Shown here: piece after piece, positions 1-64,000 of the stretch | Numbering within the stretch: position 1 is the first letter of the stretch | How the letters are laid out: the number at the start of each line of letters is the position of its first letter | From: Patescibacteria group bacterium | GTDB taxonomy: Bacteria; Patescibacteriota; UBA1384; UBA12157; JAENIV01 | NCBI GenBank assembly: GCA_041666185.1 | Contig: JBAYHL010000001.1 | Location: forward strand, 69,073-133,072 | Reading direction: 5' to 3' | Length of the DNA stretch: 64,000 nt | Notes under the pieces: generated by a model | What the model saw: the letters and a program-made list of their open reading frames with translations, nothing else | Told to the model about the DNA's origin: nothing | Database searches by the model: none | Position numbers and translations under genes: made by a program

Positions 1-906
1 GACAGAACCATTTTTACCGTTTATCATATTTTAAACGACCAGAATGTTCGAAGGCAGGCTATAAGGAATCTGAAAAACGAAGATTTGATTAATTTTTGGA
101 AAAACGAATTCGGCAAAGCCGGCGACTACCAGCATGTCAAAATGATTGGCGGTATAACAGCCAAAGTCGGACGATTTCTTTTCTCCGCTACCGCCAGACG
201 GATATTGGAACAGCCTAAATCAACTATTAGTTTTGACGATATATTGGATAATCAGAAAATTATCATTTGCAATCTGGCGGAAGGCAAGCTCGGCGAAGAC
301 ACCTCTCAGTTATTGGGGGCAACGGTTCTTGCTAAAATCCAACAAGCTGCCGTAAGAAGAGCGAGAGTTGAAAGCGCCAGCCGGAAACCTTTTTACTTAT
401 TCGTTGATGAATTCCAAAACTTTGCCGACAAATCATTTACCAAGTTCTTATCCGGCGGACGAAAGTTCGGATTGAGAATTACCATCGCGGAGCAATCAAC
501 TGCTCAGCAAGATAATAGAAATATTACTAATGTCGTTTTGGCTAATACCGGAACAGTAATTTGCTTTAGAACCGCTAGCCCCGTAGATGAAGAATTGATG
601 CTCTCGCAATTTGCCCCGCAAGTAGTCCAAGGCGATATAGGCAACCTACCCCGCTACCGCTTCTATATGAAAATGGCGGCAGTCGAACCGCAGGAACCAA
701 TGTCCGGCGAAACGATACCGATCACAACGCCAAAGGATCCGGCAAAGGTGAAAAGATTAATTGAAGCGTCGAGAAAAAATTATGCCATCGAATACGTCAA
801 ACCGACGAAAAAAGAAATGCCGGCTGAACAACCAAAACCCTCGACTAAAGCTAGCCCTAAGAAAACGAGCGAATCCGCTCCCGCCGGCCTGAATTCTTAT
901 AAGTAA
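1..906 (+). CDS. Type IV secretion coupling protein (TraD/VirD4-like), C-terminal fragment; 5' end truncated by window edge
   Basis: The frame is open from nt 1 with no upstream stop, so the gene runs off the window. It carries a Walker-B-like YLFVDEFQNF stretch and a basic Lys/Pro-rich C-terminal tail typical of coupling-protein C-termini. The stop is at 904-906. Confidence 0.5.
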   Translation, partial: DRTIFTVYHILNDQNVRRQAIRNLKNEDLINFWKNEFGKAGDYQHVKMIGGITAKVGRFLFSATARRILEQPKSTISFDDILDNQKIIICNLAEGKLGEDTSQLLGATVLAKIQQAAVRRARVESASRKPFYLFVDEFQNFADKSFTKFLSGGRKFGLRITIAEQSTAQQDNRNITNVVLANTGTVICFRTASPVDEELMLSQFAPQVVQGDIGNLPRYRFYMKMAAVEPQEPMSGETIPITTPKDPAKVKRLIEASRKNYAIEYVKPTKKEMPAEQPKPSTKASPKKTSESAPAGLNSYK

Positions 907-936
907 ATTCTGTGTACACCTATGTACACAGAATTT
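905..936. promoter_or_regulatory. Perfect 14-bp inverted repeat (AAATTCTGTGTACA-CCTA-TGTACACAGAATTT) just after the coupling-protein stop; candidate oriT/operator or terminator stem
   Basis: Read directly. The left arm at 905-918 is the exact reverse complement of the right arm at 923-936, with a 4-nt loop. No U-tract follows. Confidence 0.5.
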
Positions 937-1019
937 GACCGAATTTAAGATTAAAAAGATAAAAAATCACTACCCATATATTTTATATATATACTACACG
1001 CACTAATTGCTTTAAACTT

Positions 1020-1808
1020 ATGAAAATATTATCACCACAATTGAATCTATCCAAACGACAAACCGACATTCTTATTCTTCTCTATCGCTTTCGCTTCCTA
1101 AATCGTCAACACATACAAAACTCACTCAACCACAAATACCGCAGCCGCATCTTATCCTGGCTTAACGAACTAACTAACCAAAACTACGTCAAACAATACT
1201 ACGACAAAACAATCGCATCGTCTCCGTCTGTCTATTCGCTTGATTCAAAGGGGAGAAAATATTTAAAGAATTTAAAGGAGGGAAATATTAAGCAGGTGCT
1301 ATTAGATCGGGTATGGCGCGAGGCAAAATACTCTTCAAAGTTCAGAGAACATTGTTTATCTTTAGCAGATATTTATATTTCCTTGCTTGGCATAACAGAT
1401 AAAAACAAATCCACCCTTCATTTTTATACCAAGACAGATTTGCATGGAACGGAACATTTCATTGCTCCGGCTCCTGACGCTCATTTCGCTATTGAGGAAG
1501 TGAATGGACAAGTCGTCCGTTACTTTCTGGATATCTTAGACGATATTCCGCCAGCAGCTCATCGCAGGCGGGTAGCGCAGTATTTTAAGTATTTTGCCTC
1601 CGGCGAATGGCAGGACAACACAGACAAGCCGTTTCCTGAAATTATTCTTATCTGCCCAAACACAAGGACAAAAGGTCATTTATTCTATTACATCCGTAAG
1701 AAACTCTCGGGAGAGCCTGATATTTGTTTTTATCTCACAGCCAAAGAACTCGTCGACAGGAAGGGTTTGAATGGAGAAACATTGCAGAAGGTTGCTGAGG
1801 AAGCGTAA
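1020..1808 (+). CDS. Replication-relaxation family protein (plasmid/ICE-associated)
   Basis: The N-terminal pattern SKRQTDILILLYRFRFLNRQHIQ matches the Replic_Relax family N-terminus. It lies next to the coupling-protein gene. Confidence 0.55.
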   Translation: MKILSPQLNLSKRQTDILILLYRFRFLNRQHIQNSLNHKYRSRILSWLNELTNQNYVKQYYDKTIASSPSVYSLDSKGRKYLKNLKEGNIKQVLLDRVWREAKYSSKFREHCLSLADIYISLLGITDKNKSTLHFYTKTDLHGTEHFIAPAPDAHFAIEEVNGQVVRYFLDILDDIPPAAHRRRVAQYFKYFASGEWQDNTDKPFPEIILICPNTRTKGHLFYYIRKKLSGEPDICFYLTAKELVDRKGLNGETLQKVAEEA

Positions 1809-1810
1809 TA

Positions 1811-2188
1811 TTATTTTTTTCTGGTGAGACTCTCAACGAGCATTAGGGGAATTGGAGTTAAAAAGAATACAACAAGCCCTTCTAAATATTCTTTATCAAC
1901 TATTATTAGTTCATACATAACTGGCAAAATAAATATCAAATATCCAAAGAAAGTTTTTTTGTAAATTACAAAGAAATGTTTTTTAAATAAGGAGTAGAAG
2001 GATAACGATAATAAAGCCAAAGAAAATAATACATATATAGAATAATAAATATCTCTTGAATACAAATCGCTTGGTTTCATTCCGTATGTAAATTCAATTG
2101 AAATGAGTACTAATGCAACAAGAAGATGAAGTGCGATCAAACACAAATATAGAGACCAAATTATTTTATCTTTAAGACTGAATTTCAT
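1811..2188 (-). CDS. Small integral membrane protein (hypothetical)
   Basis: 125-aa ORF with three or four hydrophobic helices. It is AT-rich. Confidence 0.3.
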   Translation of the reverse strand: MKFSLKDKIIWSLYLCLIALHLLVALVLISIEFTYGMKPSDLYSRDIYYSIYVLFSLALLSLSFYSLFKKHFFVIYKKTFFGYLIFILPVMYELIIVDKEYLEGLVVFFLTPIPLMLVESLTRKK

Positions 2189-2252
2189 GAGGTAATTATA
2201 TCACAATCCACAAAAAAGGCCTGAGAATCTCATGGACTCCCAGGCCTAATTC

Positions 2253-2582
2253 TCAATACTCATCCGCTAGCATCACCGTCATTATTCTTCTGCAACTTCC
2301 AGTTAGCGGATCTTCCCAAGCTTGCAATTCCTGATCGTAGTAGTCGATCTTCCAGAATACCTTGTCGCCGTGCCAATCAAGCCTGCCAAAGTCGTGCTCG
2401 CCCCAAGGATCATTGTTTTCATTGAAAACGTTGAACTCTTTGATTGCTTGAAGCAAACCGGGCAAGTCCTTAACACTCTGAACCCCGCATGTTAGAGTAA
2501 CTCCAAACCCGCTTCTTCTAAATTGATCGTTTAAGATAGCAACCTGCGAACGAGTATCTTCCATTTGTCTAGTAACCATACA
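2253..2582 (-). CDS. Hypothetical protein, conserved-looking (NDPWGEHDFG...DWHGDKVFWKIDYYD), in higher-GC cassette
   Basis: The start is set at the ATG preceded by GGAAGAGGAGG-ttgt (MVTRQMED...). The N-terminal extension in the ORF track lacks an RBS. GC is about 48%, versus about 33% in the flanks. Confidence 0.45.
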   Translation of the reverse strand, partial: CMVTRQMEDTRSQVAILNDQFRRSGFGVTLTCGVQSVKDLPGLLQAIKEFNVFNENNDPWGEHDFGRLDWHGDKVFWKIDYYDQELQAWEDPLTGSCRRIMTVMLADEY

Positions 2583-2718
2583 ACCTCCTCTTCCAATTAA
2601 ATTAAGGACGAGCAGGTCGACCTTCCCGCCCATCTGTAAAGAGGCAAAGAACAAATAGGCTGGCTGGGTCAAGGTGGAGCACCCAACGAGATGAACGACC
2701 TTGAGGCAGACAGTCTAT

Positions 2719-2752
2719 TTGTTCTACAAGATGGGAAGACTGGGCGGGAGGG
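2719..2752 (+). repeat. 33-bp direct repeat copy 1 (TTGTTCTACAAGATGGGAAGACTGGGCGGGAGG)
   Basis: It matches 4945-4977 with one mismatch (C/T). It is also part of an imperfect inverted repeat with 2628-2650. Confidence 0.6.
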
Positions 2753-2825
2753 AAGAAGTTTAGTATTGTTAAATGGTTCAATTTGTAATATAAAAAACTC
2801 AGGAACACAAAGGGGGTATAACAAG

Positions 2826-3209
2826 ATGGCAGAACAAGTTTGTTCTGATAAGTGCACATCAAAGGATAAAGTTCTGGAAATCGTAAGGCAGACAGTCAGC
2901 AAAGGCATTGGGCTAGTTAGGCTCCAGCTTTTAACCCTAGAGGTTTACGAGTTTACCATCGAGGAGGAGAGTAAAGACAAAGAGAATAGAAAGGGTGAAG
3001 CCGGCTACAATATCTTTCTGACTCTTGCCGAAAAAATAATTGATCGGGGCGGTTTTCATTCACCTCGAAGCGTCCAAGTTGTTTACGAATTGGTCATTTT
3101 CGTAAAACATGGTGATATCGAAGATAGCAAGGAACAACTCAAGAGTAGTTTGATCGCACAGCGGGAAATAGCCAAGTCGGATGCGATTACTTGGGGAGGG
3201 AGAGCCTAG
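2826..3209 (+). CDS. Hypothetical protein (128 aa) in higher-GC cassette
   Basis: The ATG at 2826 is preceded by AAAGGGGGTATAACAAG. The ORF-track start at 2691 would read through the direct repeat and has no RBS. Confidence 0.45.
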   Translation: MAEQVCSDKCTSKDKVLEIVRQTVSKGIGLVRLQLLTLEVYEFTIEEESKDKENRKGEAGYNIFLTLAEKIIDRGGFHSPRSVQVVYELVIFVKHGDIEDSKEQLKSSLIAQREIAKSDAITWGGRA

Positions 3210-3254
3210 AGCCTTTCCCTAAACTCATATTCAGATAAAAGGAGGCAGAATCAA

Positions 3255-3989
3255 TTGAAAAAAAGAGTTGCGGTAGTTACAGGGGCAGGACAAGGCATCG
3301 GAAAAGCGATTGCTTTTGCTCTTGCCAAGGAAGAAGGCATGATTGTCGTAGTCGTTGATTATAACGAGACGATTGCAAAAGAGGCTGCTCTGGAAATACG
3401 AGCATCTGGAGGCAACGCTACTGATCTGCGATGTGATGTCGGCAACCCTATCGAGGTGAGCTCTATTGCAGATATATGGCAGAACCAAGGGATTGATATT
3501 CTGGTTAACTGTGCCGGCATTACAAGAGACAAGCTGTCTGTGCGAATGACAGATAGCGAGTGGAGTGATGTCATTAGAACCAACCTCGATGGTACCTTCT
3601 ACTGTTCCAGGACGGTTGCCAATGTGATGCTTAAGTCCCGGAGGGGCGGGTGCATTGTAAATATTGCCAGTGTGATGGGTATCACGGGTAATGTAGGCCA
3701 GGCGAACTATGCCTCATCCAAAGGCGGAGTGATCGCTTTGACCAAGACAATGGCAAAGGAATATGCCTCACGTAATATTCGAGTCAATGCAGTTGCACCT
3801 GGCTTCATCGCAACAGCGATGACTGAGTCCTTGCCTGAGGTAAAGAGGATTGAAATCGAGAAGGCAATTCCAATGGGCCGGCACGGTAAACCGGAAGAAG
3901 TAGCTGAGGTGGTCAAGTTCCTCTGCTCCGATGCAGCCAGTTACATAACCGGCGAAGTAATCAAGATTGATGGCGGCCTGGCAATCTAG
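3255..3989 (+). CDS. fabG: Short-chain dehydrogenase/reductase, 3-oxoacyl-ACP reductase (FabG)-like
   Basis: It has the TGAGQGIGKA Rossmann motif, NCAG, and an S...YASSK catalytic triad context. It uses a TTG start after an AAAGGAGG RBS, and a rho-independent terminator follows. Confidence 0.85.
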   Translation: MKKRVAVVTGAGQGIGKAIAFALAKEEGMIVVVVDYNETIAKEAALEIRASGGNATDLRCDVGNPIEVSSIADIWQNQGIDILVNCAGITRDKLSVRMTDSEWSDVIRTNLDGTFYCSRTVANVMLKSRRGGCIVNIASVMGITGNVGQANYASSKGGVIALTKTMAKEYASRNIRVNAVAPGFIATAMTESLPEVKRIEIEKAIPMGRHGKPEEVAEVVKFLCSDAASYITGEVIKIDGGLAI

Positions 3990-4016
3990 CAGGCGCGATA
4001 ATAACAAAATCATCTT

Positions 4017-4052
4017 CCCCGCAGGCGCTATTGCTTGCGGGGCTATTTTTTG
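4017..4052 (+). terminator. Rho-independent terminator after fabG-like gene
   Basis: The stem CCCCGCAGGCGC...GCTTGCGGGG is followed by CTATTTTTTGTG. Confidence 0.6.
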
Positions 4053-4181
4053 TGTTCCCACACATTATATTCAATGGGATGACTGGCAGGGGAAGATTTA
4101 AAAACTCGTGGTTAATGCATGTTGACTAATTCAGTGCCTCTGTTAAAATAGCACTGGACAAAAAAAGGGGGTGAATGACTA

Positions 4182-4868
4182 ATGTCCAATATTTCCTATC
4201 ATGTGGGCCACATGGCAAGAAGTGTTCGATTGATGTTTGGCTGCAATCCTGTATTGCCGGAAGGTATGGAGATAGAAACAGGCAGTTTTCCTGAGCCTGC
4301 TGTCTACTTAGATCCATCGGGAGATGGCAGTTGTGTGCCAGGCATGAAGATTAAACTGAAGTGGTCAATCTCTCTGGGAGAATCTACCCAGGTGGATCTT
4401 CTTGACCTGAAAGATGAATGGCTAGTCGTACCGGTTGATAGCGTCAAGCTAACTGGTCACTGTGGTTTCACTGTAAAATCAAATGATCTGCCTAGAGGGG
4501 AAACAAGAAAGCTAACGGAAAAGAGGGGCTGGACGAATCGTGCAGATATCTTCCTGAGCGCTATCAGGGTTCTTTCTGAGCACCATACAGCGGTTCCCGG
4601 AGACAGAACGCCGATCACGGAAGATTCTGATCTGGGGAATGACCTCGGGATGGATCAAATTGACTTTATGGCCATAGTCGTTGAACTAGAAGATGTCTTC
4701 GAGATTGAAATTCCCGATGATGCTTTCCCTGTATCACAGGCAGAAGAACTTGTGAAGCTTGAGGAACGTGATGACGGATCGACAAAGCTCGTCGGTCCTG
4801 ATCTGATGGGTCCTGGATTAACAGTCGGACTGATTGTCGATTATATAGAACGGAAGTTGTTCTTGTAA
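4182..4868 (+). CDS. Two-domain protein with a C-terminal acyl-carrier-protein-like domain in which the conserved Ser is replaced by Gln (DLGMDQIDF...)
   Basis: The C-terminal sequence DLGMDQIDFMAIVVELEDVFEIEIPDD aligns to the ACP consensus [27 protein letters not shown], with Gln at the Ser position. An AAGGGGGTGA RBS is present. A terminator lies at 4906-4938. Confidence 0.55.
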   Translation: MSNISYHVGHMARSVRLMFGCNPVLPEGMEIETGSFPEPAVYLDPSGDGSCVPGMKIKLKWSISLGESTQVDLLDLKDEWLVVPVDSVKLTGHCGFTVKSNDLPRGETRKLTEKRGWTNRADIFLSAIRVLSEHHTAVPGDRTPITEDSDLGNDLGMDQIDFMAIVVELEDVFEIEIPDDAFPVSQAEELVKLEERDDGSTKLVGPDLMGPGLTVGLIVDYIERKLFL

Positions 4869-4905
4869 TCGCCGCACACCATCGTTGCAGTTTCCTATAT
4901 TCTCG

Positions 4906-4938
4906 GCCCGTGGGCATTCGCTCGCGGGTTTTCTTTTT
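4906..4938 (+). terminator. Rho-independent terminator (G-U-containing stem plus U-tract)
   Basis: The stem GCCCGTGGGCATTCGCTCGCGGGT is followed by TTTCTTTTTG. Confidence 0.5.
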
Positions 4939-4944
4939 GCAATT

Positions 4945-4977
4945 TTGTTCTATAAGATGGGAAGACTGGGCGGGAGG
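4945..4977 (+). repeat. 33-bp direct repeat copy 2 (TTGTTCTATAAGATGGGAAGACTGGGCGGGAGG)
   Basis: It matches 2719-2752 at 32 of 33 positions. Confidence 0.6.
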
Positions 4978-5041
4978 ACATCACTTGAAAGAACCAAACT
5001 GCCGATTGTTTTTATTGCTAAACTTTTGTATCCTATAAGTA

Positions 5042-7216
5042 ATGAATGAATTCGGGCAATCAATTTTTATCGAGCCAAAGCCACAAGATAGCATGGGATC
5101 TGCAGAAAGCTATCAAGCTTTGGATGCGGAAAATGGCCAGGAGGGAGAACGAGCTTTCACCGCAGAGGAATTAAGAGAAATTGATTCTAAGAGAAAAATT
5201 TTAACTTCACTGGCATATTTTATTGGTAAAGATTTCCAAATGCCGGTGGAACTTAATAAGCCAGGAGGTGGATGGCACTGGGACTTTAAGGAAAATGTTG
5301 TCAGAGTTGATCCAAAAGATCTATTAGATAAGCCTATGGATTATCTCCGTTTTGTTATTTCTCACGAAGGCGGTCATCGCAGAATTTCTCGTACAGAATT
5401 CATACCTTTAGAGACATGGCGACAGCCTGGATTTTCTTTTATGATGAATGCAATCGAGGATCCAAGAGACAATAATTTTGTAGCAGAAAATTACCCCAAA
5501 TTTAGAGAGCAAATGAATTTGGCTTATGAAATGGATCTAGATTGGGAAAATAAGTCGAAAGAAAAAGCCGAGTCTAAACTTGGCTACCAGCCAAGATTTA
5601 TGCAAGCCGGGTTTGAATATATTAAACAATGGTTTCACGAACAAAAAGGCACTGAGGCAGTAATTGATGAATCCTTACCAGATGAAGTTAAAGATGTCGT
5701 CGCTAAAACTTTAGAATCGGCTCGTGCTTCATGGTGGACATATCCGTCTCGTCAGGAAGCCGATGAAGATGAAGAACTTATAAAAAGATATGCAGAATCT
5801 TCCTACAAAATTAGCTTAGAAAATATATGGCCGGAATTCCAAAAATTAATTGAAAAAGACATTGAAGACCAAAAAACTCAGGAATTATTAGATGACATGC
5901 AAAAAGAAAAAGGTGAGGATGGAAGTACTGATTTGCCACAAGAATTGAAAGAACAACTTTCTCCCGAAGAACAACAAGAGCTAAAGGATGCAATAGATAA
6001 GGCAATTGAAGAAACAAAGCAACAAGGAAAGGGAGAAGCCCAAGAGGGAAAACCAAGTGAAGGAGAAGGAGAACCAGGAGAAGAGCCGAGCCAAGGAGGT
6101 AAACCAATCGATCTAGGCTCTTTGTCTCCCGAACTAAAACAAAAAATAAAAGATTTTATTGACTCTCTTCCCAAAGACAAGAAACAGGAATTAAAAGAAA
6201 GAGCTCAAAAATCTATAGCTGAATTCGAAAAAGACCTCGATAAAGAAATCGAAGGAAAAATGTCAGATAACCCCGACAATAGAGAAGAAGGGAAAACAGC
6301 AAAAGCAGAGCCGTCCAAGCCTACGGAGCAGCCACAAGAACCAGAAACTCCAACACAAACGACTTCTCCAGAATTGGAAAAATATCGTGAGATGATTGCC
6401 GAGACTCTTAAAAAAGATGAGAATACTTACGAGGAAAATAGACGAGAGGTACTGTCTATTATCGATAGTCTTGAAAGCGATCTCCGAGAAATATTTGTCA
6501 CTCGACGTATGCATGCTTGGAAGGGCGGATATAAATCTGGAAAACGGATCGATATTAAAAGGAGAATTCAAGAAAAAGCCAAAGAGGTTTCAGCGATGGA
6601 AAGCCGAGCTTGGGAAAAGCGCGAGATGCCAAGCGAAAAGGATTATGCTATTAGTCTCTTGATTGATTTGTCGGGTTCGATGCGTGGAGAAAAGATAAAA
6701 GAGACTTTTAAAGCCACGATTGTTCTTGCAGAAGTCTTAAATAGGCTTTCAATTCAAACGGAAATCTTAGGATTTAATGACCGAGTTTATGAGTACCAAA
6801 AATTTGGAGAGAATATTTCTCGAGAAATTAGAGAGAATATGGGAGGAATGCTCCAGGAGGTTTATGATACTAGCGGTACCGGGAAAGCTCAGTGGAATGA
6901 TGACGGTTGGGCTCTAACACAAGCTTCAGAAAGATTGGCTAAACAAAAAGCTGTTGAGAAGTTCTTGATCGTTATGTCGGATGGAGCACCGGAAGAATCA
7001 TCTATGCATCCTCGATCTGAATACGATTTAAGCAAAGTGACAGAGAAGGTATTGAAAGAAACAGACCAAAAACTTATAGGTTTAGGAATTGGTTATGGTA
7101 CAAAGCATGTTGAACATTATTATCCGAACAGTTTGGCTGATGTTAGCTTAGAAGAAATGGCTGGTAAACTGGCCGATCTGATCCGTGAGGCTATTGCTAA
7201 CTACGATAAATTCTAA
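5042..7216 (+). CDS. vWA-domain protein with N-terminal HExxH metallopeptidase-like domain and a central acidic/Lys-rich low-complexity linker; MoxR-associated
   Basis: An HEGGH (HExxH) motif sits near residue 110. A MIDAS motif DLSGSM and a downstream SDG motif lie in the C-terminal vWA fold. A long E/K/Q-rich linker separates them. A MoxR ATPase gene is two genes downstream. Confidence 0.7.
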   Translation: MNEFGQSIFIEPKPQDSMGSAESYQALDAENGQEGERAFTAEELREIDSKRKILTSLAYFIGKDFQMPVELNKPGGGWHWDFKENVVRVDPKDLLDKPMDYLRFVISHEGGHRRISRTEFIPLETWRQPGFSFMMNAIEDPRDNNFVAENYPKFREQMNLAYEMDLDWENKSKEKAESKLGYQPRFMQAGFEYIKQWFHEQKGTEAVIDESLPDEVKDVVAKTLESARASWWTYPSRQEADEDEELIKRYAESSYKISLENIWPEFQKLIEKDIEDQKTQELLDDMQKEKGEDGSTDLPQELKEQLSPEEQQELKDAIDKAIEETKQQGKGEAQEGKPSEGEGEPGEEPSQGGKPIDLGSLSPELKQKIKDFIDSLPKDKKQELKERAQKSIAEFEKDLDKEIEGKMSDNPDNREEGKTAKAEPSKPTEQPQEPETPTQTTSPELEKYREMIAETLKKDENTYEENRREVLSIIDSLESDLREIFVTRRMHAWKGGYKSGKRIDIKRRIQEKAKEVSAMESRAWEKREMPSEKDYAISLLIDLSGSMRGEKIKETFKATIVLAEVLNRLSIQTEILGFNDRVYEYQKFGENISREIRENMGGMLQEVYDTSGTGKAQWNDDGWALTQASERLAKQKAVEKFLIVMSDGAPEESSMHPRSEYDLSKVTEKVLKETDQKLIGLGIGYGTKHVEHYYPNSLADVSLEEMAGKLADLIREAIANYDKF

Positions 7217-7230
7217 TACAATTTAAACAT

Positions 7231-7641
7231 ATGGAAAGCAAAAAATTTCATCAATTTATCAAAGATTCTCAAGGCCAAAAGGAGCTTTCTTTAGCGTTGG
7301 CAAAATCAGACGAAGAGTTTATTAAGTTTCATGCTTTTCTAACAGAAGGTGGATATATCGGATCGGATGATATTTACACTGTCTTATCGCACCTTGAAAG
7401 ACATAAAAAAGTCTATTTAGTTATCAATAATACAAGCGCAAAGGTCCTTTACGATTTTGCCACGCAATACCCCACCGGACAAGTAAATCTTTTAAATCCC
7501 AAAACCATGGAAAACAAAAGTTTCACTCCTGACTATAAAAATCATTCGCTAATTTTACTTACAACATCAGAATACTTAAAACACATTGTCAAGCATGATT
7601 TAGATTTTATAAATATAGTTGGAATGGTATATAAAAGTTAA
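7231..7641 (+). CDS. Hypothetical protein (136 aa) between vWA and MoxR genes
   Basis: ORF on the same strand with tight spacing, consistent with operon membership. Confidence 0.45.
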   Translation: MESKKFHQFIKDSQGQKELSLALAKSDEEFIKFHAFLTEGGYIGSDDIYTVLSHLERHKKVYLVINNTSAKVLYDFATQYPTGQVNLLNPKTMENKSFTPDYKNHSLILLTTSEYLKHIVKHDLDFINIVGMVYKS

Positions 7642-7650
7642 AGGTAATTT

Positions 7651-9783
7651 ATGCCTAATTCACCAGAATTTAGTTTTGCCAATATAGCTGAAGGAGGATC
7701 GGGAGGAAAAGAGCCGGTTCAACTCCAAGAAGACCCAAAAACAGAGCTGCCCAAAGCTCCGATTTTGGAAGACGAAGATTCTATATCGTATCTTGGAGTT
7801 AAGCTAGAGAAATCCCATGTCTCCAGTGCTTTCGTGCCGGAAAGAGAAAAATACACCGACTATATCAATGATAAATTTTCACTTGAATTGCAACAAAAAA
7901 TTGCGGTCTCGATGCTTCAGGGTGATCCGATACTTATTGAGGGCGGAACAAGTATTGGAAAAACTACCACTGTTAGAAAGATGTGCGCCGAGTTGGGATA
8001 TGAAGTGCATTACGCAAACCTAAACGGCGCGACTGATGTTGAAGATTTGATGGGCAGATATATCCCCAATCCTCACAAGACCAATCCCGAGGATCCTGAA
8101 TATGTTTTTGCTGACGGCAAGGTTACTTCGGGGCTTCGCAAAGAAGAAGGGAAAAAGAAAATCATCATTTTAGATGAGTTCAATGCTTCAGCTCCAAATA
8201 TCTTGATTCGTCTTCATGAAGTAATAGATGCACTAGAGCGGGGCGGCGAAGTTGTTTTATCCGAGGATGCTTCAGAAGTTGTGCATGTTAGTCATGAAGA
8301 TACAAAGATAATTGCTCTTACAAATCCTCCAGGAAAGGGTTATTTTGGCAGAGAACCTCTTGATCCTGCGCAGTTACGAAGATGGGTTTACCAAAAGGAA
8401 GTTACTGAACTACCGGATAGCACATTTGCTTTTTCAACAGAGGCTTTGTTTGGCATTGGCAGTAGAACTGAAGAAATTCCTGATAGTCTTTATTTAGATT
8501 CACCCGATCAAGCTATTTCACGCGAACAACTAGCAGAAATCTCTGGAATGAAAGAGATACTAGACAAGTATCAGGAATTTCACAAAGCAGCAAAGGAACT
8601 CATTAAACAGAGAATGGTTGCTGCAGACCAGCCCCAGCCGTTTACTTTTGACGACAGAATGGAACCACACAGAATTAGTCGGTTTGTTGCACGTTTTTAT
8701 AATGGCGATATCAACGAAACTTTTCAAAGAGGCCTACGATATTATTATGTTAATAAGCTAGAAAATTCAGAGGACAGACAAAAACTTGAGGAATTGATTA
8801 GTCATGTCTCGTGTACCCCTGCCGTAGACTCTAGAAGACGGGCTATCGGCGAACCTGAAACAAAGACTCCGGAAAGCGCACTAAAAACAAGAGCTGAAAA
8901 AGAGATCGAAGATATAATGTCCAGTTCTGAAATACCAGATTCAGTTAAGGCGGCACTTGCCGGAAAAGAGACGCCACTATCCAGCGAGATATTAGAACAA
9001 ATGAAGGAAGCTAAAGAGATTTTTGGGAATGATTTTCTTGGTCCAGAGGAAGTCAAAGCCGCTTTCTTGGATCAAGTGGAGATCTCTGAAGTTCCATCGA
9101 TTCCATTCTCGAAAGAAGAGCTTGAAAAAGCTCGCGAGCTGGAGCAAATGCTTATCTTACGAGTTGATAAAGCCAAGGATGGTTCAGACCTCACTATGGA
9201 AAAAATTCATGGCCTTCTTAATGGCAAAATCAAAGATGAGGCAAAAGTTTTATACAGCGTCGATTGGTATAAAGATGAAGAATTCTATAAAAAAGATAAG
9301 CCGGAAGTTACTTGGGCGCTTGTCTCCAAAGAAGCTGTGCCGGATTCCTCTGATAAAAATTATCTTGAACAAACTGAAACATTAGCCAACTATTTAAGAA
9401 ACGAAGTGTTTAAAACATTGATAATGCCAGCCAAATACGGTGAAGCCCTCAGGGAATTCGAAAAGGAAAAAGCTTCAATTGCCAGGATTGTTGAAAGCGA
9501 CAAAGAATCAGAATGGAAAGAGGCAGCTCGCAAGCTTGAGGCATTGAAGCTTAATCAACTTACTCGGCAATCCCCAACCGAAGCGCTATATGATTTAATA
9601 GTTCGCTATCAGCAGACAGGCGAGAGATTGATGGAAAATATGTATACTTGGACTAAGCGCCGTGATTCCGGTGGCGGCCTGGTCTGTGTTGGCCGCTTCG
9701 AGTCCGTTGGTGTCCGCGTCGGCGGGGGCAGGCCTGGCGATTGGAGTGGCATTCTTGGCGTTTCTTTCTCCCGCAGTCTATGA
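7651..9783 (+). CDS. MoxR/AAA_5-type AAA+ ATPase fused to a C-terminal DGR variable C-type-lectin/FGE-like domain (DGR target 1)
   Basis: It has Walker A GGTSIGKT, Walker B IIILDEFNASAP and a MoxR-like sensor region. The last about 40 codons form VR1 and differ from the template repeat at adenines. Confidence 0.75.
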   Translation: MPNSPEFSFANIAEGGSGGKEPVQLQEDPKTELPKAPILEDEDSISYLGVKLEKSHVSSAFVPEREKYTDYINDKFSLELQQKIAVSMLQGDPILIEGGTSIGKTTTVRKMCAELGYEVHYANLNGATDVEDLMGRYIPNPHKTNPEDPEYVFADGKVTSGLRKEEGKKKIIILDEFNASAPNILIRLHEVIDALERGGEVVLSEDASEVVHVSHEDTKIIALTNPPGKGYFGREPLDPAQLRRWVYQKEVTELPDSTFAFSTEALFGIGSRTEEIPDSLYLDSPDQAISREQLAEISGMKEILDKYQEFHKAAKELIKQRMVAADQPQPFTFDDRMEPHRISRFVARFYNGDINETFQRGLRYYYVNKLENSEDRQKLEELISHVSCTPAVDSRRRAIGEPETKTPESALKTRAEKEIEDIMSSSEIPDSVKAALAGKETPLSSEILEQMKEAKEIFGNDFLGPEEVKAAFLDQVEISEVPSIPFSKEELEKARELEQMLILRVDKAKDGSDLTMEKIHGLLNGKIKDEAKVLYSVDWYKDEEFYKKDKPEVTWALVSKEAVPDSSDKNYLEQTETLANYLRNEVFKTLIMPAKYGEALREFEKEKASIARIVESDKESEWKEAARKLEALKLNQLTRQSPTEALYDLIVRYQQTGERLMENMYTWTKRRDSGGGLVCVGRFESVGVRVGGGRPGDWSGILGVSFSRSL
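9655..9780 (+). repeat. DGR variable repeat VR1
   Basis: About 125 nt align to the template repeat (11428-11552). Roughly 22 substitutions all fall at template adenines, plus a single non-A difference. The 3' end CTTGGCGTTTCTTTCTCCCGCAGTC is IMH-like. Confidence 0.8.
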
Positions 9784-9811
9784 GCCTTTGAACTTTGGTA
9801 TTTGAGACTTT

Positions 9812-9834
9812 GATTCCGCCGAAGGCGGTCGACA
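9812..9834 (+). other. GC hairpin (CCGCCGAAGGCGG) downstream of VR1, typical DGR target-site hairpin / terminator
   Basis: The same hairpin recurs after VR2. Confidence 0.6.
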
Positions 9835-9866
9835 TAAAAAATTTTATACAATTAAAGGCAAAAAAT

Positions 9867-10856
9867 ATGAGTGAATTTGGTCCATCACCACAATCAGAAG
9901 AAGAAAAAGAAGAACAAGGTGTTTCTCTAGCAAAGGAAATAGCTGATCTTAGAAGTGGTGCCCAAACAGATGAAGATTATGAAAATATTTTGCGTAAAAC
10001 CAAAGTGCTAAAAGAACTGTTTGGGATTTCTTCATGGGATACTGCTTCAGATGAAACTAAATTATCAGGCGAAATAGCTGAACAAATTGAAAGAGCTAAA
10101 GAAATATTAGGAAGTGATGTTTTTGGGCCAGATGCAGTAAAAGAAGCCTTTGGCACTGCAATTGAATTAGGCAGTATTCCCTCGATTCCATTTTCAGTAA
10201 ATGAACTTGAAAGAGCAAAAGAACTCGGCCAGATGCTCATTTTGAGAGCCGGCAAATTGTCTGATGGAAGCAAACTAAATATGAAAAAGATCGGTGAAAT
10301 TTTGGGTGGTAAAGTTAAAGATGAGGGTAAGGTTTTTTATAATCCCGATTGGTACAAAGATGAAAAATTTTTTACAGACGATGCTGTTGAAACCGGTTGG
10401 GCATTGGTCTCTAAAGGGTTAGTATCTGATTCTGTCAATAAAAACTATTTTGAACAAACCGGACTCTTAATCGATCAACTTAATCAGTCTTTTAATGGTG
10501 CTGAAAACTTACCAGAAGAGTATGTTGAGGCAGTGAAAGAATATGCTTTTGCTATGGACGAGATCGCGGAATTAATTGATACTGATTGGCAAAAAGCGGC
10601 TGAGAAATTAGAAGGCCTGGAGATTAATCAATTATTACGTCAATCTCCATCCGAAGCGCTATATGACTTAATTCTCTATTTTCAAAACACAGGGAAAAGA
10701 TTGCTTGGCGATAAATATACTTGGACTAAGCGCCGTAATTCCGATGGCCGCCTGGTCTATGTTGGCTACTTCGAGTCCGCTGGTGTCAGCGTCGGCAGGT
10801 ACAGGCCTGGCTATTCGCGTGGCGATCTTGGCGTTTCTTTCTCCCGCAGTCGTTGA
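9867..10856 (+). CDS. DGR target protein 2, C-type-lectin/FGE-like variable protein (paralog of the C-terminal half of the MoxR fusion)
   Basis: It is about 55% identical at the protein level to residues 430-710 of the upstream gene. The C-terminus is VR2. The alternative start at 9795 lies inside the VR1 hairpin, so I rejected it. Confidence 0.7.
   Translation: MSEFGPSPQSEEEKEEQGVSLAKEIADLRSGAQTDEDYENILRKTKVLKELFGISSWDTASDETKLSGEIAEQIERAKEILGSDVFGPDAVKEAFGTAIELGSIPSIPFSVNELERAKELGQMLILRAGKLSDGSKLNMKKIGEILGGKVKDEGKVFYNPDWYKDEKFFTDDAVETGWALVSKGLVSDSVNKNYFEQTGLLIDQLNQSFNGAENLPEEYVEAVKEYAFAMDEIAELIDTDWQKAAEKLEGLEINQLLRQSPSEALYDLILYFQNTGKRLLGDKYTWTKRRNSDGRLVYVGYFESAGVSVGRYRPGYSRGDLGVSFSRSR
10728..10851 (+). 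repeat. DGR variable repeat VR2
   Basis: It aligns to the template repeat and every internal difference falls at a template adenine (about 16 sites). Confidence 0.8.
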
Positions 10857-10888
10857 GTCTTTGAGCCTTGAACTCTGAAACTTTGATT

Positions 10889-10916
10889 CCGCCGAAGGCG
10901 GTCGGTATTTTTTTGT
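10889..10916 (+). terminator. GC hairpin CCGCCGAAGGCGG plus T-tract downstream of VR2
   Basis: Hairpin followed by TATTTTTTTG. Confidence 0.6.
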
Positions 10917-11050
10917 GCTCTTGGATTGCTAAAACTCGGTTGCTATGTTACTATTGATTTCGGGCTTATGAAGTTAAGTTCAAGGATTTAACTCGCCTAT
11001 TAATAGACTGCTTACACTTTTCTGGCCCCTTATTTGTTATTTTCTAAACT

Positions 11051-11335
11051 ATGTATTATGTTTATGTTTTAAAAAGCCAGAAAGACAAGCGCCTTCACAT
11101 CGGTTACACAAATGACTTACGCCGTTGTATGGAAGCGCATCGTGATGGCAAAATTGCTGCTACAAAAGATAGAATGCCGCTTGAGCTAGTTTATTACGAA
11201 GCGTACAAGTCGGTCACTGACGCGAGAAAAAGAGAGAAGGATTTGAAATTATTCGGCAGTTCTTATTCTCGTCTCAAAAGAAAAATTAATAATAGCATCA
11301 AAGACAAGATTAAAACTAGTGAAGATACTAAATAA
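11051..11335 (+). CDS. GIY-YIG nuclease-domain small protein
   Basis: YVYVLKS...GYTNDLRRCMEAHR matches the GIY-YIG signature. Confidence 0.65.
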   Translation: MYYVYVLKSQKDKRLHIGYTNDLRRCMEAHRDGKIAATKDRMPLELVYYEAYKSVTDARKREKDLKLFGSSYSRLKRKINNSIKDKIKTSEDTK

Positions 11336-11427
11336 GGGGCACATACTTATACAAGCGATTGTCTTTCGCCGGTGATTTGGTTTTAGAGCGAATTACAAAG
11401 CTAGTGCATTGATGGAAAAGTGTAAAG

Positions 11428-11552
11428 AAACGCCGTAATTCCGATGGCAACCTGGTCTATGTTGGCAACTTCAAGTCCGATGGTGTCAACGTCAACAGGA
11501 ACAGGCCTGACAATTCGAATGACAATCTTGGCGTTTCTTTCTCCCGAAGTCT
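11428..11552 (+). repeat. DGR template repeat (TR)
   Basis: It is rich in AAC/AAT codons at positions that vary in VR1 and VR2. It is non-coding as placed and carries a 3' IMH-like segment. Confidence 0.8.
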
Positions 11553-11912
11553 AAAAACAAAAAGGGCTGTCTTGCTAAGAGGACGACCCTTTTTGCTCTA
11601 TATGTTCTAATTTTTTGTAGTTTTTATCCAGCCACCAAGCATTTTACCGATCTCAATTAAAGGCTCGGAAAGTCGTAAAAATTTTTTGTTATCAATTGCC
11701 TTGATATCAAGCAATGCCTTAATTAAAGTTTGCAATATTTTAAGTTTTGTATCGACGGATTGTAAAACGGCGAGACGATTTTGCCCGTATTTTGCGTTTG
11801 CTTCATACAGCATTTCTAAAATATTTAAAGCTGTATTTTCGCATTTGGCCCCAATTGTATACCTATCCTTCTTAGGAATAGTCTCAATAGTGCTGTATAA
11901 ACACAAGTAAAA

Positions 11913-12599
<687 letters not shown>

Positions 12600-12612
12600 T
12601 TTAACAAGTCAG

Positions 12613-13053
12613 TTGTTCTCAAATATATATCTCAATCCGCTCGATCAGTTTATTAAAAGAGACCTTAAAGAAAAATATTACATTCGCTATGCTGATGATT
12701 TTGTGATTTTGAGTTGTGATCGGGATCATTTAGAGAATCTTATCCCAATATTAAGGTCATTTCTTACTGATGATCTTAAGCTAGAATTGCACCCAGATAA
12801 GATTATCTTGCAAAAATGGAGCCAAGGAATCGACTTTCTAGGATATGTAATTTTTCCATACCATACTGTGCTACGAACAAAAACGAAACAAAGAATGATG
12901 AGAAAAATAAGGAATAATTGCTATCTTTTGAAAGAAGGCCGTATGTCTAGAGAGGCTTTTAATCAAGCTCTGCAATCATATATAGGAATTTTGAAACATT
13001 GCCGCTCTCACGTGTTACGCGATAAGATTGAAACCATCGTTAAAGAAGTCTGA
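12613..13053 (+). CDS. DGR reverse transcriptase, C-terminal part (PLGNLTSQ DGR signature, YADD catalytic motif, thumb); frame +1 relative to N-terminal part
   Basis: The frame is open from 12565 (AFGRGTPLGNLTSQLFSNIYL...) and includes YADDF. Confidence 0.7.
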   Translation: MFSNIYLNPLDQFIKRDLKEKYYIRYADDFVILSCDRDHLENLIPILRSFLTDDLKLELHPDKIILQKWSQGIDFLGYVIFPYHTVLRTKTKQRMMRKIRNNCYLLKEGRMSREAFNQALQSYIGILKHCRSHVLRDKIETIVKEV

Positions 13054-13108
13054 GTACATGATTTAATATTATCGGTCTCTTATAGTAATAAATGTTTAGT
13101 GAAGTTGG

Positions 13109-13429
13109 TTAATTTTCCCCAAAAATCAATTTCATGCATTTGTCATGTTCTTCCTCATAAGTTTTTTCATCAAGAAAATCATTGTCTCTTAAATACGTCA
13201 GAGCGTTTGGAAATATTGCTTGTAATCCTTTGCGGGTGTCTGCTTTTGGATATTTTCTGATTAAAACTTCTATGCGTTCAGATAAATTCTTCTCGCGCGA
13301 TAACGGCGATCGCTCAAAAAATAATTGTTCAAATAAAAAAGATTCGGGAAATTTTTTACTATTCGCTCCGAGTATTTTTTCTTTCCATTGATTCAATTGT
13401 TGTTGGTCTAATTGTGGTATTTCTTTCAT
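13109..13429 (-). CDS. Hypothetical protein (106 aa)
   Basis: ORF only. Confidence 0.35.
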   Translation of the reverse strand: MKEIPQLDQQQLNQWKEKILGANSKKFPESFLFEQLFFERSPLSREKNLSERIEVLIRKYPKADTRKGLQAIFPNALTYLRDNDFLDEKTYEEEHDKCMKLIFGEN

Positions 13430-13587
13430 AGTTTCTTTTCATTTATAGTCCAATTAATTAAATCGGGCAATACAAAAATTTTTGCAAACTGTTTGTTCTT
13501 TGAATCAAAATCACCCCTCTTTCTTATTTTAATACGGAAAGTATAATTACCAATAGACCAAGTGATTAATGTTATTGCTGTTTATTA

Positions 13588-14733
13588 TTGTTGAATAAAT
13601 TCTACAATAATGTTAAAAAATTAACAAAGGATATAATGCGGAAAGATTCTGTTAATAACCTGAAAAATAAAAGAGAGCATATAAGCAAACGACTCCGTTT
13701 TAAAATTTTTGAACGAGATCAATTTAAGTGTGTTTATTGTGGTAGTGGCATCGAAATGGGTTTAACTCTTCACATTGACCATATAATTCCTGTTTCTAAA
13801 GGCGGAACTAATGAGGAAGCCAATTTAGTCACAGCCTGCGACCAATGTAATCTTGGTAAAGGAGCAAAAATAATTGGAGCGGATAAAATTCCTAACATTA
13901 AAGAAGTAAATGAAGCGCTAACAAAAGAAATTAAACTGAATACAGAGCGAAGGGAACAACTTAAACAATATTATCATTATAAAGAAAAACTCCAGAATAT
14001 AAAGAATCCAGAACAAGATGCGTTCAATGATATTTTAAAGAGAAGGCTTGGCTACTCCTTAACTTCTGTCGAGTTTAAACAATTTAAAAGGCTGCATGAT
14101 AAATGTGGCTTGGATCTTGTCATTGAAGGAATTGGAATTGTTGCCGAGAAAGACAGAGACTGGGCATCTTCCGAGCAGAAGCACAGATACCTCTGTGGAG
14201 TTTTATATAATTTATTTCGCGAGAAAACTGATCCGCTCTACAATCCTGAAAGAGAGGTTAAATATTATTATCTTAATCACAAAAATAACAGCGGCAGCGT
14301 ATATTATGTGGATTGGAAAATTAAGCCATATATCCAGAAACTAGAGCTTCCTAAGATAAAAGAGTTAATAGACGACACATTTTCAGAAGGGAGAGATGGC
14401 TATTTTAGGTACTTTATTGAACAGTGTAAGGATGCTCTCTTGTTAATTGAAGAAGAGAAGAAAGCTAAGGAATTTTATCTAACTCATCCAAATAAAATCC
14501 AGGATGATATTTATAACAGTGATAAAATTAGGTATTTTATTGAGATTTTAGGATTAGATCGTGTGTTGGAATTAATGGGACAGGCCCTAAAGGATTATGA
14601 AACCCCGGAAGTCAGAAATCATATTCAAGTCAACCATGATGGCAAGCCCTTTAATTACTTAATGGAAACGTGCGAGATATTTGAATGGGATGAGATAGAA
14701 AAGAAAAATGGCAGAGTCGGAATCCCATTCTAA
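13588..14733 (+). CDS. HNH endonuclease-domain protein with large C-terminal extension
   Basis: CVYCG...HIDHIIPVSKGG...ACDQCN matches the HNH motif. Confidence 0.6.
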   Translation: MLNKFYNNVKKLTKDIMRKDSVNNLKNKREHISKRLRFKIFERDQFKCVYCGSGIEMGLTLHIDHIIPVSKGGTNEEANLVTACDQCNLGKGAKIIGADKIPNIKEVNEALTKEIKLNTERREQLKQYYHYKEKLQNIKNPEQDAFNDILKRRLGYSLTSVEFKQFKRLHDKCGLDLVIEGIGIVAEKDRDWASSEQKHRYLCGVLYNLFREKTDPLYNPEREVKYYYLNHKNNSGSVYYVDWKIKPYIQKLELPKIKELIDDTFSEGRDGYFRYFIEQCKDALLLIEEEKKAKEFYLTHPNKIQDDIYNSDKIRYFIEILGLDRVLELMGQALKDYETPEVRNHIQVNHDGKPFNYLMETCEIFEWDEIEKKNGRVGIPF

Positions 14734-15461
14734 ATAAATTGCTTTATTATATTCATTATTATTCTAATGCCCTTCAACCCTAATATCATAATCCTGAAGT
14801 TTAAAATAAACCACCATCCTAGCACAGGCAAAACAAAACCAGTGAAAAATGCCCGTACTTTCAGCTTACTGCATTGCTTAGAGTTGACAACAAGGCTTCG
14901 ATGCATTCGCTCGTATTTGTCTTTATAACCTTCAGCGAGCTTTTTGTTTGCGCCAAGGTAAGCCATTACTTCCTTAGCTGCTTTCTCGTCGAAAGTCCTT
15001 CTCATCATTTCCCGACTGTTTCTCTGCGAAAGGATATTTAAGCTCCCTTCCCAAAGTATTTTTCGATCAATGATCGCCACCTTTTCATGAATCGACCCTT
15101 GGAGATAGAAAATGCAGGCTCCCATCTCCTCATAATCTTTTAAAGCGCATTGGATTTCTGCTCTCATAAAATACTCGTGCTCTTCGATCGGTCTGGTGAA
15201 TATAAAGACTGCGATATTTCTTCGTCTAAGCTTATTGAGCGTATCGCTGAAAAAATCTGAACGAAATTTTGAGATGAAAGGGCTGTAAATAATGAGTTCT
15301 TTTTCGGCATTCAGCATATCTTTGATGAATGATCGGTAAAATGTCTTTTCATTATATAAAGAGATGGCGGTTTTTGATTTTTCTTTTCCTCTTTGCTGTT
15401 CGGCCTGGATCATAGCGTCTCTATGCTTTAAGTAATCTTTGAACGATGGGTTTTTGTACAT
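14730..15461 (-). CDS. Phospholipase D-like (HxK(x)4D) nuclease-family protein with C-terminal hydrophobic segment
   Basis: HEKVAIID matches HxKxxxxD. Confidence 0.55.
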   Translation of the reverse strand: MYKNPSFKDYLKHRDAMIQAEQQRGKEKSKTAISLYNEKTFYRSFIKDMLNAEKELIIYSPFISKFRSDFFSDTLNKLRRRNIAVFIFTRPIEEHEYFMRAEIQCALKDYEEMGACIFYLQGSIHEKVAIIDRKILWEGSLNILSQRNSREMMRRTFDEKAAKEVMAYLGANKKLAEGYKDKYERMHRSLVVNSKQCSKLKVRAFFTGFVLPVLGWWFILNFRIMILGLKGIRIIMNIIKQFI

Positions 15462-15510
15462 ATTCCTCCTTACATTGTGGTTATTTTATTGTTTGTGTTA
15501 TACTCGGTTT

Positions 15511-15711
15511 ATGAATGAACAAGAAACAAAAGACATATTTATCAATCCATTTTATGCAATTAATATCTCGCCATCCCTTTTGACAGAGCATGAACCGATG
15601 GTTTCTAAAGAAAAGTGGGTCAAAGTGAACGCTAAATTGATTGATGAACTTGGTAAAGAAGAATGGCTTAAGCAGTTGCTTTCAGTTTTAGAATCCGGAT
15701 CTGTTAAATAG
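15511..15711 (+). CDS. Small hypothetical protein
   Basis: ORF only. Confidence 0.25.
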   Translation: MNEQETKDIFINPFYAINISPSLLTEHEPMVSKEKWVKVNAKLIDELGKEEWLKQLLSVLESGSVK

Positions 15712-15795
15712 CTTCGTTGTACTGGTATTTTGTCGCAATGAGATTGATTTTAATTGTATTAAAGGGTTTTATTAACCGAGAATAGGAGAAGTGTA

Positions 15796-16113
15796 ATGAA
15801 ATACATTTTAGTCACTACGACACTTGGCTTCAAAGGAGACGCTGACATGTTAGCGCAAACCGTTATGGAAAAGAAATTGGGTACTTGTTGTCAAATCGAC
15901 AAGGTTGAAAGTTCTTATCTATCGAAAGGAAAAATCGAGAACAAAGGGGCTGGTGAAGTTAGGATGAGCATCATAACAAAAGCAAATCTGTACAAAGAGT
16001 TGGAAACTCTTATTATAAATGACAATGTGAACGAAATTCCAGAAATAATAGCCGTGCCAATTATTGATGGCTCTACTCAATATCTAAATTGTATAGAAAG
16101 CGAACTTAAATAG
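15796..16113 (+). CDS. cutA: CutA1 divalent-cation tolerance family protein
   Basis: Length and the EIPEIIAVPI-like C-terminal motif fit the family. An AGGAG RBS is present. Confidence 0.6.
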   Translation: MKYILVTTTLGFKGDADMLAQTVMEKKLGTCCQIDKVESSYLSKGKIENKGAGEVRMSIITKANLYKELETLIINDNVNEIPEIIAVPIIDGSTQYLNCIESELK

Positions 16114-16233
16114 TATCATTCGGCATAAAGTTATTTACCACTAGATCAAGTTTCAGTTCTATAATCCGGCTCTGAAAAACAACTTCTCTCTTAAATACTG
16201 GTATTTTGACTTAAAATCTGTTATATTTTTGTC

Positions 16234-16449
16234 ATGAATCATGATGCTGATAAAATTCTTAAGGATTTAGGTGAAAACCTGAGGACACAGAGGGAAAAGT
16301 CTCACTTAACTCAGTCTGAAGTTGCAACTAGAGCGGGCATAGATGTAAATTACTATGCTCGGATTGAACGAGGGTTGGGAAACCCCTCTTATGTTAAATT
16401 GCACAGTATCATGAAAGCCCTGAAGATGGCGTCGCTAAAAGTACAGTAG
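16234..16449 (+). CDS. XRE-family helix-turn-helix transcriptional regulator
   Basis: LTQSEVATRAGIDVNYYARIERG forms an HTH. Confidence 0.6.
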   Translation: MNHDADKILKDLGENLRTQREKSHLTQSEVATRAGIDVNYYARIERGLGNPSYVKLHSIMKALKMASLKVQ

Positions 16450-16566
16450 TTATTCTACTGTTTGATATACTTTCATAATCTGGTCAACCCAGCTTAAAAG
16501 GTGTTCAAAATAACTTGCATCAGGGCGACCAAATATAATCATTAAAATATAGTAAGAGGAGGAAAG

Positions 16567-16821
16567 ATGAAAAAAGAGTTTAGTGCTCAAGAAGCCAAAG
16601 AAATTGGCGGACAATTAGGAATTGATTGGAGCAAATTTAACATCGAACAATTTAGAATGGGTCTCGATGTTGAATTAGAACATGGCTTAGTCGATCCTCA
16701 CACTAATGTTACTAACGACGACCCAATAATGACTGGCAAGATTGCTCTCGCCCATTTAAATGAGTTTGCTGATTATTATACCAGACTTAGCAAAATGGAA
16801 AAAGAAGCCGAAGCAAAATAG
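16567..16821 (+). CDS. Conserved hypothetical small protein (ELEHG motif)
   Basis: Strong RBS AAGAGGAGG. Confidence 0.45.
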   Translation: MKKEFSAQEAKEIGGQLGIDWSKFNIEQFRMGLDVELEHGLVDPHTNVTNDDPIMTGKIALAHLNEFADYYTRLSKMEKEAEAK

Positions 16822-16827
16822 CTCGAA

Positions 16828-18375
16828 TTACTTCGCAAATTCAATTGCCCTAGTCTCACGGATAACATTGACTTTAATTGTTCCAGGATATTGAAGATCT
16901 TCTTCAATTTTTTTAGCAATATCTTTAGAAAGTTTAATCGCTGTTAAATCATCGATCTCTTCTGGCTTAACAATAATTCTTACTTCTCTACCAGCTTGAA
17001 TCGCGTAAGATTTTTCCACACCAGAAAATGAATTGGCAATATTTTCTAATTCAGTTAGACGTTTAACATAGCTCTCTAATGTTTCTCTTCTAGCGCCAGG
17101 CCTTGAAGATGAGATTGCATCAGCGGCTTTAACGATAATTGCCTCAACACTCTTTGGTTCAATATCATCATGATGAGAAGCAATTGCGTCGCAAATACCT
17201 TCAGAAATACCATATTTTTTACAAATATCAACACTAATGTGATGATGCGCACCAGGAACTTCATGGTCAACCGCTTTACCAATGTCATGCAAAAGCGAAG
17301 CTTTTTTAGCTAAATTAACATCAGCTCCTAATTCCGAAGCCAGCATGCTCGCGATAAAGGCTGATTCAATTGAATGTTGTAAAACATTTTGACCATACGA
17401 TGTTCGAAATTTCAATCGGCCCAAAATTTTTAATAAGTCTGGATGAAGACCAGCAACACCAACTTCGTACGCCGCCTGTTCTCCAGCTTCTTTTATTTCC
17501 TGACCAATTTCTTCTTTAGCTTTTTTAACCACTTCTTCGATTCTTGTAGGATGAATGCGACCATCGGCAATTAATTTCTCTAAAGCCACTTTGGCAACAT
17601 GACGACGAATCGGATCAAAAGCAGAAATTACTACTGTATCAGGCGTATCATCAATAATTAAATCTGTACCAGTTTCCTTTTCAAAAATTTGAATATTACG
17701 GCCTTCACGACCAATAATTCTTCCCTTCATTTCATCAGATGGTAAGCTAACGGCCGTCGTAGTAGTTTCAACCGTGTGATCAGAAGACAACCTTTGAATC
17801 ACAGTTGAAAGTATTTCGCGAGCAGCTGCTTGAGCTTCTTCTCTCGCAATTTCTTTTTGTTCTTTAATTTTCCTAATTAAATCTTCTTTGTATTCTTTTT
17901 CAATCTGATCAAGAAGAATTTTTAAAGCATCGTCTTTACTAAGCTTGGTGATCTTTTCCAAAGCTTTTCGTTGGTGATCTTTAATCTCAGCAATTTCTTG
18001 TTTAATTTTTTCGATTTCTTTTTCCTTAGTAACAATGTTGTTTTTTTCTGTTTCTAGTGATTCTAATCGCTTATCAAACATTTCCTCGCGACGGCGAAGA
18101 TTTTTTTCTAGATCTTGTAAATCCCTACGAGCTCTTTCTTCTTCTTTTTTTGCTTCTTCCTTAATCTTTAAAGCTTCGTCTTTAGCCTTAAGTAGTAGTT
18201 CTTTTTGTTTTTGTTCCTGACTTTCGTATTTCTTTCGAGCAATAAAAATTCTTGCCGTATAACCAATCGCTCCCCCACCGACTACGGCAGCAGCCAAATA
18301 AATAATTAAATTGTACATTGTAATATTTCTCCATAAACTATTCTGCGACTTGTCGCAGAATATCTCTGCGAGCAA
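16828..18375 (-). CDS. rny: Ribonuclease Y
   Basis: It has an N-terminal TM helix, a coiled coil, a KH domain and an HD domain (HDIGK...). Confidence 0.9.
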
Positions 18376-18426
18376 GTTTGTATTAATATCTCCATTTGAT
18401 ATTTTAGCAAATTTTCTGCCTAAAAG

Positions 18427-19191
18427 TCAATTTTTAAAAACTAGCATTGTTTTTTGACCGTCTTCGATAGTTTCTGGATTACCTGTCCAATCATGAATAG
18501 CGTTATATAAAATTTTTTCATTATATCTATAATGATCACCGTTTCTTGTGCCAACATCTTGGACAATAATTGTATCGCTGTCATAACCAATAGCAACCAC
18601 CATGTGATAAACAGGACCAGGACTACGAAAGTTAGGATTACCTAAAAGCCTACCAGCAGTAGGAATAATTACTGGATAGCCATTAACAATTTCTTTTTTA
18701 ACATCTTCGATTGTAATGTCATTTTTAATTTCAAAGTTTTGGTCTCCATAAAAACTTTTCGCTAAACTACCGGTTTCTTTAACTGTTAAATCTTTATGGC
18801 TTCCCCAATTTTCTATTTCCCAATTAACCATTTTCTGAATTTGGTCCTCCATTTCTTGCACTGAGACATCTTTATTATTTAGGTAATAATGAGTTAAAAT
18901 TAAAGACGCCTCTTCGCAAGCTTCATCATGCAACTCATCCCAATTAGCATCAGGTGCTTGAGATTGAAAAGGAAAATTTTCAATTAAATAAGAATTGGGA
19001 GTCTGTGTTGACGTTGGTGTTGGTAAAGCACTTGAAGGAAGCGAAGCCGAAGGTGACGAACTTATTTTGACTGTCAGTGTTGAAGCAGGAGTCACATTAG
19101 AAAGATTTTTAGAATACTTAACATTTACAAAAGCACCAATTGCCAAAACTATTACGAACGAAAATAATAAATAGAAAAATCTTTTATTCAT
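18427..19191 (-). CDS. Secreted peptidase C39-like domain protein
   Basis: It has a signal anchor, a Ser/Thr/Pro linker and a C...H arrangement like the Peptidase_C39_2 family. Confidence 0.5.
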   Translation of the reverse strand: MNKRFFYLLFSFVIVLAIGAFVNVKYSKNLSNVTPASTLTVKISSSPSASLPSSALPTPTSTQTPNSYLIENFPFQSQAPDANWDELHDEACEEASLILTHYYLNNKDVSVQEMEDQIQKMVNWEIENWGSHKDLTVKETGSLAKSFYGDQNFEIKNDITIEDVKKEIVNGYPVIIPTAGRLLGNPNFRSPGPVYHMVVAIGYDSDTIIVQDVGTRNGDHYRYNEKILYNAIHDWTGNPETIEDGQKTMLVFKN

Positions 19192-19315
19192 AAGCGTATT
19201 TTACCAAGAAACTGAAATTTATGGAATAGCGATTGACAAACACGTAAAAAAAGGGTAAAATCTATAGGTTGTATTAAAAATTAAAAAACATAAAGAAAAA
19301 GATAAACAAAAGAAA

Positions 19316-21124
19316 ATGGAAATTAGAAACATTGCCATTATCGCTCACGTTGATCATGGCAAGACCACCTTAGTTGATGGTCTTTTAAAACAATCTAAAA
19401 CTTTTAGAGAAAACGAAGCGGAAATGTCGCAAGATTTGATAATGGACTCAAATGCTCAAGAACGCGAACGGGGCATTACTATTTTGGCGAAAAACACGGC
19501 CATTAATTACAAGGATGTCAAAATAAACATTATCGATACCCCAGGCCACGCTGATTTTGGCGGTGAAGTGGAAAGAACTTTGAATATGGCTGACGGCGCC
19601 CTTCTTTTGATTGATGCTCAAGAAGGACCAATGCCGCAAACAAAATTTGTTTTGAAAAAAGCTTTGGAAATTGGTCTAAAACCAATTGTAGTCATTAATA
19701 AAATTGACAAAAAAGATGCTCACATTCAAGATACTATTAATAAGACTTGTGATTTATTTTTAGATTTGGCTACCGAAGATTTCCATCTAGATTTCCCCAT
19801 TTATTTTTGTATTAGCCGCGAAGGCAAAGCTTGGTCAGAAATGCCTAATGATACCTCAAAACCAGCCGATTTAACCCCAATTTTTGAGGCGATTTTAAAA
19901 TATGTTCCCGCTCCTCAAGTCGAAGAAAACAAACCATTTCAAATGCAAATCAGCACTTTAGATTGGGATAGTTTCAAAGGAAAATATATTATTGGCCGCA
20001 TTAAAAGAGGCACGGCTAAAGTAGGTTTAAATATTGCGATTTTAAACGAAGACGGAATTAAAGAAACCGGCCGAATTGAAAATATTTACACTAATCAAGG
20101 ACTTAAAAAAATTGAAATCGTGCAAGCTCAAGCCGGCGACATTGTTTCCCTTACCGGTTTTAGTAAAGCCGGTATTGGCGATACTGCTAGCGATATTCAA
20201 AGTCCTGAAGCACTCCCATCTATGGCTATTGAAGAGCCAACTTTAAAAATTGCAGTGTCTGCCAATACTTCACCTTTCGCCGGCAAAGAAGGCAAATTTG
20301 TTACTAGCCGACAAATTTTAGAAAGAATCAAAAAAGAACTCCAAACAAATGTTTCTCTTAGACTTGAAGAAAGAGATAGCGAATTTATTTTATCTGGTCG
20401 TGGCGAACTTCATCTTTCTGTTTTTGTTGAAACTTTAAGACGAGAAGATTACGAACTACAAGTTAGCAAACCCCAAGTTATTACCAAAGTTATTGATGGT
20501 GTCCTTTCGGAACCAATTGAAGAATTAACTGTTGATGTCGATGAAGATAAAGTTGGCGCCGTTAACTCGGAGGTTGGCCGCCGCAAAGGAATTTTAATCC
20601 ATCAAGAAGAAAATAATGACAAAACTGCCAGACTGGTTTTTGAAATCAGTACCCGCGGACTTTTGGGACTGCGAAACCAACTTTTGACCTTAACTAAAGG
20701 AACTGCTGTTATGAACTCTATTTTCTTACGCTTCGAACCAATCGGCACCCCAATTCCTAAATTGCGAAATGGAGTCTTGATTGCTTCAGAAACCGGTAAG
20801 GCCTTAACATATGGTTTAGATATTGCTCAAGGTCGCGGCATCACTTTTATTCATCCTCAAACCGAGGTTTATAAAGGCATGATTATTGGCTTAAATCAGC
20901 GCAATGAAGATATCGAAATTAATGTAACTAAAGAAAAAAAACAAACCAATGTGCGCGCGTCTAACTCTGACTTTTCCACCATTTTAACTCCTCCGACTAT
21001 TTTTAGTTTGGAACAATGTTTAGACTTTTTAGAAGACGATGAGCTTTTAGAACTCACACCAAAAAATTTACGACTTCGAAAAAAGATTTTAGACCCAAAC
21101 TTGCGCGCAAGAACAAAAAAGTAA
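19316..21124 (+). CDS. typA: Translational GTPase TypA/BipA
   Basis: [17 protein letters not shown] and NKID motifs are present and the length is about 600 aa. Confidence 0.92.
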
Positions 21125-21137
21125 TACAATTAAAAAT

Positions 21138-21734
21138 ATGCAAAAGACTTTTGTTTTATTAATCCTAATATTAGTTTTTATTGTTTTTAGCGGATACATG
21201 TATAAAAGTAGCTCCCCAAAAGATTCGGGAGTTGATAATCAAAAAAAGGAGATTAAATCCATGGGCAATCTAAAATTTCCTGGTATTTTACCAGACGAAA
21301 AAATTAAAAATAAAAAAGCTGTTCTAAAAACAGATCAAGGTACAGTCGAAATAATTCTTTTTGCCGATAAGGCACCAAAAACAGTCAGCAATTTTATTTA
21401 TTTAAGCGAAAATAAATTCTATGACGGTTTAACTTTTCATCGAGTAGTACCCGGCTTTGTCGCTCAAGGCGGCGATCCTACTGGTACTGGTAGCGGCGGA
21501 CCAGGTTATCAATTTGAAGATGAAGAAGTTAAAGATAATTACAAAACCGGTACAGTCGCTATGGCTAACTCCGGTTCTGACACTAATGGTTCTCAATTTT
21601 TCATTTGCCTCGAAGATCAACCAGACTTACCAAAACTTTACAATCTCTTTGGCCAAGTAACCACCGACATGGACATTGTCAAAAAGATTCAAATTGGCAC
21701 CAAAATCGAATCAATTACAATCGAAAATCAATAA
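21138..21734 (+). CDS. ppiB: Peptidyl-prolyl cis-trans isomerase, cyclophilin type, with N-terminal signal anchor
   Basis: FHRVVPGFVAQGGDPTGTGSGG and MANSG...GSQFFI match the cyclophilin fold. Confidence 0.85.
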   Translation: MQKTFVLLILILVFIVFSGYMYKSSSPKDSGVDNQKKEIKSMGNLKFPGILPDEKIKNKKAVLKTDQGTVEIILFADKAPKTVSNFIYLSENKFYDGLTFHRVVPGFVAQGGDPTGTGSGGPGYQFEDEEVKDNYKTGTVAMANSGSDTNGSQFFICLEDQPDLPKLYNLFGQVTTDMDIVKKIQIGTKIESITIENQ

Positions 21735-21742
21735 TTATTATA

Positions 21743-23454
21743 TTAGAACTCTTTTATAGATTCGTTACCAGCTGGATCGGTGGCAACGATTTTTATTTGT
21801 GTTACACCAGCCGGAATCGAAACAGAATGTTGGCTTAAATAATTTTTTTTCATTACACCAAAAGATACTAAAAGACTCTCACTGCAAACACTTCCACCAA
21901 CATACTCAACACAACCATAGGTTACTTCCGGTGAACCACTTTCAGAGGTAAAATTATCCCAACTAATATTAATTTGACTACCACTTAAAATTTGTTTTGC
22001 ATTGGTAATTTTTGGTTTTTCTGTATCTTCAGCTGTTTGCCTCGGAACAATATATAGCGGATCACCGATTATTACCCATCGCCATTTTAATCGCGAAGTT
22101 GCCATATAAACACTTTCGGCTAAATTGAAATGGCCATTTAAAAAATAGTCATAAAGAGCTGTCGGTTGAGGTATTAAATTAGCAAACGGTTCAGCAACAA
22201 CCCCCCAAGTAGCGGTTACGTCGGCAGCTAAATTATTTGGCACTACTAAAGCGTCGTTTGTGTCACGAATAGTTCTAACAGCTGTTCCTGACCGAAAATT
22301 CATTGGTACAGCTCCAGGCGGCCAAGGACCCCAAACATTTTTATAATAATTTCCTTCTGGCCAACCACCAGAATAAACATGCCACAAAGGATTATTACCC
22401 CCAGTAACGTTAGAATCGCGAATACATTCATAACCAGCAGTTTCGATTGGTCCACAAAGTGTGTTTGCGGCATCATTTAAATATGCTTGACCAGCCATAT
22501 AACCTTTACCAATATTTGGTCCCATATACCTACCAGCATAAATTGCCTTATCCACTAAACCTTTGGCAATTTTCTCCGAAGGACCATCTAAACGCATTAC
22601 CAAATAAGTGCCATGACTCGAATCAAAATGTTCACCGGCTTTATGAGTGCCATTCGTGTAAGTGTTATAAAAAGTCTTATTATATGGATTTAATACCCCA
22701 GAATACCAAAGAGACTGCTTGTCATACATATCAGAAAGATAGCTATCAACACTAAAGGTTGAACCGTAAGTGTCTTTGTGAGCCGTATCAGTTACTTTAT
22801 ATGGTACACCATAAGTCGTTACGATATATAAAACTACATTTTTTAGCCCTCGTTCGTCCAAAAAACTTTTAATAGGATCGCGAATTTGGGTTACATAATC
22901 ATCATACGAAATAGTTTCACCTGTCGTTGTCCTAATATGAATAATTTGACCAGAACTAATACCCCGTCTTTTTTGATAATAAGTCCCCACCTCTTGAGAG
23001 ATAGAGCTATTATCATTAACAACAATTGCTAAATTACCACCCGATGAAGTTAAAATAAAAATTTCACCATCTTCTAATGTTGATTTTAAAATAAAATAAC
23101 TACCATCGCTTTGATAGCGATAATAATTATTTCCTGCAGGGTCAACCGGAGCTGATCCTTGCAAACCATATTGTGTCAAATCTTGATAAAAACAAGAAGT
23201 GTCATTAACATTCTCAACTTTCTTGTCACGATTGCTACAATTACTATCACTGCTACTTTCAGGGTATTTATTCTGATTAATAAAATACGCCTCCAAAACA
23301 TGCGAAAGCTGATTAAGCTCTGTTTTTCTTCTAACATCTCTAGCTTTGCCTTTTGCACTTTGTACAGAGACCAATATAATACCAGCTAATATGCCAATAA
23401 TAGCAATCACAACCAGTAATTCAATAAGAGTAAAAGAAGACCTTTTTCTCAGTT
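21743..23454 (-). CDS. Large type IV pilin/pseudopilin-like protein (N-terminal FTLIELLVVIAIIGILA prepilin helix)
   Basis: The prepilin-type N-terminus has Phe at +1 and Glu at +5. The start codon is uncertain: the ORF track gives 23410 (GTG), but the leader requires a start near 23452-23454 (CTG), about 1 nt after an AGGAGGG RBS. Confidence 0.5.
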
Positions 23455-23503
23455 TCCCTCCTGATTGGTTTAAATTAATTCGACATATTTATCATATCTT
23501 AAA

Positions 23504-25240
23504 TTACCAGCCACCACCACCGCCTCCACCACCGCCTCCGCCGGAAAAACCACCGCCACCAGAACCAGAACTCGATGGTGAGGAAGCAAGTGTTGAAGCC
23601 ATTGAAGATGATAAGCTATTTATATTAGAGCTAAAAGTGTCAGCATTAAAAGATGTCATTGCTACACCCGTGTACCAATAAGGATGATAATTGTTAAAGT
23701 AATCTTTACCATAAATCAATTTCATTTTTTCTGCCCAAAGTTTAGTAATTCCAAAAACAATTGCATAAGGTAAAAACCTTTCGAAAATATTTTCTTTTTC
23801 GTTAAATTGCTGACGATATTTTTCAGCTGTTTCCATATAAAGTTTAAACCCTTTAATTTGTCGCAAAAGTTCGGCACTTTCTTTTGTGCGCTGACGAAGT
23901 AAAAAAGCAAAAATGAAAATAATTATTGCTGACAAAAAGAAACTTAGAAATAATTGCCAAGCAAGAACAGCTAAAGAAAAAGATAAACCAAAAAATCCAC
24001 TTGCAAGAATAATAAAACCAAATAAAAACCATTTATTTCGTCGCTGAACAAGCTTTTTTTCTGCCAGCGGATCAACAACCGCTTTTGAAATGGCTGGAAT
24101 ATCTTGATAAAACTTATTTTTTAAATCGGACATTAAAATTTCGCTTTTTCCACCAAATAACTTATCCAACAAAACTGTTTCTGAAACCGAAATTTTAGCA
24201 GTTACACTACTTAGTTTTATTAATTTATAGTCAGCCGAACCAAAAACTCCTTTTTTTTCAATTTCTTCAATTTTAATTATTTTATTAACGGCTAAATTAA
24301 CAATTGCCGCTGAAATAAACTGGGGCTTAATTGCGCCATCAGTCAAAACCGCTCCTAACTCCATTGGTGATAATTTTGAAGGTATGTCAAACTCAGGAAC
24401 AATTGTTGGATTAATTTTTGGATCACGACCGTATTTTTTCCAAAGCAAAATACAAATTATAAAAACTATTATTGGTAATAAAAAGGCAAAATAATAGCCG
24501 TATTGCTCTAAAAAGCCTGGCACATAAGGTGTAAAGACACCTTTCACAGATGTAACTGAAACTGTTATTCCTTGGCCGGGTTTTAAAATCTCTGTCGAAA
24601 TAAATTCTAAGGTGTTTTTATCTACCCAATTGTAATTTGCCAATGTTCTATCCTTCGAACCAAAATTACCAGCGTAATAAGAAACTTGACTCGAATCTTT
24701 ATTGACACCATCAGGGAATTTTATTTGAGCCGAAAATTTATCAATATCAAGTTGCCAAAAATTACCATTTAAATTCCAATAGAATTCATCAAAATTTGAA
24801 TTATTAAAACGAATCACATTTTGAACTTTGTATTTTATTTTATAATAATTAATACCTTTAACTGTTTTATTAGGATCACCAATTTTCCAAGTAATTGTAT
24901 GATCTGAATAGCTTTTAATAGTTTCGTATTTCAAAGGTACATTGTTAAAATCAGTAATACTTACAAGTTCAACAGGAGTTTTAATTACTTCGCTACCAGA
25001 AGACTTAGTCTGAGTCGGTAAAATTCTAAAAATCCCATGCTTACCAGACAAGTTACCGCAGTCAGCTGTAATTTTTTCTGTAATCAAAACTGAGGAATCT
25101 TTATTCACAACAATTTCTGACTGAAAATCTTTAATATACCAGTCTGTAATTGTTGACGTTTCGCGAGCAAAAACAGATGGCACAGCCGCAAAAGTTAAAA
25201 CTATTAAAAATAAAACGGCTCTAAAAAAATATTTAATCAC
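23504..25240 (-). CDS. DUF2207-family membrane protein with C-terminal poly-Gly tail
   Basis: It has a signal peptide, a large ectodomain, four TM helices and a GGGGFSGGGGGGGGGGGW tail. Confidence 0.55.
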   Translation of the reverse strand: MIKYFFRAVLFLIVLTFAAVPSVFARETSTITDWYIKDFQSEIVVNKDSSVLITEKITADCGNLSGKHGIFRILPTQTKSSGSEVIKTPVELVSITDFNNVPLKYETIKSYSDHTITWKIGDPNKTVKGINYYKIKYKVQNVIRFNNSNFDEFYWNLNGNFWQLDIDKFSAQIKFPDGVNKDSSQVSYYAGNFGSKDRTLANYNWVDKNTLEFISTEILKPGQGITVSVTSVKGVFTPYVPGFLEQYGYYFAFLLPIIVFIICILLWKKYGRDPKINPTIVPEFDIPSKLSPMELGAVLTDGAIKPQFISAAIVNLAVNKIIKIEEIEKKGVFGSADYKLIKLSSVTAKISVSETVLLDKLFGGKSEILMSDLKNKFYQDIPAISKAVVDPLAEKKLVQRRNKWFLFGFIILASGFFGLSFSLAVLAWQLFLSFFLSAIIIFIFAFLLRQRTKESAELLRQIKGFKLYMETAEKYRQQFNEKENIFERFLPYAIVFGITKLWAEKMKLIYGKDYFNNYHPYWYTGVAMTSFNADTFSSNINSLSSSMASTLASSPSSSGSGGGGFSGGGGGGGGGGGW

Positions 25241-25348
25241 ATAATCCCCTTTCTCTACATTAATAGTAGCAAACTTTATAATTCAGAACAATTTAAAAAA
25301 TCCCCGGGAAAAATCTCGGGGAATAGTTTCGATTTGGGTTACAACAAC

Positions 25349-25951
25349 TTAACGTCTTTTTAGAACAAACCCAAGTCCAGCAATGCCAGCTATCAAGGAA
25401 AGAAGACTGGCCGGTTCGGGCACGCAAGGACATACACCAGGAATACAGCTGGTTCGCAAATCCATGATTTCAATATGACCACCACCTGAAAGAAGTGTTG
25501 AAAAGTCAAACGCTTCACCTTCGGGTTGCGGACAAATGTAGCCTCTGAAACCATAGTGCCAATCCTGACCACACGTCTCCCATGAAACATTGCAAAAACC
25601 ATCGATAGTCCCACCCGGAACTGTACCATAGGCTTCAGCAATTTCTACCCAATCGGTAGTAGGAATCATTGTCGCATCAGGGTCAAACGTTCCACCAGAT
25701 ATCCACAATTCGATGCTAAAGACCTTGTACCAATCTGGCCCCATATAGCCATTTAGCAACGAAAGGGTGCTGGTGTTTGGATTCCATGAATATGGCCACG
25801 TAAGCGGGGCAACACTCATAGAACCTCCCGGCTCTCCACAGAGCTGGATAATATACTCATCCAAGGGCTGAAAAGTGAAAGCCCCTTGGGAGCTGCCGCA
25901 AATAGCAAGCAGCAAGAGGATCGAGAGAAACAGAGTCATCCACGCACGCAT
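25349..25951 (-). CDS. Secreted protein with C-terminal PEP-CTERM-like sorting signal (VPEPASLLSLIAGIAGLGFVLKRR); higher GC than flanks
   Basis: It has a signal peptide and a PEP motif followed by a TM segment and a basic tail. The RBS is GGAGGAAAAACAAATG. GC is about 47%. Confidence 0.5.
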   Translation of the reverse strand: MRAWMTLFLSILLLLAICGSSQGAFTFQPLDEYIIQLCGEPGGSMSVAPLTWPYSWNPNTSTLSLLNGYMGPDWYKVFSIELWISGGTFDPDATMIPTTDWVEIAEAYGTVPGGTIDGFCNVSWETCGQDWHYGFRGYICPQPEGEAFDFSTLLSGGGHIEIMDLRTSCIPGVCPCVPEPASLLSLIAGIAGLGFVLKRR

Positions 25952-26121
25952 TTGTTTTTCCTCCAGAATTCAACGTTAACAAGGCAGAGAAGCGACTATA
26001 TAACACGCTTCGGCGCGATTGTTATGTATTTGCCTACGGCGGGGATGCTTAAGGAATTAAAGTACACAACAAACTGAAATCGGTTACATTATATACCCAA
26101 CATAGTTAAGAGTCAAGGTAT

Positions 26122-26541
26122 TTACACCTTTTTATTTTGATTTATAAAATCTTCGTATGCTTTTCTATCACCATACTCTAAAAAATCTTTATGGTGTTCG
26201 GGCTCAATAAAATTATCGCCTGCTTTATGCTTAATTCCACACCAATATTTTTCAGTATCACCAGCAATTTTTACTGAATAAGCAGCAACACCATTAGCGT
26301 AACCACAATACGTACACCATAATTTATCCCAAAAATTTAAATACGAAAGTTTCTGACGATCAATTCTTATATAATTACTCCATTTATTTATTGAAATACC
26401 ATAAAGAGGAAAAGCGATTCGATGATATATTTCCATAGTAATATCCAAAAAAATTATTGGAATTGCCATACCTAAAATAAACGGACAAGATAGTAAATAC
26501 CTTAACTTCCTATAAGGAATTTTGGCTATTTTATTTTTCAT
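26122..26541 (-). CDS. Hypothetical membrane protein
   Basis: ORF with an N-terminal TM segment. Confidence 0.35.
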   Translation of the reverse strand: MKNKIAKIPYRKLRYLLSCPFILGMAIPIIFLDITMEIYHRIAFPLYGISINKWSNYIRIDRQKLSYLNFWDKLWCTYCGYANGVAAYSVKIAGDTEKYWCGIKHKAGDNFIEPEHHKDFLEYGDRKAYEDFINQNKKV

Positions 26542-26699
26542 ATCAATAATTTATCTTATCTAATTTTAATAATCAACCCATTTTTGTTATTTCAAAATAA
26601 ACTAGCAACTTGCTGTTGTTAGTTTTCTGATATATAATCCTTTTATATTCCTTGACTGCACCTAGATAACTAAATAAACATGGGGAGGTAAAGATAAAC

Positions 26700-27536
26700 A
26701 TGGTTGATGAGAATACCGAACTGGCTGAGAAATACTATCAAACCAGACTTAAAAAATATCGTGACGAATTAATTTTATCTAATTTAGATTTGGTACGATC
26801 AATTGCTTATCGCTTCAAAGGATCTGACGAACCTTTGGAAGACCTTGTACAAGAAGGGATTATTGGTTTAGCTAAGGCTATTGACAGATTTAATCCGACA
26901 AATGGCGCAAAATTTAATACTTACGCAACTCATTATATAATCGGCGGGATAAAACATTACCTGCGCGATAAAGTCAAGATAATCAGGATTCCAGCCTGGC
27001 TTCAAGAAAAGCAAGCAAAAATTGCCAAGAATAAGGAAAACATACAATCACAGTTGCTTGATCGAGAAGTCACTACTGAAGACGTTATTAAAGCTTACCC
27101 GGACGAAGAAGATGCAATTTACCAAGCCGAACAAGTCTATCGCAATATTTGTCACCCTTGTTCCCTAAACGAGTTAATGGAAGATAATGGTAAAAGCAAA
27201 ATAGAATTCGAAGAACTAATAAGCATGGTGGCACTTGACATAGACACGATAGGAGAAAATGATTTGGTTTGTGAAATCATCGCCGAGCTGAAACCAATTT
27301 ATCAAACAATCATAAACCTTCTTGCTCAAGATTGTAAAAAAACTGAAATAGCTAAATATTTACATGTTTCAGACAATTATATTCACCATATCCTTCAACA
27401 ACTCACTAAATCAGCTATTCGAAAAGCTTTAGAAAAAATCATTGCCGTTCAAGCTGTTCGCGCCAAGAAAGGATTACCTCCGAGTGAATTCGACAGCATT
27501 TTTCGACTTGAACTACTGGAACTCCTTAAAACATAA
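26700..27536 (+). CDS. RNA polymerase sigma-70 family sigma factor (group 3-like)
   Basis: Region 2 (DLVQEGIIGLAKAIDRF) and a C-terminal region 4 HTH are present. The RBS is GGGGAGG. Confidence 0.75.
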   Translation: MVDENTELAEKYYQTRLKKYRDELILSNLDLVRSIAYRFKGSDEPLEDLVQEGIIGLAKAIDRFNPTNGAKFNTYATHYIIGGIKHYLRDKVKIIRIPAWLQEKQAKIAKNKENIQSQLLDREVTTEDVIKAYPDEEDAIYQAEQVYRNICHPCSLNELMEDNGKSKIEFEELISMVALDIDTIGENDLVCEIIAELKPIYQTIINLLAQDCKKTEIAKYLHVSDNYIHHILQQLTKSAIRKALEKIIAVQAVRAKKGLPPSEFDSIFRLELLELLKT

Positions 27537-27560
27537 CCAAATCATATACACATCTTAATA

Positions 27561-27589
27561 ACCGCTTTAATGCTAGAGCGGTTTTTTTA
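27561..27589 (+). terminator. Rho-independent terminator after sigma factor gene
   Basis: ACCGCTTTAATGCTAGAGCGGT followed by TTTTTTT. Confidence 0.6.
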
Positions 27590-27632
27590 ATTAATTATTT
27601 TTTGATATAATTACCTTGAGAGGGATAATATC

Positions 27633-29174
27633 GTGAGTAGCATATTAACACGTTTTGTTTATGGTGCAATAATTCTAGTAGTTATAATAGGATCAATTTT
27701 TTATTTTTTAAATCGTAAAAAAATTACTTCTCAAGCCGACCAAACTCTTTCCAAAACTTACGCTACTTTAACTGATGAGGAAAAAAATAGTCTTTTATCA
27801 GCCAGTGCCGATGTAACTAAGCTTAAGGACAAACTTTCGGCTTTAGAAATTACCATTAGTAAATCGGCTCAAACCACAACTCCAGCTGGGCAAACAACAA
27901 CTATTTTACAACCAGTAGCTAATGCTTTAGAAGGTTTAGGAGCACTAAATATTAGTAATGACTCTATTTCACTCGCCCTTTCAGACGGTAGCTTAGCTCA
28001 AAGTGATTCAGGCTTATCGGTTTCTGGAAGCTATGATGATAATTTTTTAAGAGTCGATACAAATTTTGATGGTGATGTAAGTGGAACCTACGACACATTG
28101 GTAATTTCTGAAAGTTACGATGATAGTTTTTTGAAAATCGGCACCAGTTTTGATGGTGATGTGGAAGGAAATTACAACACTTTAGAAATTGTTGACGGAT
28201 CAATCATTAACGCGGACATTAGTAACACGGCAGCAATTTCTTGGACTAAAATTAGCAAAACCGGTGCTCTTTTAACCGATTTTGGTGGTGATCATGGCGA
28301 TTTAGCAGGTTTAGGTAACGATGATCACGTAATTTATGCTCTACTTGCCGGAAGGGCTGGCGGGCAAACCTTAAATGGTGGTACAGCCGCAAATGATGAC
28401 TTAACCTTTGACTCGACAACAAATGGAACTAAGGGATACATACTTATAAACCCAACTGGTGGTAATGTGGGGATTGGTACTGATACACCCACTGGGACAC
28501 TTCATATTAAAGCTGATTCAGATGATCAACAATTAATTATCCAATTAGATGCAGCTCAAACGGTTAACAGCTTTGAAATTTATAAATCTGATGGTACAAC
28601 TAGATTAGTATCTTTTGAAGATGATGGCACATTAGTTTTTGAAAATGATGCGGTAGTTTATGATGATTTACAACAACCAGGCCTTTTAGTCAGAACAAAT
28701 GCTTCGGCTCCGGATTTAGTCACATTTGGACCAGTGGTTACTAATCTTATCATTTATGGTTTTGATGGAACTGCTACCCTTGAACAAGTTTATTTTAATG
28801 TTCAACTTCCTCATTCCTACAAACTCGGAACGGATCTTTACCCACATATTCACTGGTCACCAACCGATACTTCAGCCGGAAATGTTGTTTGGAAGCTAGA
28901 ATATAGCTGGGCGGATGTAAACGGTACTTTTGCAGCGCCAACAACAATAGCGACAACTCCCCAAGCTACTGGCGGAACCGCTTGGGCACATAATGTAGTA
29001 TCGTTTCCAACAATTAGTGGCACTGGAGTTGATATTTCAAGAATTTTAGTTTGTCGTCTGTATCGCGATCCGGCTGATGCTGGCGACACTTACACTCATG
29101 ACGCTGCTCTTTTAAATTTTGATTTCCATTTTGAAAAAGATACTTTAGGTTCTAGAGAACTATGGATAAAATAA
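27633..29174 (+). CDS. Membrane-anchored repeat protein (tail-fibre-like beta-rich protein, hypothetical)
   Basis: It has an N-terminal TM helix and tandem copies of SYDDxFLxxxTxFDGDVxGxYxTLxI. Confidence 0.45.
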   Translation: MSSILTRFVYGAIILVVIIGSIFYFLNRKKITSQADQTLSKTYATLTDEEKNSLLSASADVTKLKDKLSALEITISKSAQTTTPAGQTTTILQPVANALEGLGALNISNDSISLALSDGSLAQSDSGLSVSGSYDDNFLRVDTNFDGDVSGTYDTLVISESYDDSFLKIGTSFDGDVEGNYNTLEIVDGSIINADISNTAAISWTKISKTGALLTDFGGDHGDLAGLGNDDHVIYALLAGRAGGQTLNGGTAANDDLTFDSTTNGTKGYILINPTGGNVGIGTDTPTGTLHIKADSDDQQLIIQLDAAQTVNSFEIYKSDGTTRLVSFEDDGTLVFENDAVVYDDLQQPGLLVRTNASAPDLVTFGPVVTNLIIYGFDGTATLEQVYFNVQLPHSYKLGTDLYPHIHWSPTDTSAGNVVWKLEYSWADVNGTFAAPTTIATTPQATGGTAWAHNVVSFPTISGTGVDISRILVCRLYRDPADAGDTYTHDAALLNFDFHFEKDTLGSRELWIK

Positions 29175-29197
29175 ATTACCCCAAAGGAGTTATCATA

Positions 29198-29584
29198 ATG
29201 AAAAGACGATGGTTTAAATTAATTTTTATCAGTTTAATCACACTACTTTTTGTCGGTGGCATAACTGGATCAATTTATTATTATATTCAGTACAAAAACG
29301 TCAAAAATGAACAAGTCAATAAAGAAAAAGAAATTAAAAAATTAGTTACTCAAGTTGGAAAATTAATCTTACTACCTCAAGATGAATCACCGACAGTTGC
29401 TACAGTCATTGATAAAGACAAATTAAAAAACGAGGCATTTTTTCAAAAATCAGAAAACCAAGATAAAGTTTTGATTTATACAAAATGGCAAAAAGCGATA
29501 CTTTATAGACCGTCAATTAATTTAATTATTAATGTTGCCCCAATTAATAGTATTGAAACCGATGAAGGTACAAAAGAGGAATAG
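29198..29584 (+). CDS. Hypothetical single-pass membrane protein
   Basis: RBS AAAGGAG. Confidence 0.35.
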   Translation: MKRRWFKLIFISLITLLFVGGITGSIYYYIQYKNVKNEQVNKEKEIKKLVTQVGKLILLPQDESPTVATVIDKDKLKNEAFFQKSENQDKVLIYTKWQKAILYRPSINLIINVAPINSIETDEGTKEE

Positions 29585-29915
29585 TTTATTAGGCTAAGGA
29601 GGAAGGCATCCCCCTCTAATTTTAGAACGTAAATACTTTAAAAGGTCTCGATGAAATGAATAAAAAAATAACACCACTTGTCCGCGCTGCGCTAAAGCTT
29701 ACGGCAAGAACTACGTAGTAATATTCGCAAAAGTAGATTAATTATTTACAGTATTGACTTATTGGCCTAAATTTGATAAGATATCCAGGTAAGATAAATT
29801 GTTCTATGGATTTCCAAATAATTAATTTTTATTTTGATGTTCTGTACAGCAATACATCCGTTAAAATAAACTTAATTATTTTGTGTTTTTTTTAAAAACA
29901 CAAAGGAAAGACAAC

Positions 29916-31109
29916 ATGTACAACAAAACTCGAAATTTCCGCGGTGGAACAACTTTTCGACCTTCTCAAAATTATGGTCGTCGAAGAAATTTTTCAGGAA
30001 ACCAATCTACGGAAAAAATTGATATCTCAAGATTTATTAAGAAAGCAACTGAAAACAATGGCACAGAAAAAGAAGTAATAAAAAATTCTTTTGCTGATTT
30101 TAAATTTGTTCCAGAAATAGAGAAAAACTTAAAAGTAAAAAGCTATACTATTCCAACTCCTGTTCAAGACCAAACAATCGGACATATTTTAGAAGGTCGC
30201 GATATTATTGGACTCGCCAGCACCGGCACGGGTAAAACCGGGGCGTTTTTACTACCAATGATTAATAAGACTTTTAAAGATAGAAGCCAAAAAGTTTTAA
30301 TTATTGCCCCTACTCGTGAGTTAGCTTTTCAAATTGCTAATGAATTTCATTCATTTTCTTTCGAAATGAAGATTTTTTCCGCTCTTTGCGTTGGTGGAAT
30401 GCCAATATATAAACAAATTGCTAATTTGAAACGCCAACCACAATTTGTTATTGGCACACCTGGAAGACTAAAAGATCTACACAAACGTAATTTAATTAAT
30501 TATAGTCAATTTCAAAATATTATCCTTGACGAAGTTGATAGAATGCTTGATATGGGTTTTGTTAATGAAATCCGTGAGATTTTAGAACAATTTCCAAAAG
30601 TTAGACAATCATTATTTTTTTCGGCAACAATGCCACCAAAAATTCGAACTCTAACCGAAGAATTTTTACAAAACCCGATAACAGTATCTCTTAACATTGG
30701 CCAAACGGCCTGTAATGTTGATCAGGATATTGTCAGAGCGAGTGAAAGCGAAAAATTCGACAAGCTTCGAGAGATTTTATCTCAAAGTAACTTTGAAAAA
30801 GTTTTGATTTTCAGTGAAACCAAAAGAGGCGTTGAAAAGTTAACAACAAATTTAATAAGTAAGGGTTTTAAAGCTGAGTCTATCCATGGTGATAAACGCC
30901 AAGGACAAAGACAACGAGCACTAAATCAATTTAAAAACAATGAAGTCACTATTTTAGTCGCAACTGATGTCGCCGCTCGTGGTCTTGATATCAAAGATAT
31001 CTCTCATGTAATCAATTACACCATTCCTCAGACATACAATGATTACATTCATCGAATTGGTCGAACTGGCCGAGCAAACAGCAAAGGTGCTGCACTAACT
31101 TTTGTTTAA
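29916..31109 (+). CDS. DEAD-box ATP-dependent RNA helicase
   Basis: Q-motif, GTGKT, DEVD, SAT and HRIGRTGR motifs are all present. Confidence 0.9.
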   Translation: MYNKTRNFRGGTTFRPSQNYGRRRNFSGNQSTEKIDISRFIKKATENNGTEKEVIKNSFADFKFVPEIEKNLKVKSYTIPTPVQDQTIGHILEGRDIIGLASTGTGKTGAFLLPMINKTFKDRSQKVLIIAPTRELAFQIANEFHSFSFEMKIFSALCVGGMPIYKQIANLKRQPQFVIGTPGRLKDLHKRNLINYSQFQNIILDEVDRMLDMGFVNEIREILEQFPKVRQSLFFSATMPPKIRTLTEEFLQNPITVSLNIGQTACNVDQDIVRASESEKFDKLREILSQSNFEKVLIFSETKRGVEKLTTNLISKGFKAESIHGDKRQGQRQRALNQFKNNEVTILVATDVAARGLDIKDISHVINYTIPQTYNDYIHRIGRTGRANSKGAALTFV

Positions 31110-31252
31110 TTACAACTTAATATTGTCACTAATATAGAAAAACAGGCCTAAAATATTATTTTTTCAATATCCCAAGTCTGTTTTTTTATAATATTTATAA
31201 ATATAGTATAATCATATTGCTTAAATCTAGAACTAGAAATAGGAGAGCAGAA

Positions 31253-31627
31253 ATGGAAAAAGTTTTAGGTAAGAAGGTTGAAGAGCTGAAAAAAACTATT
31301 AACGATTCTCCTGATAACTTCAGTTTGTATAAAAAAGCATTAATTTGCTTAATTGATAATTCGGACAAATTAAGTAAAAATGTCTGCATTTTCACCAATG
31401 ATAGTGAAGTAATCAGAAAGTTCGTAGCTGCACATTCAGGAATGTATGTATCACAGCATAATCCAAATGGCCTTGAAGCATATTTGCGATCGGAAAATCT
31501 TACTGGCAGATTTGAATGTGAAATGGCTTTTGGTGGTCGCGAAGGTCGTCTCTATTGGAGTGTAAGCGGTAAACCGTTATCATGCCCTTACAAATTTGTC
31601 TCTTTTGCAGGCAACGACAACAAATAA
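31253..31627 (+). CDS. Hypothetical protein (124 aa)
   Basis: RBS AGGAGAG. A terminator follows. Confidence 0.45.
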   Translation: MEKVLGKKVEELKKTINDSPDNFSLYKKALICLIDNSDKLSKNVCIFTNDSEVIRKFVAAHSGMYVSQHNPNGLEAYLRSENLTGRFECEMAFGGREGRLYWSVSGKPLSCPYKFVSFAGNDNK

Positions 31628-31651
31628 AATCTATCTCGAACTTACTAAAAA

Positions 31652-31680
31652 CCCTCCGAGAAATCGGAGGATTTTGATTT
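31652..31680. terminator. Hairpin CCTCCGAGAAATCGGAGG plus U-tract; possibly bidirectional
   Basis: Read directly. Confidence 0.5.
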
Positions 31681-31696
31681 CCCGGCACCAACAGAA

Positions 31697-31966
31697 TTAA
31701 TACTTTTTTGTAAAACTTTTTCCATCCGGCGTTTTGCATTGTTCGGGATAGGTTTCTATTACTGGATACAATTTGGCACACTCTTCAAAATTTGTTACCG
31801 GCGCCGAGCCGGAAGGATTACCATGTTTTACCCAATTACCATTTTCATCTTTAATCCAAGTATCTTCACTACCACGTAAACAAATCAGAAGTGCGAAAAA
31901 CACAATAAAAAATACGATGCCAATAATTATTTTTTTGGATTTTTTAGATTTAATTCCTTCTTCCAC
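31697..31966 (-). CDS. Small secreted/membrane-anchored hypothetical protein
   Basis: ORF with a signal anchor. Confidence 0.35.
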   Translation of the reverse strand: MEEGIKSKKSKKIIIGIVFFIVFFALLICLRGSEDTWIKDENGNWVKHGNPSGSAPVTNFEECAKLYPVIETYPEQCKTPDGKSFTKKY

Positions 31967-31967
31967 T

Positions 31968-32477
31968 CTATACCTTTTTTATGCGATATCTAATGACCGT
32001 CTTTTGGTTTTTTGCATCTGGTGATGTAAGGTACTCTTCTTCGTGATCACCAGCAATTTTATAACCTTGTTCTTTAATAAAATCGTGAAGTTTTTTTATT
32101 GTTGGTTCTTCTTCAGAGTATGGCCCTAAATGTAAAATCTCAGCATATTCACCACCTTGCCAAACAACAATTTTGACTGGAATTTTTGGATCTTTTTGAA
32201 TTATATCCTTTTCAGTTACATAGTTCGGCACCACTACACCCCAAATACCAGTCCATTTATCTTTTGGTTTTAAGTGAGCATCTGGCCAAAGAGCAGATAA
32301 TTTCCCAAGTTCCATTTTTATTCCCTTTGGTTTATAAACTTTCATTTTGGCATAGTAAGCCGCGCCATATAAAGCTTTCATAAAAGGTTCTGTTACTTTA
32401 TTTGGATCACCAATCGAGGTAACCGTGAGCACTTTTCGATCATTTAATTTTGTTATTTCCGGTATAAACGCTTTCAT
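31968..32477 (-). CDS. GyrI-like small-molecule-binding domain protein
   Basis: Fold-typical length (169 aa) and sequence pattern. Confidence 0.5.
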   Translation of the reverse strand: MKAFIPEITKLNDRKVLTVTSIGDPNKVTEPFMKALYGAAYYAKMKVYKPKGIKMELGKLSALWPDAHLKPKDKWTGIWGVVVPNYVTEKDIIQKDPKIPVKIVVWQGGEYAEILHLGPYSEEEPTIKKLHDFIKEQGYKIAGDHEEEYLTSPDAKNQKTVIRYRIKKV

Positions 32478-32809
32478 AACATTCTCCTTATGATAAATGC
32501 TTTTAAATTTAATTGATATAATTTTTCTTTAATAGTCCCATCTAAGTAGTTAAATTGGTCTTAAAAAATCAAGTGGGAGATCGCATATCTTGTCCACGGA
32601 CAAGATAGATATAGATCCTATGCCCCGGAGGCCATCCTCAAAGGGTCCCTTAGTAAAAAATGTTAGCCCAATTTAAAAACTCGATGAGACTACTTTTATT
32701 ATAACAAAATTATTGGCTTTCTAAAGTAAGAAAAATTAATTAAGTTAACAAAAAAAATACCAGAGAGTATTGATTTTAAGGCCAGAATAGCTTACGATGT
32801 TTCTATAAA

Positions 32810-33349
32810 ATGATCAGACTAACATCTGGTCTTTTTTTGAACACTATAATTTTTACAGTTAAGAAAGGGGTGAGAACAATAGGACGAACAGCTGTGTTAA
32901 TCAAACCTGCAGGAATGGACGCGGAGGGTCGTTTAGAAGAGATCAACGGGATGATAATGCGAACATGTCGGAGAAATCACCTTAGAATCGTTTGGGTGGC
33001 CGACGTCACGCTTACTCATGAAGATGCTCTCGAATTCTACGGCGTACATGAAGGAAAATGGTTCCAATTGCCAATGTCAGAACAAATCGAAGGACATTGT
33101 CTTCGCGCCTTCGAGATAGAGGGTAAATTCGCGCCAAGAATTATGCGGCGGCTAATTGGCCCAACTAATCCGGTTGTGGCAGCAATAAAGGCGCCGGGTA
33201 CCATTCGCGGTCAGTTCGCCGAAGGTGATATGGTTGCGTTTGCCAAGCAAAAGAAAGTAGTGGATAACTGTATCCACGGCTCAAAAAACAGCCAAGAGGC
33301 AATTCGTGAAATCGAAATCCTTAAGCGATCACGGATTCGACCACAGTAA
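32810..33349 (+). CDS. ndk: Nucleoside diphosphate kinase (start codon uncertain; possible N-terminal extension)
   Basis: GRTAVLIKPAG, GPTNP and NxIHGS motifs are present. GC is higher than the flanks. A terminator follows. Confidence 0.75.
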   Translation: MIRLTSGLFLNTIIFTVKKGVRTIGRTAVLIKPAGMDAEGRLEEINGMIMRTCRRNHLRIVWVADVTLTHEDALEFYGVHEGKWFQLPMSEQIEGHCLRAFEIEGKFAPRIMRRLIGPTNPVVAAIKAPGTIRGQFAEGDMVAFAKQKKVVDNCIHGSKNSQEAIREIEILKRSRIRPQ

Positions 33350-33371
33350 AACTACACACAAGTAACCATTG

Positions 33372-33407
33372 GTTCGTAGACATCTCTAGTCTACGAACTT
33401 TTTTTTA
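33372..33407 (+). terminator. Rho-independent terminator after ndk
   Basis: GTTCGTAGACATCTCTAGTCTACGAAC followed by TTTTTTTT. Confidence 0.65.
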
Positions 33408-33530
33408 ATTAAGACGAATAGCTTTTTTTGGCAGTCAATCGTGGACAATACCATTGGCTACAAACTAAGTCGAATAGTTCAGACTATTATAATTAATTAT
33501 GGAGAAAAAATTTATATTCCAAATTTAATT

Positions 33531-34499
33531 TCACCCCAAAATTAAATTAAATAAATAACCTGTAAATATAATTCCAAGTCCCACAATAACCGCAAAGATT
33601 AAAACTAGCTTTGGCTTCATCACTTTTTTAAGAATTAAAAATTCAGGTAACGACAAACCAGTGATAGCCATCATAAAGGCAAGTGCTGTGCCTACTGCTA
33701 CACCTTTTTCTGTAAGTGCACTAATAAGAGGAATAACGCCAGCTGCATTAGAATATAGTGGAATACCGATAAGCGTAGCCAAAGGAACTGCATACCACTT
33801 ATCACTTCCTGCATAACGAGCCAAAAAGTCAGTTGGAACATAACCGTGAATGAACGCTCCGATAGCAATACCAACTAAGATATATGGATATACTTTCTTT
33901 ATAATGTCTAAAGTGTAAAATTTAGCATATTTGGCACGTTCTCTAAGAGTTTTCTCTTGTTCATTGAGTTTCGTGCTGATTTTATGCTCATAGACAAATT
34001 TTTCAACCAAACTTTCCACTTTGAGTTTGCCAATAATTAAGCCTGAGATAATAGCGATTAAAAGACCACTTGCGATATAAATTAGGGCAATTTTTAAGCC
34101 AAACATACCAGCGAGCAAGACCAATGCGACTTCATTTATCATCGGTGAAGCAATGAGAAAAGAAAAAGTTATTCCAAGTGGAATGCCAGCTTCAACAAAA
34201 CCCAAAAACAACGGAATGGCACTGCAAGTGCAAAACGGAGTTACTATTCCTAACAAAGATGCTAAAATATTTCCAGTAAATTGATGCTTACGAGATAAAA
34301 TACTTCTTATTCTTTCAGGTGATAAATAAGTTCTGATAAAGCTAACGATAAAAATAATAACAACTAATAAAATTAAAATTTTGATTGTGTCAAAAATAAA
34401 GAAATTTATCGCTTCAGCAAGTAAAGTGCTGTGTCCAATTTTTAAAACATTAAAAGTAAGCCAGTCAGCAAATAATTTTACAGGATAAAAAATATCCAT
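33531..34499 (-). CDS. COG0701-type permease, ArsP-like (TPFCTCS motif)
   Basis: Polytopic membrane protein. The TPFCTCS motif resembles the TPFCSCS motif of organoarsenical permeases. Confidence 0.6.
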   Translation of the reverse strand: MDIFYPVKLFADWLTFNVLKIGHSTLLAEAINFFIFDTIKILILLVVIIFIVSFIRTYLSPERIRSILSRKHQFTGNILASLLGIVTPFCTCSAIPLFLGFVEAGIPLGITFSFLIASPMINEVALVLLAGMFGLKIALIYIASGLLIAIISGLIIGKLKVESLVEKFVYEHKISTKLNEQEKTLRERAKYAKFYTLDIIKKVYPYILVGIAIGAFIHGYVPTDFLARYAGSDKWYAVPLATLIGIPLYSNAAGVIPLISALTEKGVAVGTALAFMMAITGLSLPEFLILKKVMKPKLVLIFAVIVGLGIIFTGYLFNLILG

Positions 34500-34748
34500 C
34501 TAACTCTCCTTTATACTGCTTTTTATCACTTTTTTAATTTCTTCCAGTTTTGGAATAGAACCTACAATCACTGGCTTTTCATTAATTGCCAAAACGGGCA
34601 TTCTCATCCATCCAGTTTCGATAATTTTTTGGATATCAACAATATATTCAACTTCGGAATCGATTTTGAGGTCTTTTGCAGCCTGTTTTGTCAACTCATA
34701 AAGAGTTTTACACGAACAACATCCTGAACCAAATACCTGAATCTTCAT
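34500..34748 (-). CDS. Thioredoxin-fold small redox protein (GSGCCSC)
   Basis: 82-aa protein with a CxxC context. Confidence 0.55.
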   Translation of the reverse strand: MKIQVFGSGCCSCKTLYELTKQAAKDLKIDSEVEYIVDIQKIIETGWMRMPVLAINEKPVIVGSIPKLEEIKKVIKSSIKES

Positions 34749-35017
34749 TTTACTCCTCCTGTTATTTTTATGAGTTTGTTAAGTTGTGAATCCATTAGTT
34801 TTTTATTAAGTTTATAAAATATTTTTTGACCATCTCGACGGTCAAATAACACTTTGTTATCTTTAAGAACTTTAAGATGGTGAGATATTAAATTTTGAGG
34901 CAAATCAAATTCCTTTTGGATTTCACAAACACATCTTTCACCATTTTTAAGAAAGACTATAATTCTAAACCTGTTATCGTCTGCAATCGCTTTTAAAAAC
35001 TCTAAGCTATTATTCAT
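34745..35017 (-). CDS. arsR: ArsR/SmtB-family metalloregulator
   Basis: HTH with a CVCE metal-binding site. Confidence 0.7.
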   Translation of the reverse strand: MNNSLEFLKAIADDNRFRIIVFLKNGERCVCEIQKEFDLPQNLISHHLKVLKDNKVLFDRRDGQKIFYKLNKKLMDSQLNKLIKITGGVK

Positions 35018-35191
35018 AATATCAATTTATATTGATATATCTATCTTATTGAGAAACTAATATTTTGTCAAATAAAAATAGGTTACACCCCAACAGGATT
35101 AAAACATATATTTTCTTTGAAAATTCCGCGAAAGGTGTAACTTCCCTATTTTCTTCTGTAATAATATTTTCTAAATTTTACTAACAAGTTT

Positions 35192-35240
35192 GGCAGCGCC
35201 GACGGGAGTTATGAACAGCTCGGAAACCCACGGTTTTCCA
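35192..35240 (+). repeat. 49-bp direct repeat copy 1 (tRNA-Glu 3'-end-like: reverse complement ends ...CCCGTCGGCGCTGCCA)
   Basis: It is identical to 35720-35768 except for one mismatch. It shares 14 nt with the tRNA-Glu acceptor end. Confidence 0.55.
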
Positions 35241-35345
35241 ACCCCTCTTGAGTTTGAATTTCATATCGTCACCAATAACGTCACGTCATTATTGACTTTT
35301 AAAGAGAAGGGTGTTACAAATAGTTTATCAAAAGGGGGAATAAAG

Positions 35346-35651
35346 ATGTCAGAAAAAAGTATCCGAGATATTACTGAAGAATGGCTTGCTACCCAACCCC
35401 GCAGAGACGAGATTGATTTGAAGGGATACCTCGTACTAGTGTTTGGGATTAAAGATGACGATGGGAAAGAAATTAGCTGTGACACAGCAATCGATATAAT
35501 AACTAATGACTCCGAGCTGCGTCAATCTGCAATATCAAGCTTTAGACAGTATCTACTGAAAGCCGGAGTAGTGACATCCCAGGAATATCCTTTTGGAAAA
35601 GGGCAGGATAGCTATCCTTTGTATACCAACACAAATAACTTAAGAGTCTAG
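35346..35651 (+). CDS. Hypothetical protein (101 aa) inside 49-bp-repeat-bounded segment
   Basis: RBS AAAGGGGGAATAAAG. The ORF-track N-terminus reads through the repeat and I rejected it. Confidence 0.35.
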   Translation: MSEKSIRDITEEWLATQPRRDEIDLKGYLVLVFGIKDDDGKEISCDTAIDIITNDSELRQSAISSFRQYLLKAGVVTSQEYPFGKGQDSYPLYTNTNNLRV

Positions 35652-35664
35652 ACTTATGTCCAAC

Positions 35665-35719
35665 AGCCCGCTGCTCGCGGGCTTTTTTTAATACAAAAAA
35701 AACAGGATTTCAACCTGTT
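35665..35719. terminator. Convergent terminator pair (AGCCCGCTGCTCGCGGGCT-T7 on +; AACAGGTTGAAATCCTGTT-T8 on -)
   Basis: Read directly. Confidence 0.55.
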
Positions 35720-35768
35720 ATTTTTGCTGGCAGCGCCGACGGGAGTTACGAACAGCTCGGAAACCCAC
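35720..35768 (+). repeat. 49-bp direct repeat copy 2
   Basis: See copy 1. Confidence 0.55.
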
Positions 35769-35906
35769 GGTTTTCCGACGTCCGAGAAGTATCTCGGACT
35801 GCCTTCCTCTACGGGAAACCTCTGGTTTCCCGACCCCTTCCTGGTTCGAATCCCAACTATTAGAACTGAAAAAGAGAGGCAATCATAAATGATTATCTCT
35901 CTTTTT

Positions 35907-35980
35907 CAGCGCCGACGGGATTCGAACCCGTGATCTTCTGCATGAAAAGCAGATATCCTAGGCCTCTAGACGACGGCGCC
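35907..35980 (-). tRNA. tRNA-Glu (anticodon TTC)
   Basis: Cloverleaf read by hand. The acceptor is GGCGCCG/CGGCGCT, the D-arm GTCTAGAGGCCTAGGAT, the anticodon loop TTTTCAT and the T-arm GGGTTCGAATCCC. CCA is not encoded. Confidence 0.8.
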
Positions 35981-36039
35981 ACAAACACACCGATAAATGT
36001 ACTAATAGCACCAGCTAAAAACAAAATTTCGATGGCGCT

Positions 36040-36079
36040 CTCGGCCGCGGAAATTTCTGACGAAATTATAGGCCTCTAG
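36040..36079 (+). repeat. Dispersed palindromic repeat element copy A (TCGGCCGCGGAAATTTCTGACGAAATTATAGGCCTC)
   Basis: It shares CGGCCGCGGAAATTTCTGAC plus (G)AATTATA with 43750-43792 and, as a reverse-complement tandem, with 40658-40729. Confidence 0.6.
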
Positions 36080-36120
36080 CCCGCTAACCGCGGGTCCACG
36101 TCTAGTGGAACGACGGCGCC
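36071..36120 (-). pseudogene. tRNA-Glu 5'-fragment with a 30-nt insertion in the D-arm (pseudo-tRNA)
   Basis: The reverse complement GGCGCCGTCGT[TCCACTAGACGTGGACCCGCGGTTAGCGGG]CTAGAGGCC matches tRNA-Glu positions 1-11 and the D-loop. There is no anticodon or T-arm. Confidence 0.5.
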
Positions 36121-36221
36121 ACAAAAATATCATATCATAAAAATACACTCTTGTCCAGAATGAATAACATGGCAACAAAAATGTTATAATGTTTATGTAT
36201 ATAAAAATATAAAGGAGGAAA

Positions 36222-36902
36222 ATGAAAAAATTTATTTGGACTATTGGCCTTTTGTTAATTTTATTGCCAATCACAAGCTTTGCTGCCAACCAAGACACAG
36301 GACAAAACAATGGACAAACTAGCCAACCATCATCTAGCCCCTCATCAACTCAAAATCAAAACACAACTCAAACCAATAACCCCGAAACTGGCGTGATGAC
36401 ACAAGAACAAACAAATACCCAACTCCAAAGTGAACTGCAAGAAAGTATGCCAAGTTATAGCCCTAAGGGCCAATTTAGCCAAGAACGAATGAGCCAAATC
36501 TCTCTAACGTTAGAAAGTATGGTCATGCTTTCTAACCGATTAGAAAATTCAAATATAAAAGAACAAATTAACTCAATCGCCCACAACCAAGCAAATTCAG
36601 AAGACATGGTCAACCAATCATTAGATAAAGCAGAATCCAGAAGTAAAGTTGCTAAATTCTTTGTTGGACCAAATTACAAAGAATTAAAAAATGTAAAACA
36701 AGAGATAGAACAAAATCGTTTAAGAATCGAAGAACTTAATCGTATTATGTCACAAATAACCAATCAAACAGATAAAACCGAGCTACAAAATCAAATTCAA
36801 ATACTTGAAATACAAAATACCAGTCTAGAGGAAGAATTAGATATTGATATTCAAGGCTTTTCTCTATTTGGATGGCTTTCGAAATCAATAAATAAATATT
36901 AA
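36222..36902 (+). CDS. Secreted Q/N/S/T-rich coiled-coil protein (hypothetical)
   Basis: Signal peptide followed by low-complexity polar repeats. Confidence 0.45.
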   Translation: MKKFIWTIGLLLILLPITSFAANQDTGQNNGQTSQPSSSPSSTQNQNTTQTNNPETGVMTQEQTNTQLQSELQESMPSYSPKGQFSQERMSQISLTLESMVMLSNRLENSNIKEQINSIAHNQANSEDMVNQSLDKAESRSKVAKFFVGPNYKELKNVKQEIEQNRLRIEELNRIMSQITNQTDKTELQNQIQILEIQNTSLEEELDIDIQGFSLFGWLSKSINKY

Positions 36903-36959
36903 ACCGCTAATTAATTTGCATCAAAGTTTCATCCAATATTAATCTGTTATAATAAATTT

Positions 36960-37607
36960 ATGATAGCTCTTTTAGCTAAAATTTTACCTTTGCAATTAGC
37001 AGCAACTTTAAGTCCGGGCATTTTTGCCTTAACAATTATTTTATTTACTAAAAAAAATCATGCCATTGGTCGCGTCCTAGCGCTCTTACTGGGCTCTATT
37101 TTTGTAGCCATCTTTTTAGGTTTTTTAGGCTTAAAAACAGGTCAAAGCATTACTGCTTTTAGCACTCACGGTAAAATATCTGTTATCATTGATTTTGCTT
37201 TAGCAATTTTATTTCTCTATTTTGGTATTAAAGGACTAGTAAAACCAGATCGAGAAAAAAAAGAATCTCTCGGAGAAAATCCTGCTAGACAGCTTGGTAA
37301 ATGGTTTATTGTCGGTTTAATTATAAGTATTACTAATTTTGACGCTGTTTTACTAAATTTTGCTGCCGCTAAAGAAATTGGCGCATCAGGAATTATTTTA
37401 TTCGATAAAATTATTTTACTTTTTGTTGGTATCTTATTTTTTGTTTTACCCATTTTAATACCACTTTTTTTCTACCTAATCTTACCGTCACTCGCCCAAA
37501 AGGTTTTAACACCAATTAATAAATTTTTAGTAAAATTTGGTCGCCTACTGGTTTCAATAATCTTTATTATATTTGCTATTTACTTAATCTACAAAGGATT
37601 AAAATAA
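36960..37607 (+). CDS. Integral membrane protein (6 TM, hypothetical)
   Basis: Hydrophobicity pattern. Confidence 0.45.
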   Translation: MIALLAKILPLQLAATLSPGIFALTIILFTKKNHAIGRVLALLLGSIFVAIFLGFLGLKTGQSITAFSTHGKISVIIDFALAILFLYFGIKGLVKPDREKKESLGENPARQLGKWFIVGLIISITNFDAVLLNFAAAKEIGASGIILFDKIILLFVGILFFVLPILIPLFFYLILPSLAQKVLTPINKFLVKFGRLLVSIIFIIFAIYLIYKGLK

Positions 37608-37635
37608 TAGAATAACCTTAGCAAGGAGAAAATAA

Positions 37636-38409
37636 ATGGAAGAAAAAACAACTGATAAAACTCCCGAAAAACCCAAAAAATCTAAATGGTTACTTTGGAC
37701 TTGTGGATCTTGCGGTTGCCTGGTAATTATCATTATGGTCGCTTTATTTTCCCTTAGATCATTTACCGGTTTTAATATAGGAAAATTTTTTGATAACAGT
37801 CAAAACAATGGTTCTAATTTAGATGAAGAAGACAAAGAGATGACCAAATCGGAACTTATTGATTATTTCGTAGGAGAAACCACTGTTTATCCAGGTTTTG
37901 ATAAATCAATAAAAGTAATGAAATGGGAGAAACCTGTTGTAACTATTTCAGTCGCTGACACACCGCCAGAAGGAGGTATTAAAGCTATTGACGATTTTAT
38001 AAATAAATTTAATAACAATAGCACAAAAACAAAGCTACAACGCATCGAAAGTGACGGAGATATTAAAATTTATTTTCAAGTTTCAACTGATGGTGCCGCT
38101 GGTCGTTCTGGACCAAGTTCGGGGGCAGATTATATTATTGACCATGCAAATATTAAGCTTTCGGAAGAAGCAGCCATGTTCGATCAATCTTTAAGTTCAG
38201 TTCTGTCACATGAAATATTTCACGCACTTGGTTTCACTGGTCACTATCAAGGTAGTGCTTGCCGATTAATGTCACCAACAGTATGTGGTTCTCGTTTAAC
38301 GATTAATGAAGAAAGATTAATCCAAATGCTTTATAGTACCGATATGCCAGACGGTATTAACGAATCCGAGATTAGATCTTTTTTACAAAACTGGAGTCCA
38401 AATAATTAA
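37636..38409 (+). CDS. Membrane-anchored metzincin-like zinc metalloprotease (HEIFHALGFTGH)
   Basis: HExxHxxGxxH motif and an N-terminal TM helix. Confidence 0.6.
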   Translation: MEEKTTDKTPEKPKKSKWLLWTCGSCGCLVIIIMVALFSLRSFTGFNIGKFFDNSQNNGSNLDEEDKEMTKSELIDYFVGETTVYPGFDKSIKVMKWEKPVVTISVADTPPEGGIKAIDDFINKFNNNSTKTKLQRIESDGDIKIYFQVSTDGAAGRSGPSSGADYIIDHANIKLSEEAAMFDQSLSSVLSHEIFHALGFTGHYQGSACRLMSPTVCGSRLTINEERLIQMLYSTDMPDGINESEIRSFLQNWSPNN

Positions 38410-38463
38410 AAACTATATATTCTCTTTTCGTTAACACCTTAATATGGTATAATTTAAAACGAA

Positions 38464-39183
38464 ATGATATTTCTAATTATTTTAGCAACAATTTTTAGCA
38501 CTTTTTTGGGAGGCTTATTTGCTATTCGTTTTCGCGATAAGCTTCATCTAATTTTAGGATTCAGTGCTGGCGCAGTTATTGGTGTCGCCCTTTTTGATTT
38601 ATTGCCAGAATCAATGGAAATGGCGACACAGGCCTATGATGCTAAATTAGTTACTTTATTTATTGCAATTGGATTCGTCGCTTATATGATTTTTGATCGA
38701 TTTTTGTCACTTCATTGTCATGGCGAAAATGAATGCGGGAATCCGAATCACCGCGGAAAACTTGGTGCGGCCACTTTATCGATTCATAGTTTACTTGATG
38801 GATTAGGAATCGGTTTGGCTTTTAAAGTTTCACCGGCTGTTGGCTGGGTTGTTGCCGCCGCTGTTTTGACACACGATTTTTCTGATGGCATTAATACTGT
38901 TAATATGATTTTAAAAAACCATGGCGGGCATCGCCAAGCATTAAAATGGTTAATAACGGATGCTTTAGCTCCTGCCGCAGGTATCGCTCTAACACTTTTT
39001 TTTACCGTTTCCGAACCAGTTTTAGGTCTTATCTTGGCAGTATTTACCGGTCTATTTCTTTACCTTAGTGCCAGTGATTTAATTCCCGAAAGCCACCATC
39101 ATCACCCAACTGCTTGGACTACGCTTATGACTATTTTGGGAATCACGGTTCTTTATTTAGTAATTAATTTTGCTGGACTATAA
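38464..39183 (+). CDS. zupT: ZIP-family zinc transporter (ZupT-like)
   Basis: HSLLDGLGIGLAF and HDFSDG motifs. A TGgTATAAT extended -10 lies 11 nt upstream of the ATG, suggesting a leaderless transcript. Confidence 0.75.
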   Translation: MIFLIILATIFSTFLGGLFAIRFRDKLHLILGFSAGAVIGVALFDLLPESMEMATQAYDAKLVTLFIAIGFVAYMIFDRFLSLHCHGENECGNPNHRGKLGAATLSIHSLLDGLGIGLAFKVSPAVGWVVAAAVLTHDFSDGINTVNMILKNHGGHRQALKWLITDALAPAAGIALTLFFTVSEPVLGLILAVFTGLFLYLSASDLIPESHHHHPTAWTTLMTILGITVLYLVINFAGL

Positions 39184-39190
39184 TTAAAAA

Positions 39191-39931
39191 TTACGGCCAA
39201 ACAGCACGAACACCAGTAATGTCACCCAAACCAAGGGTGTCTTTTTTTAATTCACTTCTACTTGCGTAGCCATACATTGTTAAGTCCTTAGAACCAGAAT
39301 CGTACAAATCTCCCAAACCCATCCAATGTCCAAATTCATGAGTGGCAATATCTCTCAAATCAAAAGCACCTTTCTTACCATTACAATCATTTTGTCCATT
39401 GTAACCAGTATAAGCCCACGAGTAACGACGATTAAAAATCGTATCAGCATCTTTTAGTCGACCGTGACCGTCTGTCCAAATATAGGTAACTGCAACATAA
39501 GATGCTGGCAAATTGCGCCAAAAAATTGCGTTTTGACCATCGTCAGCAGGATTTGCAACAGAAGTCTCGCCTGCATTGTGAAAAAGAATTCCACCACCAG
39601 CACCTTGAAGATTAGAAAATGATAAATCGATAGAAGCTTCTGCCATTTGGCGAGAAACACCTACCGGCAAAGTATTAAAATTTACTCTGTAATCCGTAAT
39701 GCCGCTTTGTAATTTCCAACCACCCCAACCAAAATGATTAACTTGATCATTAGTTGTGCGAGTACAAACTTTGGGAATTGAATTATATTGAATAAGTACA
39801 TGCGGCGTTCCAATTTCTTTCATGGTCTCTTTTTCAATTTCAACGCTAGAAGCACCTGTTTTAATCGGAAAAACAATTACAGTTACAATTAACAAAATCA
39901 GTCCTAACCCCCAAAAAATACTTTTTTTCAA
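39191..39931 (-). CDS. Secreted zinc metalloprotease, snapalysin-like (HEFGHWMGLGD)
   Basis: Signal peptide and an HExxHxxGxxD motif. Confidence 0.55.
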   Translation of the reverse strand: MKKSIFWGLGLILLIVTVIVFPIKTGASSVEIEKETMKEIGTPHVLIQYNSIPKVCTRTTNDQVNHFGWGGWKLQSGITDYRVNFNTLPVGVSRQMAEASIDLSFSNLQGAGGGILFHNAGETSVANPADDGQNAIFWRNLPASYVAVTYIWTDGHGRLKDADTIFNRRYSWAYTGYNGQNDCNGKKGAFDLRDIATHEFGHWMGLGDLYDSGSKDLTMYGYASRSELKKDTLGLGDITGVRAVWP

Positions 39932-40011
39932 AAACCCTCCTTAAATAAATCTCTTTTGTATAAGCATAGCTAATTTAAAAGAAAGTTTCAATTTCATTTT
40001 CCTCCAATCTA

Positions 40012-40641
40012 TTACGGATAAATGTCTCCCCTAAATAAATATTTGCCATTAAAAATCATTGGCAGAGGTGTTTTGTCATCGGGATTTGGACCAGGTCGAT
40101 ATGCCATCAAGTGCAAATGCGGGAAATCGGAAGCACCGCTATTGCCAATCAAGCCAATCTGCTGATCAACAGTGACAATATCACCCACTTTCACCAAAAT
40201 TGAATCTTTTTTGAAGTGAACTAGCATCACATTAAATTGACCACAATCAATGAGGATGCGGTTTGCTTCAATTTCATTGCCTCTTGTGCCAATTGGCATG
40301 TCGGGGAAACCATCGATAACTTTTTCAACATTACCATTACAAGGACTATAAACTGGCGTGCCAAAAGTTGGGTTAGATTCCAACCCGGATTGGCGAAATT
40401 TAAAGAAATCACTCAGTTTTACCTGTTTGGCAATATCAAGAGCATATTTTTCAGGCGGCTGAGTGTGAGTACTCCCATTTGGCCCGGATTGAATTGCTTG
40501 AAACGAGCCATCTTTCAAAGGAAATTCCAAACTCACAGCACCATCTGGTACTTTCATTGATTTACGCTTTTCAATCTTGAAAACATAATAAGCACCGCAG
40601 ATAACTGCCAATACCAAAACAATAAAAAGTACTTTTTTCAT
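40012..40641 (-). CDS. M23 family peptidase (LytM-like)
   Basis: Signal anchor with HxxxD and HLH-like motifs (FPHLHLM). Confidence 0.7.
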   Translation of the reverse strand: MKKVLFIVLVLAVICGAYYVFKIEKRKSMKVPDGAVSLEFPLKDGSFQAIQSGPNGSTHTQPPEKYALDIAKQVKLSDFFKFRQSGLESNPTFGTPVYSPCNGNVEKVIDGFPDMPIGTRGNEIEANRILIDCGQFNVMLVHFKKDSILVKVGDIVTVDQQIGLIGNSGASDFPHLHLMAYRPGPNPDDKTPLPMIFNGKYLFRGDIYP

Positions 40642-40657
40642 ATTTTCCTTTCAAGGA

Positions 40658-40729
40658 AAATTCCGCGACAAGCAATCTTGTCTATAATTTCGTCAGAAAT
40701 TTCCGCGACAAGCAATCTTGTCTATAATT
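40658..40729 (+). promoter_or_regulatory. Tandem 32-bp direct repeats, each with the palindrome GACAAGCAATCTTGTC and a TATAAT box, joined by the palindrome AATTTCGTCAGAAATT; candidate tandem promoter/operator
   Basis: Copy 1 is at 40658-40689 and copy 2 at 40697-40729. The reverse complement contains CGCGGAAATTTCTGACGAAATTATA, which belongs to the dispersed repeat family. Confidence 0.55.
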
Positions 40730-40825
40730 ATATTTTAACACAAAAAAGGTTATACTATAAACGAGTTAATCTTATTGTTAGCATGGATGTAGAATAAAAT
40801 GATAGTAATAATAAAGGAGGATTTT

Positions 40826-41065
40826 ATGACAAAGTGGACCTTTGTTTCCAAATTAAGGTTAATTGTTGCGGGGATAATCTCGGTTCTTTTAGTATTTTAC
40901 GCTTTTAATTTTGTGCCGCGAAATATTAACACTATCGCAAACAGAACTTTGGGAATAAAAATTTTTGATTATATATTAAATTTTGTTATTTTCTTCGTGG
41001 TTATCTATCTTGTTTCCTGTTTGCTTACCTATATTTACCAAAAACTGTTCACGCACTCAAAATAA
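40826..41065 (+). CDS. Small membrane protein (hypothetical)
   Basis: RBS AAAGGAGG. Confidence 0.35.
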   Translation: MTKWTFVSKLRLIVAGIISVLLVFYAFNFVPRNINTIANRTLGIKIFDYILNFVIFFVVIYLVSCLLTYIYQKLFTHSK

Positions 41066-41245
41066 TCAAGACTTAGACCTCTTAGGGGACGGTTCTCTTT
41101 TTAAGGTAAAATTTCGCTTTTTCGCTAATCACCCCCACACTCATGGGGTGTTGATTTTTGATCTAAAATCTGCTAACTTAATGAGGATTAGCACGACTCT
41201 TTGTTTTTTCTTAACATAAAAAAAGAGGTGTTGTTCTTGAAAATC

Positions 41246-41683
41246 ATGACACTTACAAAAAACGATCGCGACAAGATCGTTGAAGAAGCTTACAAGTTTT
41301 TGAATACACCTTATTGTCTTTGTGGTGATGGTAAAAATACTTTTAATTGCAGTCAATTCATAGTTTCCGTCATTAAGAATGCATTAAATGTAGATTTACC
41401 AGCAAAAGTTGATTGGCTCTATCTTGTTTCATCAATTGTAAAACCTGAAAATCTCCAAGCAGGAGATTTGGTTTTCTTTTGCCGTCAACCAAGACCTACG
41501 GGGAGAATCGCCACCCATGTTGCAATATTTGTTGGTGACAAAAAAATTATCCATGCCCGTCAACGAGCAGGCAAAGTGGTAATAGAAGCAATAGAAGATT
41601 TTTCAGAAACGCTCATCACGTCTAAAGATCCCAATGAGTTGCATCAATGGTTGGAAGAAATTATATCTCTAACAAGGTCATGA
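41246..41683 (+). CDS. NlpC/P60 (C40) family peptidase
   Basis: A Cys...His...His arrangement (FNCSQF, HVAIFVG, IIHA). Confidence 0.65.
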   Translation: MTLTKNDRDKIVEEAYKFLNTPYCLCGDGKNTFNCSQFIVSVIKNALNVDLPAKVDWLYLVSSIVKPENLQAGDLVFFCRQPRPTGRIATHVAIFVGDKKIIHARQRAGKVVIEAIEDFSETLITSKDPNELHQWLEEIISLTRS

Positions 41684-41840
41684 AAAATTCATGACCTTTT
41701 ATTTAAAATAAATTTTTAATAATTATAAAAAAACCAGACAAACTGGTGCATTTTCATTAACTTTCAAAAAGAGGGCCTGGCGGGTCACTATTTTAAAAAT
41801 GTTAAGAGATGATCAATACTGGAAGGTGCTAAAGCCAAAG

Positions 41841-42449
41841 CTAGATTCTATTCAAGTTTTTGGAAAATAAGATCTTCCTGCAAGTACAGTAATTTCCAAG
41901 ATGACAAAGAGCAAGTGTTGAAGCGGTAAAATTGATAGGCGTATTTATGTCATCTAATTTGCCAAAACCAATCGTTATATGAGGATTAAAATTATTAAAA
42001 CTCGACTTTTTAGCATAATTTTTAATCCAGCAAAGGGTAATTTCTTCGACGGCTGGTGGAGAAAAAACTGTATTTATTGAAATATCGTATAATAGAAATG
42101 GTTTTAACTTTGTCATAACTATTTCGTGCAGTGATTGTAGTTCTGGCGCTTTCTTTATTATAAATTCTGAAACGATTTCTTTAGACGGAATTGTGTTGTC
42201 GTGATAAGTATCAGCTATTAGTTCAAATGTATGAAATTTAGAAGCAATGTCTTGTAGCGTTTTCGTAACTTTTTGTAAATCACTTTCTTTAATTCCTCCC
42301 ATTGCTAAAGAAATGTGTGGCAAGCAGTTTTCTTTATTTAATATAATTTTGCCACTAAATTTCTTAAATTGTCGCCTACTTATTCCAACAGCTTGATTGG
42401 TCATAGAATTATCTGGAAGCAACACAACGTCAATTGCAATTTTTGACAT
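41841..42449 (-). CDS. 2H phosphoesterase / RNA 2',3'-cyclic phosphodiesterase (LigT-like)
   Basis: Two HxS/TxS-type motifs (PHISLA, PHITIG). Confidence 0.65.
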   Translation of the reverse strand: MSKIAIDVVLLPDNSMTNQAVGISRRQFKKFSGKIILNKENCLPHISLAMGGIKESDLQKVTKTLQDIASKFHTFELIADTYHDNTIPSKEIVSEFIIKKAPELQSLHEIVMTKLKPFLLYDISINTVFSPPAVEEITLCWIKNYAKKSSFNNFNPHITIGFGKLDDINTPINFTASTLALCHLGNYCTCRKILFSKNLNRI

Positions 42450-42571
42450 ATGGTTTCTGTTTCTAAAATTATTTTTTCTTGAGTTATAACTATTTAGCTA
42501 TACTAAAAAATCGCCGGAAAAGCGATATTTTTAATTATGTAATTATATAAATTTACACTTTAGGATATTAA

Positions 42572-42643
42572 AGGGCCTGGTGAGGATCGAACTCACGACA
42601 AATTGCTTAAGAGGCAATCGCTCTACCACTGAGCTACAGGCCC
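42572..42643 (-). tRNA. tRNA-Lys (anticodon CTT)
   Basis: Cloverleaf read by hand. The anticodon loop is CTCTTAA and the T-arm GTGAGTTCGATCCTCAC. Confidence 0.8.
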
Positions 42644-42719
42644 TGGCGCCCCTGGAGGGAATCGAACCCCCAACCTTGACGTTAGAACCGTCCTGCTCTG
42701 TCCGTTGAGCTACAGGGGC
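42644..42719 (-). tRNA. tRNA-Arg (anticodon TCT), CCA encoded
   Basis: The acceptor is GCCCCTG/CAGGGGC, the anticodon loop GTTCTAA and the T-arm GGGGGTTCGATTCCCTC. It abuts tRNA-Lys with no spacer. Confidence 0.75.
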
Positions 42720-42870
42720 CAAAACTAGTTTGATTATAAGCGAAGCTTGTAAGCTAGACTTAATAATCTAATTATAACAGATTTAAAAGCATTTTTAAAG
42801 AGTTTGTATTCATCTTTTCTGGTCTATGTTACGATAAATATATGGCTGCTAGAAAAATTATTTTATAAAT

Positions 42871-43674
42871 TTAAGTTGTAATATCTCGTCTGGTAAAAAT
42901 AACGAGTCCTAAAATAAAAAATACTATCGATACACCCAAAAAAACCACATAAGACCAGTGGTCTATTTGGTTATGAATTAAAGCCTTACCAGGATTAAAA
43001 TAATAGAAAAACGAAACATATTTCAAATCTGCCAAACTCTCTTTAATTACTGACAAAATATTTAAAACATACATTAAAACCAAAAGTCCGCCAGTTATAA
43101 AGAAAACTTTACCTTTATCCGAAAAAATTGCCGACATTACAAAGGCAACACTAAAAACACTTAGGCCAAACATAAAACCTAAAAGAGCAATTGTCGCAAA
43201 ATTATTTGCCTTAAAAGTAATATTATAAGCATCAGCGAGCGGAATAGCTGAAAAAATAGTGAAAACCACAAAAACTGCTAGCATTGCTAGCCCTGCCAGA
43301 TACCTACCAATGAATAATTTTGCTCTAGAAATAGGTTGTGAAAGTAAAATTTCAATTGTTCCAGTCTCAATTTCATTGGCAATACTTCCCCCGGCAAAAC
43401 TAACTAACATAAAAATAAGCATTATCGGCCACATGAGAGAGAATTGTTCAGTTGACAAATATCCTTCCAGGGTTGTAAAAGATTTAATTTCAAAATTAAA
43501 AGCCTTTAAAAATGATTCTGGATAATTCTTGATTAATTGTTCTAAACTAGCTGATTGATCTTTAAAAGACGGGAATAAAGCAATATACATCCAAAGTAAA
43601 GCAATGCCTGAAATAATATAAATAAGCGTGACGACTCTTCTGTCTCTAATTGTTCGCCAAAAAATTGTCCACAT
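42871..43674 (-). CDS. ABC-2 type transporter permease
   Basis: Six TM helices, translationally coupled to the ATPase gene. Confidence 0.65.
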   Translation of the reverse strand: MWTIFWRTIRDRRVVTLIYIISGIALLWMYIALFPSFKDQSASLEQLIKNYPESFLKAFNFEIKSFTTLEGYLSTEQFSLMWPIMLIFMLVSFAGGSIANEIETGTIEILLSQPISRAKLFIGRYLAGLAMLAVFVVFTIFSAIPLADAYNITFKANNFATIALLGFMFGLSVFSVAFVMSAIFSDKGKVFFITGGLLVLMYVLNILSVIKESLADLKYVSFFYYFNPGKALIHNQIDHWSYVVFLGVSIVFFILGLVIFTRRDITT

Positions 43675-43676
43675 TT

Positions 43677-44657
43677 TTACTCCAATTTTGGTACCGCTAA
43701 CAGGTCTTCATCGTTACTTTTTTCTAAACTAGTGGAAACATTGATTCCAGAATGATTATAGGCCTCCGGCCGCGGAAATTTCTGACCGGAATTATAAAAC
43801 TCTAAGAAAATTTCTTCCAAACTAGCGTGAGAAATCTCCAATTCTTTAATATTATAATTGGCCAATTTTCTAACCAAAGGGTTAATATCACCCTTAACTC
43901 CTAGTTCCAAGCCATTTGGCAACTCTTTTTGAATTTGCACGCCATCAAAAACAAAATCTTGTCGCACAAGCGGGCTATTGAAATAAACTCTTACCGTGTG
44001 CATTCTTTTGTCTTTTAGTTCTTGAATGCTCTCAATCGTTAATAATTTGCCATCTTTAATAATACCTACTCGATCACAAAGACGATCAACTTCAGCCATG
44101 TTATGAGAAGACATAAAAACAGTTGTACCTTTTTTCTGAGACTCTTCTAAAATTTCATAAATTTTATTTTGCAAAAGTGGGTCTAAACCAACTGTTGGTT
44201 CATCCATAATAATTAGCTCCGGTTCAAACATTAAAGATAAAATGAGACCTAATTTTTGTTTATTACCAGAAGAAAGAGATTTAAACTTGATCTTCGGATT
44301 TAAATTTAAATCAGCAACAAGCTTTTGGGCAATAGATTTTTTTCCTCTAAGACCTTCTAAGAAATTAATATGTTCTTCACCAGTCCAACCACCATAAAGC
44401 CTAACATCTCCAGAAAGATAGCCAAGTTTTTCTTTAATCCCAATTTGGCCATTGTTCGCATTTAATCCGAGTAATTTAACACTGCCTACAGTCGGGCGTA
44501 AAAAATCCATTAGACAACGAATTGTTGTGGTTTTTCCGGCCCCATTTGGACCTAAAAATCCAAAAATCTCACCTTTTTCGACCGAAAAAGAAATATCGTC
44601 AACTGCCCGAACTTTGTTAAAATATTTTTTTAAATTTTGTACTTCAATTACATTCAT
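43677..44657 (-). CDS. ABC transporter ATP-binding protein (C-terminal tail overlaps a dispersed repeat element)
   Basis: GPNGAGKTT, LSSGNKQK and IIMDEPT motifs. The start is set at MNVIEVQN, because the longer ORF-track start overlaps the upstream gene. The last about 40 codons run through the repeat at 43750-43792. Confidence 0.8.
   Translation of the reverse strand: MNVIEVQNLKKYFNKVRAVDDISFSVEKGEIFGFLGPNGAGKTTTIRCLMDFLRPTVGSVKLLGLNANNGQIGIKEKLGYLSGDVRLYGGWTGEEHINFLEGLRGKKSIAQKLVADLNLNPKIKFKSLSSGNKQKLGLILSLMFEPELIIMDEPTVGLDPLLQNKIYEILEESQKKGTTVFMSSHNMAEVDRLCDRVGIIKDGKLLTIESIQELKDKRMHTVRVYFNSPLVRQDFVFDGVQIQKELPNGLELGVKGDINPLVRKLANYNIKELEISHASLEEIFLEFYNSGQKFPRPEAYNHSGINVSTSLEKSNDEDLLAVPKLE
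43750..43792 (+). repeat. Dispersed palindromic repeat element copy B (ATTATAGGCCTCCGGCCGCGGAAATTTCTGACCGGAATTATA)
   Basis: Compare with 36040-36079. Confidence 0.6.
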
Positions 44658-44659
44658 TG

Positions 44660-47110
44660 TTAAATCTTTTTCCTCTCGATGTATTTTACCATCTCGATCC
44701 AAGCTGTGGCAATAATTGCTACGGAAAATACCGCTAACCAATGACCAAATTTTAACGGTACAGTTTCAAGTAAACGATTAAAAAATGGTACATAAATAGC
44801 AATCGCAATCAGCAAAAACCCATAGATTACACCAAAAATTAAATAAATATTATCAAAAAGATCACGTAAAGCAAAGATTGATCTTTTTAAATTTTTAAAC
44901 GAAAAAATGTAGACAAGACTAACTGAACCAACTGTGGCGAAAGCAATTGTTCTAGCTAATTCAAGATTATTAGTTTGTTTTTCAAAATACCAAAAAAGTC
45001 CAAGAGCCAATATGCCAATAACAAAACTCACTGAAAAAATTAAAACTTTCATTGAAGGACTCAAAATGCTTTCTTTTTGGATTTCTTGTGGTGTTCTTTC
45101 CATAATACCTTCTTCTTTTGGTTCAAAACCTAGCAAGATGTCTGGTGGACCATCACAAATTAAGTGAACCCATAAAATTTGAACAATTAATAAAGGTGTT
45201 TGAAAACCCAGAATCATTGCCCCAAAAATTAAAACTATTTCCGCAAAAGAATTCGATAAAACATAACCCACGACTTTTTTAATGTTTGATAAAATTAACC
45301 TACCTTCTTCGCAAGCAGCAATGATCGTTTTAAAATTACTGTCTAAAAGAATTAAGTCACTAGCTTCTTTGGAAACATCTGTCGCATTATTAACCGTTAC
45401 GCCAATATTAGCTTTTTTCAAAGCAGGCGCGTCGTTAACACCGTCACCAGTCATGGCTACTATCTCGCCTTTTTCCTGTAAAACTTGAACAATTTTTAAT
45501 TTTTGATGTGGCAAAACTCGACTGAATAAAACTATTTTGTCGATTCGATTTTTCAATTCCTCATCAGACATTTTTTCCAAATCATCACCTTCTAAAATAT
45601 TTTCGTCACTCAAATTAAAGCCTAATGCCGTTGCCACCTTTTCGGCAGTTTTTCGATAATCACCAGTAATAATTTTAATCTTTATACCTGCTTTTTGTGC
45701 ATAAGCAATTGCTTCTTTTGCCTCAGGCCTAACAGGATCCTGAATACCAACCAATCCCAACCAAATAAAATTCTTTTTATCAAAACCATCTTCTTCCTTA
45801 TAAGCCAACCCTAAGATTCTCAAGCCCTCACTCGCCCATAGGTCAATTTTTTTCATAATCTTTTCTTGATCTTTGTTATTAAGATTACAAAAAGAAATAA
45901 TTTTTTCCGGTGCGCCCATGAGATGAGAGATTTTCTTTCCATCGACATAATTAACACTCATTGAATATTTTTTTTCACTATCAAATGGCTCTTCGTCAAT
46001 TTTTTCATATTTATCATATATTTCTTGTGGATTAAATTTATTTGCTTGCTTTACATAATCCCAAAGGGCAATTTCTAAATTTGTTTTTTGTTCATTATCA
46101 AGAGTCATTACCAACAAGCTTTTGTCCAAATCAGAACTATCAAGTTTGACCACTTTCATATTGCCTTCTGTTAAAGTGCCTGTTTTATCGGTACAAATAA
46201 CCGAAGTAGAACCTAAAGTTTCAATTGATAAAAGTTTTCTAACCAATCCGTTTCTTTTTAAAATTTTTCTCATCCCTAAAGCTAGGATTACTGTTAAAGC
46301 AATTGGTAAAGCCTCAGGCATTGCCGCAATCGATAAAATAATAGCGACTTTCAAAGTTTCCCAAATATTATTACCATAAAAAACACCAACCAAAAAAATA
46401 AGAAGACAAACAATCAAAATTATCGCTGCTAAACCATTAATAAAAGAACCGAGTCTTTTTTGTAGAGGTGTTTCAGTTTCTTCAATATCCCCAAGACTTT
46501 GGCCAATTTTACCCATTTCAGTCAATTTACCAATTTTTTCAATCTTCATTATCCCCTTGCCTGAAACAATCGTTGTCCCCATAAATAAATTTGGACTACC
46601 AATTTCAAATTTCGGTATTGCTTCTTCTTCACCGGTTATAATTGATTCATTAACTAAAATTTTATTGCCATCGACTAGAGCACCATCTGCCGGTACTCGA
46701 TCACCGGCATTTAAAATAACGTAATCGCCAGGTACTAATTCCTGAGCATCGACTGTATATCTTTTACCATCGCGAACCACTAAAGCTTCTGGTTTGAGTA
46801 TTTTTTGCAATGCCTGCAAAGTTCTATGAGCACTGTATTCCTGATAAAATCCCATTAAAACATTTACTATCAAAACTGACAGCGCTAAACCACCATCAAT
46901 TTTTTCACCTAATAAAAATGACGCTAAAGCAACCAATAGTAAAATATAAATCATTGGTGATTTAAGCTGAGCCCAAAGTATTGTAGCCCAAGAAATTTCT
47001 TTTTTAGCCGAAAGAATATTTTTGCCAAATTGACGATGTAAATTCAAAACTTCTTCCGAAGAAAGACCATTAATTTTCTTCATTGCAATTACCTCCTTTT
47101 TTTGATTCAA
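44660..47110 (-). CDS. Cation-transporting P-type ATPase (P2-type, Ca2+/Mg2+-like)
   Basis: DKTGTLT, TGDGVNDAPAL, PEAL and TGE motifs with 10 TM helices. Confidence 0.9.
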   Translation of the reverse strand: MNQKKEVIAMKKINGLSSEEVLNLHRQFGKNILSAKKEISWATILWAQLKSPMIYILLLVALASFLLGEKIDGGLALSVLIVNVLMGFYQEYSAHRTLQALQKILKPEALVVRDGKRYTVDAQELVPGDYVILNAGDRVPADGALVDGNKILVNESIITGEEEAIPKFEIGSPNLFMGTTIVSGKGIMKIEKIGKLTEMGKIGQSLGDIEETETPLQKRLGSFINGLAAIILIVCLLIFLVGVFYGNNIWETLKVAIILSIAAMPEALPIALTVILALGMRKILKRNGLVRKLLSIETLGSTSVICTDKTGTLTEGNMKVVKLDSSDLDKSLLVMTLDNEQKTNLEIALWDYVKQANKFNPQEIYDKYEKIDEEPFDSEKKYSMSVNYVDGKKISHLMGAPEKIISFCNLNNKDQEKIMKKIDLWASEGLRILGLAYKEEDGFDKKNFIWLGLVGIQDPVRPEAKEAIAYAQKAGIKIKIITGDYRKTAEKVATALGFNLSDENILEGDDLEKMSDEELKNRIDKIVLFSRVLPHQKLKIVQVLQEKGEIVAMTGDGVNDAPALKKANIGVTVNNATDVSKEASDLILLDSNFKTIIAACEEGRLILSNIKKVVGYVLSNSFAEIVLIFGAMILGFQTPLLIVQILWVHLICDGPPDILLGFEPKEEGIMERTPQEIQKESILSPSMKVLIFSVSFVIGILALGLFWYFEKQTNNLELARTIAFATVGSVSLVYIFSFKNLKRSIFALRDLFDNIYLIFGVIYGFLLIAIAIYVPFFNRLLETVPLKFGHWLAVFSVAIIATAWIEMVKYIERKKI

Positions 47111-47168
47111 ACGAATTAGAACAATTACTATTATATAACAATCTTACTAAATTGAGGCTATTAGTTTT

Positions 47169-47414
47169 TTATTTTCGTCTTTTTTTAAAAGTCTCTATCC
47201 ACATCAAAATAAGACCGCGATATTTTTTAGGCAAATATCGTAAAAATAATTGATCAACAAGACCAAGACCACCTAGAAGGAATATTCCCCAAAAGAAAAA
47301 AGGCCAACCAGGCAAAACTGGCAAAACTATACCTAGTACACCAATTGATATTAAAAAAACAGCAAAAATACGCTGCCAAAAATGAAATTTTTTAAGTTTT
47401 AATTTGTCTAACAC
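47169..47414 (-). CDS. Small membrane protein (hypothetical)
   Basis: ORF with two TM helices. Confidence 0.35.
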   Translation of the reverse strand: MLDKLKLKKFHFWQRIFAVFLISIGVLGIVLPVLPGWPFFFWGIFLLGGLGLVDQLFLRYLPKKYRGLILMWIETFKKRRK

Positions 47415-47473
47415 GATTTTTATTAATAAATCTAATTAGGAGTGGTCGACACGAATCGAACGTGTCTATTTCC

Positions 47474-47548
47474 TGTAACCACATGGGGCGACCAAGCGGA
47501 GTCGAACCGCTGACAGCAGGACCACAACCTGCAGTTTTGCCGCTAAAC
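47474..47548 (-). tRNA. tRNA-His (anticodon GTG) with encoded G-1 and CCA
   Basis: G-1 pairs with C73. The anticodon loop is TTGTGGT and the T-arm GCGGTTCGACTCCGC. Confidence 0.75.
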
Positions 47549-47609
47549 TATGGCCGCCATATTCTTTCGTTGTTTTAATTTTACCAAAATTGTCGCTTCT
47601 TCTCAAGAC

Positions 47610-48635
47610 CTATAACTTATTTCCTTGATTAAACAAATAATTCTCAGTTTCCAAAACAACTTTTACCATAACTTTAATTGCCTCGACCGGATAATCACCA
47701 ACAGCCGTTTCGTTAGAAAGCATAACAGCATCAGTCCCATCATAAACAGCATTGGCAATATCGGAAATTTCTGCACGAGTTGGAAAAGGCACTTTAGTCA
47801 TTGTTGAAAGCATATGGGTTGCTGTTACGACCGGTTTTTCGGCATAATTACATCTTTTAATAATCTGTTTTTGCAAAACCGGTAATTTTTCAATTGGCAA
47901 CTCTACCCCTAAATCACCACGAGCGACCATAATTCCATCAGAAGCTTGAATAATTGCGTTTATATTTTCAATTGCGTGAGCACGTTCAATTTTACACATT
48001 ACTTTCGCTTTTGATTTGCCAATAATCTGTTTTAATTCCTTAACGTCATCTTCCGTTTGAACAAAAGAAATCGCAATCCAATCAGGAGTTTGTGTCAAAA
48101 TAAATTCTAGATCTTTTCTATCCTTGTCGGTCAAAGAATTAGTTGTGGTTTTAGTTAAAGGCAAATTAACACCCTTTTTTGGATAAATATCGCCACCACA
48201 TAAAACTTTGCAGTGAATTTTGTGATTAACAACTTTTGTTACTGAAAGCTCAATCGAGCCATCATCAATAAGGATAATATCCCCTACGTTTACATCGGAA
48301 TGCACATAAGGATCCATAATTACTAACTCATTTGGTTCAATATCCTGACAAGCAGAGCTTGTTAAAATTACTTTTTGACCATCTTTAACTTTTCTTGGAG
48401 GATTAGCAAAATCGGCAATTCTAATTTTTGGACCTTGTAGGTCACAAAGAATTTGAACTTTTTTCTTAAGTTTTTTAGCCCATTTGCGAATTAACTTAAT
48501 TCTTTTTCCATGATTTTCATGGCTATCATGAGAAAAATTAAGTCGTGCGACATCCATACCATTTAAAATTAATTCACGAATTTTTTCTTCACTTTCGGTT
48601 TTTGGTCCAATTGTACAAATAATTTTTGTTCTCAA
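47610..48635 (-). CDS. pyk: Pyruvate kinase (short form lacking C-terminal regulatory domain)
   Basis: Motifs KIICTIGP, MVARGDLG and FDGTDAVMLS. Confidence 0.85.
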   Translation of the reverse strand: MRTKIICTIGPKTESEEKIRELILNGMDVARLNFSHDSHENHGKRIKLIRKWAKKLKKKVQILCDLQGPKIRIADFANPPRKVKDGQKVILTSSACQDIEPNELVIMDPYVHSDVNVGDIILIDDGSIELSVTKVVNHKIHCKVLCGGDIYPKKGVNLPLTKTTTNSLTDKDRKDLEFILTQTPDWIAISFVQTEDDVKELKQIIGKSKAKVMCKIERAHAIENINAIIQASDGIMVARGDLGVELPIEKLPVLQKQIIKRCNYAEKPVVTATHMLSTMTKVPFPTRAEISDIANAVYDGTDAVMLSNETAVGDYPVEAIKVMVKVVLETENYLFNQGNKL

Positions 48636-48697
48636 TGTTGCCTTTCTTAAAACAATTAAAAAATCAGCTTTTTGCTGAAATCATCAACTTAATATTT

Positions 48698-48773
48698 TGG
48701 TGCGCCCGGAGGGATTCGAACCCCCGACCTCTTCGTCCGAAGCGAAGCGCTCTAATCCACTGAGCTACGGGCG
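48698..48773 (-). tRNA. tRNA-Arg (anticodon TCG), CCA encoded
   Basis: The acceptor is GCGCCCG/CGGGCGC and the anticodon stem-loop CTTCG-CTTCGGA-CGAAG. Confidence 0.7.
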
Positions 48774-48831
48774 CGAACATAACAAGCGACCGTAACTTTA
48801 GAAAACAAAGACCTACGGACGTATTATTATG

Positions 48832-48902
48832 GAGCGGGTAAGGGGAATCGGACCCCTGTATCAAGTTTGGAAAACTCGCGCACTACCATTGTGCTATACC
48901 CG
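48832..48902 (-). tRNA. tRNA-Gly (anticodon TCC)
   Basis: The acceptor is GCGGGTA/TACCCGC and the anticodon loop TTTCCAA. Confidence 0.75.
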
Positions 48903-48911
48903 CAAAATGAT

Positions 48912-49292
48912 TTAAAAATTAACTTTTTTATCTTGAATTAATTGCTTAAGTTTTTTCTTAGAACATTTTTGGCATCTATATTCGGGTGTTTTATCATCAG
49001 TCCGATTATATCCTCCTGGGCCAACTACCAACCTTCTTACTAAATCCGTCTTTCCGCAATCGTAACATTTACCTTTTTTTAATATTTCCCAACTTTCAAC
49101 TGTTTTTGATTTGAAAATAAATCGATCAACCCAAAAAAATATACATCCACCAATTAAATTTGCTACCATTGCAGCAATCCAGTCTTCTTTTGTCCCCCAT
49201 ATTGTTGGGGAATGCTTGAAAAATGCCACAACAGGAGCGAGTATAATAGTTGACAGCTGCCAACGAAAAAGATAAAGAATAAATTTTATCAT
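48912..49292 (-). CDS. GtrA-like small membrane protein with C-terminal Cys4 zinc ribbon
   Basis: N-terminal TM helices followed by CYDCG...CQKCS. Confidence 0.4.
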
Positions 49293-49308
49293 AATGCTCT
49301 GTTTTAAT

Positions 49309-49385
<77 letters not shown>

Positions 49386-49521
49386 ATATTTAAATGTCCC
49401 TACCAATATTATACATTATACTAGAACTTAGGTCATCGGTCAACCTGAAAAAAATAAACTAAAACTTTAGCAACCTGTTGAAAAGAATGATACAATATAT
49501 GTATATGTTAACGGAGGGAAC

Positions 49522-52500
49522 TTGAGAATTCCAAAAAGAAAACAACTTCAAACTGTTATTATTTTGTTTTTTGCCCTTATCACTACCGGATTAATTTTTT
49601 TCGGATTTTTTAAATTTGTCTACAAAGCCGAAGAATTAAATAATGGTGAAGCTTATATTACTAATTTAACTAATAATGGAGATAATGTTGCTTACCAAGG
49701 CTCGACTAAAGAAAATCCACAAATTCCTAAATATAATAAATTTGAACTTACTTTTGATATTAATTGGTACCACAATAGGGATTTTACCAACCCTCAAGCT
49801 AAATACGATCCAATTATTGAAGGAACGGCTAACCCTTATTGGCCATACGACCAAACTCCCGCCGCTAATACAGTTAGCCATCCTAACGCCGTACCAGATG
49901 GCATCGGCGTTTCAGTAGATGGTTTATTTTTACCTTCCAGCCAAACAGATTGGAGTAAAGCAACTGTTCAACCAGGATTTTATTACCAAGATTTTGAAAA
50001 ACAAGATTATTTAAAAGATAAAAACCAGGACTGGATTTACCCAAAAGGAAGTCCAGTTTGGAAAATAAGATATTCACCAAAAGATCTAGGTCAATACCAA
50101 TACAAAATCCGAGTTACTGACAAAACTGGTCAAATTCACTACACACCTCAAGCAAACACTTTAACAGCCATAGACTCATCCAACCCTGGTTTTGTTCAAG
50201 TATCAAAAACTGATTCTAGATATTTCGAAACTAGTAATGGCCAAAATCTAAACTTAATTGGTATATCCGATCCTGGTATCAATTCAACTTACGATATTGA
50301 AAAAAATCTTGCTCAAATTAATGAGATGGGGATAAATCTAATTCGACCTTGGTGGCAAGGATCTAGTTTTCGTCCAATTCTTTTTGGTATTAGCGGTCAA
50401 GGCGGAGTTCCGGACTGGGGTTTCACTTTAAATGCTAATCAAATAGGTTCAGGTAATAATCAGACTATGCCTGGGGAAATCTTTTCTTACAAAATGACAA
50501 AAAGTTATCCAAGTGCTCGAACAGGTGTCCCTATTAAAACTAACACCAACTATAGATTATCAGCCTGGGTAAAAACAACTGGTGTTACCGGAACCGGCAC
50601 TTATGGTGCTTCATTATACCCATATCCACCAAAAACTGGCGGCAGTCAACCTGTTTACAGATCAGAATATGTAACAGGTGACACAGATTGGAAACAGTTA
50701 GTCGTTGATTTCACATCAGACGCAACATCTAAAAACATCGATATTAACCTCAACTTAGCCAATATAGTTACTGGGGAAGCGTATTTTACAAAATTATCTT
50801 TAAAAGAAAATTTAGGTAATGATAAATTTGGCGGAGAAATAATAAACCGACCAAATATAAATGTCCAAAATTACATATCTTTGCAACACGCTTGGTATGC
50901 AGATTATTTAGTAGAAGAAGCCGCAAAAAATAACATTTACATGAAAGTAGTGGCTGAAGAAAAACAAGATATGGTTTTTTCTCGCATCGGTGCCGACGGA
51001 ACCGCTGCGTCACCTAGCGACGACAATGTTTACGCTTCATCAACAAGTGCCAACAGAGTTTACCAAACATACTATTGGCGATATTTAACAGCCAGGTATT
51101 CATATTCAACCACTATTCATTCTTGGGAACTTTTCAACGAAGGTAATCCTTATAGTGGAGGCCACCGTGACGACACACTTGCTCTAGGTTCTTATATAAG
51201 CCAATATGACCCAAACAAACACTTAACATCAACTTCTAACTGGCATTCGTATCCTATTTCTCTTTGGGACAAGATCGAAACAAGCTATGGCGATCTTCAT
51301 CGCTATATAGGTTCGGGTGCTTATAGTGATCGATATATACTTTGGCCTGGTTGGGATGGTGCGTGGTACGATCCACCAAAAATTAGTGCTCTAAAAGAAA
51401 ATTATTCATTTGACGAAACAATAGCTCATTCTGGCCATAATTCGTTAAAAATTACTATTCCACCAGCAACTAAAGATGGTAGTGTTAAAGATTCTGGTTT
51501 ATTTGTCCAAATTGGTGTTAAACCTAAACATCAATATGAAATTAGTTGGTGGACTAAAGCCGAAAACATTAAACAAGCTGGTGGAGTCTGTGAACCAACA
51601 TCTCCTTTTGTCAGCGTTTATTACAGTGGTGAACAAACAATGTGGGACGGTTGGCCAAGCTGGAATGTTACTGGAGGAAACCCGTGTGGCAAATGGAAAA
51701 TTCCCGATGGTACTTACGATTGGCAAAAAATTACCACTCAACAATTTACCATTCCCGAAACTGGACGTGACACTAAATTACCTCCTCGTTACCTTGGTAT
51801 TTCTTTTAATTATTATACAAAAACTAGTGTACCAGAAGGAATTGCTTGGTTTGACGATCTTCAAGTTAAAGATATAACCACAGGTGAAGTATATAATTAT
51901 AACGGTGGATTTGAAAATATAACTCACGAAGAAGATGACGTTGTTGCTGCCCATCAATCATATTCACAAATTATTAAAAGTTTTGATATGGGTAAGCCTT
52001 CAATTAGAGGTGAGGTTGGCTTTCAAAATCCAAGACCAGAACTATCTAATCCATACAAAGGCTATACTAGCGGACAAGTTTTTGATCGTCTAAGGGTCGA
52101 TGACACCCAAGGCGTTTGGTGGCGTAAGTGGACATGGGCTAATTTAGACTCTGGCGGTTTGACAGAAATTTTATGGGATTCCATGAGTTTATTAATGAAT
52201 AGGAATTATAAATTCGCTAAAGCTTACCAAAATTTCATGTCTGATATTAGTCTCTCGAATGGAAAGTACAAGGACTTAAACGCCTCAACCTCTGATTCCA
52301 AATTAAGAGTTTTAGGTCAAAAAGAATTAGCTGATGGCATAATTGACAAAGCTCACCTTTGGATAGACAACGCTCCGTATACTTGGAAAAATGTTGTCGA
52401 CGCATCAGCTGGTAGTAGCCAGCTTGCTTCACCAATTTCTGGCAATATCACTATTTCTGACGCACAACCATCTAAAACTTATCTTCTTCAGTGGTGGAGC

Positions 52501-53136
52501 ACTTCAACAATCGATAATCCTTCAACTTCCGATATTAACGAACAAATTGTCATTGATAACACTTACCCAACATTAATAAATAGTGACGAACAAGGAAAAC
52601 TTACAATCCCTATTAATAATTTGCAATCAGATATTGCTTTAAAAATTACTATCGAAAAAACTAAAACGATCCCGCCAGAACCCAGCCCCACACCTACCTC
52701 CACCCCTGTAGATAAAACCACTAGTACACCCACACCGACTACTTCCTTGCAAGAAGTAACTCCTACACCAACCTCAATAACGCCAACACCTTCATCTACT
52801 GAAGAAAATAATACAAACATTGATAACAATATTCCAAGCACTGAGGCTCCGTCTCAAATAACTGAAAATGGTCAGCCAACACCAATTAGCGACACTACCA
52901 ATAACAATATCCCTGAACCCGATTCTTCCACTAAAATATTTTCTAGCCCTAGCAGTCAGCCATTACCACAAGAAAGTAGCGTAAGCAAAACAGAAAGTCC
53001 TAAACCCACCCTTATTCAAGGAGTTTCATCTCGACTAAAATGGCTTATTGCCATTATCAGTTCCATTATTATTGGTAGCTTTTGGGCAACCATCTTTATT
53101 TTAGAAAAAAAGAGATCTAAAAAAACACAAGACTAA
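49522..53136 (+). CDS. Large cell-surface glycoside hydrolase (GH5-like catalytic core, WELFNEGNP) with carbohydrate-binding-like modules, Thr/Pro-rich stalk and C-terminal TM anchor
   Basis: N-terminal TM helix, an NEG(P) acid/base motif, a T/P-rich linker at 52680-52850 and a C-terminal hydrophobic helix plus KKRSKK. Confidence 0.65.
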   Translation: MRIPKRKQLQTVIILFFALITTGLIFFGFFKFVYKAEELNNGEAYITNLTNNGDNVAYQGSTKENPQIPKYNKFELTFDINWYHNRDFTNPQAKYDPIIEGTANPYWPYDQTPAANTVSHPNAVPDGIGVSVDGLFLPSSQTDWSKATVQPGFYYQDFEKQDYLKDKNQDWIYPKGSPVWKIRYSPKDLGQYQYKIRVTDKTGQIHYTPQANTLTAIDSSNPGFVQVSKTDSRYFETSNGQNLNLIGISDPGINSTYDIEKNLAQINEMGINLIRPWWQGSSFRPILFGISGQGGVPDWGFTLNANQIGSGNNQTMPGEIFSYKMTKSYPSARTGVPIKTNTNYRLSAWVKTTGVTGTGTYGASLYPYPPKTGGSQPVYRSEYVTGDTDWKQLVVDFTSDATSKNIDINLNLANIVTGEAYFTKLSLKENLGNDKFGGEIINRPNINVQNYISLQHAWYADYLVEEAAKNNIYMKVVAEEKQDMVFSRIGADGTAASPSDDNVYASSTSANRVYQTYYWRYLTARYSYSTTIHSWELFNEGNPYSGGHRDDTLALGSYISQYDPNKHLTSTSNWHSYPISLWDKIETSYGDLHRYIGSGAYSDRYILWPGWDGAWYDPPKISALKENYSFDETIAHSGHNSLKITIPPATKDGSVKDSGLFVQIGVKPKHQYEISWWTKAENIKQAGGVCEPTSPFVSVYYSGEQTMWDGWPSWNVTGGNPCGKWKIPDGTYDWQKITTQQFTIPETGRDTKLPPRYLGISFNYYTKTSVPEGIAWFDDLQVKDITTGEVYNYNGGFENITHEEDDVVAAHQSYSQIIKSFDMGKPSIRGEVGFQNPRPELSNPYKGYTSGQVFDRLRVDDTQGVWWRKWTWANLDSGGLTEILWDSMSLLMNRNYKFAKAYQNFMSDISLSNGKYKDLNASTSDSKLRVLGQKELADGIIDKAHLWIDNAPYTWKNVVDASAGSSQLASPISGNITISDAQPSKTYLLQWWSTSTIDNPSTSDINEQIVIDNTYPTLINSDEQGKLTIPINNLQSDIALKITIEKTKTIPPEPSPTPTSTPVDKTTSTPTPTTSLQEVTPTPTSITPTPSSTEENNTNIDNNIPSTEAPSQITENGQPTPISDTTNNNIPEPDSSTKIFSSPSSQPLPQESSVSKTESPKPTLIQGVSSRLKWLIAIISSIIIGSFWATIFILEKKRSKKTQD

Positions 53137-53140
53137 AAAG

Positions 53141-54832
53141 TTAATTGAGCTCAAATATAAATAACCCCGGCGTAATTTGTTCAAATGGATATTTTTTAAG
53201 CCACGAGTAAGAACCGGACTCAAAATAGGTTGCTGAAATAACTACTGGGCCTTTAATATTTTTATTTTCCGAATATAGAGGTTCGAAATTAATTCCATAA
53301 TGCTCTAAAGCCTTATCACCATCCCAAGGATAAACCAAATAAACTTTTTCTATTTTGTTATCGCCAAGATATTTCTTTAATCGATAAATATCTTGACCCC
53401 AGTCTAAATTAGAGTCAGTTAAAATCTTGTAACCATTTTTTTGTCCACCGGCAAATTCATTAAAATAAGCTAAATAATTTGGAAAGCTTATCAAAGCTGA
53501 AATAAAATACCAAGCAATAAGACACAGAAAAACAATTGAAAAAACTTTTGTTTTGATATTTACTTTCTTTAATTTCGAAATATCAAATAAGTTGATTGAC
53601 TTAGAAATGAAAACGAACAGAAATGGAAAAATTGGCAAAATATGACGAATACCCAAATCAGCCTTAGAAAACATTGCAAAAACAAGGAACATAATTGGCG
53701 GTAAAATTAGTAAAACTTCGTCAAATAACTCTTTGGCCCGAATTTTTTTCCAAAATATAATTGTAAATATTAGAAAGAAAAATATTGGAATCGGTGTTTT
53801 GTAAAAGATCGTTACCGGGAAATAATACCACCATCCATTATTAGATAACTGGCCAAAAAGATAAGAACTATGACCCACGGCCGCATGACGAAAAACTAAA
53901 TATATACCTTTATAAAATTCAGCTGGAAAAAATAAAACTCTAGCTTTATCCAAAAAATCAGTTAAAGAAGATGTTAATTGAAAGTTCCCCCAAAAATATT
54001 CGCCAATAAAACCTGGCGGAACTAAAGTTGGTGTTTTAATTGAAAAACCATAGCTTGCCCAAATTACAACAAAAGATATTAACAATGCCCCCATAAAACC
54101 AATGAAATATTTTAATAAAAATTTACTTTTTTGTTTTTCGAAAATTAAAGCTCTAATTAAAAATAATAAAAACAATATTGGCAAAACAATCAATCCGGTA
54201 AATTTTGAAGACAATATTAATCCCAAAGAAAGACCACTAAAAAATAAATTTAAAAAGTTTGGTTTTTTTAAGAAATTTCCCCAAAGATAAACTGTTAAAA
54301 ACATAAAAAATGTCAAACCCAAATCAGTATTAATTAAACGGCCGTGCGCTAAGATATTTGGAAAAAATAAAATAAGAAAAGCAGCAAAAATACCTGACTT
54401 CATTCCATATAATTTCTTTGCCCACAAAAAACCTGCAAAGCCTAAAAGAAGAGTCAGCATCACAAAAGGTAGTCTTCCCCAAAATAAAAGTTTTGTTGGA
54501 TCGTTACCTAAAGAATAAAAGAAGTTTTCACTTAAAACTCTGGCTTCATACCATGAATCATAGTAAAAATTTCCTGCCTCATTCCATAAGCTACCTAAAG
54601 GAATCTCCAAGTTCTTGAAAGCTAATAACGGTAAGGCAGATATTTCTTTGAGTAGTGGCGGGTGCTCTGTATCAAGTCGAAAATCCCCTTTCGTCAAATA
54701 AGTGTAGCCAGCAAACAAATGAATGGCTTCGTCAGTTGTTTGAGAGTCCTTAAAACAAGAAAAAATCATTAATAAAAAAGCAATTGTGAAAATAGCTACA
54801 AGAACAATTTTTTGCCAAAAATTTCTTTTCAT
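53141..54832 (-). CDS. GT-C fold glycosyltransferase (PMT_2/ArnT-like, dolichyl- or undecaprenyl-phosphate-sugar dependent)
   Basis: TDEAIH...EHPPL motifs in the first loops, with about 12 TM helices. Confidence 0.65.
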   Translation of the reverse strand: MKRNFWQKIVLVAIFTIAFLLMIFSCFKDSQTTDEAIHLFAGYTYLTKGDFRLDTEHPPLLKEISALPLLAFKNLEIPLGSLWNEAGNFYYDSWYEARVLSENFFYSLGNDPTKLLFWGRLPFVMLTLLLGFAGFLWAKKLYGMKSGIFAAFLILFFPNILAHGRLINTDLGLTFFMFLTVYLWGNFLKKPNFLNLFFSGLSLGLILSSKFTGLIVLPILFLLFLIRALIFEKQKSKFLLKYFIGFMGALLISFVVIWASYGFSIKTPTLVPPGFIGEYFWGNFQLTSSLTDFLDKARVLFFPAEFYKGIYLVFRHAAVGHSSYLFGQLSNNGWWYYFPVTIFYKTPIPIFFFLIFTIIFWKKIRAKELFDEVLLILPPIMFLVFAMFSKADLGIRHILPIFPFLFVFISKSINLFDISKLKKVNIKTKVFSIVFLCLIAWYFISALISFPNYLAYFNEFAGGQKNGYKILTDSNLDWGQDIYRLKKYLGDNKIEKVYLVYPWDGDKALEHYGINFEPLYSENKNIKGPVVISATYFESGSYSWLKKYPFEQITPGLFIFELN

Positions 54833-54844
54833 TTTTATTTTGAT

Positions 54845-56344
54845 TTAATGAGTTGAAACAGCTTTTTTTTCTGTTACATAAAAAGTCATATATTTACCAA
54901 ACATAAAACGCGTCTGAGCATCGATTGCCGGAAAAGAACTAAATAACATTGCTGTAAAAGGAATCAGAACCCATTGATAAATCATGCTTAAAAAATGATG
55001 GCGACGATAGCCACGAGGCATTGGTGGCAAAAGAAGGATTGAAATTGTCATTGATGTTAGAAGACCTATCCATGTTAACCCCAATAAGACTCTAATAACC
55101 GTTGGTAAATTTTGAGCCAAAACCGTGTCTTGGAAACCAGGACCAAAAAGAAGAGGTAACCAAGCAATCACAGCGATATAAATTGAAGAAGTTGCTAGAG
55201 AATAATTAGCTTCAAACATTCGATAAATTTTTATTAACCTATCGTTTAAAGGGATATTTTTGGCTTTAATTGATTTCTCTACTACGTAAGGAAAATGTTC
55301 AACTCCATAATACCAACGTTTCTTTTGTAGATATTGATTTTTAAAAGTCTGCCAAAAACCGTCCGCCAAAACAGCATCCATATAAACCGGTACAAAAATT
55401 GGTACAACTTCATGATCACCATCAAACTTAAAATAAGCTCGCCAAAATTGACGAGAATCTTCATTAACAACTGTTGTGTCCCAAAAATCAATTTCCACCA
55501 AAGTCTTTAAACTCATAGAATGGGTTGAGAAATTGATTAGCCGCCAAGGTCGCGTTGCTTCAATTAGTTGCCAAAAAGAATTACCAAAAGCAATGATTCT
55601 GGAAAAGCCTGGCGCTTGCCAAATATTATTCGAATAAAGCGGTATTGGTTGAAAGCTGCGATGTTCCCTATTTGGGTTTGTGGCATATTGGTAAGTAAGA
55701 CAAGGAAAATATTTTTTGTGAAGTCTTGAGTCAGCATCACAAGTCGTGACCAAAACGTCTTCAAGAGGTATATTTTTACTTTCAACAAACTTTTGTAAAG
55801 ATTTAGCCGCCCATTTAACGTTGGCACCTTTTGCCTTAACTTCACCGGGAATATCAGGATGAATAGTTACTAAAAACTTAAAAAATTTAGATCCGAATTT
55901 TTCTTTTAAAATCTGGGCGTTTTTTTCAGCTCTTTCTAAATCGCGTTTTTCGGTCGCCAAAACAACAATAATTCTTTCTCTTGGATAATCAGAATCTAAA
56001 ATTGACTCAAAAGAAGGAATTAAAATATCAACGTCTTCTTTATAAGTAGCAAAAATGACCGCCTGATATATTTTTTTGTAATCCAAATTAATATTATCTT
56101 TTGGAATATTTTTGCATCGCTCCCACCAATCAACTCTTAATGCTTTTTTTAGACCACGATAACCAGAAACAAGATGATAACCCATTAAAATTGACTTATA
56201 CAACCAATATAAATCAAAGGTTAAAACAAAAGTTGCTACTGCGGCTGGCCAAAAAAACGAGAAGAAAATTGGCAAAATAAGTGAAGCCCAAGTGACTGCA
56301 CCAGGAAGAATTTCTAAAAATCTAGTAAGTTTTGTTCTTTTCAT
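54845..56344 (-). CDS. Processive family-2 glycosyltransferase (cellulose/chitin-synthase-like, DxD, QxxRW)
   Basis: TCDADS and QKKRW motifs. TM helices flank the catalytic domain. Confidence 0.7.
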   Translation of the reverse strand: MKRTKLTRFLEILPGAVTWASLILPIFFSFFWPAAVATFVLTFDLYWLYKSILMGYHLVSGYRGLKKALRVDWWERCKNIPKDNINLDYKKIYQAVIFATYKEDVDILIPSFESILDSDYPRERIIVVLATEKRDLERAEKNAQILKEKFGSKFFKFLVTIHPDIPGEVKAKGANVKWAAKSLQKFVESKNIPLEDVLVTTCDADSRLHKKYFPCLTYQYATNPNREHRSFQPIPLYSNNIWQAPGFSRIIAFGNSFWQLIEATRPWRLINFSTHSMSLKTLVEIDFWDTTVVNEDSRQFWRAYFKFDGDHEVVPIFVPVYMDAVLADGFWQTFKNQYLQKKRWYYGVEHFPYVVEKSIKAKNIPLNDRLIKIYRMFEANYSLATSSIYIAVIAWLPLLFGPGFQDTVLAQNLPTVIRVLLGLTWIGLLTSMTISILLLPPMPRGYRRHHFLSMIYQWVLIPFTAMLFSSFPAIDAQTRFMFGKYMTFYVTEKKAVSTH

Positions 56345-56386
56345 TTCGTCGCTAACGCTCCTTAATGTAAACTTTTTAGTTTAAAT

Positions 56387-56704
56387 TTAAAAAACTACCG
56401 TCAAATATCGAATTAATATTAACATTAAAACTTGGGTAAAAAATCCAACAGAAATTAAGAAATAACTTGCCATTTTCTCCCTTTCCCACAGGAAATTACC
56501 CAAAATAAGATTTAAGAAGATTAAACCAGAAGAAAAAATAAAAGGAAGAGGATTTTGTTTAATCTTAACTTCGAAAATATACCATAAAATGGCATTCAAA
56601 ATCAAGGATATTGAGACAATTATAATAACTGGCAATGTTTTCCAAAAAGAATTGAAAACAAAATCTTTTAAAATATTTAATAGAATTGATAATATTTTTT
56701 TCAT
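56387..56704 (-). CDS. Small polytopic membrane protein (GtrA-like, hypothetical)
   Basis: 105-aa ORF with three or four TM helices. Confidence 0.35.
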   Translation of the reverse strand: MKKILSILLNILKDFVFNSFWKTLPVIIIVSISLILNAILWYIFEVKIKQNPLPFIFSSGLIFLNLILGNFLWEREKMASYFLISVGFFTQVLMLILIRYLTVVF

Positions 56705-56717
56705 ATTTATTTTTTGT

Positions 56718-56792
56718 TGGAGCCGGAGGCGGGATTCGAACCCGCGACTTGCTATTTACGAAACAGCTACTCTACCCCTGAGTTACTCCGGC
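56718..56792 (-). tRNA. tRNA-Thr (anticodon CGT), CCA encoded
   Basis: The acceptor is GCCGGAG/CTCCGGC and the anticodon loop TTCGTAA. Confidence 0.75.
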
Positions 56793-56805
56793 AAAAATAC
56801 AGATA

Positions 56806-56876
56806 AGCGGGTAACGGGAATCGGACCCGTATATCATCCTTGGGAAGGATGCATTTTGCCACTAAACTATACCCGC
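56806..56876 (-). tRNA. tRNA-Gly (anticodon CCC)
   Basis: The acceptor is GCGGGTA/TACCCGC and the anticodon loop TTCCCAA. Confidence 0.75.
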
Positions 56877-56958
56877 ATCAGCCTTAATTTTAACAAATTA
56901 CCCCTTAAAATGAAATAGGAGTTTGTGAAAAAATTATTTAATTTTGAGAACGAATTTT

Positions 56959-58635
56959 CTAGGTCTTCTTGCGAGTATATTTTAGAATGAAAAGTATTAA
57001 AATTATAATTCCACCAAATAAAATACCATAAGCCACCCACAAATTTAACATTTTTGTTTCTAAATTTACATCCGAATCACCTTTGACATCAAAAGGCTGT
57101 GTTCGACTACTTAAATATCCGGGAGATTGATAAGTTAAACGATATTTTCCTTCTGGAAGTTGTAAATTATAGGAACCATCAATTATTGGTGCTTCACTCT
57201 GCTTATACCAAGCCGAACCATCATTTTTATAGGCAATCACATTACCATTTAATAAAGATTTTGATCCACCATCAACACTGCCTAAAACTTGAGGTTTTGT
57301 TTCGTTCACTTGAAAATCACTAGTATCAATATTTACACCAGCAACTTCTTTTGGTGTGAATTCGCTTTTAGGCTGATCTGCTTCGGCTAAATAGTAATTA
57401 TCCAATTGACAGAAAATTGGTCTTGAGCCAAAACTTAAAGTTGTGTCACCATTATTCCAAGCCATAATTACTGATCCTGAAACATCGTGACCATCTAAAT
57501 CATAACAACGCATTCCTGAAGCATTAACGTGAAAACCAGTAATTTGATTACCATTTGGGTTCCAGGCTGCCGCTACTCCGCCACCAGCATCGTTAAAAAT
57601 ATAAAACTTAGATTCATTATCTAAATCAAACCATTGAGAAATTCTTTTTGTCCCTAAAAATTCAATTGTTTTCTTATAGTAGTTATAAGCTGGTTTAGCG
57701 GCAAAGTTATTACGCATTAAACCATAACTGTTACCCGATTCGTCACGAAGATTATAAGGCATAATTTTGCCAACTTCATTAATAGTTCTTGCCAAAATCA
57801 CTGCCCTAGAAATTACTTGCCCTTGAGCTTCTTCACCAACCTTACCTGATTCCCAACCAAATTCCGTTAACCAAATTTCTTTACCCCCACCACGAGGAAT
57901 CATAATATTATAAACAAGTTTCGAAAGTTCATCACGCAATTTATTATTTGGATCTGATTCCGGACCAACTCCAGGATAATAATGAACAGAAATCGCATCT
58001 AAATGCTCCCAACCGCCATCATTTAAATAACGGGAAATATAATCACCATCAATATAGGTTGTGCCCCCACTGCCAACACGAGCACTGGGATCAATCGATT
58101 TTATTGTATCGTAAGCCGCTACCAAAACTTCTCGATATTCTTCTGGATTAGGGCTAGGTTTCCACATTGCGTTAGGTTCATTCCAAATTTCCCAATCTTT
58201 AACGTAGCCGCCATAACGCCTGACGAGTACAGCAATATAAGCTTTCCAGTCATTAATATTTGGTTTGTAAAACTGAGCATCTGTTCCAGCTGCTGGATTA
58301 GACGAACCCCATAACGAAGAATAAGCAATCATCCCTAGGACTTTAACATTGTTTCGCCTGTAGGTTGCCACCGCTTGGTCAGCATTCGCTAAATCATAAC
58401 GACCACGACGAGGATTAAGAGTTTGCCAATTAAATTCCTCTCTCGCCCACTCCGCTCCCATAGCTTTAACTTTTTGAGAAGCTAAGTTACGTTGAGCCGG
58501 CATTACTCGGATAATAAATAAGGTATTACTACCATAATACCCATACGCTGTTGAAAAAATTAATAAATTCGAAAGAAGAAAAAAGACTAGTAAGAGTTCA
58601 ATAAGAATATTTTTAGTTTTTTTACGCATTTCCAC
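56959..58635 (-). CDS. Membrane-anchored clan GH-A glycoside hydrolase (WEIWNEPN acid/base, IWLTEFGW nucleophile)
   Basis: NEP and TE(F)G motifs with N-terminal and C-terminal hydrophobic segments. Confidence 0.65.
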   Translation of the reverse strand: MEMRKKTKNILIELLLVFFLLSNLLIFSTAYGYYGSNTLFIIRVMPAQRNLASQKVKAMGAEWAREEFNWQTLNPRRGRYDLANADQAVATYRRNNVKVLGMIAYSSLWGSSNPAAGTDAQFYKPNINDWKAYIAVLVRRYGGYVKDWEIWNEPNAMWKPSPNPEEYREVLVAAYDTIKSIDPSARVGSGGTTYIDGDYISRYLNDGGWEHLDAISVHYYPGVGPESDPNNKLRDELSKLVYNIMIPRGGGKEIWLTEFGWESGKVGEEAQGQVISRAVILARTINEVGKIMPYNLRDESGNSYGLMRNNFAAKPAYNYYKKTIEFLGTKRISQWFDLDNESKFYIFNDAGGGVAAAWNPNGNQITGFHVNASGMRCYDLDGHDVSGSVIMAWNNGDTTLSFGSRPIFCQLDNYYLAEADQPKSEFTPKEVAGVNIDTSDFQVNETKPQVLGSVDGGSKSLLNGNVIAYKNDGSAWYKQSEAPIIDGSYNLQLPEGKYRLTYQSPGYLSSRTQPFDVKGDSDVNLETKMLNLWVAYGILFGGIIILILFILKYTRKKT

Positions 58636-58729
58636 CTCCTTGTATTCTGTTTACAGCATAAAACATAATTAGAACTTTTACAACCTGTTGAAATCAAGCC
58701 CAAATATTGATATAATAACTTAAGCATTA

Positions 58730-58806
58730 GGGCCCGTAGCGTAGCGGTTTAACGCGCCTCCCTGTCACGGAGGAGATCGCCGGTTCGAATCCGGTCGGGC
58801 CCGCCA
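58730..58806 (+). tRNA. tRNA-Asp (anticodon GTC), CCA encoded
   Basis: The acceptor is GGGCCCG/CGGGCCC, the anticodon loop CTGTCAC and the T-arm GCCGGTTCGAATCCGGT. Confidence 0.85.
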
Positions 58807-60399
58807 TTCCAAACGAAGAAGCCGTAAAGCTTCTTTTTTGGTATCATTTAAACCAGTTGTTACCCCTGCTAACACTGGTTCCAACCTTTTATATTTGGCT
58901 TCTACCGCTGGATAACGATTAATGATGGGAATCAGCCATTCATTAGGTTTAATATCCAATAATCCGTCTTTTAGCACAAAGTTCCAACCTAAAGCTGAGA
59001 AGATCTCTTTCTTTTGCTGAATATCCCCTATTTCAAAGGCTTTCAAGGCATATGTTACAAAATCAAAGAATCTCTCCCCTAACTCCATCCATTTCTCTGC
59101 TCTGTGGTCAGTATCCTTAAGTTCTTCCTGTAATTTAGCTTTTTTTGCTATCAATTCCTGTTTATTTTGAATATATTCGTCGTCATCTATTAATGATCGC
59201 AATTTCATTTTAAGTAGGTTATCGAGTTCAGTCTGAGTATTATTGATAGCTTTTTGTTGTGATTGATAGATCTTATTTCGATCACCAATTTCTTGATTGC
59301 TCCGACGATTCACAACCGATAGTGCCCAATCTCGAAAAACTGGCATTATTTTTATCCTACTAATCTCTCTTTCAATTTGTGTTTCGAGATTATCCTTGGT
59401 TATATACCCTTGCGAACACCATTTTTTCTTATGAGTGCAATGATAATAAGTAAAACTCTTCAATCGATTAGTACTTTTTATAAGTTTTGTTTTCATCTCG
59501 GCAGTGATTAGACAACCACACTCACCGCAACGGATCTGACCAGTAAAAGGAAAATAGTGCGTTTTGGGTCTTGGTTTGCCTTTTCTACCAAGTAATATTT
59601 GCACTTGATCAAATTCATCAAGAGTTACCATCGCTTCATGCTTCCCGGGATATTCTACCCCTTTATGTAAGATTACGCCTGAATAAAAGGGGTTGGTAAA
59701 CATTGCATAGATTGAACTCCGTGCCAAAGGACCACCGCCCCTTTTTCGCCTTTTTAAAGTAGTAAAACCCCACTGGTTGTTAGCTATATCAAGAATTATT
59801 GGTGGGGTGTAGTTGCCTGTCAGCATTAAATCCCACATTTTTCTAACTAAATCAAATCTTTTCGGATCTTTTATGATTGTATGTTCTGCAGTTTCAATAT
59901 TTACAAAATTTAAATAACCATTGGGTGCTTCTGAAGGCAACCAACCCATACTTAGCTTCTTCTCTAGTCCTCTTTTAACATCAGTTCCGAGTTTAGCTGA
60001 ATAATATTGGCCTTGCGAGAGTACCATTTGCAACATCAAAATACCAGACGCATCATTAATAAAACTATATGAACCGAATTTTAGATCTTTTATAACGCCA
60101 GTTCTTAAGGCATAAGTAATATTGGCAGCGTCTATCTCGTTTCTTGAAAGCCTATCGGGATGCCAAGAGATTATTCCATGAGCTTCGCCTTTTTCGATTC
60201 TTTCCATCATTTTTTGAAATAAAGGCCGATTATATGGCTTGAAAGCACTATGACTTTCTTCGAAATAGTCAACTATCGTCAACTCACCAAAGTATTCTTT
60301 GATTTTATCTTTTTGAGCGGGGATAGAAAGGGCTTGTCGCTCTTCACCTTCGCTGGATTTTCTCAAATAAGCAAAATATTTAATCTTTTCCATATTCAT
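58765..60399 (-). CDS. Large serine recombinase (resolvase catalytic domain, recombinase domain and zinc ribbon); 3' end overlaps the tRNA-Asp 3' half
   Basis: YLRKSSEGE...SIPAQ catalytic-Ser context and a CGECGC zinc ribbon. The last about 14 codons translate the tRNA complement. Confidence 0.8.
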   Translation of the reverse strand: MNMEKIKYFAYLRKSSEGEERQALSIPAQKDKIKEYFGELTIVDYFEESHSAFKPYNRPLFQKMMERIEKGEAHGIISWHPDRLSRNEIDAANITYALRTGVIKDLKFGSYSFINDASGILMLQMVLSQGQYYSAKLGTDVKRGLEKKLSMGWLPSEAPNGYLNFVNIETAEHTIIKDPKRFDLVRKMWDLMLTGNYTPPIILDIANNQWGFTTLKRRKRGGGPLARSSIYAMFTNPFYSGVILHKGVEYPGKHEAMVTLDEFDQVQILLGRKGKPRPKTHYFPFTGQIRCGECGCLITAEMKTKLIKSTNRLKSFTYYHCTHKKKWCSQGYITKDNLETQIEREISRIKIMPVFRDWALSVVNRRSNQEIGDRNKIYQSQQKAINNTQTELDNLLKMKLRSLIDDDEYIQNKQELIAKKAKLQEELKDTDHRAEKWMELGERFFDFVTYALKAFEIGDIQQKKEIFSALGWNFVLKDGLLDIKPNEWLIPIINRYPAVEAKYKRLEPVLAGVTTGLNDTKKEALRLLRLEWRARPDSNRRSPP

Positions 60400-60441
60400 A
60401 CCTCCTTCGGAGGGTATATTACACCTGTTACATCTTAAATA

Positions 60442-60633
60442 TCAAGGTTTCAATTCTTTTCGCCTCTTTTGAACCGTTTTATATTCTTCAATAGTCATGG
60501 GCTTATAAATAATTTCAAACAAACGAACCAGTTTCGTACCCCGTTCTCTTGCATCTTCTTGGCTAATTTCTTTACCAAACTGTTGCCGATAAATCGCCTG
60601 AAATTGTGTTATTTCGTCGTCTGTTAAAAACAT
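60442..60633 (-). CDS. Small hypothetical protein (63 aa)
   Basis: ORF only. Confidence 0.35.
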   Translation of the reverse strand: MFLTDDEITQFQAIYRQQFGKEISQEDARERGTKLVRLFEIIYKPMTIEEYKTVQKRRKELKP

Positions 60634-60638
60634 TGTCG

Positions 60639-60950
60639 TTAATACCCATTAATTTTTGATAACTTATCTTTTGTGTTTTCTGTTTTTCCATAGCCTCGAC
60701 TTTTACCAAATGTTTTAAGATAATAAATTATTGATCTCGCGTCTCCAGCTTTGATAGCATTGATTAAATAGTATTCTGCTATATCCAAAGTAGTTTCACG
60801 CACCTCTACCAGTAAATCTTCCAAATGATATCTTTTTATAGCCCGATAGACGCTTTTCCTCGAAACACCCAGTCCGTTAGCAACATGAGTAATCAAACCT
60901 AATTTGTTTTTTATTGCTATTTCTAGCAGTTCTTTCTTAATTCTTCCCAT
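60639..60950 (-). CDS. Helix-turn-helix DNA-binding protein
   Basis: HVANGLGVSRKSVYRAIKR forms an HTH. Confidence 0.5.
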   Translation of the reverse strand: MGRIKKELLEIAIKNKLGLITHVANGLGVSRKSVYRAIKRYHLEDLLVEVRETTLDIAEYYLINAIKAGDARSIIYYLKTFGKSRGYGKTENTKDKLSKINGY

Positions 60951-61216
60951 TTCATACCTTCAAATTGCGTGACCTTTGTGGACTTTACACCTTATCGCTT
61001 ATTAATAATTTGAATATTTTTACCTACATTCCTTGCCATTTTCCCGTTATCGCCCACCATTTGTGCTACATTTTGATCAATTTTTATATCATTTTGTTAA
61101 CATTCCGGCTTTATGAAGACACCGTAGATAGCTATATATAAATAACTTGTTAGAAGATAACTAGATTAGCTACTAACTAACTTAGCTATTAGATAGATTA
61201 GATAATAGCTATATAG

Positions 61217-61525
61217 CTATGGCTTTATATCATCTAAATTAATATCTTCATCCTCTATGGAGTTTTTCCTTTTTTCATATTCCTCAAGAGTCAGTCTAGC
61301 AAGTTTATCTTCTAAAACTGAATCTAATATTTTTATTGGTGCAACCCATGCTTGACCACACTTGAATTTAGGCACTTGCACCCAAAGACCACCATTTTTG
61401 CTAATTGAAACTCGCCCCCATTTCAATTCAGCTTTTTCAAAAATCCAAACAACCCTTGCTAAAGTGTTCCCCTTATTAACTAAATCGATTTCAATCGAGG
61501 TTAATTCACCCAAATTCAGTTCCAT
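61217..61525 (-). CDS. Hypothetical protein (102 aa)
   Basis: ORF only. Confidence 0.35.
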   Translation of the reverse strand: MELNLGELTSIEIDLVNKGNTLARVVWIFEKAELKWGRVSISKNGGLWVQVPKFKCGQAWVAPIKILDSVLEDKLARLTLEEYEKRKNSIEDEDINLDDIKP

Positions 61526-61538
61526 CTACATCTCCATT

Positions 61539-61769
61539 CTATTTTTCGCTAAATATCCTATCTTTTAAGTCTTGAACTTTGTTAACATAGGATTTCACTT
61601 TTGTTATCGCTTGATTCTGCCAATAAGCGTTTGTGAGTTCGTTGAGATCCTTAGTTTCTTTAAAAACGAACCAAAATTTATGCCCATCGTTGTCCATTCG
61701 AATTAAGTTTTGGTTTTCGTTTAGAAGAAATGCACACAGGTAGAGATCCTTTAGTTTGATTTCGTTCAT
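61539..61769 (-). CDS. Hypothetical protein (76 aa)
   Basis: ORF only. Confidence 0.35.
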   Translation of the reverse strand: MNEIKLKDLYLCAFLLNENQNLIRMDNDGHKFWFVFKETKDLNELTNAYWQNQAITKVKSYVNKVQDLKDRIFSEK

Positions 61770-61815
61770 TTTTGATCCTTTCTACATATCATCTTTGATA
61801 TAATAATTTTTAGGT

Positions 61816-62064
61816 TTAATACTTTTTAGGTTCAACATCATCGGTAGAAAATACAGAAGCCCTAAATCTTTGAGGAATCGGCTTGCCAAAGAAAACCGAC
61901 TTTGGACGAATCTCATAAAAAGGGCATTTGGGCATTTGACAATCCCAACCTCCGCCATGACGATTTTGACCTTCGCAATCAAAACATTTGAACTCAATTC
62001 GTTCATGAAAATCATTAATTTTTGATTGCAATTCTTTTATTTTTTTGCTTTGAAGTTTGCTCAT
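61816..62064 (-). CDS. Small Cys-rich zinc-ribbon protein
   Basis: CFDCEG...CQMPKCP. Confidence 0.4.
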   Translation of the reverse strand: MSKLQSKKIKELQSKINDFHERIEFKCFDCEGQNRHGGGWDCQMPKCPFYEIRPKSVFFGKPIPQRFRASVFSTDDVEPKKY

Positions 62065-62178
62065 ATGATTTCAGTAGGGATATACGACGAATTCTTGTCA
62101 AGACCCTGCGACATAAAAAAGAGACCTGTAAATTTACAAATCTCTTTTCTAATTTATTTTTTCGTCGTATTTTTCTTG

Positions 62179-62874
62179 TTAAGGCATTTTTAGCATAAAC
62201 TCATAGCCTTTGCTCGAACGATCAAAATTAGACAACTCAATATAACCATCCCAATCTTTCGGGACTATTTTTTTCCAATTACCTTTAGTATCATCAATCC
62301 ATTTTACATAAACTGTTTTCTCGAACAACTTGAATATCATTTTCACAACATCCTCTCGTGTAAAACTCGCTTTGAGCCATTTACCTTCTCTAACACCCTC
62401 TCGTTTTAATAACGCGACGATAGCTCTCATAAAATGATAGCAATCTGTCCCTCTTGTATTGGATGGCGAGAAATTTATTGCCTTTGGATCACCACCTGGC
62501 ACTTTTAATTTAAATGTTAAATCATCAAACCAAAAATCTCTTTCATCTTCAGGATTACAATCTTTCCTTTTAGTAATTAATTTGTAATAGTTTTCAAAAG
62601 CCGATTCGTCAATTATCTCAACTGTAGCATTAGCAAAGTTGTTAGAATTAGGAAGTCTTTTTATAAAACCTTTTTCGCATAAATAGTTAATAATTTCCAG
62701 TGTGTCGCCTACTCCGCATATGTCATCTACGGAAAATGGTACAAATGATAAAGTTCGACTACCATCCAAAGTAATTTCACTTTTTATCTTTCGTATGATG
62801 TTAATTACTGCATTTGTTTTATATTCTCTGTTCGCCAAAAAAGGATCATCCATATCAATCTCCATCTCTGCCAA
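62179..62874 (-). CDS. Hypothetical protein (231 aa)
   Basis: ORF only. Confidence 0.4.
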   Translation of the reverse strand: MAEMEIDMDDPFLANREYKTNAVINIIRKIKSEITLDGSRTLSFVPFSVDDICGVGDTLEIINYLCEKGFIKRLPNSNNFANATVEIIDESAFENYYKLITKRKDCNPEDERDFWFDDLTFKLKVPGGDPKAINFSPSNTRGTDCYHFMRAIVALLKREGVREGKWLKASFTREDVVKMIFKLFEKTVYVKWIDDTKGNWKKIVPKDWDGYIELSNFDRSSKGYEFMLKMP

Positions 62875-62949
62875 TCATAACACGAAAAACTTGAAATTTT
62901 ACTCTGGGTGGCATAGAATTAAACTATAAATTAGAATTAGCACATTATT

Positions 62950-63095
62950 AAACCGCCTAAACCCGTAAGGGCATGGCAACCAAAAATCCTACAGTGATAT
63001 AAACGGTCTTTCGACCGCACTTATTCACTGTAGGTTCATACCCGAAAGGGTGTGGGACAGTTCCGAAAGGAATTGTCGTGGTTCGAAAGACCATT
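62950..63095 (+). ncRNA. Candidate structured cis-regulatory RNA (multiple GNRA-capped hairpins, alternative terminator/antiterminator pairing, U-tract)
   Basis: Hairpins: CCCGTAAGGG; the pair CCTACAGTGA...TCACTGTAGG enclosing GGTCTTTCGACC; ACCCGAAAGGGT; TTCCGAAAGGAA; TGGTTCGAAAGACCA followed by TTTTTG. The segment at 62996-63007 can alternatively pair with 63071-63083. Confidence 0.4.
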
Positions 63096-63113
63096 TTTGT
63101 ATTTAAAAAAAGG

Positions 63114-63248
63114 GAAATAATCATGAGTGAAAATAAAGATTCAAATAAAGTCTATGGTGATGATTCAAATTGGTGGTGCAGTTGTATCATAGGAGTTGTT
63201 GGAATAATTATAAGCCTATATATTTTGCGTTGGATAGTACATTTTTTA
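63114..63248 (+). CDS. 44-aa hydrophobic peptide (MSENKDSNKVYGDDSNWWCSCIIGVVGIIISLYILRWIVHFLIY), possible small membrane toxin/holin-like peptide
   Basis: RBS AAAGGGAAATAATC-ATG with a single TM helix. It lies immediately downstream of the structured RNA and terminator. Confidence 0.35.
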
Positions 63249-63267
63249 ATTTATTGAGAAGTGGATC

Positions 63268-63915
63268 ATGCTTAAAAAAATATCTATTTCCTTATTAACC
63301 ATCGTTATCTTATTAACAACTGGATTTTTTATTTATCGCCATTTTGATAATAAAAAGGTTGAGGGCATTCAAGATGCGAACTCAAAAATTATCGGAATCC
63401 CAATAGAATCAAAAAATAAACCCAGCCCTCTCAAGAGTTCGAGCCAAAGCCCTAATCAAAACAATTTAGTTTCTGAAAATAAAAATCAAAATAATACCTC
63501 AAATTCCACACCGTCCTCTACTGCATCAGAGACTAATGATTCTGACAATGATTTTACAGTTCCAAACTACCCAATACCGAGTTATAGCGATGACTATACA
63601 AATTCTTTAATTAATCGAGCCCAAGAAGAAGCTCAAAAATCACATGAGTCCCTACAAAAAGCCGAAGATTGCTTTGCTTTTCAAGCGCAAAAAGATGCCG
63701 AATTTCTTCCACTTAAGCAAGCCATTAGTGAACTTTGGAACCAATACTACAATGCAGACAAGATTGTTGCTGAAAGAACACGAGGCACGGATGTTAATGA
63801 GTCGCAAAGACTTCGATTAGTTGAAGCAGAAAAACAAAAAATAAAAGCCGACATAGATCAATTCCAAGCTGAATATAACAGACTATATTCAAATTACGGA
63901 GAATGCAATTATTAA
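63268..63915 (+). CDS. Secreted/anchored hypothetical protein with Asn/Ser-rich linker and coiled-coil C-terminus
   Basis: Signal anchor followed by low-complexity sequence. Confidence 0.45.
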   Translation: MLKKISISLLTIVILLTTGFFIYRHFDNKKVEGIQDANSKIIGIPIESKNKPSPLKSSSQSPNQNNLVSENKNQNNTSNSTPSSTASETNDSDNDFTVPNYPIPSYSDDYTNSLINRAQEEAQKSHESLQKAEDCFAFQAQKDAEFLPLKQAISELWNQYYNADKIVAERTRGTDVNESQRLRLVEAEKQKIKADIDQFQAEYNRLYSNYGECNY

Positions 63916-64000
63916 TTCTTAATTGAAAAAGGAAATGGCAAATAAAAATAAAGATTTCAAATGTCTTTGTGAAAATCCAGATTGTGCTAAATGCCTTTCT

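Follow-up and report, generated by a model that had tools for sequence, protein, structure and literature searches.

A miniature double-hairpin repeat, probably mobile, in Berkelbacteria-like Patescibacteria

The 64-kb stretch of DNA analysed here (the window) contains an intact tRNA-Glu gene, an arsR-like operon, an M23 peptidase gene, a gene for an ABC-2 type ATPase (Pfam) and a diversity-generating retroelement (DGR) whose reverse transcriptase (RT) gene is broken. A short repeat of two hairpins, hairpin 1 and hairpin 2, was found at or near each of these. The window held four copies with an intact hairpin 1, one decayed intragenic copy and one fragment. The features are given below with the basis of each call.

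12559–12586, minus strand: partial element-derived sequence at the break of the DGR reverse transcriptase gene (sequence identities, reading frames)
29932–29944, plus strand: doubtful fragment GAAATTTCCGCGG, within an ORF and without a hairpin 1 partner
35107–35149, plus strand: further variant copy (structural scan, match at 35107–35130)
36034–36070, minus strand: copy A (exact 24-mer core)
36070–36130, minus strand: left flank of copy A (aligned with the intact tRNA and three other genomes)
40642–40685, plus strand: copy C-left, a variant unit (fold z −4.71; compensatory changes in hairpin 1)
40686–40725, plus strand: copy C-right, a canonical unit (exact core; fold z −4.53)
43758–43793, minus strand: copy B (Pfam gene call; protein and DNA alignments)

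The 20-mer CGGCCGCGGAAATTTCTGAC was present exactly at 36042–36061 (+) and 43767–43786 (+) and with three mismatches at 40692–40711 (−), and positions 36046–36071 formed a perfect 26-nt inverted match with 40682–40707. No match to the 20-mer core was obtained in 100 shuffles of the sequence (chance expectation 0), which confirms the claim of the first-pass annotation that a GC-rich repeat recurs here beyond chance. A structural scan for perfect stems of 5 bp or more that end at TYCYGCR detected the four copies with intact hairpin 1, compared with 0.3 expected, and added the copy at 35107, which the first-pass annotation did not list. The fragment at 29932 is a 12-mer match, of which ~0.01 are expected per window by chance.

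Read on the strand opposite to that used in the first-pass annotation, a unit consists of YAT, hairpin 1, TCCGC, hairpin 2 and YAT, and measures 31 to ~60 nt. The canonical hairpin 1 is AATTTC-GTCA-GAAATT. It is AT-rich, has a stem of 5–9 bp and drifts in sequence through compensatory changes; a perfect stem lay between YAT and TCCGCG in 16 of 17 sequence variants. Covariation was measured for the outer six pairs on an anchored alignment, the MAFFT alignment being out of structural register. In the anchored alignment, 97% of the cells were paired, and 11 double-sided changes were counted against 0 single-sided changes, a result reached by 0 of 500 shuffles. Compensatory double substitutions in the arms and a variable stem length point to a folded strand rather than a conserved operator. 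The suggestion that the repeat is primarily a DNA-binding protein site was therefore not supported, its copies also lying in any orientation.

Hairpin 2 has a G-C closing pair and starts precisely on the core's final G, but otherwise accepts almost any sequence. A perfect stem of at least 4 bp started from this G in 62% of copies, compared with 8% at a random G, and a stem of at least 6 bp in 34%, compared with 0.9% at random G positions. The triplet after hairpin 2 was TAT in 26 and CAT in 6 of 37 copies, and the left and right YAT triplets showed no co-variation. The shared flank ATTATAGGCCTC corresponds to the element's own YAT/AAT junction and a GGCC hairpin arm. Intact units folded with z-scores of −3.4 to −4.7. 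Copies were solitary or in direct tandem with periods of 31–40 nt, and their orientation relative to flanking genes was random. Inverted pairs occurred at two loci only (L003 and L020), with members ~0.9–1 kb apart; a composite transposon was rejected because these pairs enclose only ordinary housekeeping genes, such as those for GroEL, EF-P and a methyltransferase.

Two classes of copies were distinguished by hairpin 2. In class 1, the hairpin 2 subfamily is common to unrelated loci and genomes (for example, GGCC-GRA-GGCC and GACAAGC-NNNN-GCTTGKC), indicating that the whole unit was copied. In class 2, a left flank of 5–22 nt recurs on the right, where it forms the 3' arm of hairpin 2, and the 5' arm consists of this flank copied in inverted orientation, indicating that the second hairpin was manufactured from the target.

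Berkelbacteria-like Patescibacteria were the sole source of ~65 more copies outside the window, which lie in 3 reference genomes and 16 metagenome datasets. The three or more loci proposed in the first-pass annotation were borne out by the four intact copies in the window; elsewhere, six exact copies were found in the three reference genomes, and 31 metagenome contigs carry the element. The collection comprised ~50 canonical and ~17 variant copies in differing contexts, and 68 distinct copies had an intact hairpin 1. The collection searches used exact 21–25-mers only, so the 100% core identity is partly built in. In ~63 kb of untargeted DNA from relatives, zero copies were found, so the copy number may be modest. 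No Rfam family was assigned to the copies, either at the gathering threshold over the whole window or in a permissive scan of 35850–43900. Phage and plasmid collections gave no match to the element, and the exact 21-mer was absent from IMG/VR. A degenerate 22-mer matched one lineage of ~80-kb phage contigs, adjoining a regulator gene; with roughly 0.03–0.2 matches expected, this is probably a chance match. In the literature searched, no dispersed repeat family was described for Patescibacteria (CPR).

Copy A consists of TAT (36070–36068), AATTTC/GTCA/GAAATT (36067–36052) and TCCGCG (36051–36046), followed by a decayed hairpin 2, GGCCGAGAGCGCC, at 36046–36034. Its hairpin 1 folds, and the whole unit folds no better than shuffles (z −0.18). 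The left flank repeats the first 22 nt of tRNA-Glu(UUC) and 5 nt upstream of it; a 16-nt direct repeat was detected there, and the duplication is broken by a 30-nt GC-rich insert of two mini-hairpins at 36080–36109. The intact tRNA-Glu gene (35981–35906) lies 65 nt downstream. The copy reported at 36040–36079 beside a broken tRNA-Glu was verified by alignment of the 22-nt 5' fragment to the intact gene, and the same arrangement of tRNA-Glu 5' fragment and element was observed in three other genomes. No polymorphism was seen for copy A across two further assemblies of the population (one 100% identical, one a 99.2% strain), both of which carry the identical structure; current mobility was not seen in this comparison.

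In the copy at 35107, TAT-ATTTTC/TTT/GAAAAT-TCCGCG precedes a weak hairpin 2 and TAT. A 10-bp inverted repeat (35082–35091 and 35134–35143) encloses the copy, which lies ~90 nt upstream of the opposite-strand arsR-like operon (neighbours by Pfam). Its hairpin 1 subfamily is shared with C-left and with the copies at L041 and L042.

C-left and C-right form a direct tandem. In C-left, hairpin 1 (ATTTTCC/TTTCAA/GGAAAAT, 40642–40661) is followed by TCCGCG (40662–40667), hairpin 2 (GACAAG-CAAT-CTTGTC, 40667–40682) and TAT (40683–40685). C-left abuts CAT at 40639–40641, the opposite-strand ATG of the M23 peptidase gene, and on the strand of that gene the unit reads AAAGGAAAAT-ATG. C-right comprises hairpin 1 (40686–40701), TCCGCG (40702–40707), hairpin 2 (40707–40722) and TAT (40723–40725), followed by the target remainder AATTATATTTT. 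The tandem noted earlier at 40658–40729 was recovered at 40656–40729, with a 40-nt period and 97% identity. Its description as promoter-like was not borne out, the TATAAT boxes being the YAT|AAT junction of the element and its preferred target. Copy B, which reads AATTCCGGTCAGAAATTTCCGCG-GCCGGAGGCC-TAT and is placed between TAT and AAT, has a decayed hairpin 1 and the hairpin 2 GGCC-GGA-GGCC; the unit has lost any folding advantage over shuffles (z 0.01).

Three comparisons of filled and empty sites show insertion. The M23 peptidase gene has an 84-nt two-unit block separating its promoter from its ATG; this block is absent in the relatives L045, L046 and L047, where the empty site reads ...AAAATATWATT|ATGAAAAAAG. 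No target duplication was found at this site, at which a left CAT faces a right TAT. In the ABC ATPase gene, copy B is a 36-nt, 12-codon in-frame insert in the variable C-terminal tail. It is absent from 14 of 14 homologues in the protein alignment, a DNA alignment was made with L037–L039, and no duplication beyond an ambiguous TAT was found. The first-pass annotation had located a copy inside this gene at 43750–43792, as is the case, and had suggested that it created a C-terminal extension, which is not, since homologues lacking the insert keep the C-terminal DLLxIPKLE. At the murB-ftsQ junction of relatives, a 45-nt insert is present in L004 and L041 and absent in L043 and L044. It consists of 12 nt of duplicated target, an 8–9-nt inverted target copy and the core, and its hairpin 2 is built from the inverted target copy. 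This target contains no YAT, and the copy is old, being common to genomes with 85–90% MurB identity.

The usual target is YAT^AAT, which is abundant in −10-like boxes and directly upstream of ATG (on the strand of the gene, ATT|ATG). At its 5' edge, each unit restores YAT|AAT, so that repeated insertion yields direct tandem arrays. Direct repeats of 5 nt or longer flanked 8 of 22 single copies, compared with 5% of permuted pairs, and repeats of 18–21 nt were found in L025 and L030. Outside the three empty-site cases, duplications measured 4–21 nt; overall, target duplication ranged from none or ambiguous (3 nt) up to 22 nt. A target-site duplication of fixed length, one mark of a MITE, was accordingly not observed, with 12 nt at murB-ftsQ, an ambiguous TAT in the ABC ATPase gene and none at the peptidase gene.

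The first-pass annotation had placed the core at the RT frame break; the 11-mer CGGCCGCGGAA is indeed present at 12576–12586, but it is native coding sequence, and just the 17–20 nt upstream are element-like. The plus-strand sequence of the feature ends in 10 nt, GGCCGCGGAA, that are native Gly-Arg-Gly codons, and in alignment with Bordetella bRT the native protein continues ...IIDSYP-GRGTPLGN.... On the minus strand, a long hairpin 2, GGCCGAAGGC-GGA-GCCTTAGGC, is joined to TTCCGCG. The site has a 16-nt identity to L005-type copies and matches the compound hairpin of L026 at 23 of 27 nt. The DGR itself shows adenine-specific changes from template repeat (TR) to variable repeat (VR), and both VRs are followed by TTCCGCC-GAA-GGCGG. 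This hairpin, TTCCGC with a GC-rich stem and a GAA(G) loop, is similar to the sequence at which the core meets hairpin 2. Unlike the DGR target-site hairpin/cruciform, the element copies do not adjoin variable repeats, and the core is unrelated to the DGR template repeat. We treat the connection to the DGR hairpin as a lead and not as a demonstrated relation.

The repeat is multi-copy, non-coding, hairpin-forming and present or absent at orthologous sites, as are miniature mobile hairpin repeats. We conclude, with a probability of roughly 80%, that the family is a miniature, non-autonomous mobile double-hairpin DNA element; this figure refers to the mobility and the two hairpins alone and excludes the mechanism. 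The family is real and previously undescribed, and its kind is already known.

REP families are palindromes with an unpaired tag, conserved over 20–40 bp with GTAG or CGTC at one end (PMC3733652); their copies are mostly arranged as inverted doublets, REPINs, which are thought to be mobilised by RAYTs (PMC3116915). The present element is likewise a short extragenic hairpin-forming repeat in which a palindrome adjoins a conserved unpaired tag; it is dispersed, clustered and occasionally intragenic, and new copies insert into or beside existing ones. In REPs, however, the palindrome is the conserved family sequence, whereas here a 24-nt hairpin-bearing head is conserved and the adjoining palindrome is hypervariable. 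The tag is TCCGC with a 16-nt hairpin instead of GTAG or CGTC (a CGTC string occurs only in the loop region of the canonical hairpin 1 and is lost in variants), the arrays are direct tandems instead of inverted doublets, and target duplications are variable and include an inverted target copy. A Pfam scan of 20 window ORFs found no RAYT.

Double-hairpin elements, GC clusters and repetitive hairpin-forming elements occur in the mitochondria of Allomyces, yeast, Neurospora and sponges, and mobility at both the DNA level and the RNA level has been proposed for them (PMC2800124). They share with the present element GC-rich hairpins in compact AT-rich genomes, single units and tandem arrays, AT-rich intergenic targets, in-frame positions in protein genes and locations next to tRNA genes. 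They are organellar, whereas our element resides in a bacterial lineage that is free-living or episymbiotic; the sequences are unrelated, and a hypervariable target-templated second hairpin is not reported there. The MITE-like nature suggested by the first-pass annotation was upheld in part: like MITEs, the element is miniature, non-coding, dispersed and polymorphic in presence between relatives, as the three empty sites show. Terminal inverted repeats are absent, the ends being direct YAT...YAT with inverted repeats only in the internal hairpins; target duplications are not of one length as in MITEs; and a typical MITE is several times larger than these units. Another close analogy is with the small dispersed repeats (SDRs) of Nostoc and other cyanobacteria, which PMC3116915 mentions. 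Elhai et al. reportedly described them in 2008 as having a conserved core of 21–27 nt and a hairpin supported by compensatory changes. They are said to occur in many contexts, including inside their own copies or in tandem; their mobility was reportedly inferred by comparing related genomes, and an RNA intermediate is said to be suspected. We know of no enzyme for SDRs and, to our knowledge, neither a target-built second hairpin nor 5–22-nt duplications have been described for them. The likeness lies in the core, the compensatory hairpin, the tandem or nested contexts and the inference of mobility by genome comparison; sequence and host phylum are unrelated, and we draw an analogy only, not membership.

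Several other explanations were weighed. An origin from REP/REPIN-like or IS200/IS605 elements, with a trans-acting HUH tyrosine transposase (RAYT/TnpA) moving single-stranded DNA, is unlikely. It would account for a pair of hairpins bounded at either end by short, conserved single-stranded motifs, for extragenic and clustered copies, for insertion directly 3' of YAT at two of the three empty sites, and for left and right YAT triplets that do not co-vary, as expected if the right YAT is the element's own. Such an enzyme is expected to recognise a hairpin, cleave at short motifs and insert 3' of a fixed target without duplication, but hairpin 2, the expected recognition target, has no conserved sequence, and peel-and-paste transposition yields neither the 12-nt duplication of the third empty site, murB-ftsQ, nor its inverted target copy. 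Copies are moreover single or in direct tandem without inverted doublets, the GTAG/CGTC tag is absent, and no Y1 transposase was found among 20 ORFs of one 64-kb window. Mobilisation by, or derivation from, the DGR machinery is quite unlikely. Here, TTCCGC with a GC hairpin and GAA loop would mimic the VR-flanking hairpin that promotes target-primed cDNA synthesis, and the DGR reverse transcriptase would write the core beside VR-type hairpins. The adenine-specific TR-to-VR changes in the window, the resemblance of TTCCGCC-GAA-GGCGG to the element's TTCCGCG-GCC-GAA-GGCC and the fusion of an element-type hairpin to the RT gene at a 10-nt identity speak for this idea. Reverse transcriptases, moreover, typically leave target duplications of variable length and snap-back copies. 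Nevertheless, the core has no similarity to the DGR template repeat or to its 3' end, the RT gene of the window is disrupted, other element-bearing loci contain no RT (no homologue in ~400 kb), and the hairpin likeness spans only a short stretch (6 + 7 nt, separated by a gap of 3 nt).

It is highly improbable that the family is an immobile, selected cis-regulatory module, such as an operator, a TATAAT promoter, or a structure in a small RNA or 5'-UTR. In favour of such a role, unit boundaries carry TATAAT hexamers, 7 of 68 copies directly adjoin a real gene's start codon, a variant hairpin 1 in the window supplies a Shine-Dalgarno-like sequence, one copy lies upstream of the arsR-like operon, and the covariation means that the folded strand matters. 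Against such a role stand presence and absence at orthologous sites with target duplication, the lack of a preferred orientation or position relative to genes, one copy within a coding region and others between convergent genes, palindrome arms and stem lengths (5–9 bp) that vary unlike those of an operator, and a promoter scan at chance level (44 sites compared with 33 expected in the region). Individual copies may have been co-opted for host function. A linker, vector or primer contaminant or an assembly error, which the first-pass annotation had raised, can be practically dismissed: CCGCGG (SacII) and CGGCCG (EagI) sites are present, and in a literature string search CCGCGGAAATTTCTGAC was identical to part of a widely used PCV2 SacII cloning primer that appears in 18 papers, but that identity ends after 17 nt, and the repeat occurs in ~65 genomic contexts of independent assemblies (16 metagenome datasets and 3 reference genomes), carries compensatory variants, is inherited at orthologous sites in genomes 85–90% identical and is in frame in one gene. 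Three further candidates were rejected. For a CRISPR array, with unique spacers of ~25–50 nt, the "spacers" are 7–17-nt palindromes, often identical in neighbouring units, and most copies are solitary; a single-function site of the parS/dif/Ter type does not agree with insertion polymorphism, tandem arrays and a variable hairpin; and for a promoter or terminator role, the consensus scan was uninformative and orientation to genes was random.

For the mobile double-hairpin element, the insertion product at murB-ftsQ, with its target-made hairpin and 12-nt duplication, indicates an unusual copying-based mechanism, and no transposase was found among the 20 window ORFs scanned against Pfam, nor any Y1_Tnp match. 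One possible but tentative scheme combines target-primed copying, snap-back and stagger fill-in. The 3' end of the target at a staggered break would prime copying of a short structured template of RNA or single-stranded DNA; this would derive from a master copy, for which the tRNA-Glu-linked copy is a candidate. Where copying stopped short of the donor's stable hairpin 2, the nascent end would snap back on the exposed target strand, generating an inverted copy of the target; fill-in of the stagger would leave a duplication of variable length. Partial copies that keep just the hairpin 2 side (the RT site and 29932) point to one direction of synthesis, and copies that keep the core side only, with a target-built hairpin 2, point to the opposite direction, a conflict that weakens the scheme. 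More doubtful is a specific version in which a nicked target primes synthesis on the 24-nt structured template and fold-back copying of the flank produces duplications of 5–22 nt, a process undescribed in bacterial mobile DNA. An RT such as the DGR enzyme, which in this genome already employs a signal of TTCCGC plus a GC hairpin, might drive it. If true, no smaller target-primed retroelement would be known, and bacteria would harbour a SINE-like parasite.

The genomes of Patescibacteria (CPR) are tiny and streamlined, and yet they carry proliferating selfish DNA of only 31–60 nt. Its effects are visible at three genes of the window. The M23 peptidase gene gained an 84-nt leader in which the mutated hairpin 1, judged from its sequence, may serve as a Shine-Dalgarno site; the element can thus part a promoter from its start codon and then perhaps provide a new ribosome-binding site. 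The ABC ATPase gained 12 codons through copy B, and a 5' fragment of tRNA-Glu now adjoins the intact tRNA-Glu gene. The element can lengthen a protein by 12 codons, leave fragments of tRNA genes and break metagenome assemblies. It is also a practical marker for the clade and a warning for promoter and small-RNA annotation. Several contigs terminated within the element, as is typical of repeats.

The repeat is a miniature mobile element made of two hairpins. Read on the strand opposite that used in the first-pass annotation, one unit runs YAT, AATTTC-GTCA-GAAATT (hairpin 1), TCCGC, G[variable stem-loop]C (hairpin 2) and YAT; hairpin 1 and TCCGCG form the conserved core. Copies and host genes in the window are as follows.

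36034-36070, minus strand: copy A
43758-43793, minus strand: copy B, within the ABC-2 ATPase gene (43677-44741, minus strand)
40642-40685, plus strand: left unit of copy C, beside the M23 peptidase gene (40012-40641, minus strand)
40686-40725, plus strand: right unit of copy C
35107-35149, plus strand: a further variant

The 20-mer CGGCCGCGGAAATTTCTGAC reported earlier was found exactly at 36042 and 43767 and, with 3 mismatches, on the opposite strand at 40692-40711; none of the shuffles matched it. The segments 36046-36071 and 40682-40707 formed a perfect inverted match of 26 nt, and the reported tandem was borne out at 40656-40729, with a period of 40 nt.

Hairpin 1 is under structural constraint. 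It was anchored exactly between YAT and TCCGCG, and all but one of the 17 sequence variants had a perfect stem of 5-9 bp; the stems were of 11 kinds, and the loops varied. Across its outer six pairs, 97% of cells were paired, and changes were double-sided in 11 cases and single-sided in none. The observed level of covariation was attained in 0 of 500 shuffles and collapsed in slid registers. An orthologous copy in two genomes differed by a single compensatory pair (AATTTC/GAAATT vs AATTTT/AAAATT). Hairpin 2 took the final G of the core as its first base. Perfect stems of at least 4 bp were found there in 62% of copies compared with 8% at random G positions, and stems of at least 6 bp in 34% compared with 0.9%. 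The triplet after it was TAT in 26 and CAT in 6 of 37 copies. Its sequence was otherwise free, from mini-hairpins such as GCGAAGC up to 11-bp stems, with GAA loops recurring on differing stems. On single-strand folding, intact units formed the double hairpin (z of -4.5 and -4.7); copies A and B, both decayed, gave z of about 0.

Comparison of filled and empty sites showed that the element inserts into new sites and has a target preference. Homologues of the ABC-2 ATPase end in ...LEEIFLEFY, a short variable linker and DLLxIPKLE. The end is unchanged in the window protein, which carries ~12 more residues; the insert, 36 nt (AATTCCGGTCAGAAATTTCCGCG GCCGGAGGCC TAT) placed between TAT and AAT, is internal and in frame, and the C-terminal extension proposed in the first-pass annotation was thus not upheld. 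At the M23 peptidase gene, three relatives (87, 85, and 72% identical) carry the empty site ...TGTTAAAATATWATT|ATGAAAAAAG...., and in the window two units (84 nt, 40642-40725) separate ATT from ATG, the target on the element strand being CAT^AAT. The relatives have an extended -10-like sequence, TGTTAAAAT, 6 nt upstream of ATG, and from this sequence their gene without the insert looks leaderless to us; in the window, the -10-like promoter is displaced 84 nt from ATG. In the ATG-adjacent unit, a variant, hairpin 1 reads AAAGGAAAAT-ATG on the gene strand. Overall, 7 of 68 distinct copies with an intact hairpin 1 lie directly against the start codon of a real divergent gene, among these genes M23 peptidase, MurC, L31, and one for an RsmH-like protein. 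Examples are 40639-40668 in the window and, at loci from other genomes and metagenomes (L numbers), ~85-135 in L041 and L042, ~3384 in L030, and ~1403 in L013. This fits the YAT^AAT (ATT|ATG) target. For M23 peptidase and MurC, hairpin 1 of the variant unit supplies a purine-rich, Shine-Dalgarno-like sequence directly before ATG.

The murB-ftsQ site is empty in L043 and L044 (GGTCARTGGTAR|(A)GGAGG) and filled in L004 and L041 by 45 nt (ACATTGACC + GCGGAAATTTCTGACGAAATTATA + GGTCAATGGTAA), comprising the core, a 12-nt target duplication, and an 8-nt inverted target copy. The inverted copy (CATTGACC vs GGTCAATG) makes hairpin 2; the target before insertion had no hairpin. The insertion is old, because it is common to genomes with 85-90% MurB identity. 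Two contigs of the filled genomes break within the insert.

In one class of copies, hairpin 2 is built from the target, with a duplication of variable length. In 8 of the 22 solitary copies whose hairpin 2 is clean, a left-flank stretch of 5 nt or more recurred as the hairpin 2 3' arm, compared with 5% of permuted pairs; the repeat reached 18-21 nt in L025 and L030. Copies of this class have an inverted version of the flank as 5' arm and the remainder of the duplicated segment as loop. The target-site duplication that had been raised for this repeat therefore holds for such segments, including the 12 nt at murB-ftsQ, but not for the right YAT: left and right YAT triplets did not co-vary, so the right YAT is part of the element and not a 3-nt duplication. 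The remaining copies have hairpin 2 types common to unrelated sites and genomes.

GGCC-GRA-GGCC: window copy B, L013, L005/L011, L019, L026
GACAAGC-NNNN-GCTTGKC: window copy C, L022, L036, L010, L041/L042

Whole units can therefore be copied as well, and this is observed. YAT|AAT is regenerated at the 5' edge of every unit, which accounts for tandem arrays with differing hairpin 2 (L019, L022, L026, and L035). The best reading of copy C places a canonical core, which duplicated the 16-nt hairpin, after an older variant unit.

The window also contains a complete-looking diversity-generating retroelement (DGR).

7651-13053: DGR, with two target genes ending in variable repeats
9655-9778 and 10728-10851: variable repeats
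11428-11551: template repeat
11913-13053: reverse transcriptase (RT) gene

Variable-repeat mismatches fell at template adenines in 23/24 and 17/17 cases. The RT aligns with Bordetella bRT and is split and frameshifted by ~90 nt between ...IIDSYP and GRGTPLGN.... This interruption contains a 10-bp hairpin, (GA)17 at ~12522-12559, and GCCTAAGGC-TCC-GCCTTC, joined to native GGCCGCGGAA (Gly-Arg-Gly); it could make RT expression length-variable. Together with the native part, the site matched L005-type copies over 16 nt and the compound hairpin 2 of L026 at 23/27 nt. The 11-mer noted earlier at this frame break, CGGCCGCGGAA, is indeed present at 12576-12586, but is therefore native coding sequence, to which an element-type hairpin was fused at a 10-nt identity. 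TTCCGCC-GAA-GGCGG lies ~40 nt downstream of both variable repeats (9812-9828 and 10885-10901) in a 27-nt conserved stretch and is probably the DGR target-recognition hairpin. Its resemblance to the core/hairpin 2 junction points towards the DGR machinery as a lead, not as evidence. A further sequence, GAAATTTCCGCGG at 29932-29944, lies within a 408-aa ORF, the rest of the element being absent, and may be a remnant or chance.

As a mechanism, a staggered break would leave a 3' end of the target that serves as primer on a short, structured template; where the donor hairpin stays uncopied, the nascent end would snap back onto the exposed flank, and fill-in of the stagger would give the duplication. 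We consider this scheme, as stated, tentative (probability roughly 0.3). The main rival, movement by an HUH-type single-strand mechanism, accounts for the YAT ends but fails to explain why there are duplications and why the sequence of hairpin 2 is free. For primed copying, the copies point in opposite directions, since target-built copies retain the core side and the fragments at the RT site and 29932 retain the hairpin 2 side. A Pfam scan of 20 window ORFs and an RT search in ~400 kb of element-bearing loci found no mobilizing enzyme.

We file the element as a kind of miniature mobile hairpin repeat, the first found for Patescibacteria in the literature searched; its target-templated second hairpin is unusual. 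Cyanobacterial small dispersed repeats, which we take to be an analogue, work likewise. So do REP/REPINs (PMC3733652, PMC3116915) and mitochondrial double-hairpin or GC-cluster elements (PMC2800124). The element failed the defining tests of REP/REPINs, MITEs, and CRISPRs; of the suggested MITE-like nature, insertion at new sites stands. A CRISPR array was rejected, the "spacers" being 7-17-nt palindromes. No Rfam family matched the element in the whole window or in a permissive scan of 35850-43900. Orientation relative to flanking genes was random, with convergent, divergent, co-directional, and anti-directional arrangements about equally frequent, which argues against a primary role as promoter, terminator, or cis-acting RNA. 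Inverted element pairs at two loci had only housekeeping genes between them.

Scanning one genome per species for an exact 25-mer gave six copies across three MAGs, and a 21-mer scan of JGI metagenomes matched 31 contigs, several with 2-3 copies in tandem; these scans demanded exact words, so the 100% core identity of their matches is partly by construction, and the true spread is seen in local variants. With relaxed local searches, ~50 canonical and ~17 variant copies were gathered. Some motif-bearing reference records bear the title "Candidatus Saccharibacteria." Many contigs end at or within a copy, in the way that assemblies typically stop at repeats. Phage and plasmid collections (including an exact 21-mer search of IMG/VR) contained nothing similar to the element. 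The sequence AATTTTGTCAAAAATTTCCGCG, the same as a variant core, occurs in IMG/VR contigs of one phage lineage (L048-L051, ~80 kb); the ribosome-binding site of a response-regulator-like gene starting MRIAICDD... is 20 nt away. This similarity is probably chance. Vector or linker contamination was excluded. A literature string match showed that CCGCGGAAATTTCTGAC equals 17 nt of a SacII primer for cloning whole porcine circovirus 2 genomes, a coincidence that could misguide contamination screens. The window is Patescibacteria (CPR)-like: its G+C is low, its tRNAs are scattered, and it has a LOOT RNA (Rfam RF03000, 62954-63077; 60.6 bits, exceeding the gathering score). Proteins identical or close to those of the window carry the source names "Patescibacteria group bacterium" and "Berkelbacteria."

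At four loci (the window, L005, L011, and L028), the element is preceded by the opening 20-22 nt of a tRNA-Glu gene and stands past the D-arm GGCC; the GGCC hairpin 2 family may have descended from this site. The tRNA remainder resumes past hairpin 2 for 10-20 nt in L005, L011, and L028. Downstream of the element, an intact tRNA-Glu follows at 40-65 nt in the window, L005, and L011, and at ~520 nt in L028. The tRNA-Glu 3' end (CAGCGCCGACGGGA...) also occurs in three repeats (35189-35242, 35726-35779, and 35902-35920), two of which reach 52 nt at 96% identity; they resemble att-type repeats that remain where small insertions have entered downstream of the tRNA gene. One small ORF, without a Pfam match, lies in the intervening segment. 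The duplicated tRNA-Glu 5' fragment is broken at 36080-36109 by a 30-nt GC-rich insert with mini-hairpins TCCAC-TAGAC-GTGGA and CCCGC-GGTTA-GCGGG and a CCGCGG site; this insert may represent another type of small GC-rich insertion. In the region of 34745-35017 and 35082-35143, the further variant copy, absent from the first-pass annotation, lies upstream of an operon of arsR-like, thioredoxin-like, and ArsP-permease genes, and its flanks form a 10-bp inverted repeat that encloses it. Two tandem 84-nt repeats (75% identity) at 28021-28188, within a 513-aa ORF, are probably a repeated protein domain.

What the first reader, a model, noticed from the sequence alone, without database searches (positions are those of the whole stretch)
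58730..64000. Probable integrated element at tRNA-Asp: a large serine recombinase overlapping the tRNA 3' half, then small HTH and zinc-ribbon genes running to the window end
The recombinase ORF (58765-60399, minus strand) runs about 42 nt into the 3' half of tRNA-Asp. An integrase/attP overlap with a tRNA 3' end is classic for integrative elements. Downstream, the small co-directional ORFs (HTH, zinc-ribbon and unknown proteins) resemble a prophage or ICE regulatory module. The other att boundary is not inside the window.
Basis: partly seen in the sequence, partly recalled or inferred. Interest (0 to 1): 0.5.

Follow-up and report, generated by a model that had tools for sequence, protein, structure and literature searches.

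The report
Serine-recombinase element inserted at tRNA-Asp end
The window ends in the left edge of a mobile element that a large serine recombinase inserted at the last few bases of a tRNA-Asp gene; this splits the recombinase's own gene, and relatives across Patescibacteria do the same at many different tRNAs, which is rarely documented for this enzyme class.

Summary
tRNA-Asp(GTC) lies at 58730-58806 (+). A 544-aa large serine recombinase (LSR) ORF lies at 58765-60399 (-). They overlap by 42 nt.

The reading as an integrated element is supported, but the proposed mechanism is not. Related genomes have the same tRNA-Asp beside the same host gene with no LSR, so empty sites exist. In one species pair (L187 empty, L008 occupied) a 72%-identical LSR element is a clean 8,768-bp insertion. 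Its direct repeat is only 9 nt (GGCCCGCCA), the last 9 nt of the tRNA.

The crossover therefore lies in the tRNA's last few bases, predicted at window 58801-58804. The 42-nt overlap is read-through of a split LSR gene into host tRNA DNA. It is not a duplicated tRNA half.

Rejoining the ends shows that attP lies inside the LSR ORF. The free form ends ...EWRA-IVDDVRT.... The integrated form ends ...EWRA-RPDSNRRSPP.

The far arm carries GTT[AC]GAAC exactly 5 bp further out than the tRNA T-loop motif TTCGAAC, in all five elements with both ends mapped. This matches the attP/attB zinc-ribbon-motif offset described for serine integrases.

At least 55 of 80 related loci abut 13 kinds of tRNA. The window element's far end (beyond 68.3 kb) was not reached.

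The parts
58688..58716 (+). Promoter-like site upstream of tRNA-Asp (TTGAAA-17-TATAAT, TG-extended). Host DNA.
   Evidence: 11 of 12 consensus matches. This is a consensus match only.
58730..58806 (+). tRNA-Asp(GTC). All of it is host DNA except about the last 3-6 nt. It forms the B half of attL.
   Evidence: It is identical to the tRNA in L008 and L187. Empty-site homologues keep the whole tRNA, and the sequence diverges only after CCA.
58782..58792 (+). T-arm motif GGTTCGAATCC. Proposed zinc-ribbon-domain (ZD) recognition motif of the attB B half-site.
   Evidence: One search gives the coordinates. Searches show that the far arm (P arm) of related elements carries GTT[AC]GAAC exactly 5 nt further from the shared core than this motif, in 5 of 5 elements. 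The 5-bp rule comes from PMC3783163. The assignment is inferred, not tested.
58798..58806 (.). att core. GGCCCGCCA is the 9-nt direct repeat that flanks the 8,768-bp element in L008. The crossover is predicted within 58801-58804 (tRNA nt 71-74).
   Evidence: attB, attL and attR from L187 and L008. The attP forms of L254 and L255 share only TGGCGG. The intersection of five mapped cores gives the predicted range.
58807..58842 (+). Element-borne P' arm. It contains an intrinsic-terminator-like hairpin (58815-58836) plus a T-run directly after the tRNA. It is encoded antisense within LSR codons ...KKEALRLLRLE.
   Evidence: One search finds it as a terminator-like site. One search gives dG -13.4 kcal/mol and z -4.75. 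Of 52 tRNA-linked relatives, 31 have a hairpin plus T-run at this place. The native terminator of the empty site L185 is displaced.
58765..60399 (-). Large serine recombinase ORF in its integrated (split) form, 544 aa. The codons for the last 10 aa (RPDSNRRSPP) and the stop, 58765-58797, are antisense host tRNA. The W-R-A codons (58798-58806) span the 9-nt att core, and everything upstream of them is element DNA.
   Evidence: Pfam domains. The invariant catalytic R13-K14-S15 and four zinc-ribbon Cys are present. The AF2 model of the 79%-identical unsplit homologue P0003 matches SPbeta, phiC31, Bxb1 and LI integrase structures with E down to 5e-19. The tail swap is shown.
60442..60633 (-). Conserved 63-aa ORF immediately upstream of the LSR. 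Candidate accessory protein, possibly a directionality factor. Function unknown.
   Evidence: Homologues sit in the same position in L254 (77%), L006 (75%), L255 (59%) and L093 (31%). No Pfam or PHROG hit.
60639..60950 (-). 103-aa helix-turn-helix protein. Candidate element regulator.
   Evidence: Pfam HTH_8 E 2.3e-5. A weak match to a PHROG repressor family. NCBI names it 'helix-turn-helix domain-containing protein'.
61217..62064 (-). Three small element genes: 102 aa (61217-61525), DUF5659 76 aa (61539-61769), and a 4-Cys 82-aa protein (61816-62064).
   Evidence: The same genes occur, with divergence, in the variant element L001.
62179..62874 (-). Variable cargo slot. The 231-aa gene here is replaced by an unrelated 247-aa gene in L001.
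   Evidence: the flanks are 97-99.6% identical and the slot differs. No family hits.
63078..64000 (+). Divergently oriented element genes: a 59-aa membrane-like ORF and a 215-aa protein. The element continues beyond the window with a double FtsK_gamma protein, 169-, 124- and 68-aa ORFs, a 387-aa Mrr_cat protein and a 471-aa protein.
   Evidence: Contigs L002 (100% identical to the window) and L001 (99.6%) extend 1.8 kb and 4.2 kb past the window end. P0121 is 100% identical to the last ORF.

Best explanation
Window 58807-64000 is the recombinase-proximal part of an integrated mobile element at least 9.6 kb long. A large serine recombinase (LSR) inserted it at the extreme 3' end of the host tRNA-Asp(GTC) gene.

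Proposed mechanism:
1. In the free circular form, attP lies inside the LSR ORF, about 25 codons before its stop.
2. The LSR recombines attP with an attB. The left half (B) of attB is the last ~20 nt of the tRNA: the T-loop, the 3' strand of the T stem and the 3' strand of the acceptor stem. The right half (B') is the start of the tRNA's native terminator.
3. Strand exchange occurs within tRNA nt 71-74 (window 58801-58804).
4. After integration the tRNA is intact. The element replaces only its last few bases and supplies a new terminator hairpin (58815-58836).
5. The LSR ORF now runs into the antisense tRNA and stops in the anticodon. That is the 42-nt overlap.
6. Its original last ~25 codons (...IV(D/E)DVRT...) are carried to the far end of the element, in attR.

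What is shown directly:
- the insertion polymorphism;
- the att sequences and the ORF split, in relatives 72-79% identical to the window's LSR (the L008 element; the unsplit ORFs of L254 and L255);
- the same junction geometry in the window.

What is inferred:
- that the window's own element is or was mobile;
- the exact crossover dinucleotide;
- that the T-loop is the motif read by the zinc-ribbon domain (ZD).
For: 1. LSR identity. Pfam finds the three LSR domains. The catalytic Ser and zinc-ribbon Cys are conserved. The structure model of a 79%-identical homologue matches full-length serine integrases.

2. Empty sites. L175, L177, L178, L179, L181, L185 and L187 have tRNA-Asp beside the orthologous cellulase-like gene but no LSR.

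3. Clean insertion. L187 and L008 are 98.97% and 100% identical on the two flanks. L008 carries 8,768 extra bp between ...GGCCCGCCA and ACGAAATAA..., flanked by a 9-nt repeat.

4. The window's attL (...GAATGGCGGGCCCGACCGGATTCGAACC, LSR strand) is identical in the core and the tRNA to L008's attL.

5. Split ORF. Rejoining L008's ends gives a 560-aa ORF ending RLEWRA-IVDDVRTEIMNYKGQIYIPVLNF. The window's closest relatives also exist in this unsplit form: P0003 (L254), P0005 and P0007 (L255), 556-558 aa. L054 shows two elements in tandem, where the inner LSR is completed by the neighbour's P arm.

6. Four more elements with both ends in reach (L011, L025, L044, L071; 10.0-11.5 kb) share cores of only 6-9 nt at the tRNA 3' end.

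7. The P-arm motif GTT[AC]GAAC is invariant, including third codon positions, and at fixed spacing. It lies exactly 5 nt further from the core than the tRNA's TTCGAAC in 5 of 5 elements. This is the offset described for LI integrase attP versus attB.

8. Family-wide pattern. ARAGORN finds 52 of 80 genome loci with the LSR ORF overlapping the 3' end of an antisense tRNA. Rfam adds 3 more. The tRNAs cover 13 amino-acid identities. Of the 120 top homologues, 75 carry tRNA-antisense tails.

9. Cargo differs between the window, L001, L006 and L008.
Against: - The window's own attR was not reached. No core plus P-arm pattern occurs in the window or in the 4.2 kb beyond it. The source contig could not be fetched.
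- No empty site from the window's own species was found. The closest is L185, with 81% identity in the flanking protein.
- G+C content does not distinguish the element (0.345) from the flank (0.347).
- No phage, conjugation or replication genes were recognised in the 9.6 kb seen, so the element type is unknown.
- The dyad-symmetry analysis of attP was inconclusive.
- The P' arm has no GTT[AC]GAAC copy.
- The exact crossover and the ZD-motif assignment rest on analogy with LI integrase.
- No excision product was observed.
Confidence: 0.8

Rival explanations
1. One reading: a classical tRNA-integrating island. Its attP would carry a copy of the tRNA's 3' 20-45 nt. The crossover would lie in the anticodon or T arm, and the 42-nt overlap would be element DNA.
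For: The ORF overlap spans exactly the 3' 42 nt and stops in the anticodon. tRNA 3' halves are typical attP cores for tyrosine integrases (established knowledge; Williams 2002, as cited).
Against: - No repeat of 14 nt or more of the tRNA lies within 10 kb on the element side in any of 54 loci.
- Mapped attL/attR pairs share only 6-9 nt.
- The unsplit relatives L254 and L255 diverge from tRNA-Asp after TGGCGG.
- Sister LSRs L090, L091 and L092 diverge right after TGG(C) while abutting tRNA-Asn, no tRNA and tRNA-Trp respectively.
- My one apparent 'half-tRNA attP' (L093) turned out to be a complete tRNA-Asn split by a group I intron.
Confidence: 0.04
2. A fixed remnant. The element inserted as described, but in this lineage it is now immobile: the far end is decayed or deleted and the LSR is retained without function. 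The region would then behave as ordinary chromosome.
For: - The far end has not been seen.
- No G+C difference.
- A fossil second core plus P arm in L008, 2.3 kb beyond attR, shows that such remnants persist.
- The integrated LSR lacks its native C-terminal ~25 aa.
Against: - The LSR ORF is intact with all invariant residues.
- The element population is mosaic and recent. L001 differs from the window by a swapped gene between flanks that are 97-99.6% identical.
- The same element sequence occurs in at least 3 independent assemblies.
Confidence: 0.12
3. The recombinase is a resident invertase or resolvase acting on the tRNA-Asp locus. It would not be an integrase of a mobile element.
For: In L176 and L186, tRNA-Asp is inverted relative to the neighbouring cellulase-like gene. 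Serine recombinases include invertases (established knowledge).
Against: - The protein has the full LSR architecture with a zinc ribbon and coiled coil, not that of a small invertase.
- There is a precise 8.8-kb presence/absence polymorphism.
- L176 and L186 have no LSR nearby.
Confidence: 0.03

Closest known systems
Phage and element large serine integrases (A118/LI, SPbeta SprA, phiC31, Bxb1)
   Same: - The same domain order: catalytic domain, recombinase domain, and zinc ribbon with a coiled-coil insert.
- Short att sites with only a few shared bases at the crossover.
- A motif placed 5 bp further out in attP than in attB.
   Different: - Less than 27% identity to any LSR of a sequenced phage, and only a marginal sequence match in the PDB.
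- The target is the 3' end of tRNA genes rather than protein-coding or intergenic sites.
- attP lies inside the integrase ORF, so integration replaces the protein's last ~25 residues.
- There is an extra ~100-aa C-terminal region after the coiled coil.
tRNA-targeting genomic islands and prophages with tyrosine integrases (Islander/TIGER type)
   Same: They insert at the 3' side of a tRNA gene and leave the tRNA functional. The integrase gene sits directly beside the tRNA. Tandem accretion occurs at the same tRNA (L054, L008 fossil site).
   Different: The enzyme family is different. The direct repeat is 6-9 nt rather than about 17-45+ nt. Only the last 3-6 nt of the tRNA are supplied by the element. 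In the TIGER survey, S-Ints used t(m)RNA genes in 14 of 297 cases against 44.5% for Y-Ints, and this use was called previously unreported (PMC7192596).
SSV1-type (fusellovirus) integrases, where attP lies inside the int gene
   Same: Integration partitions the integrase gene, and the intact gene exists only in the circular form. The comparison is from my own knowledge. The ORF split here is shown.
   Different: SSV integrases are tyrosine recombinases of archaeal viruses. There the gene is split into two large parts and inactivated. Here only the last ~25 codons are exchanged and the catalytic and DNA-binding domains stay intact.
Integration-dependent immunity of mycobacteriophage BPs and relatives
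   Same: attP lies inside a gene, so integration changes the C-terminus of its product (PMC4557955).
   Different: There the split gene is the repressor and the integrase is a tyrosine recombinase. No functional consequence of the tail swap has been shown here.
Inovirus prophages of the Candidate Phyla Radiation (Roux et al. 2019, PMC6813254)
   Same: Two relatives of this LSR (L093, L017; 47% identity) belong to ~9-kb elements that encode Zot-like and G2P-like replication proteins. That paper reports inoviruses in CPR hosts and serine recombinases among inovirus integration genes.
   Different: The window's element shows no inovirus marker in the 9.6 kb seen. The att architecture described here was not found in the passages of that paper retrieved with my search terms.

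Membership tests
Large serine recombinase (serine integrase) | N-terminal resolvase-type catalytic domain with the nucleophilic serine | tested here: met
   Pfam Resolvase E 5e-18 over residues 9-152. R13-K14-S15 is invariant across 31 homologues.
Large serine recombinase (serine integrase) | Recombinase domain followed by a zinc-ribbon domain with an inserted coiled coil | tested here: met
   Pfam Recombinase and Zn_ribbon_recom. Four invariant Cys: C291, C294, C321, C328. The AF2 model of P0003 shows two long helices at 351-443. Foldseek top hits are SPbeta, phiC31, Bxb1 and LI integrases, E 5e-19 to 2e-11.
Large serine recombinase (serine integrase) | [quoted passage not shown] | tested here: met
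   Tested in relatives. L187 and L008 give attB, attL and attR with a 9-nt shared core and an exact 8,768-bp insertion. Four further elements have 6-9-nt cores. Not tested for the window's own element, whose far end is missing.
Large serine recombinase (serine integrase) | The same ZD recognition motif in attP and attB half-sites, 5 bp closer to the centre in attB | tested here: met
   TT[AC]GAAC starts 5 nt further from the core in the P arm than in the tRNA B arm in L008, L011, L025, L044 and L071. The rule comes from PMC3783163. That the motif is actually bound by the ZD is inferred.
Large serine recombinase (serine integrase) | Excision requires a recombination directionality factor | not testable with these tools
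   The conserved 63-aa ORF upstream of the LSR is a candidate only.
Classical tRNA-integrating island (tyrosine integrase type) | Tyrosine recombinase integrase | tested here: not met
   The only recombinase is a serine recombinase.
Classical tRNA-integrating island (tyrosine integrase type) | attP carries a substantial copy of the tRNA 3' segment, giving direct repeats of that segment at both ends | tested here: not met
   No repeat of 14 nt or more in 54 loci. Cores are 6-9 nt.
Classical tRNA-integrating island (tyrosine integrase type) | Insertion at a tRNA gene that leaves an intact tRNA | tested here: met
   ARAGORN calls a complete tRNA-Asp, identical to that of the empty site L187.
Split-integrase elements (attP inside the integrase ORF, SSV1 type) | The integrase ORF spans attP in the circular form and is partitioned on integration | tested here: met
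   Reconstructed L008 attP ORF of 560 aa against 547 aa when integrated. Unsplit relatives P0003, P0005 and P0007. Tandem L054. For the window this is inferred from the identical junction.
Split-integrase elements (attP inside the integrase ORF, SSV1 type) | Tyrosine recombinase of archaeal fuselloviruses | tested here: not met
   Serine recombinase in a Patescibacteria MAG.
Prophage (tailed or filamentous) | Virion structural, packaging or morphogenesis genes | tested here: inconclusive
   None found in the 9.6 kb available (Pfam, PHROGs), but the element is incomplete. Relatives L093 and L017 have Zot and G2P. L008's 8.8-kb element has none, only a SIR2-like gene.

The most novel reading that the evidence does not exclude
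This Patescibacteria LSR clade reads features common to all tRNA genes. The T-loop would be its zinc-ribbon motif, with the crossover in the acceptor end. That would let it retarget between tRNA species with few changes: LSRs about 79% identical sit at tRNA-Asn versus tRNA-Trp, and at tRNA-Gln versus tRNA-Asn.

Because attP lies inside the recombinase gene, integration also swaps the enzyme's C-terminal helix. This could act as a built-in switch that makes the prophage-encoded enzyme differ from the incoming one in stability, in directionality or in its need for a directionality factor.
Probability: 0.25. Interest if true: 0.85.

Novelty: new variant of a known kind. Interest (0 to 1): 0.66.

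Why it matters
- **A documented case of a rare event.** Serine integrases are valued genome-engineering tools, yet their use of tRNA genes was called unreported and in need of proof in 2020 (PMC7192596). I found no description of it for Patescibacteria in the searchable literature. Here a natural occupied/empty pair gives exact attB, attL and attR sites for such an enzyme.
- **A testable recognition model.** Five mapped elements give a simple rule: the T-loop acts as the attB motif, and the same motif sits 5 bp further out in attP. The clade has colonised at least 13 kinds of tRNA.
- **Possible tools.** This could provide integration vectors for Patescibacteria, which are hard to manipulate genetically. 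It also offers a natural series for studying how LSR target specificity evolves.
- **Annotation.** The 'DSNRR...'-type C-termini of many database LSRs are read-through into tRNA genes. Island finders that expect long tRNA repeats will miss these elements.

Tried and rejected
1. **L093/L090 as free attP.** I first took these viral contigs to be a free attP carrying half a tRNA-Asn, and inferred a crossover in the anticodon loop. This was wrong. The tRNA is complete but split by a 242-nt group I intron (Rfam RF00028, 92 bits), which ARAGORN missed.
2. **tRNA repeats.** Searches for repeats of the tRNA 3' end found nothing. I tried the 27-mer with up to 3 mismatches, 16-mers with up to 2 mismatches, and blastn-short hits of 14 nt or more in 54 loci. 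The true repeat is only 6-9 nt.
3. **Walking to the window element's far end.**
   - L001 and L002 add 4.2 kb.
   - P0121 identifies the source MAG, but the contig is not retrievable.
   - P0122 (L174) shows the 471-aa gene in an unrelated context.
   - A viral scan with the Mrr_cat protein gave only 40%-identical relatives.
   - The protein downstream of the empty site L185 has no orthologue in the source MAG.
4. **Exact look-up of the LSR failed**, probably because the annotated start differs.
5. **Dyad-symmetry scoring** of attP and attB did not single out a centre.
6. **Cargo annotation.** PADLOC, PHROGs and Pfam gave almost nothing for the cargo.
7. **The DVRT tail as a protein motif.** I considered that the conserved DVRT proves a functional protein motif and rejected it as the default reading. 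The codons are invariant at third positions (GTT, A/CGA, ACY), which points to a constraint on the DNA att site.
8. **L091 as a free attP.** Only GGAGCCA resembles a tRNA there. It may be a free attP, but the contig is trimmed at the stop codon, so I did not rely on it.

Full report
**1. Observation**

ARAGORN places tRNA-Asp(GTC) at 58730-58806 on the + strand. The ORF 58765-60399 on the - strand encodes 544 aa. It has the three Pfam domains of a large serine recombinase (LSR): Resolvase 5e-18, Recombinase 1e-5 and Zn_ribbon_recom 4e-7. The ORF covers the 3' 42 nt of the tRNA. Its stop codon is the reverse complement of anticodon bases 35-36 plus base 37.

Upstream of the LSR, on the same strand, lie these genes:
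- a 63-aa ORF;
- an HTH_8 protein of 103 aa;
- a 102-aa ORF;
- a DUF5659 protein;
- a 4-Cys protein of 82 aa, with no Pfam hit;
- a 231-aa ORF.

From 63078 onwards the genes switch to the + strand. The host is a Patescibacteria MAG (NCBI locus tags WCV58_, contig 224,914 nt).

**2. The overlap is a family trait**

LSR homologues 72-81% identical to the window's (L006, L008, L010) show the same 42-nt overlap with tRNA-Asp, but carry different cargo next to the LSR.

In an alignment of 31 homologues (47-81% identity), a near-invariant Trp (W532) is encoded by TGG. This TGG is the reverse complement of the tRNA's CCA end. The residues after it (..DSN.R.P..) are antisense acceptor stem and T arm.

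A scan of one genome per species returned 80 loci:
- In 52, the LSR ORF overlaps the 3' end of an antisense tRNA.
- Rfam adds three more that ARAGORN missed.
- The tRNAs are Asp, Asn, Ser, His, Ile, Trp, Gln, Phe, Tyr, Leu, Lys, Glu and Gly.
- The tRNA-linked loci are mostly labelled as Patescibacteria lineages. Members from Acidobacteriota, Caulobacter, Lysobacteraceae and others have no tRNA there.

Of the 120 best database homologues, 75 have tRNA-antisense tails.

**3. A false lead**

No repeat of the tRNA 3' end was found. This held in the window, in contigs extending 4.2 kb beyond it (L001, L002), and within 10 kb on the element side of any of 54 loci.

Two viral contigs (L093, L090) seemed to carry an LSR fused to only the 3' 42 nt of tRNA-Asn. 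I took this for a free attP with a crossover in the anticodon loop. Comparison with L017 then showed the tRNA's 5' half lying 227 nt further on. Rfam identified the intervening sequence as a group I intron (RF00028, 92.4 bits, E 2e-24). Such introns in Patescibacteria tRNA-Asn are published (PMC13011429). The inference was withdrawn.

**4. Empty sites and exact att sites**

I scanned metagenome contigs with the host-flank protein, the cellulase-like gene next to the tRNA. This found orthologous loci in which tRNA-Asp is not followed by an LSR: L175, L177, L178, L179, L181, L185 and L187.

L187 is the same species as L008:
- The tRNA and cellulase side is 98.97% identical over 1,160 nt.
- The 464 nt at and beyond the tRNA's 3' end (the 9-nt core plus 455 nt downstream of the tRNA) are 100% identical to L008 positions 2380-2843.
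- L008 therefore carries an exact 8,768-bp insertion.

In tRNA orientation:
- attB is ...GGTCGGGCCCGCCA|ACGAAATAATAAG.
- attL is ...GGTCGGGCCCGCCA|TTCGAGACGCAGAGC.
- attR is ...CCACTATGGCCCGCCA|ACGAAATAATAAG.

Only 9 nt (GGCCCGCCA), the last 9 nt of the tRNA, are repeated.

The window's attL is identical to L008's in the tRNA and core. L185 is the empty site closest to the window's host, with 76 of 77 tRNA bases identical. It reads ...GCCCGCCA|ACGAAAAGAAGACCTTCTAGTCTTCCTTTTTG, which is a native terminator.

**5. attP lies inside the recombinase gene**

Joining L008's two ends gives an ORF of 560 aa ending ...RLEWRA-IVDDVRTEIMNYKGQIYIPVLNF. The integrated form has 547 aa and ends ...RLEWRA-RPDSNRRSPP.

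Several lines agree:
- The window's closest relatives also occur in the unsplit form. P0003 (79% identical, 556 aa, contig L254), P0005 and P0007 (558 aa, L255) end ...(E/D)WRS-IV(E/D)DVRT....
- Their attP core is TGGCGGTC(A/C), so they share only CCGCCA with tRNA-Asp.
- L054 holds two elements in tandem at one tRNA-Asn. The outer LSR abuts the tRNA. The inner LSR is completed in frame by the neighbour's far arm (WLHMLNEVRT...).
- A DNA pattern search (TGG-N18-GTT[AC]GAAC) found far ends for four more integrated elements: L011, L025, L044 and L071. They are 10.0-11.5 kb long, and each shares only 6-9 nt with the 3' end of its tRNA.
- Sister LSRs L090, L091 and L092 are 79-89% identical in protein. 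They diverge immediately after TGG(C) and abut tRNA-Asn, no tRNA and tRNA-Trp respectively.

**6. Site architecture**

The conserved 'VRT' is encoded by GTT-(A/C)GA-AC(C/T) in every member, including those from G+C-rich phyla. It always begins 21 nt after the T of TGG (and the tails). Invariant third positions indicate a constraint on the DNA.

The motif TT[AC]GAAC is the antisense of the tRNA T-loop sequence. In all five elements with both ends mapped, it starts 5 nt further from the shared core in the far (P) arm than in the tRNA (B) arm. The distances are 13 vs 8, 15 vs 10, 13 vs 8, 14 vs 9 and 11 vs 6.

[quoted passage not shown] I therefore propose that the T-loop is the attB motif for this clade.

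Aligning the five cores and the L254/L255 attP on the T-loop leaves positions 3-6 from the tRNA's 3' end as common to all. These are tRNA nt 71-74, or window 58801-58804. The LI spacing favours C71-C72 (58801-58802). This step is inference.

The other arms, P' and B', share an ACGAA..GAAG-type motif that is also displaced by about 5-6 nt. This is weak evidence.

**7. What the element provides**

Directly after CCA the element carries a hairpin (58815-58836) and a T-run, with dG -13.4 kcal/mol and z -4.75. This replaces the displaced native terminator. It is encoded antisense within LSR codons KKEALRLLRLE. Of 52 tRNA-linked relatives, 31 have a strict hairpin plus T-run at that place, with different sequences.

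A 63-aa ORF just upstream of the LSR is conserved in L254, L255, L006 and L093. It is a candidate accessory factor.

**8. The recombinase**

The AlphaFold model of P0003 has mean pLDDT 81.6. It shows a catalytic domain, a recombinase domain, a zinc ribbon with two long coiled-coil helices (351-443), and an extra C-terminal region. W530 sits in the middle of the last helix (517-543), and residues 545-556 are disordered.

Foldseek's best hits are full-length SPbeta, phiC31, Bxb1 and LI integrases, with E from 5e-19 to 2e-11. By sequence the clade is remote: under 27% identity to any LSR of a sequenced phage and a marginal PDB match. Integration thus cuts the final helix in half.

Whether that matters for the protein is unknown. 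The DNA-level explanation of the conserved tail makes a protein role unnecessary but does not exclude it.

**9. The window's own element**

The sequence extends at least to window-equivalent position ~68.37 kb. Beyond the window lie a double FtsK_gamma protein, ORFs of 169, 124 and 68 aa, a 387-aa Mrr_cat protein and a 471-aa protein.

No far end was found, so the element is longer than 9.6 kb. Its type is unresolved:
- no virion, conjugation or replication genes were recognised;
- relatives range from inovirus-like elements with Zot and G2P (L093, L017) to an 8.8-kb island with a SIR2-like gene (L008).

A variant (L001) has a different gene in one slot between nearly identical flanks, which indicates a recombining element population. 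G+C content does not mark the boundary.

**10. Literature**

- Mageeney et al. 2020 found t(m)RNA use by 14 of 297 S-Int islands, against 44.5% for Y-Ints. [quoted passage not shown]
- The main text of the large LSR survey of Durrant et al. has no occurrence of 'tRNA'.
- Tycheposons include a few LSR elements.
- Searches combining Patescibacteria, CPR or Saccharibacteria with serine recombinase and tRNA found nothing relevant. Nor did a search for attP within a serine integrase gene.
- The library is incomplete, so prior description cannot be excluded.

**11. Verdict**

The finding is real and the 'integrated element' reading holds. The mechanism differs from the one proposed, and it is unusual for a serine integrase in three ways:
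- the target is the extreme 3' end of a tRNA gene;
- attP lies inside the integrase ORF;
- the tRNA T-loop probably acts as the recognition motif.

The pattern is widespread in Patescibacteria. It is a new variant of a known kind. The main gaps are the window element's missing far end and the absence of any experimental test.

Noticed in passing
L093 11642-11883 (minus strand); L087 11642-11990; the 3' end of the same intron in L090: Group I introns (Rfam RF00028) split tRNA-Asn between anticodon positions 35 and 36 next to the LSR. ARAGORN in default mode misses these tRNAs. This is already published for Patescibacteria (PMC13011429).
   Followed up: yes
L008 549-578: A second, fossil copy of the att core plus P arm (TGGCGGGCC-AAAGTGGACGATGTTAGAACT) lies 2.3 kb beyond the true attR. 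A methyltransferase gene sits between them. It is probably the remnant of an older insertion, so the 'empty' site L187 may itself adjoin a remnant.
   Followed up: partly
L054 10001-20281; L048 4606 and 11561: In L054 two LSR elements lie in tandem at one tRNA-Asn, and the inner LSR is completed by the neighbour's P arm. L048 has an extra P arm 5.4 kb upstream of an unsplit LSR.
   Followed up: partly
L176 7592-7668 and L186 3134-3210: tRNA-Asp is inverted relative to the neighbouring cellulase-like gene in these two relatives. In the window, L008, L175 and others it points the other way.
   Followed up: no
L001 5098-7549 (beyond the window end) and L174 3344-5458: The 471-aa gene (P0121/P0122, 79% identical) is paired with a Mrr_cat protein in the window's element. 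In L174 it is paired with a 232-aa protein, between tRNA-Glu and host dihydroorotate dehydrogenase. It looks like a movable two-gene cassette. No PADLOC hit.
   Followed up: partly
window 62179-62874 compared with L001 1427-2170: The 231-aa gene is replaced by an unrelated 247-aa gene in a contig whose flanks are 97-99.6% identical. The HTH and 102-aa genes have also diverged. The element population is mosaic.
   Followed up: partly
window about 59715-59748: Contigs from at least two independent assemblies end or start inside the LSR gene at this point: L002 and L173 (both from ERZ27249449) and L005 (from SRR6484324). This suggests co-existing LSR variants in those samples.
   Followed up: no
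window 42571-42719: tRNA-Lys(CTT) and tRNA-Arg(TCT) are called with a one-base overlap (42644). There are ten tRNA genes in the 64 kb.
   Followed up: no
window about 58874-58887, and the same place in L008, L090-L093 and L017: A second T-loop-like near-palindrome, A(A/G)GGTT(A/C/G)GAACC, encodes the conserved 'RLEP'. In the L090-L093 group it lies about 58 nt upstream of the TGG core inside the LSR ORF (about 67 nt in the window). Its meaning is unknown.
   Followed up: no
L074 (Caulobacter ginsengisoli DSM 18695), L080, L069, L084: Family members outside Patescibacteria keep GTT[AC]GAAC ('VRT') inside an apparently unsplit chromosomal ORF, with no tRNA nearby. Where their crossover lies is unexplained.
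   Followed up: no
L185 879-1163: A GIY-YIG nuclease ORF lies between tRNA-Asp and the cellulase-like gene in the empty-site relative. It is absent at that position in the window.
   Followed up: no

Follow-up and report, generated by a model that had tools for sequence, protein, structure and literature searches.

What kind of RNA is encoded immediately upstream of an ORF for a 44-aa hydrophobic peptide in a Patescibacteria genome, and does it act on the genes that follow it or on its own? The RNA lies near the end of the stretch of 64,000 nucleotides that was analysed (the window), for which an earlier note had described a GNRA-rich structured RNA with GAAA- and GUAA-capped hairpins and two mutually exclusive pairings, as in riboswitches or attenuators. 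To our knowledge, hardly anything is known of how the uncultured Patescibacteria regulate their genes.

Assignment of the structured RNA to the LOOT family

A covariance-model search against Rfam, a check already suggested in the earlier note, matched positions 62954-63077 on the plus strand of the window to RF03000 (LOOT RNA) with 60.6 bits, compared to a gathering score of 46.4, and with an E-value of 4e-10 when 4 kb were searched and of 6.4e-09 for the whole window. The match spans model positions 1-121 of 121 and is not truncated. Judged from this match, the structured RNA at 62954-63077 clearly belongs to the LOOT family. The minimum free energy of the region was -68.5 kcal/mol, whereas 200 dinucleotide-shuffled sequences gave -38.2 ± 4.0 kcal/mol (z = -7.5) and never reached the value of the region; the fold is far beyond chance. 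The parts of the core are as follows:

62954..63077 (+): LOOT RNA core, helices P1-P4 (RF03000 match and covariation)
62955..62977 (+): P1, with a CCC-GUAA-GGG tip and the internal loop CCUAAAC / GCAUGG
62988..62997 (+): P2 outer stem, 5' strand CCUACAGUGA (10 outer pairs)
62998..63024 (+): P2 apex (UAUAAAC GGUCUUUCGACC GCACUUAU)
63025..63034 (+): P2 outer stem, 3' strand UCACUGUAGG
63037..63054 (+): P3 hairpin with GAAA tetraloop, all 8 pairs with compensatory changes
63055..63077 (+): P4 hairpin with GAAA tetraloop

The window sequence pairs in all four LOOT helices, i.e. P1 with its internal loop, the long P2, P3 and P4, and carries the tetraloops GUAA on P1 and GAAA on both P3 and P4. The hairpins and capping loops of the earlier description were all found in place. 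Its 10-bp stem, CCTACAGTGA (62988-62997) / TCACTGTAGG (63025-63034) surrounding GGTCTTTCGACC, is the outer stem of P2, and the stretch GGUCUUUCGA is part of the P2 apex, whose own hairpin has an energy of -7.2 kcal/mol.

The name LOOT stands for 'lots of tetraloops', and the motif was reportedly discovered by Weinberg et al. in 2017; we know of no host that has been assigned to it. In the main text of PMC5737381, 'Loot' occurs solely as an author name and the LOOT motif is not named. The motif is metagenome-derived and filed as Rfam RF03000 (Rfam 14 paper, PMC7779021); the entry has the type 'Gene; sRNA', no recorded function and a model of 121 positions that stops at P4.

For comparison, we used a set of 83 LOOT loci, all of which were collected by a fixed pattern (CCUAAACC/GGCAUGG motifs plus CGAAAG(G)), so that the sample is biased to one part of the family. 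Across these 83 sequences, 93.9% of the cells of the core were paired compared to 62.5% in shuffles, and 934 double-sided changes were counted compared to 297, a number that was reached in 0 of 500 shuffles. Compensatory changes were present in nine of the ten pairs of the P2 outer stem, and the P4 loop is of the GNRA type in 76/83 loci. The GAAA loop of P3 is invariant in the collected set, but this motif was fixed by the collection pattern; since the same applies to the receptor-like motif in P1, the conservation of GAAA and P1 motifs cannot be judged from this sample. Patescibacteria/CPR lineage names were found on 49 of the 80 LOOT contigs from species-representative genomes, and LOOT also occurs on a few phage contigs. 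Two loci (L002 and L007) encode a reverse transcriptase with a GNLTSQ motif, and L002 additionally carries an Avd-like gene and repeats resembling TR/VR. A link of LOOT to diversity-generating retroelements was considered and dropped: clustering of the neighbouring genes showed one at no locus beyond these two and thus no general association.

A 3' extension complementary to the apex of P2

The LOOT RNAs analysed here share with the Rfam family the four helices, the CCUAAAC/GCAUGG loop in P1, the GAAA loop on P3 and the GNRA loop on P4, but differ from the published model in that about 27 nt more are conserved, which pair with the P2 apex, and in their location upstream of co-oriented genes. 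In the window, this segment is:

63078..63104 (+): 3' extension GUGGUUCGAAAGACC AUUUUUGUAUUU, a weak local hairpin plus U-run, complementary to the P2 apex and outside the Rfam model

The earlier note had read this segment as a terminal hairpin followed by a U-tract. Both elements are present, the hairpin TGGTTCGAAAGACCA and then TTTTTGTATTT at 63078-63104, but the local hairpin (63078-63094) is weak (-4.3 kcal/mol, two G-C pairs by eye) and was not called in a consensus terminator scan. In most loci, the extension's own hairpin amounts to 0 to about -4 kcal/mol, and a T-run follows within about 25 nt past the Rfam end in 79/83 loci. The complementarity between the inner part of P2 and the terminator segment that had been pointed out in the window was borne out by RNAduplex, which gave a duplex of 20 bp and about -25 kcal/mol. 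This long-range helix abuts the U-run, which itself joins the duplex by pairing with AUAUAAA of P2. According to these folding models, it is the long-range apex:extension duplex that makes up the stronger, conserved helix of terminator-like shape.

The same complementarity was detected in 79/81 loci, with a mean of 17.9 bp and a range of 12-23 bp that takes in the A-rich bulge as well as the two strands of the inner hairpin of P2. It is specific for the locus: the mean duplex energy was -26.0 kcal/mol with the apex of the own locus compared to -15.1 kcal/mol with the apices of other loci, and among the 81 apices the own one ranked first in 28 loci and fourth or better in 56. In a chimeric alignment, 16 apex:extension pairs were 85.9% paired compared to 66.5% in shuffles and 41-58% in controls in which the alignment was slid, and the 234 double-sided changes (74 in shuffles) were matched by 0 of 500 shuffles. 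The full-length duplex is not nested with the outer stem of P2 and, by a geometric argument, seems too long for both to be present at once. The two nested folds are in energetic balance: the alternative fold with the apex:extension helix (state 2) and the published fold with P2 intact (state 1) have totals of -47 to -85 kcal/mol across 79 loci, the median difference of state 2 minus state 1 is +0.5 kcal/mol, and 54 of the 79 loci lie within 5 kcal/mol. For the window, the values of the two folds are -65.4 and -63.2 kcal/mol. The mutually exclusive pairing proposed for this one locus is thus conserved, with covariation, over about 80 relatives, and for this reason LOOT seems to be a regulatory leader with two states rather than a free-standing small RNA.

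Two further pairings were assessed. For the window, RNAfold predicted that the A-run of J1/2 (CAAAAAU) pairs with the U-run to form a closing helix; this helix was dropped because the complementarity is not specific for the locus (-6.7 versus -6.4 kcal/mol in a permutation test, median rank 38 of 77). A pairing of the extension with a downstream partner ('P5-long') had -12.2 kcal/mol for the own compared to -9.4 kcal/mol for other loci and reached -9 kcal/mol or below in 54/78 loci; the window lacks such a partner.

Position of LOOT relative to promoters, start codons and the integrated element

The RNA in the window is surrounded by the following features:

58730..58806 (+): tRNA-Asp gene, abuts and overlaps the recombinase ORF at its 3' end
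58765..60399 (-): large serine recombinase (integrase) with Resolvase, Recombinase and Zn_ribbon_recom domains, match to the phrog_95 integrase (6.4e-63)
61539..61769 (-): DUF5659 protein (E = 1.4e-10), a recurrent upstream neighbour of LOOT
62179..62874 (-): 231-aa ORF, divergent from LOOT, no family match
62891..62919 (+): promoter-like site TTGAAA, 17-nt spacer, TAGAAT (consensus match only, 10/12)
63123..63257 (+): 44-aa ORF (MSENKDSNKVYGDDSNWWCSCIIGVVGIIISLYILRWIVHFLIY), one predicted transmembrane segment, first cargo gene
63268..63915 (+): 215-aa ORF, N-terminal hydrophobic segment, no family match, second cargo gene

The -10 element of the candidate promoter ends 34 nt before LOOT. A comparable promoter-like site is present in 38/83 loci, with the -10 end mostly 10-40 nt upstream of the RNA. 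On the other side, the nearest downstream ORF is co-oriented with LOOT in 66/77 cases, and in 78/83 loci an ORF with an ATG start and 30 or more codons begins on the strand of LOOT within 15-200 nt, mostly 36-78 nt past the Rfam end. The 44-aa ORF of the earlier note, with an AAGGG motif ahead of its ATG at 63123, starts at +46 and hence at the usual position. The upstream neighbour is divergent in 51 loci compared to 31 in which it is not. Among the closest relatives of the window, sequence similarity extends from the promoter up to the ATG and not beyond, and the downstream proteins are unrelated.

In 21/83 loci, the P2 5' strand recurs as a copy of at least 8 nt, located mostly 0-7 nt before the ATG, compared to 0 in upstream controls, and in 21-23 loci the adjacent mRNA has a start region with complementarity to the P2 3' strand. 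The start codon in the window has no significant copy of this kind, only a degenerate AGUGA..UAAA match, and a permutation test placed the pairing of the P2 3' strand with the start region of the 44-aa ORF (-11.1 kcal/mol) at rank 16 of 78, which is not significant.

The location inside an integrated element, as noted before, agrees with the large serine recombinase gene abutting tRNA-Asp, 2.5 kb upstream of LOOT; the element probably integrated at the tRNA-Asp gene, which would mark its left end. In the DNA examined around each of the 83 loci, the same recombinase family was found at 44, in 39 of them upstream and divergent, and DUF5659 proteins were found at 18, in 17 of them upstream on the opposite strand.

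Genes downstream of LOOT

The C-terminal half of the 44-aa peptide is hydrophobic, with a Kyte-Doolittle value of 2.42 over 19 aa. The ORF is annotated as a gene on one public contig (L168), and a search among 5.8 billion proteins returned no homologue but the peptide itself. None of the 44-aa, 215-aa and 231-aa ORFs had a match in scans against Pfam, PHROG and PADLOC. The three other contigs that carry the 44-aa ORF are 100% identical, so that selection on it cannot be tested; the element is present in the samples SRR13727534, SRR6484324 and ERZ27249449. A protein identical to the 215-aa product is encoded on three metagenome contigs, where it is followed by a protein with two stretches matching FtsK-gamma. 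In one locus (L166), a Mrr-type nuclease is also located downstream of the 215-aa protein, and no lysin-type Pfam domain was found among the downstream neighbours there.

Across the family, the genes after LOOT vary and include small membrane peptides, zinc-ribbon membrane proteins, DNA methylases as well as NucS-like and Mrr-like nucleases. A transmembrane segment within the first 70 aa is predicted for 48 of the 78 first ORFs, and an unrelated hydrophobic ORF of 47-84 aa comes next at ten or more of the other LOOT loci. Because unrelated genes, methylases and nucleases among them, occupy this place at other loci, LOOT is not specific to toxins. Among the downstream genes, we found no common function that would indicate a ligand, only a loose membrane/defence-type theme.

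Proposed function of LOOT

On balance, we think it slightly more probable than otherwise that LOOT is a bistable leader of the attenuator type, i.e. a conserved 5' module that heads the variable, rightward cargo operon of a serine-recombinase element or prophage. Such integrative elements and prophages would be of a kind that is widespread among Patescibacteria (CPR) genomes. The Rfam model would cover only part of the functional unit, which would comprise a promoter about 10-40 nt upstream, the helices P1-P4, the 3' extension of about 27 nt and the sequence up to the start codon. State 1 would correspond to the published LOOT fold, which the GAAA tetraloops and the receptor-like loop of P1 may brace. 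In state 2, the outer stem of P2 would open and the apex would pair with the extension, giving a GC-rich helix of about 18-20 bp that leads directly into the U-run and would thereby adopt the shape of an intrinsic terminator. We infer that state 1 would allow transcription into the cargo genes and that state 2 would stop it, with both the termination and this direction of regulation read from the folds. A trigger, be it a ligand, Mg2+, a protein or the kinetics of folding, may exist. State 1 should form first since P2 is transcribed ahead of the extension, which counts against state 2 forming in time for termination. In about a quarter of the relatives, the freed 3' strand of P2 could also cover the start-codon region.

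A further-reaching version, which we put forward tentatively as possible rather than probable, would make LOOT a new class of signal-responsive RNA switch, i.e. an orphan riboswitch or factor-sensing leader on integrative elements and phages of Patescibacteria. The braced fold would be the ON state and the long-range terminator the OFF state, the P2-strand copy next to the start codon would add translational control in some lineages, and the module would be portable before interchangeable membrane and defence cargo.

Two other explanations accept the conserved RNA and differ in what its 3' part does. LOOT could be a free-standing, trans-acting sRNA with its own promoter, whose 3' end is the apex:extension helix plus U-run and whose next gene is simply adjacent within a compact genome; we regard this as rather unlikely, while giving it appreciable weight. 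It would agree with the Rfam type, with the promoter-like sites close upstream and with the frequent U-run, and the complementarity of the P2 3' strand to start regions would be equally possible as an antisense contact in trans. On the phage contig L002, the interval from LOOT to the gene after it contains a promoter-like site and a distinct hairpin that looks like a canonical terminator, and in eight related loci a TTGACA-17/18-TAACAT site (TAATAT in one) follows LOOT; with their own terminator-like and/or promoter-like sites past LOOT, these loci fit a free-standing RNA there. The tight distance to the start codon, the same-strand ORF in nearly all loci and the end of the conserved block exactly at the ATG, although the proteins differ, argue against this as a general explanation, and a dedicated sRNA terminator would need no balance against a second fold. 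Alternatively, apex and extension could be in static tertiary contact, as a loop-loop kiss or a short pseudoknot, in a single mature fold that does not switch. Such loop contacts occur in many structured RNAs, the best-covarying, central pairs include the apical loop of P2, and the hairpin loops UUUC(G) and CGAAA of the window are complementary. We nevertheless hold a static contact to be improbable: the complementarity includes both inner-P2 strands and the A-rich bulge, the extension has no stable hairpin of its own in most loci, and a straight duplex of 18 bp would, on geometric grounds, be too big for the loop of 19-29 nt closed by P2.

The explanations that concern the peptide or the DNA fared less well. 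The earlier note had considered a small membrane toxin of the type I toxin-antitoxin kind or a holin-like peptide, in which case the 44-aa product would be the toxin (or holin) and LOOT the restraining RNA. The size of the peptide, its single transmembrane segment, the unrelated small hydrophobic ORFs and predicted transmembrane segments after other LOOT RNAs, and the pairing of the P2 3' strand with the start region in a quarter of the loci would suit such a pair. The labels toxin and holin are unsupported, since the peptide has no homologue, and neither a Pfam or PHROG match nor an endolysin near the window's LOOT was found. The start region of the 44-aa ORF shows no significant complementarity to LOOT, a consensus scan revealed no antisense promoter-like site over the ORF, and large enzymes follow many LOOT loci instead; we consider this explanation quite improbable. 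Finally, the complementary segments, two stretches of about 20 bp located about 60-70 bp apart and often accompanied by a serine recombinase gene, could be an inverted repeat at the DNA level, such as a recombinase or invertase site, and not an RNA structure. We rejected this as extremely improbable on account of the share of G-U among the apex:extension pairs (18.7%) and of the asymmetry of the strands, the duplex being stabler for the plus than for the minus strand in 77/79 loci. The attachment site apparently lies at tRNA-Asp, 4 kb off, and features such as GNRA loops and a receptor-like motif are typical of RNA.

The family itself was known; new are the 3' extension that is missing from the Rfam model, the balanced alternative fold and the gene context. 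LOOT is now placed as the probable leader of cargo operons of serine-recombinase mobile elements, mostly on contigs with Patescibacteria names, and the extension and the balanced fold turn an 'unknown sRNA' into a concrete and testable attenuator or switch hypothesis. Should the switch respond to some signal, mobile elements would thereby carry a regulator that controls the membrane and defence-type genes of these bacteria.

Comparison with known systems

The attenuator-type leader that we favour resembles attenuating riboswitches and leader attenuators in having a conserved 5' domain rich in tertiary structure and a 3' segment able to pair back, in the GC-rich helix plus U-run that results from this pairing, in the exclusive folds of similar energy and in the co-oriented gene that comes next. 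It differs from them in that the downstream genes of LOOT do not share a common pathway and no ligand or factor is known for it. Moreover, the two strands of its terminator-like helix are far apart, separated by a loop of about 65 nt that consists of the P2 3' strand, P3 and P4, and the 5' strand of this helix is the apex of an internal helix and not the closing helix of the domain. The put RNAs of phage HK022 and the pR'-tR' leader of phage lambda are cis-acting leader RNAs that head phage operons. By analogy, LOOT would be comparable to them as a structured RNA right after a promoter, within the divergent control region of an integrative or temperate element and before a terminator-like signal and an operon; there is no similarity in sequence or structure, and the likeness is one of position only.

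The internal loop of P1 allows a closer comparison. In the 11-nt receptor of the GAAA tetraloop, the corresponding strands are CCUAAG/UAUGG, and the P1 loop CCUAAA/CAUGG differs from them only at the G-U position, on both sides. Variants of the 11-nt receptor have been catalogued, including AAA_CAU ones that differ at the G-U position (bioRxiv 10.1101/2024.03.11.584472). By its sequence, the P1 internal loop is a putative GAAA-receptor-like motif, and two GAAA loops are present in the same RNA.

The RNA in the window is a member of the LOOT family

The hairpins, tetraloops, terminal hairpin and 44-aa ORF that an earlier note had placed at 62940-63250 were all found there on re-reading of the sequence. 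The Rfam search proposed in that note returned RF03000 (LOOT RNA) at 62954-63077(+), a match to model positions 1-121 of 121 that scores 60.6 bits (gathering score 46.4). This was the sole non-tRNA match to an Rfam covariance model in the whole window. The minimum free energy (MFE) of the region was -68.5 kcal/mol as compared to -38.2 +/- 4.0 kcal/mol in shuffled sequence (z = -7.5), which, together with the LOOT match, bears out its description as a structured, GNRA-rich RNA. The parts of the RNA are:

62891-62919: promoter-like site in the divergent gap upstream of LOOT
62955-62977: P1, with a GUAA-capped tip
62988-62997 (CCTACAGTGA) with 63025-63034 (TCACTGTAGG): P2 outer stem, 10 bp, enclosing the small hairpin GGTC-TTTC-GACC
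63037-63054: P3, GAAA-capped hairpin
63055-63077: P4, GAAA-capped hairpin
63078-63104: 3' extension, a short hairpin TGGTTCGAAAGACCA followed by TTTTTGTATTT

The internal loop of P1 (CCUAAA/CAUGG) is receptor-like. In the MFE fold of the window, AUUAUU (62944-62949, just 5' of P1) pairs with AAUAAU (63115-63120, directly 5' of the ATG); this pairing, consisting of six A-U pairs only, would close around the entire RNA and cover the spacer that separates the AAGG motif of the 44-aa ORF from its start codon.

LOOT was reportedly first described by Weinberg et al. in 2017. The Rfam 14 paper (PMC7779021) gives it as a 'metagenomic-based RNA' from Weinberg's ZWD alignments, a structure-prediction paper remarks on its covariation, and the main text of the 2017 paper (PMC5737381) does not discuss it. 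We found no proposal in the literature for a function beyond the label 'sRNA'. The family itself is thus already known, and the RNA in the window is an additional member of a family without assigned function.

Relatives (loci numbered with L) were sought in a viral and a species-representative genome collection using a pattern of the P1 motif plus the P3 loop, which fixes CCUAAACC, GGCAUGG and CGAAAG(G), so that the sample covers only LOOT members keeping these motifs. The viral collection yielded seven LOOT loci, comprising five distinct ones over the Rfam threshold (L002 with the identical L004, L007, L013, L019 and L045) and L030, which was detected only by our own covariance model. From more than 120 matches in the genome collection, 80 were analysed: 49 contigs are named as Patescibacteria/CPR lineages (Saccharibacteria, Paceibacteria, Microgenomates and many named candidate phyla), 15 are unclassified 'bacterium' entries and 16 stand under other labels (L050, L062, L092, L094-L096, L102, L104, L106, L110, L111, L115, L119 and L122-L124). 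The latter include Gammaproteobacteria, Pseudomonadales, Planctomycetia, Cyanobacteria and methanogens, several of them from automated co-assembly bins; it seems likely that these sixteen are mislabelled or mis-binned Patescibacteria or phage contigs. With a covariance model made from seven diverse members, LOOT was retrieved at full length from 76 of the 80 genome loci, which led to an alignment of 83 rows. Covariation, the second check proposed in the note, was strong in this alignment, with the published helices 93.9% paired compared to 62.5% in shuffles and 934 double-sided changes.

A different structured RNA was seen on three phage contigs (L001:11361-11494(+), L003:5695-5829(-) and L005:3350-3424(-)). 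It opens with the same GCCUAAACC-GAAA-GGCAUGGC hairpin, has several GAAA loops and scores 23.2 bits against the LOOT model, below the gathering score; it may represent a divergent LOOT-like family.

A conserved 3' extension pairs with the apex of P2

Directly past the Rfam model, nearly all loci carry a conserved stretch, typically GCUGGCGGNGRGCUUUUUGUGU, with a T-run in 79 of 83 loci. This extension, in the window the 'terminator' of the note, is complementary to the apical part of P2, its U-run pairing with an A-rich bulge; in the window, 62998-63017 and 63080-63103 form a duplex of 20 bp (about -25 kcal/mol). The paired sequences vary yet match (GGUCUUUCGA/UCGAAAGACC in the window, GGCCUCAUAAG/CUUGUGAGGCC in L045 and AAAAAGCUCCUAGUCAG/CUGGCUGGGAGCUUUUU in L019), and a compensatory exchange distinguishes the close relatives L045 and L059, with U replaced by A in the apex and A by U in the extension. 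In a permutation test, duplexes averaged -26.0 kcal/mol with the apex of the same locus, compared to -15.1 kcal/mol with that of another locus and -6.9 kcal/mol for an upstream control; the own apex ranked first of 81 in 28 loci and among the top four in 56. The helix was also recovered by RNAalifold from an alignment of apex-plus-extension constructs. Its 16 pairs are 85.9% paired compared to 66.5% in shuffles and 41-58% in slid controls, with 234 double-sided changes compared to 74 in shuffles (0 of 500 shuffles reached this number). A helix between the A-run of J1/2 (CAAAAAU) and the U-run, predicted by RNAfold in the window, was discarded for lack of locus-specific support.

The full duplex takes up nearly all of the 19-29-nt 'loop' that the P2 outer stem closes and is not nested with this stem in secondary-structure terms. 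Since a straight 18-bp helix cannot sit in such a loop, the two should, on geometric grounds, exclude each other, and since both pairings covary strongly, both must matter. Each locus was folded from P1 to the U-run under constraints for the published fold with intact P2 (state 1) or for the duplex with open P2 outer stem (state 2). The difference, state 2 minus state 1, was +0.7 kcal/mol on average (median +0.5 kcal/mol), and 54 of 79 loci were within 5 kcal/mol at totals of -47 to -85 kcal/mol; the two folds in the window, whose comparison had likewise been proposed, came to -65.4 against -63.2 kcal/mol. By these model energies, the balance across a diverse family is as one would expect of an evolved bistable RNA. 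The mutually exclusive, attenuator-like pairing postulated in the note for the window is thereby supported and, by the permutation, strand and covariation tests, extended to the family. Both the conserved extension and the balanced alternative fold are new at family level, as the Rfam model lacks them.

In state 2, a GC-rich helix whose loop of about 65 nt holds the P2 3' strand, P3 and P4 lies directly before UUUUUGU, which is the geometry of an intrinsic terminator. The local hairpin that the extension can also form in the window is weak (-4.3 kcal/mol) and was not called by a consensus terminator scan of the window. The extension of most other loci does not form a stable hairpin by itself.

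LOOT precedes variable genes

An ORF of 30 codons or more with an ATG start follows on the LOOT strand in 78 of 83 loci, starting mostly 36-78 nt past the Rfam 3' end (+46 in the window), and the nearest downstream ORF is co-oriented with LOOT in 66 of 77 loci. These first ORFs are mutually unrelated, encoding many hydrophobic peptides of 44-100 aa, zinc-ribbon membrane proteins, a DNA methylase and NucS-like nucleases; 48 of the 78 have a hydrophobic segment within the first 70 residues. In the closest relatives of the window, nucleotide similarity spans the promoter region and LOOT up to the ATG and ends there, while the proteins differ, so that LOOT, judged from sequence, appears to behave as a portable leader ahead of interchangeable cargo genes, unlike its 'sRNA' label. 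Its position upstream of variable genes is new at family level.

The ATG at 63123 in the window starts an ORF of 44 codons, hydrophobic in its C-terminal half, and coincides with the usual downstream start-codon position of the family. It is preceded by an AAGG motif, comparable to motifs at 20 of the 37 long ORFs of the window, and is called as a gene on one public contig. For this putative gene, a protein database search gave no homologue besides itself and family-library scans gave no match; all four available copies are identical. 'Toxin' and 'holin', as suggested in the note, are labels without evidence here, supported by analogy only. Small hydrophobic ORFs of unrelated sequence often fill this slot after LOOT.

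In 21 of 83 loci (L045, L059, L121, L079, L054, L087, L090, L104, L007 and others), the P2 5' strand is copied exactly (8-16 nt) about 40-55 nt past LOOT, mostly 0-7 nt before the downstream ATG (example AAACCUACGCAAAAAUAUG), so that the 3' strand of an opened P2 could mask the start site; upstream controls contained no such copy. In a permutation test of duplex energies, the start region ranked among the top four for the P2 3' strand in 23 of 79 loci, and the window (rank 16 of 78) has no copy at its start codon. About two thirds of loci have, past the U-run, a segment that matches the extension by complementarity (own -12.2 compared to other -9.4 kcal/mol; 54 of 78 loci at -9 kcal/mol or below), the window having no such segment. 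Eight loci (L058, L073, L078, L081, L085, L089, L115 and L116) carry a well-matched promoter-like site about 25-56 nt past LOOT and ahead of the following gene, consisting of TTGACA or TTGACT, a 17-18-nt spacer and TAACAT (TAATAT in one). This gene codes for a signal-peptide or membrane protein, and the site suggests its separate transcription in this subgroup.

Proposed mechanism and alternatives

We lean towards a cis-acting two-state leader, to which we assign a somewhat better than even chance. In state 1, perhaps braced by docking of the invariant GAAA loop in the receptor-like loop of P1, the apex would be sequestered, and transcription and translation would proceed into the cargo. In state 2, transcription would be terminated at the U-run and, where a start-codon copy exists, initiation would be blocked. 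A ligand, Mg2+, a protein of the element or plain folding kinetics might shift the balance.

The main rival, a free-standing sRNA that owes its 3' end to this apex:extension helix, would fit the promoter-like sites of the eight loci as well as phage L002, in which LOOT is separated by a canonical-looking terminator and a promoter-like site from a gene that we take to be portal-like; we regard this rival as clearly less likely than the leader. A static kissing or pseudoknot contact is improbable, since the P2 outer stem should, on geometric grounds, exclude the full duplex, and a type I toxin-antitoxin pair, which the note had considered, is slightly less plausible still. A DNA-level inverted repeat is hardly credible: the duplex (17.9 bp on average) has 18.7% G-U pairs, and its plus-strand version is more stable than its minus-strand version in 77 of 79 loci, which argues that it acts in RNA.

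Genomic setting

Two features mark the probable left end of the element in the window:

58730-58806: tRNA-Asp gene, adjoining and overlapping the recombinase gene
58765-60399, minus strand: large serine recombinase gene

On the strand opposite to tRNA-Asp, the recombinase ORF reaches with its 3' end about 40 nt into the tRNA gene, whose complement encodes the last residues of the ORF; this overlap suggests that the attachment site of the element lies inside the tRNA gene. Beyond the recombinase, small minus-strand genes, including those for a Fis-type HTH and a DUF5659 protein, are followed by the divergent gap; the plus-strand genes after LOOT run off the window, and the right end of the element lies past its edge. 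Three metagenome contigs are 100% identical to the window over 62873-63290 and encode, further downstream, a protein with two matched FtsK-gamma stretches and small unknown proteins. One of the three, L166, differs from the window at a few positions upstream of this segment and has an Mrr-type nuclease downstream.

The window is typical of the 83 loci in this layout: the upstream neighbour of LOOT is mostly divergent (51 compared to 31 loci). Although the upstream flanks collected were short (median 4.4 kb), a serine recombinase of the same family was found within the collected DNA in 44 of 83 loci, 39 of them having it upstream on the opposite strand. Further neighbours were DUF5659 (18 loci), ParB/methylase genes (17) and large-terminase-like genes (9). 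The home of LOOT in serine-recombinase elements, mostly on contigs named Patescibacteria, is new at family level.

Two viral loci have a reverse transcriptase with a GNLTSQ motif, typical of diversity-generating retroelements, near LOOT (L002:565-3519 and L007:5791-7071); L002 further encodes an Avd-like four-helix protein, and the C-terminal repeat of a target gene there matches a nearby template-like repeat. The other loci showed no general association with such retroelements. Ten tRNA genes are spread over the right half of the window in several small clusters (35906-58806). The G+C content of the window is about 40-44% in its first 10 kb and about 33-37% afterwards.
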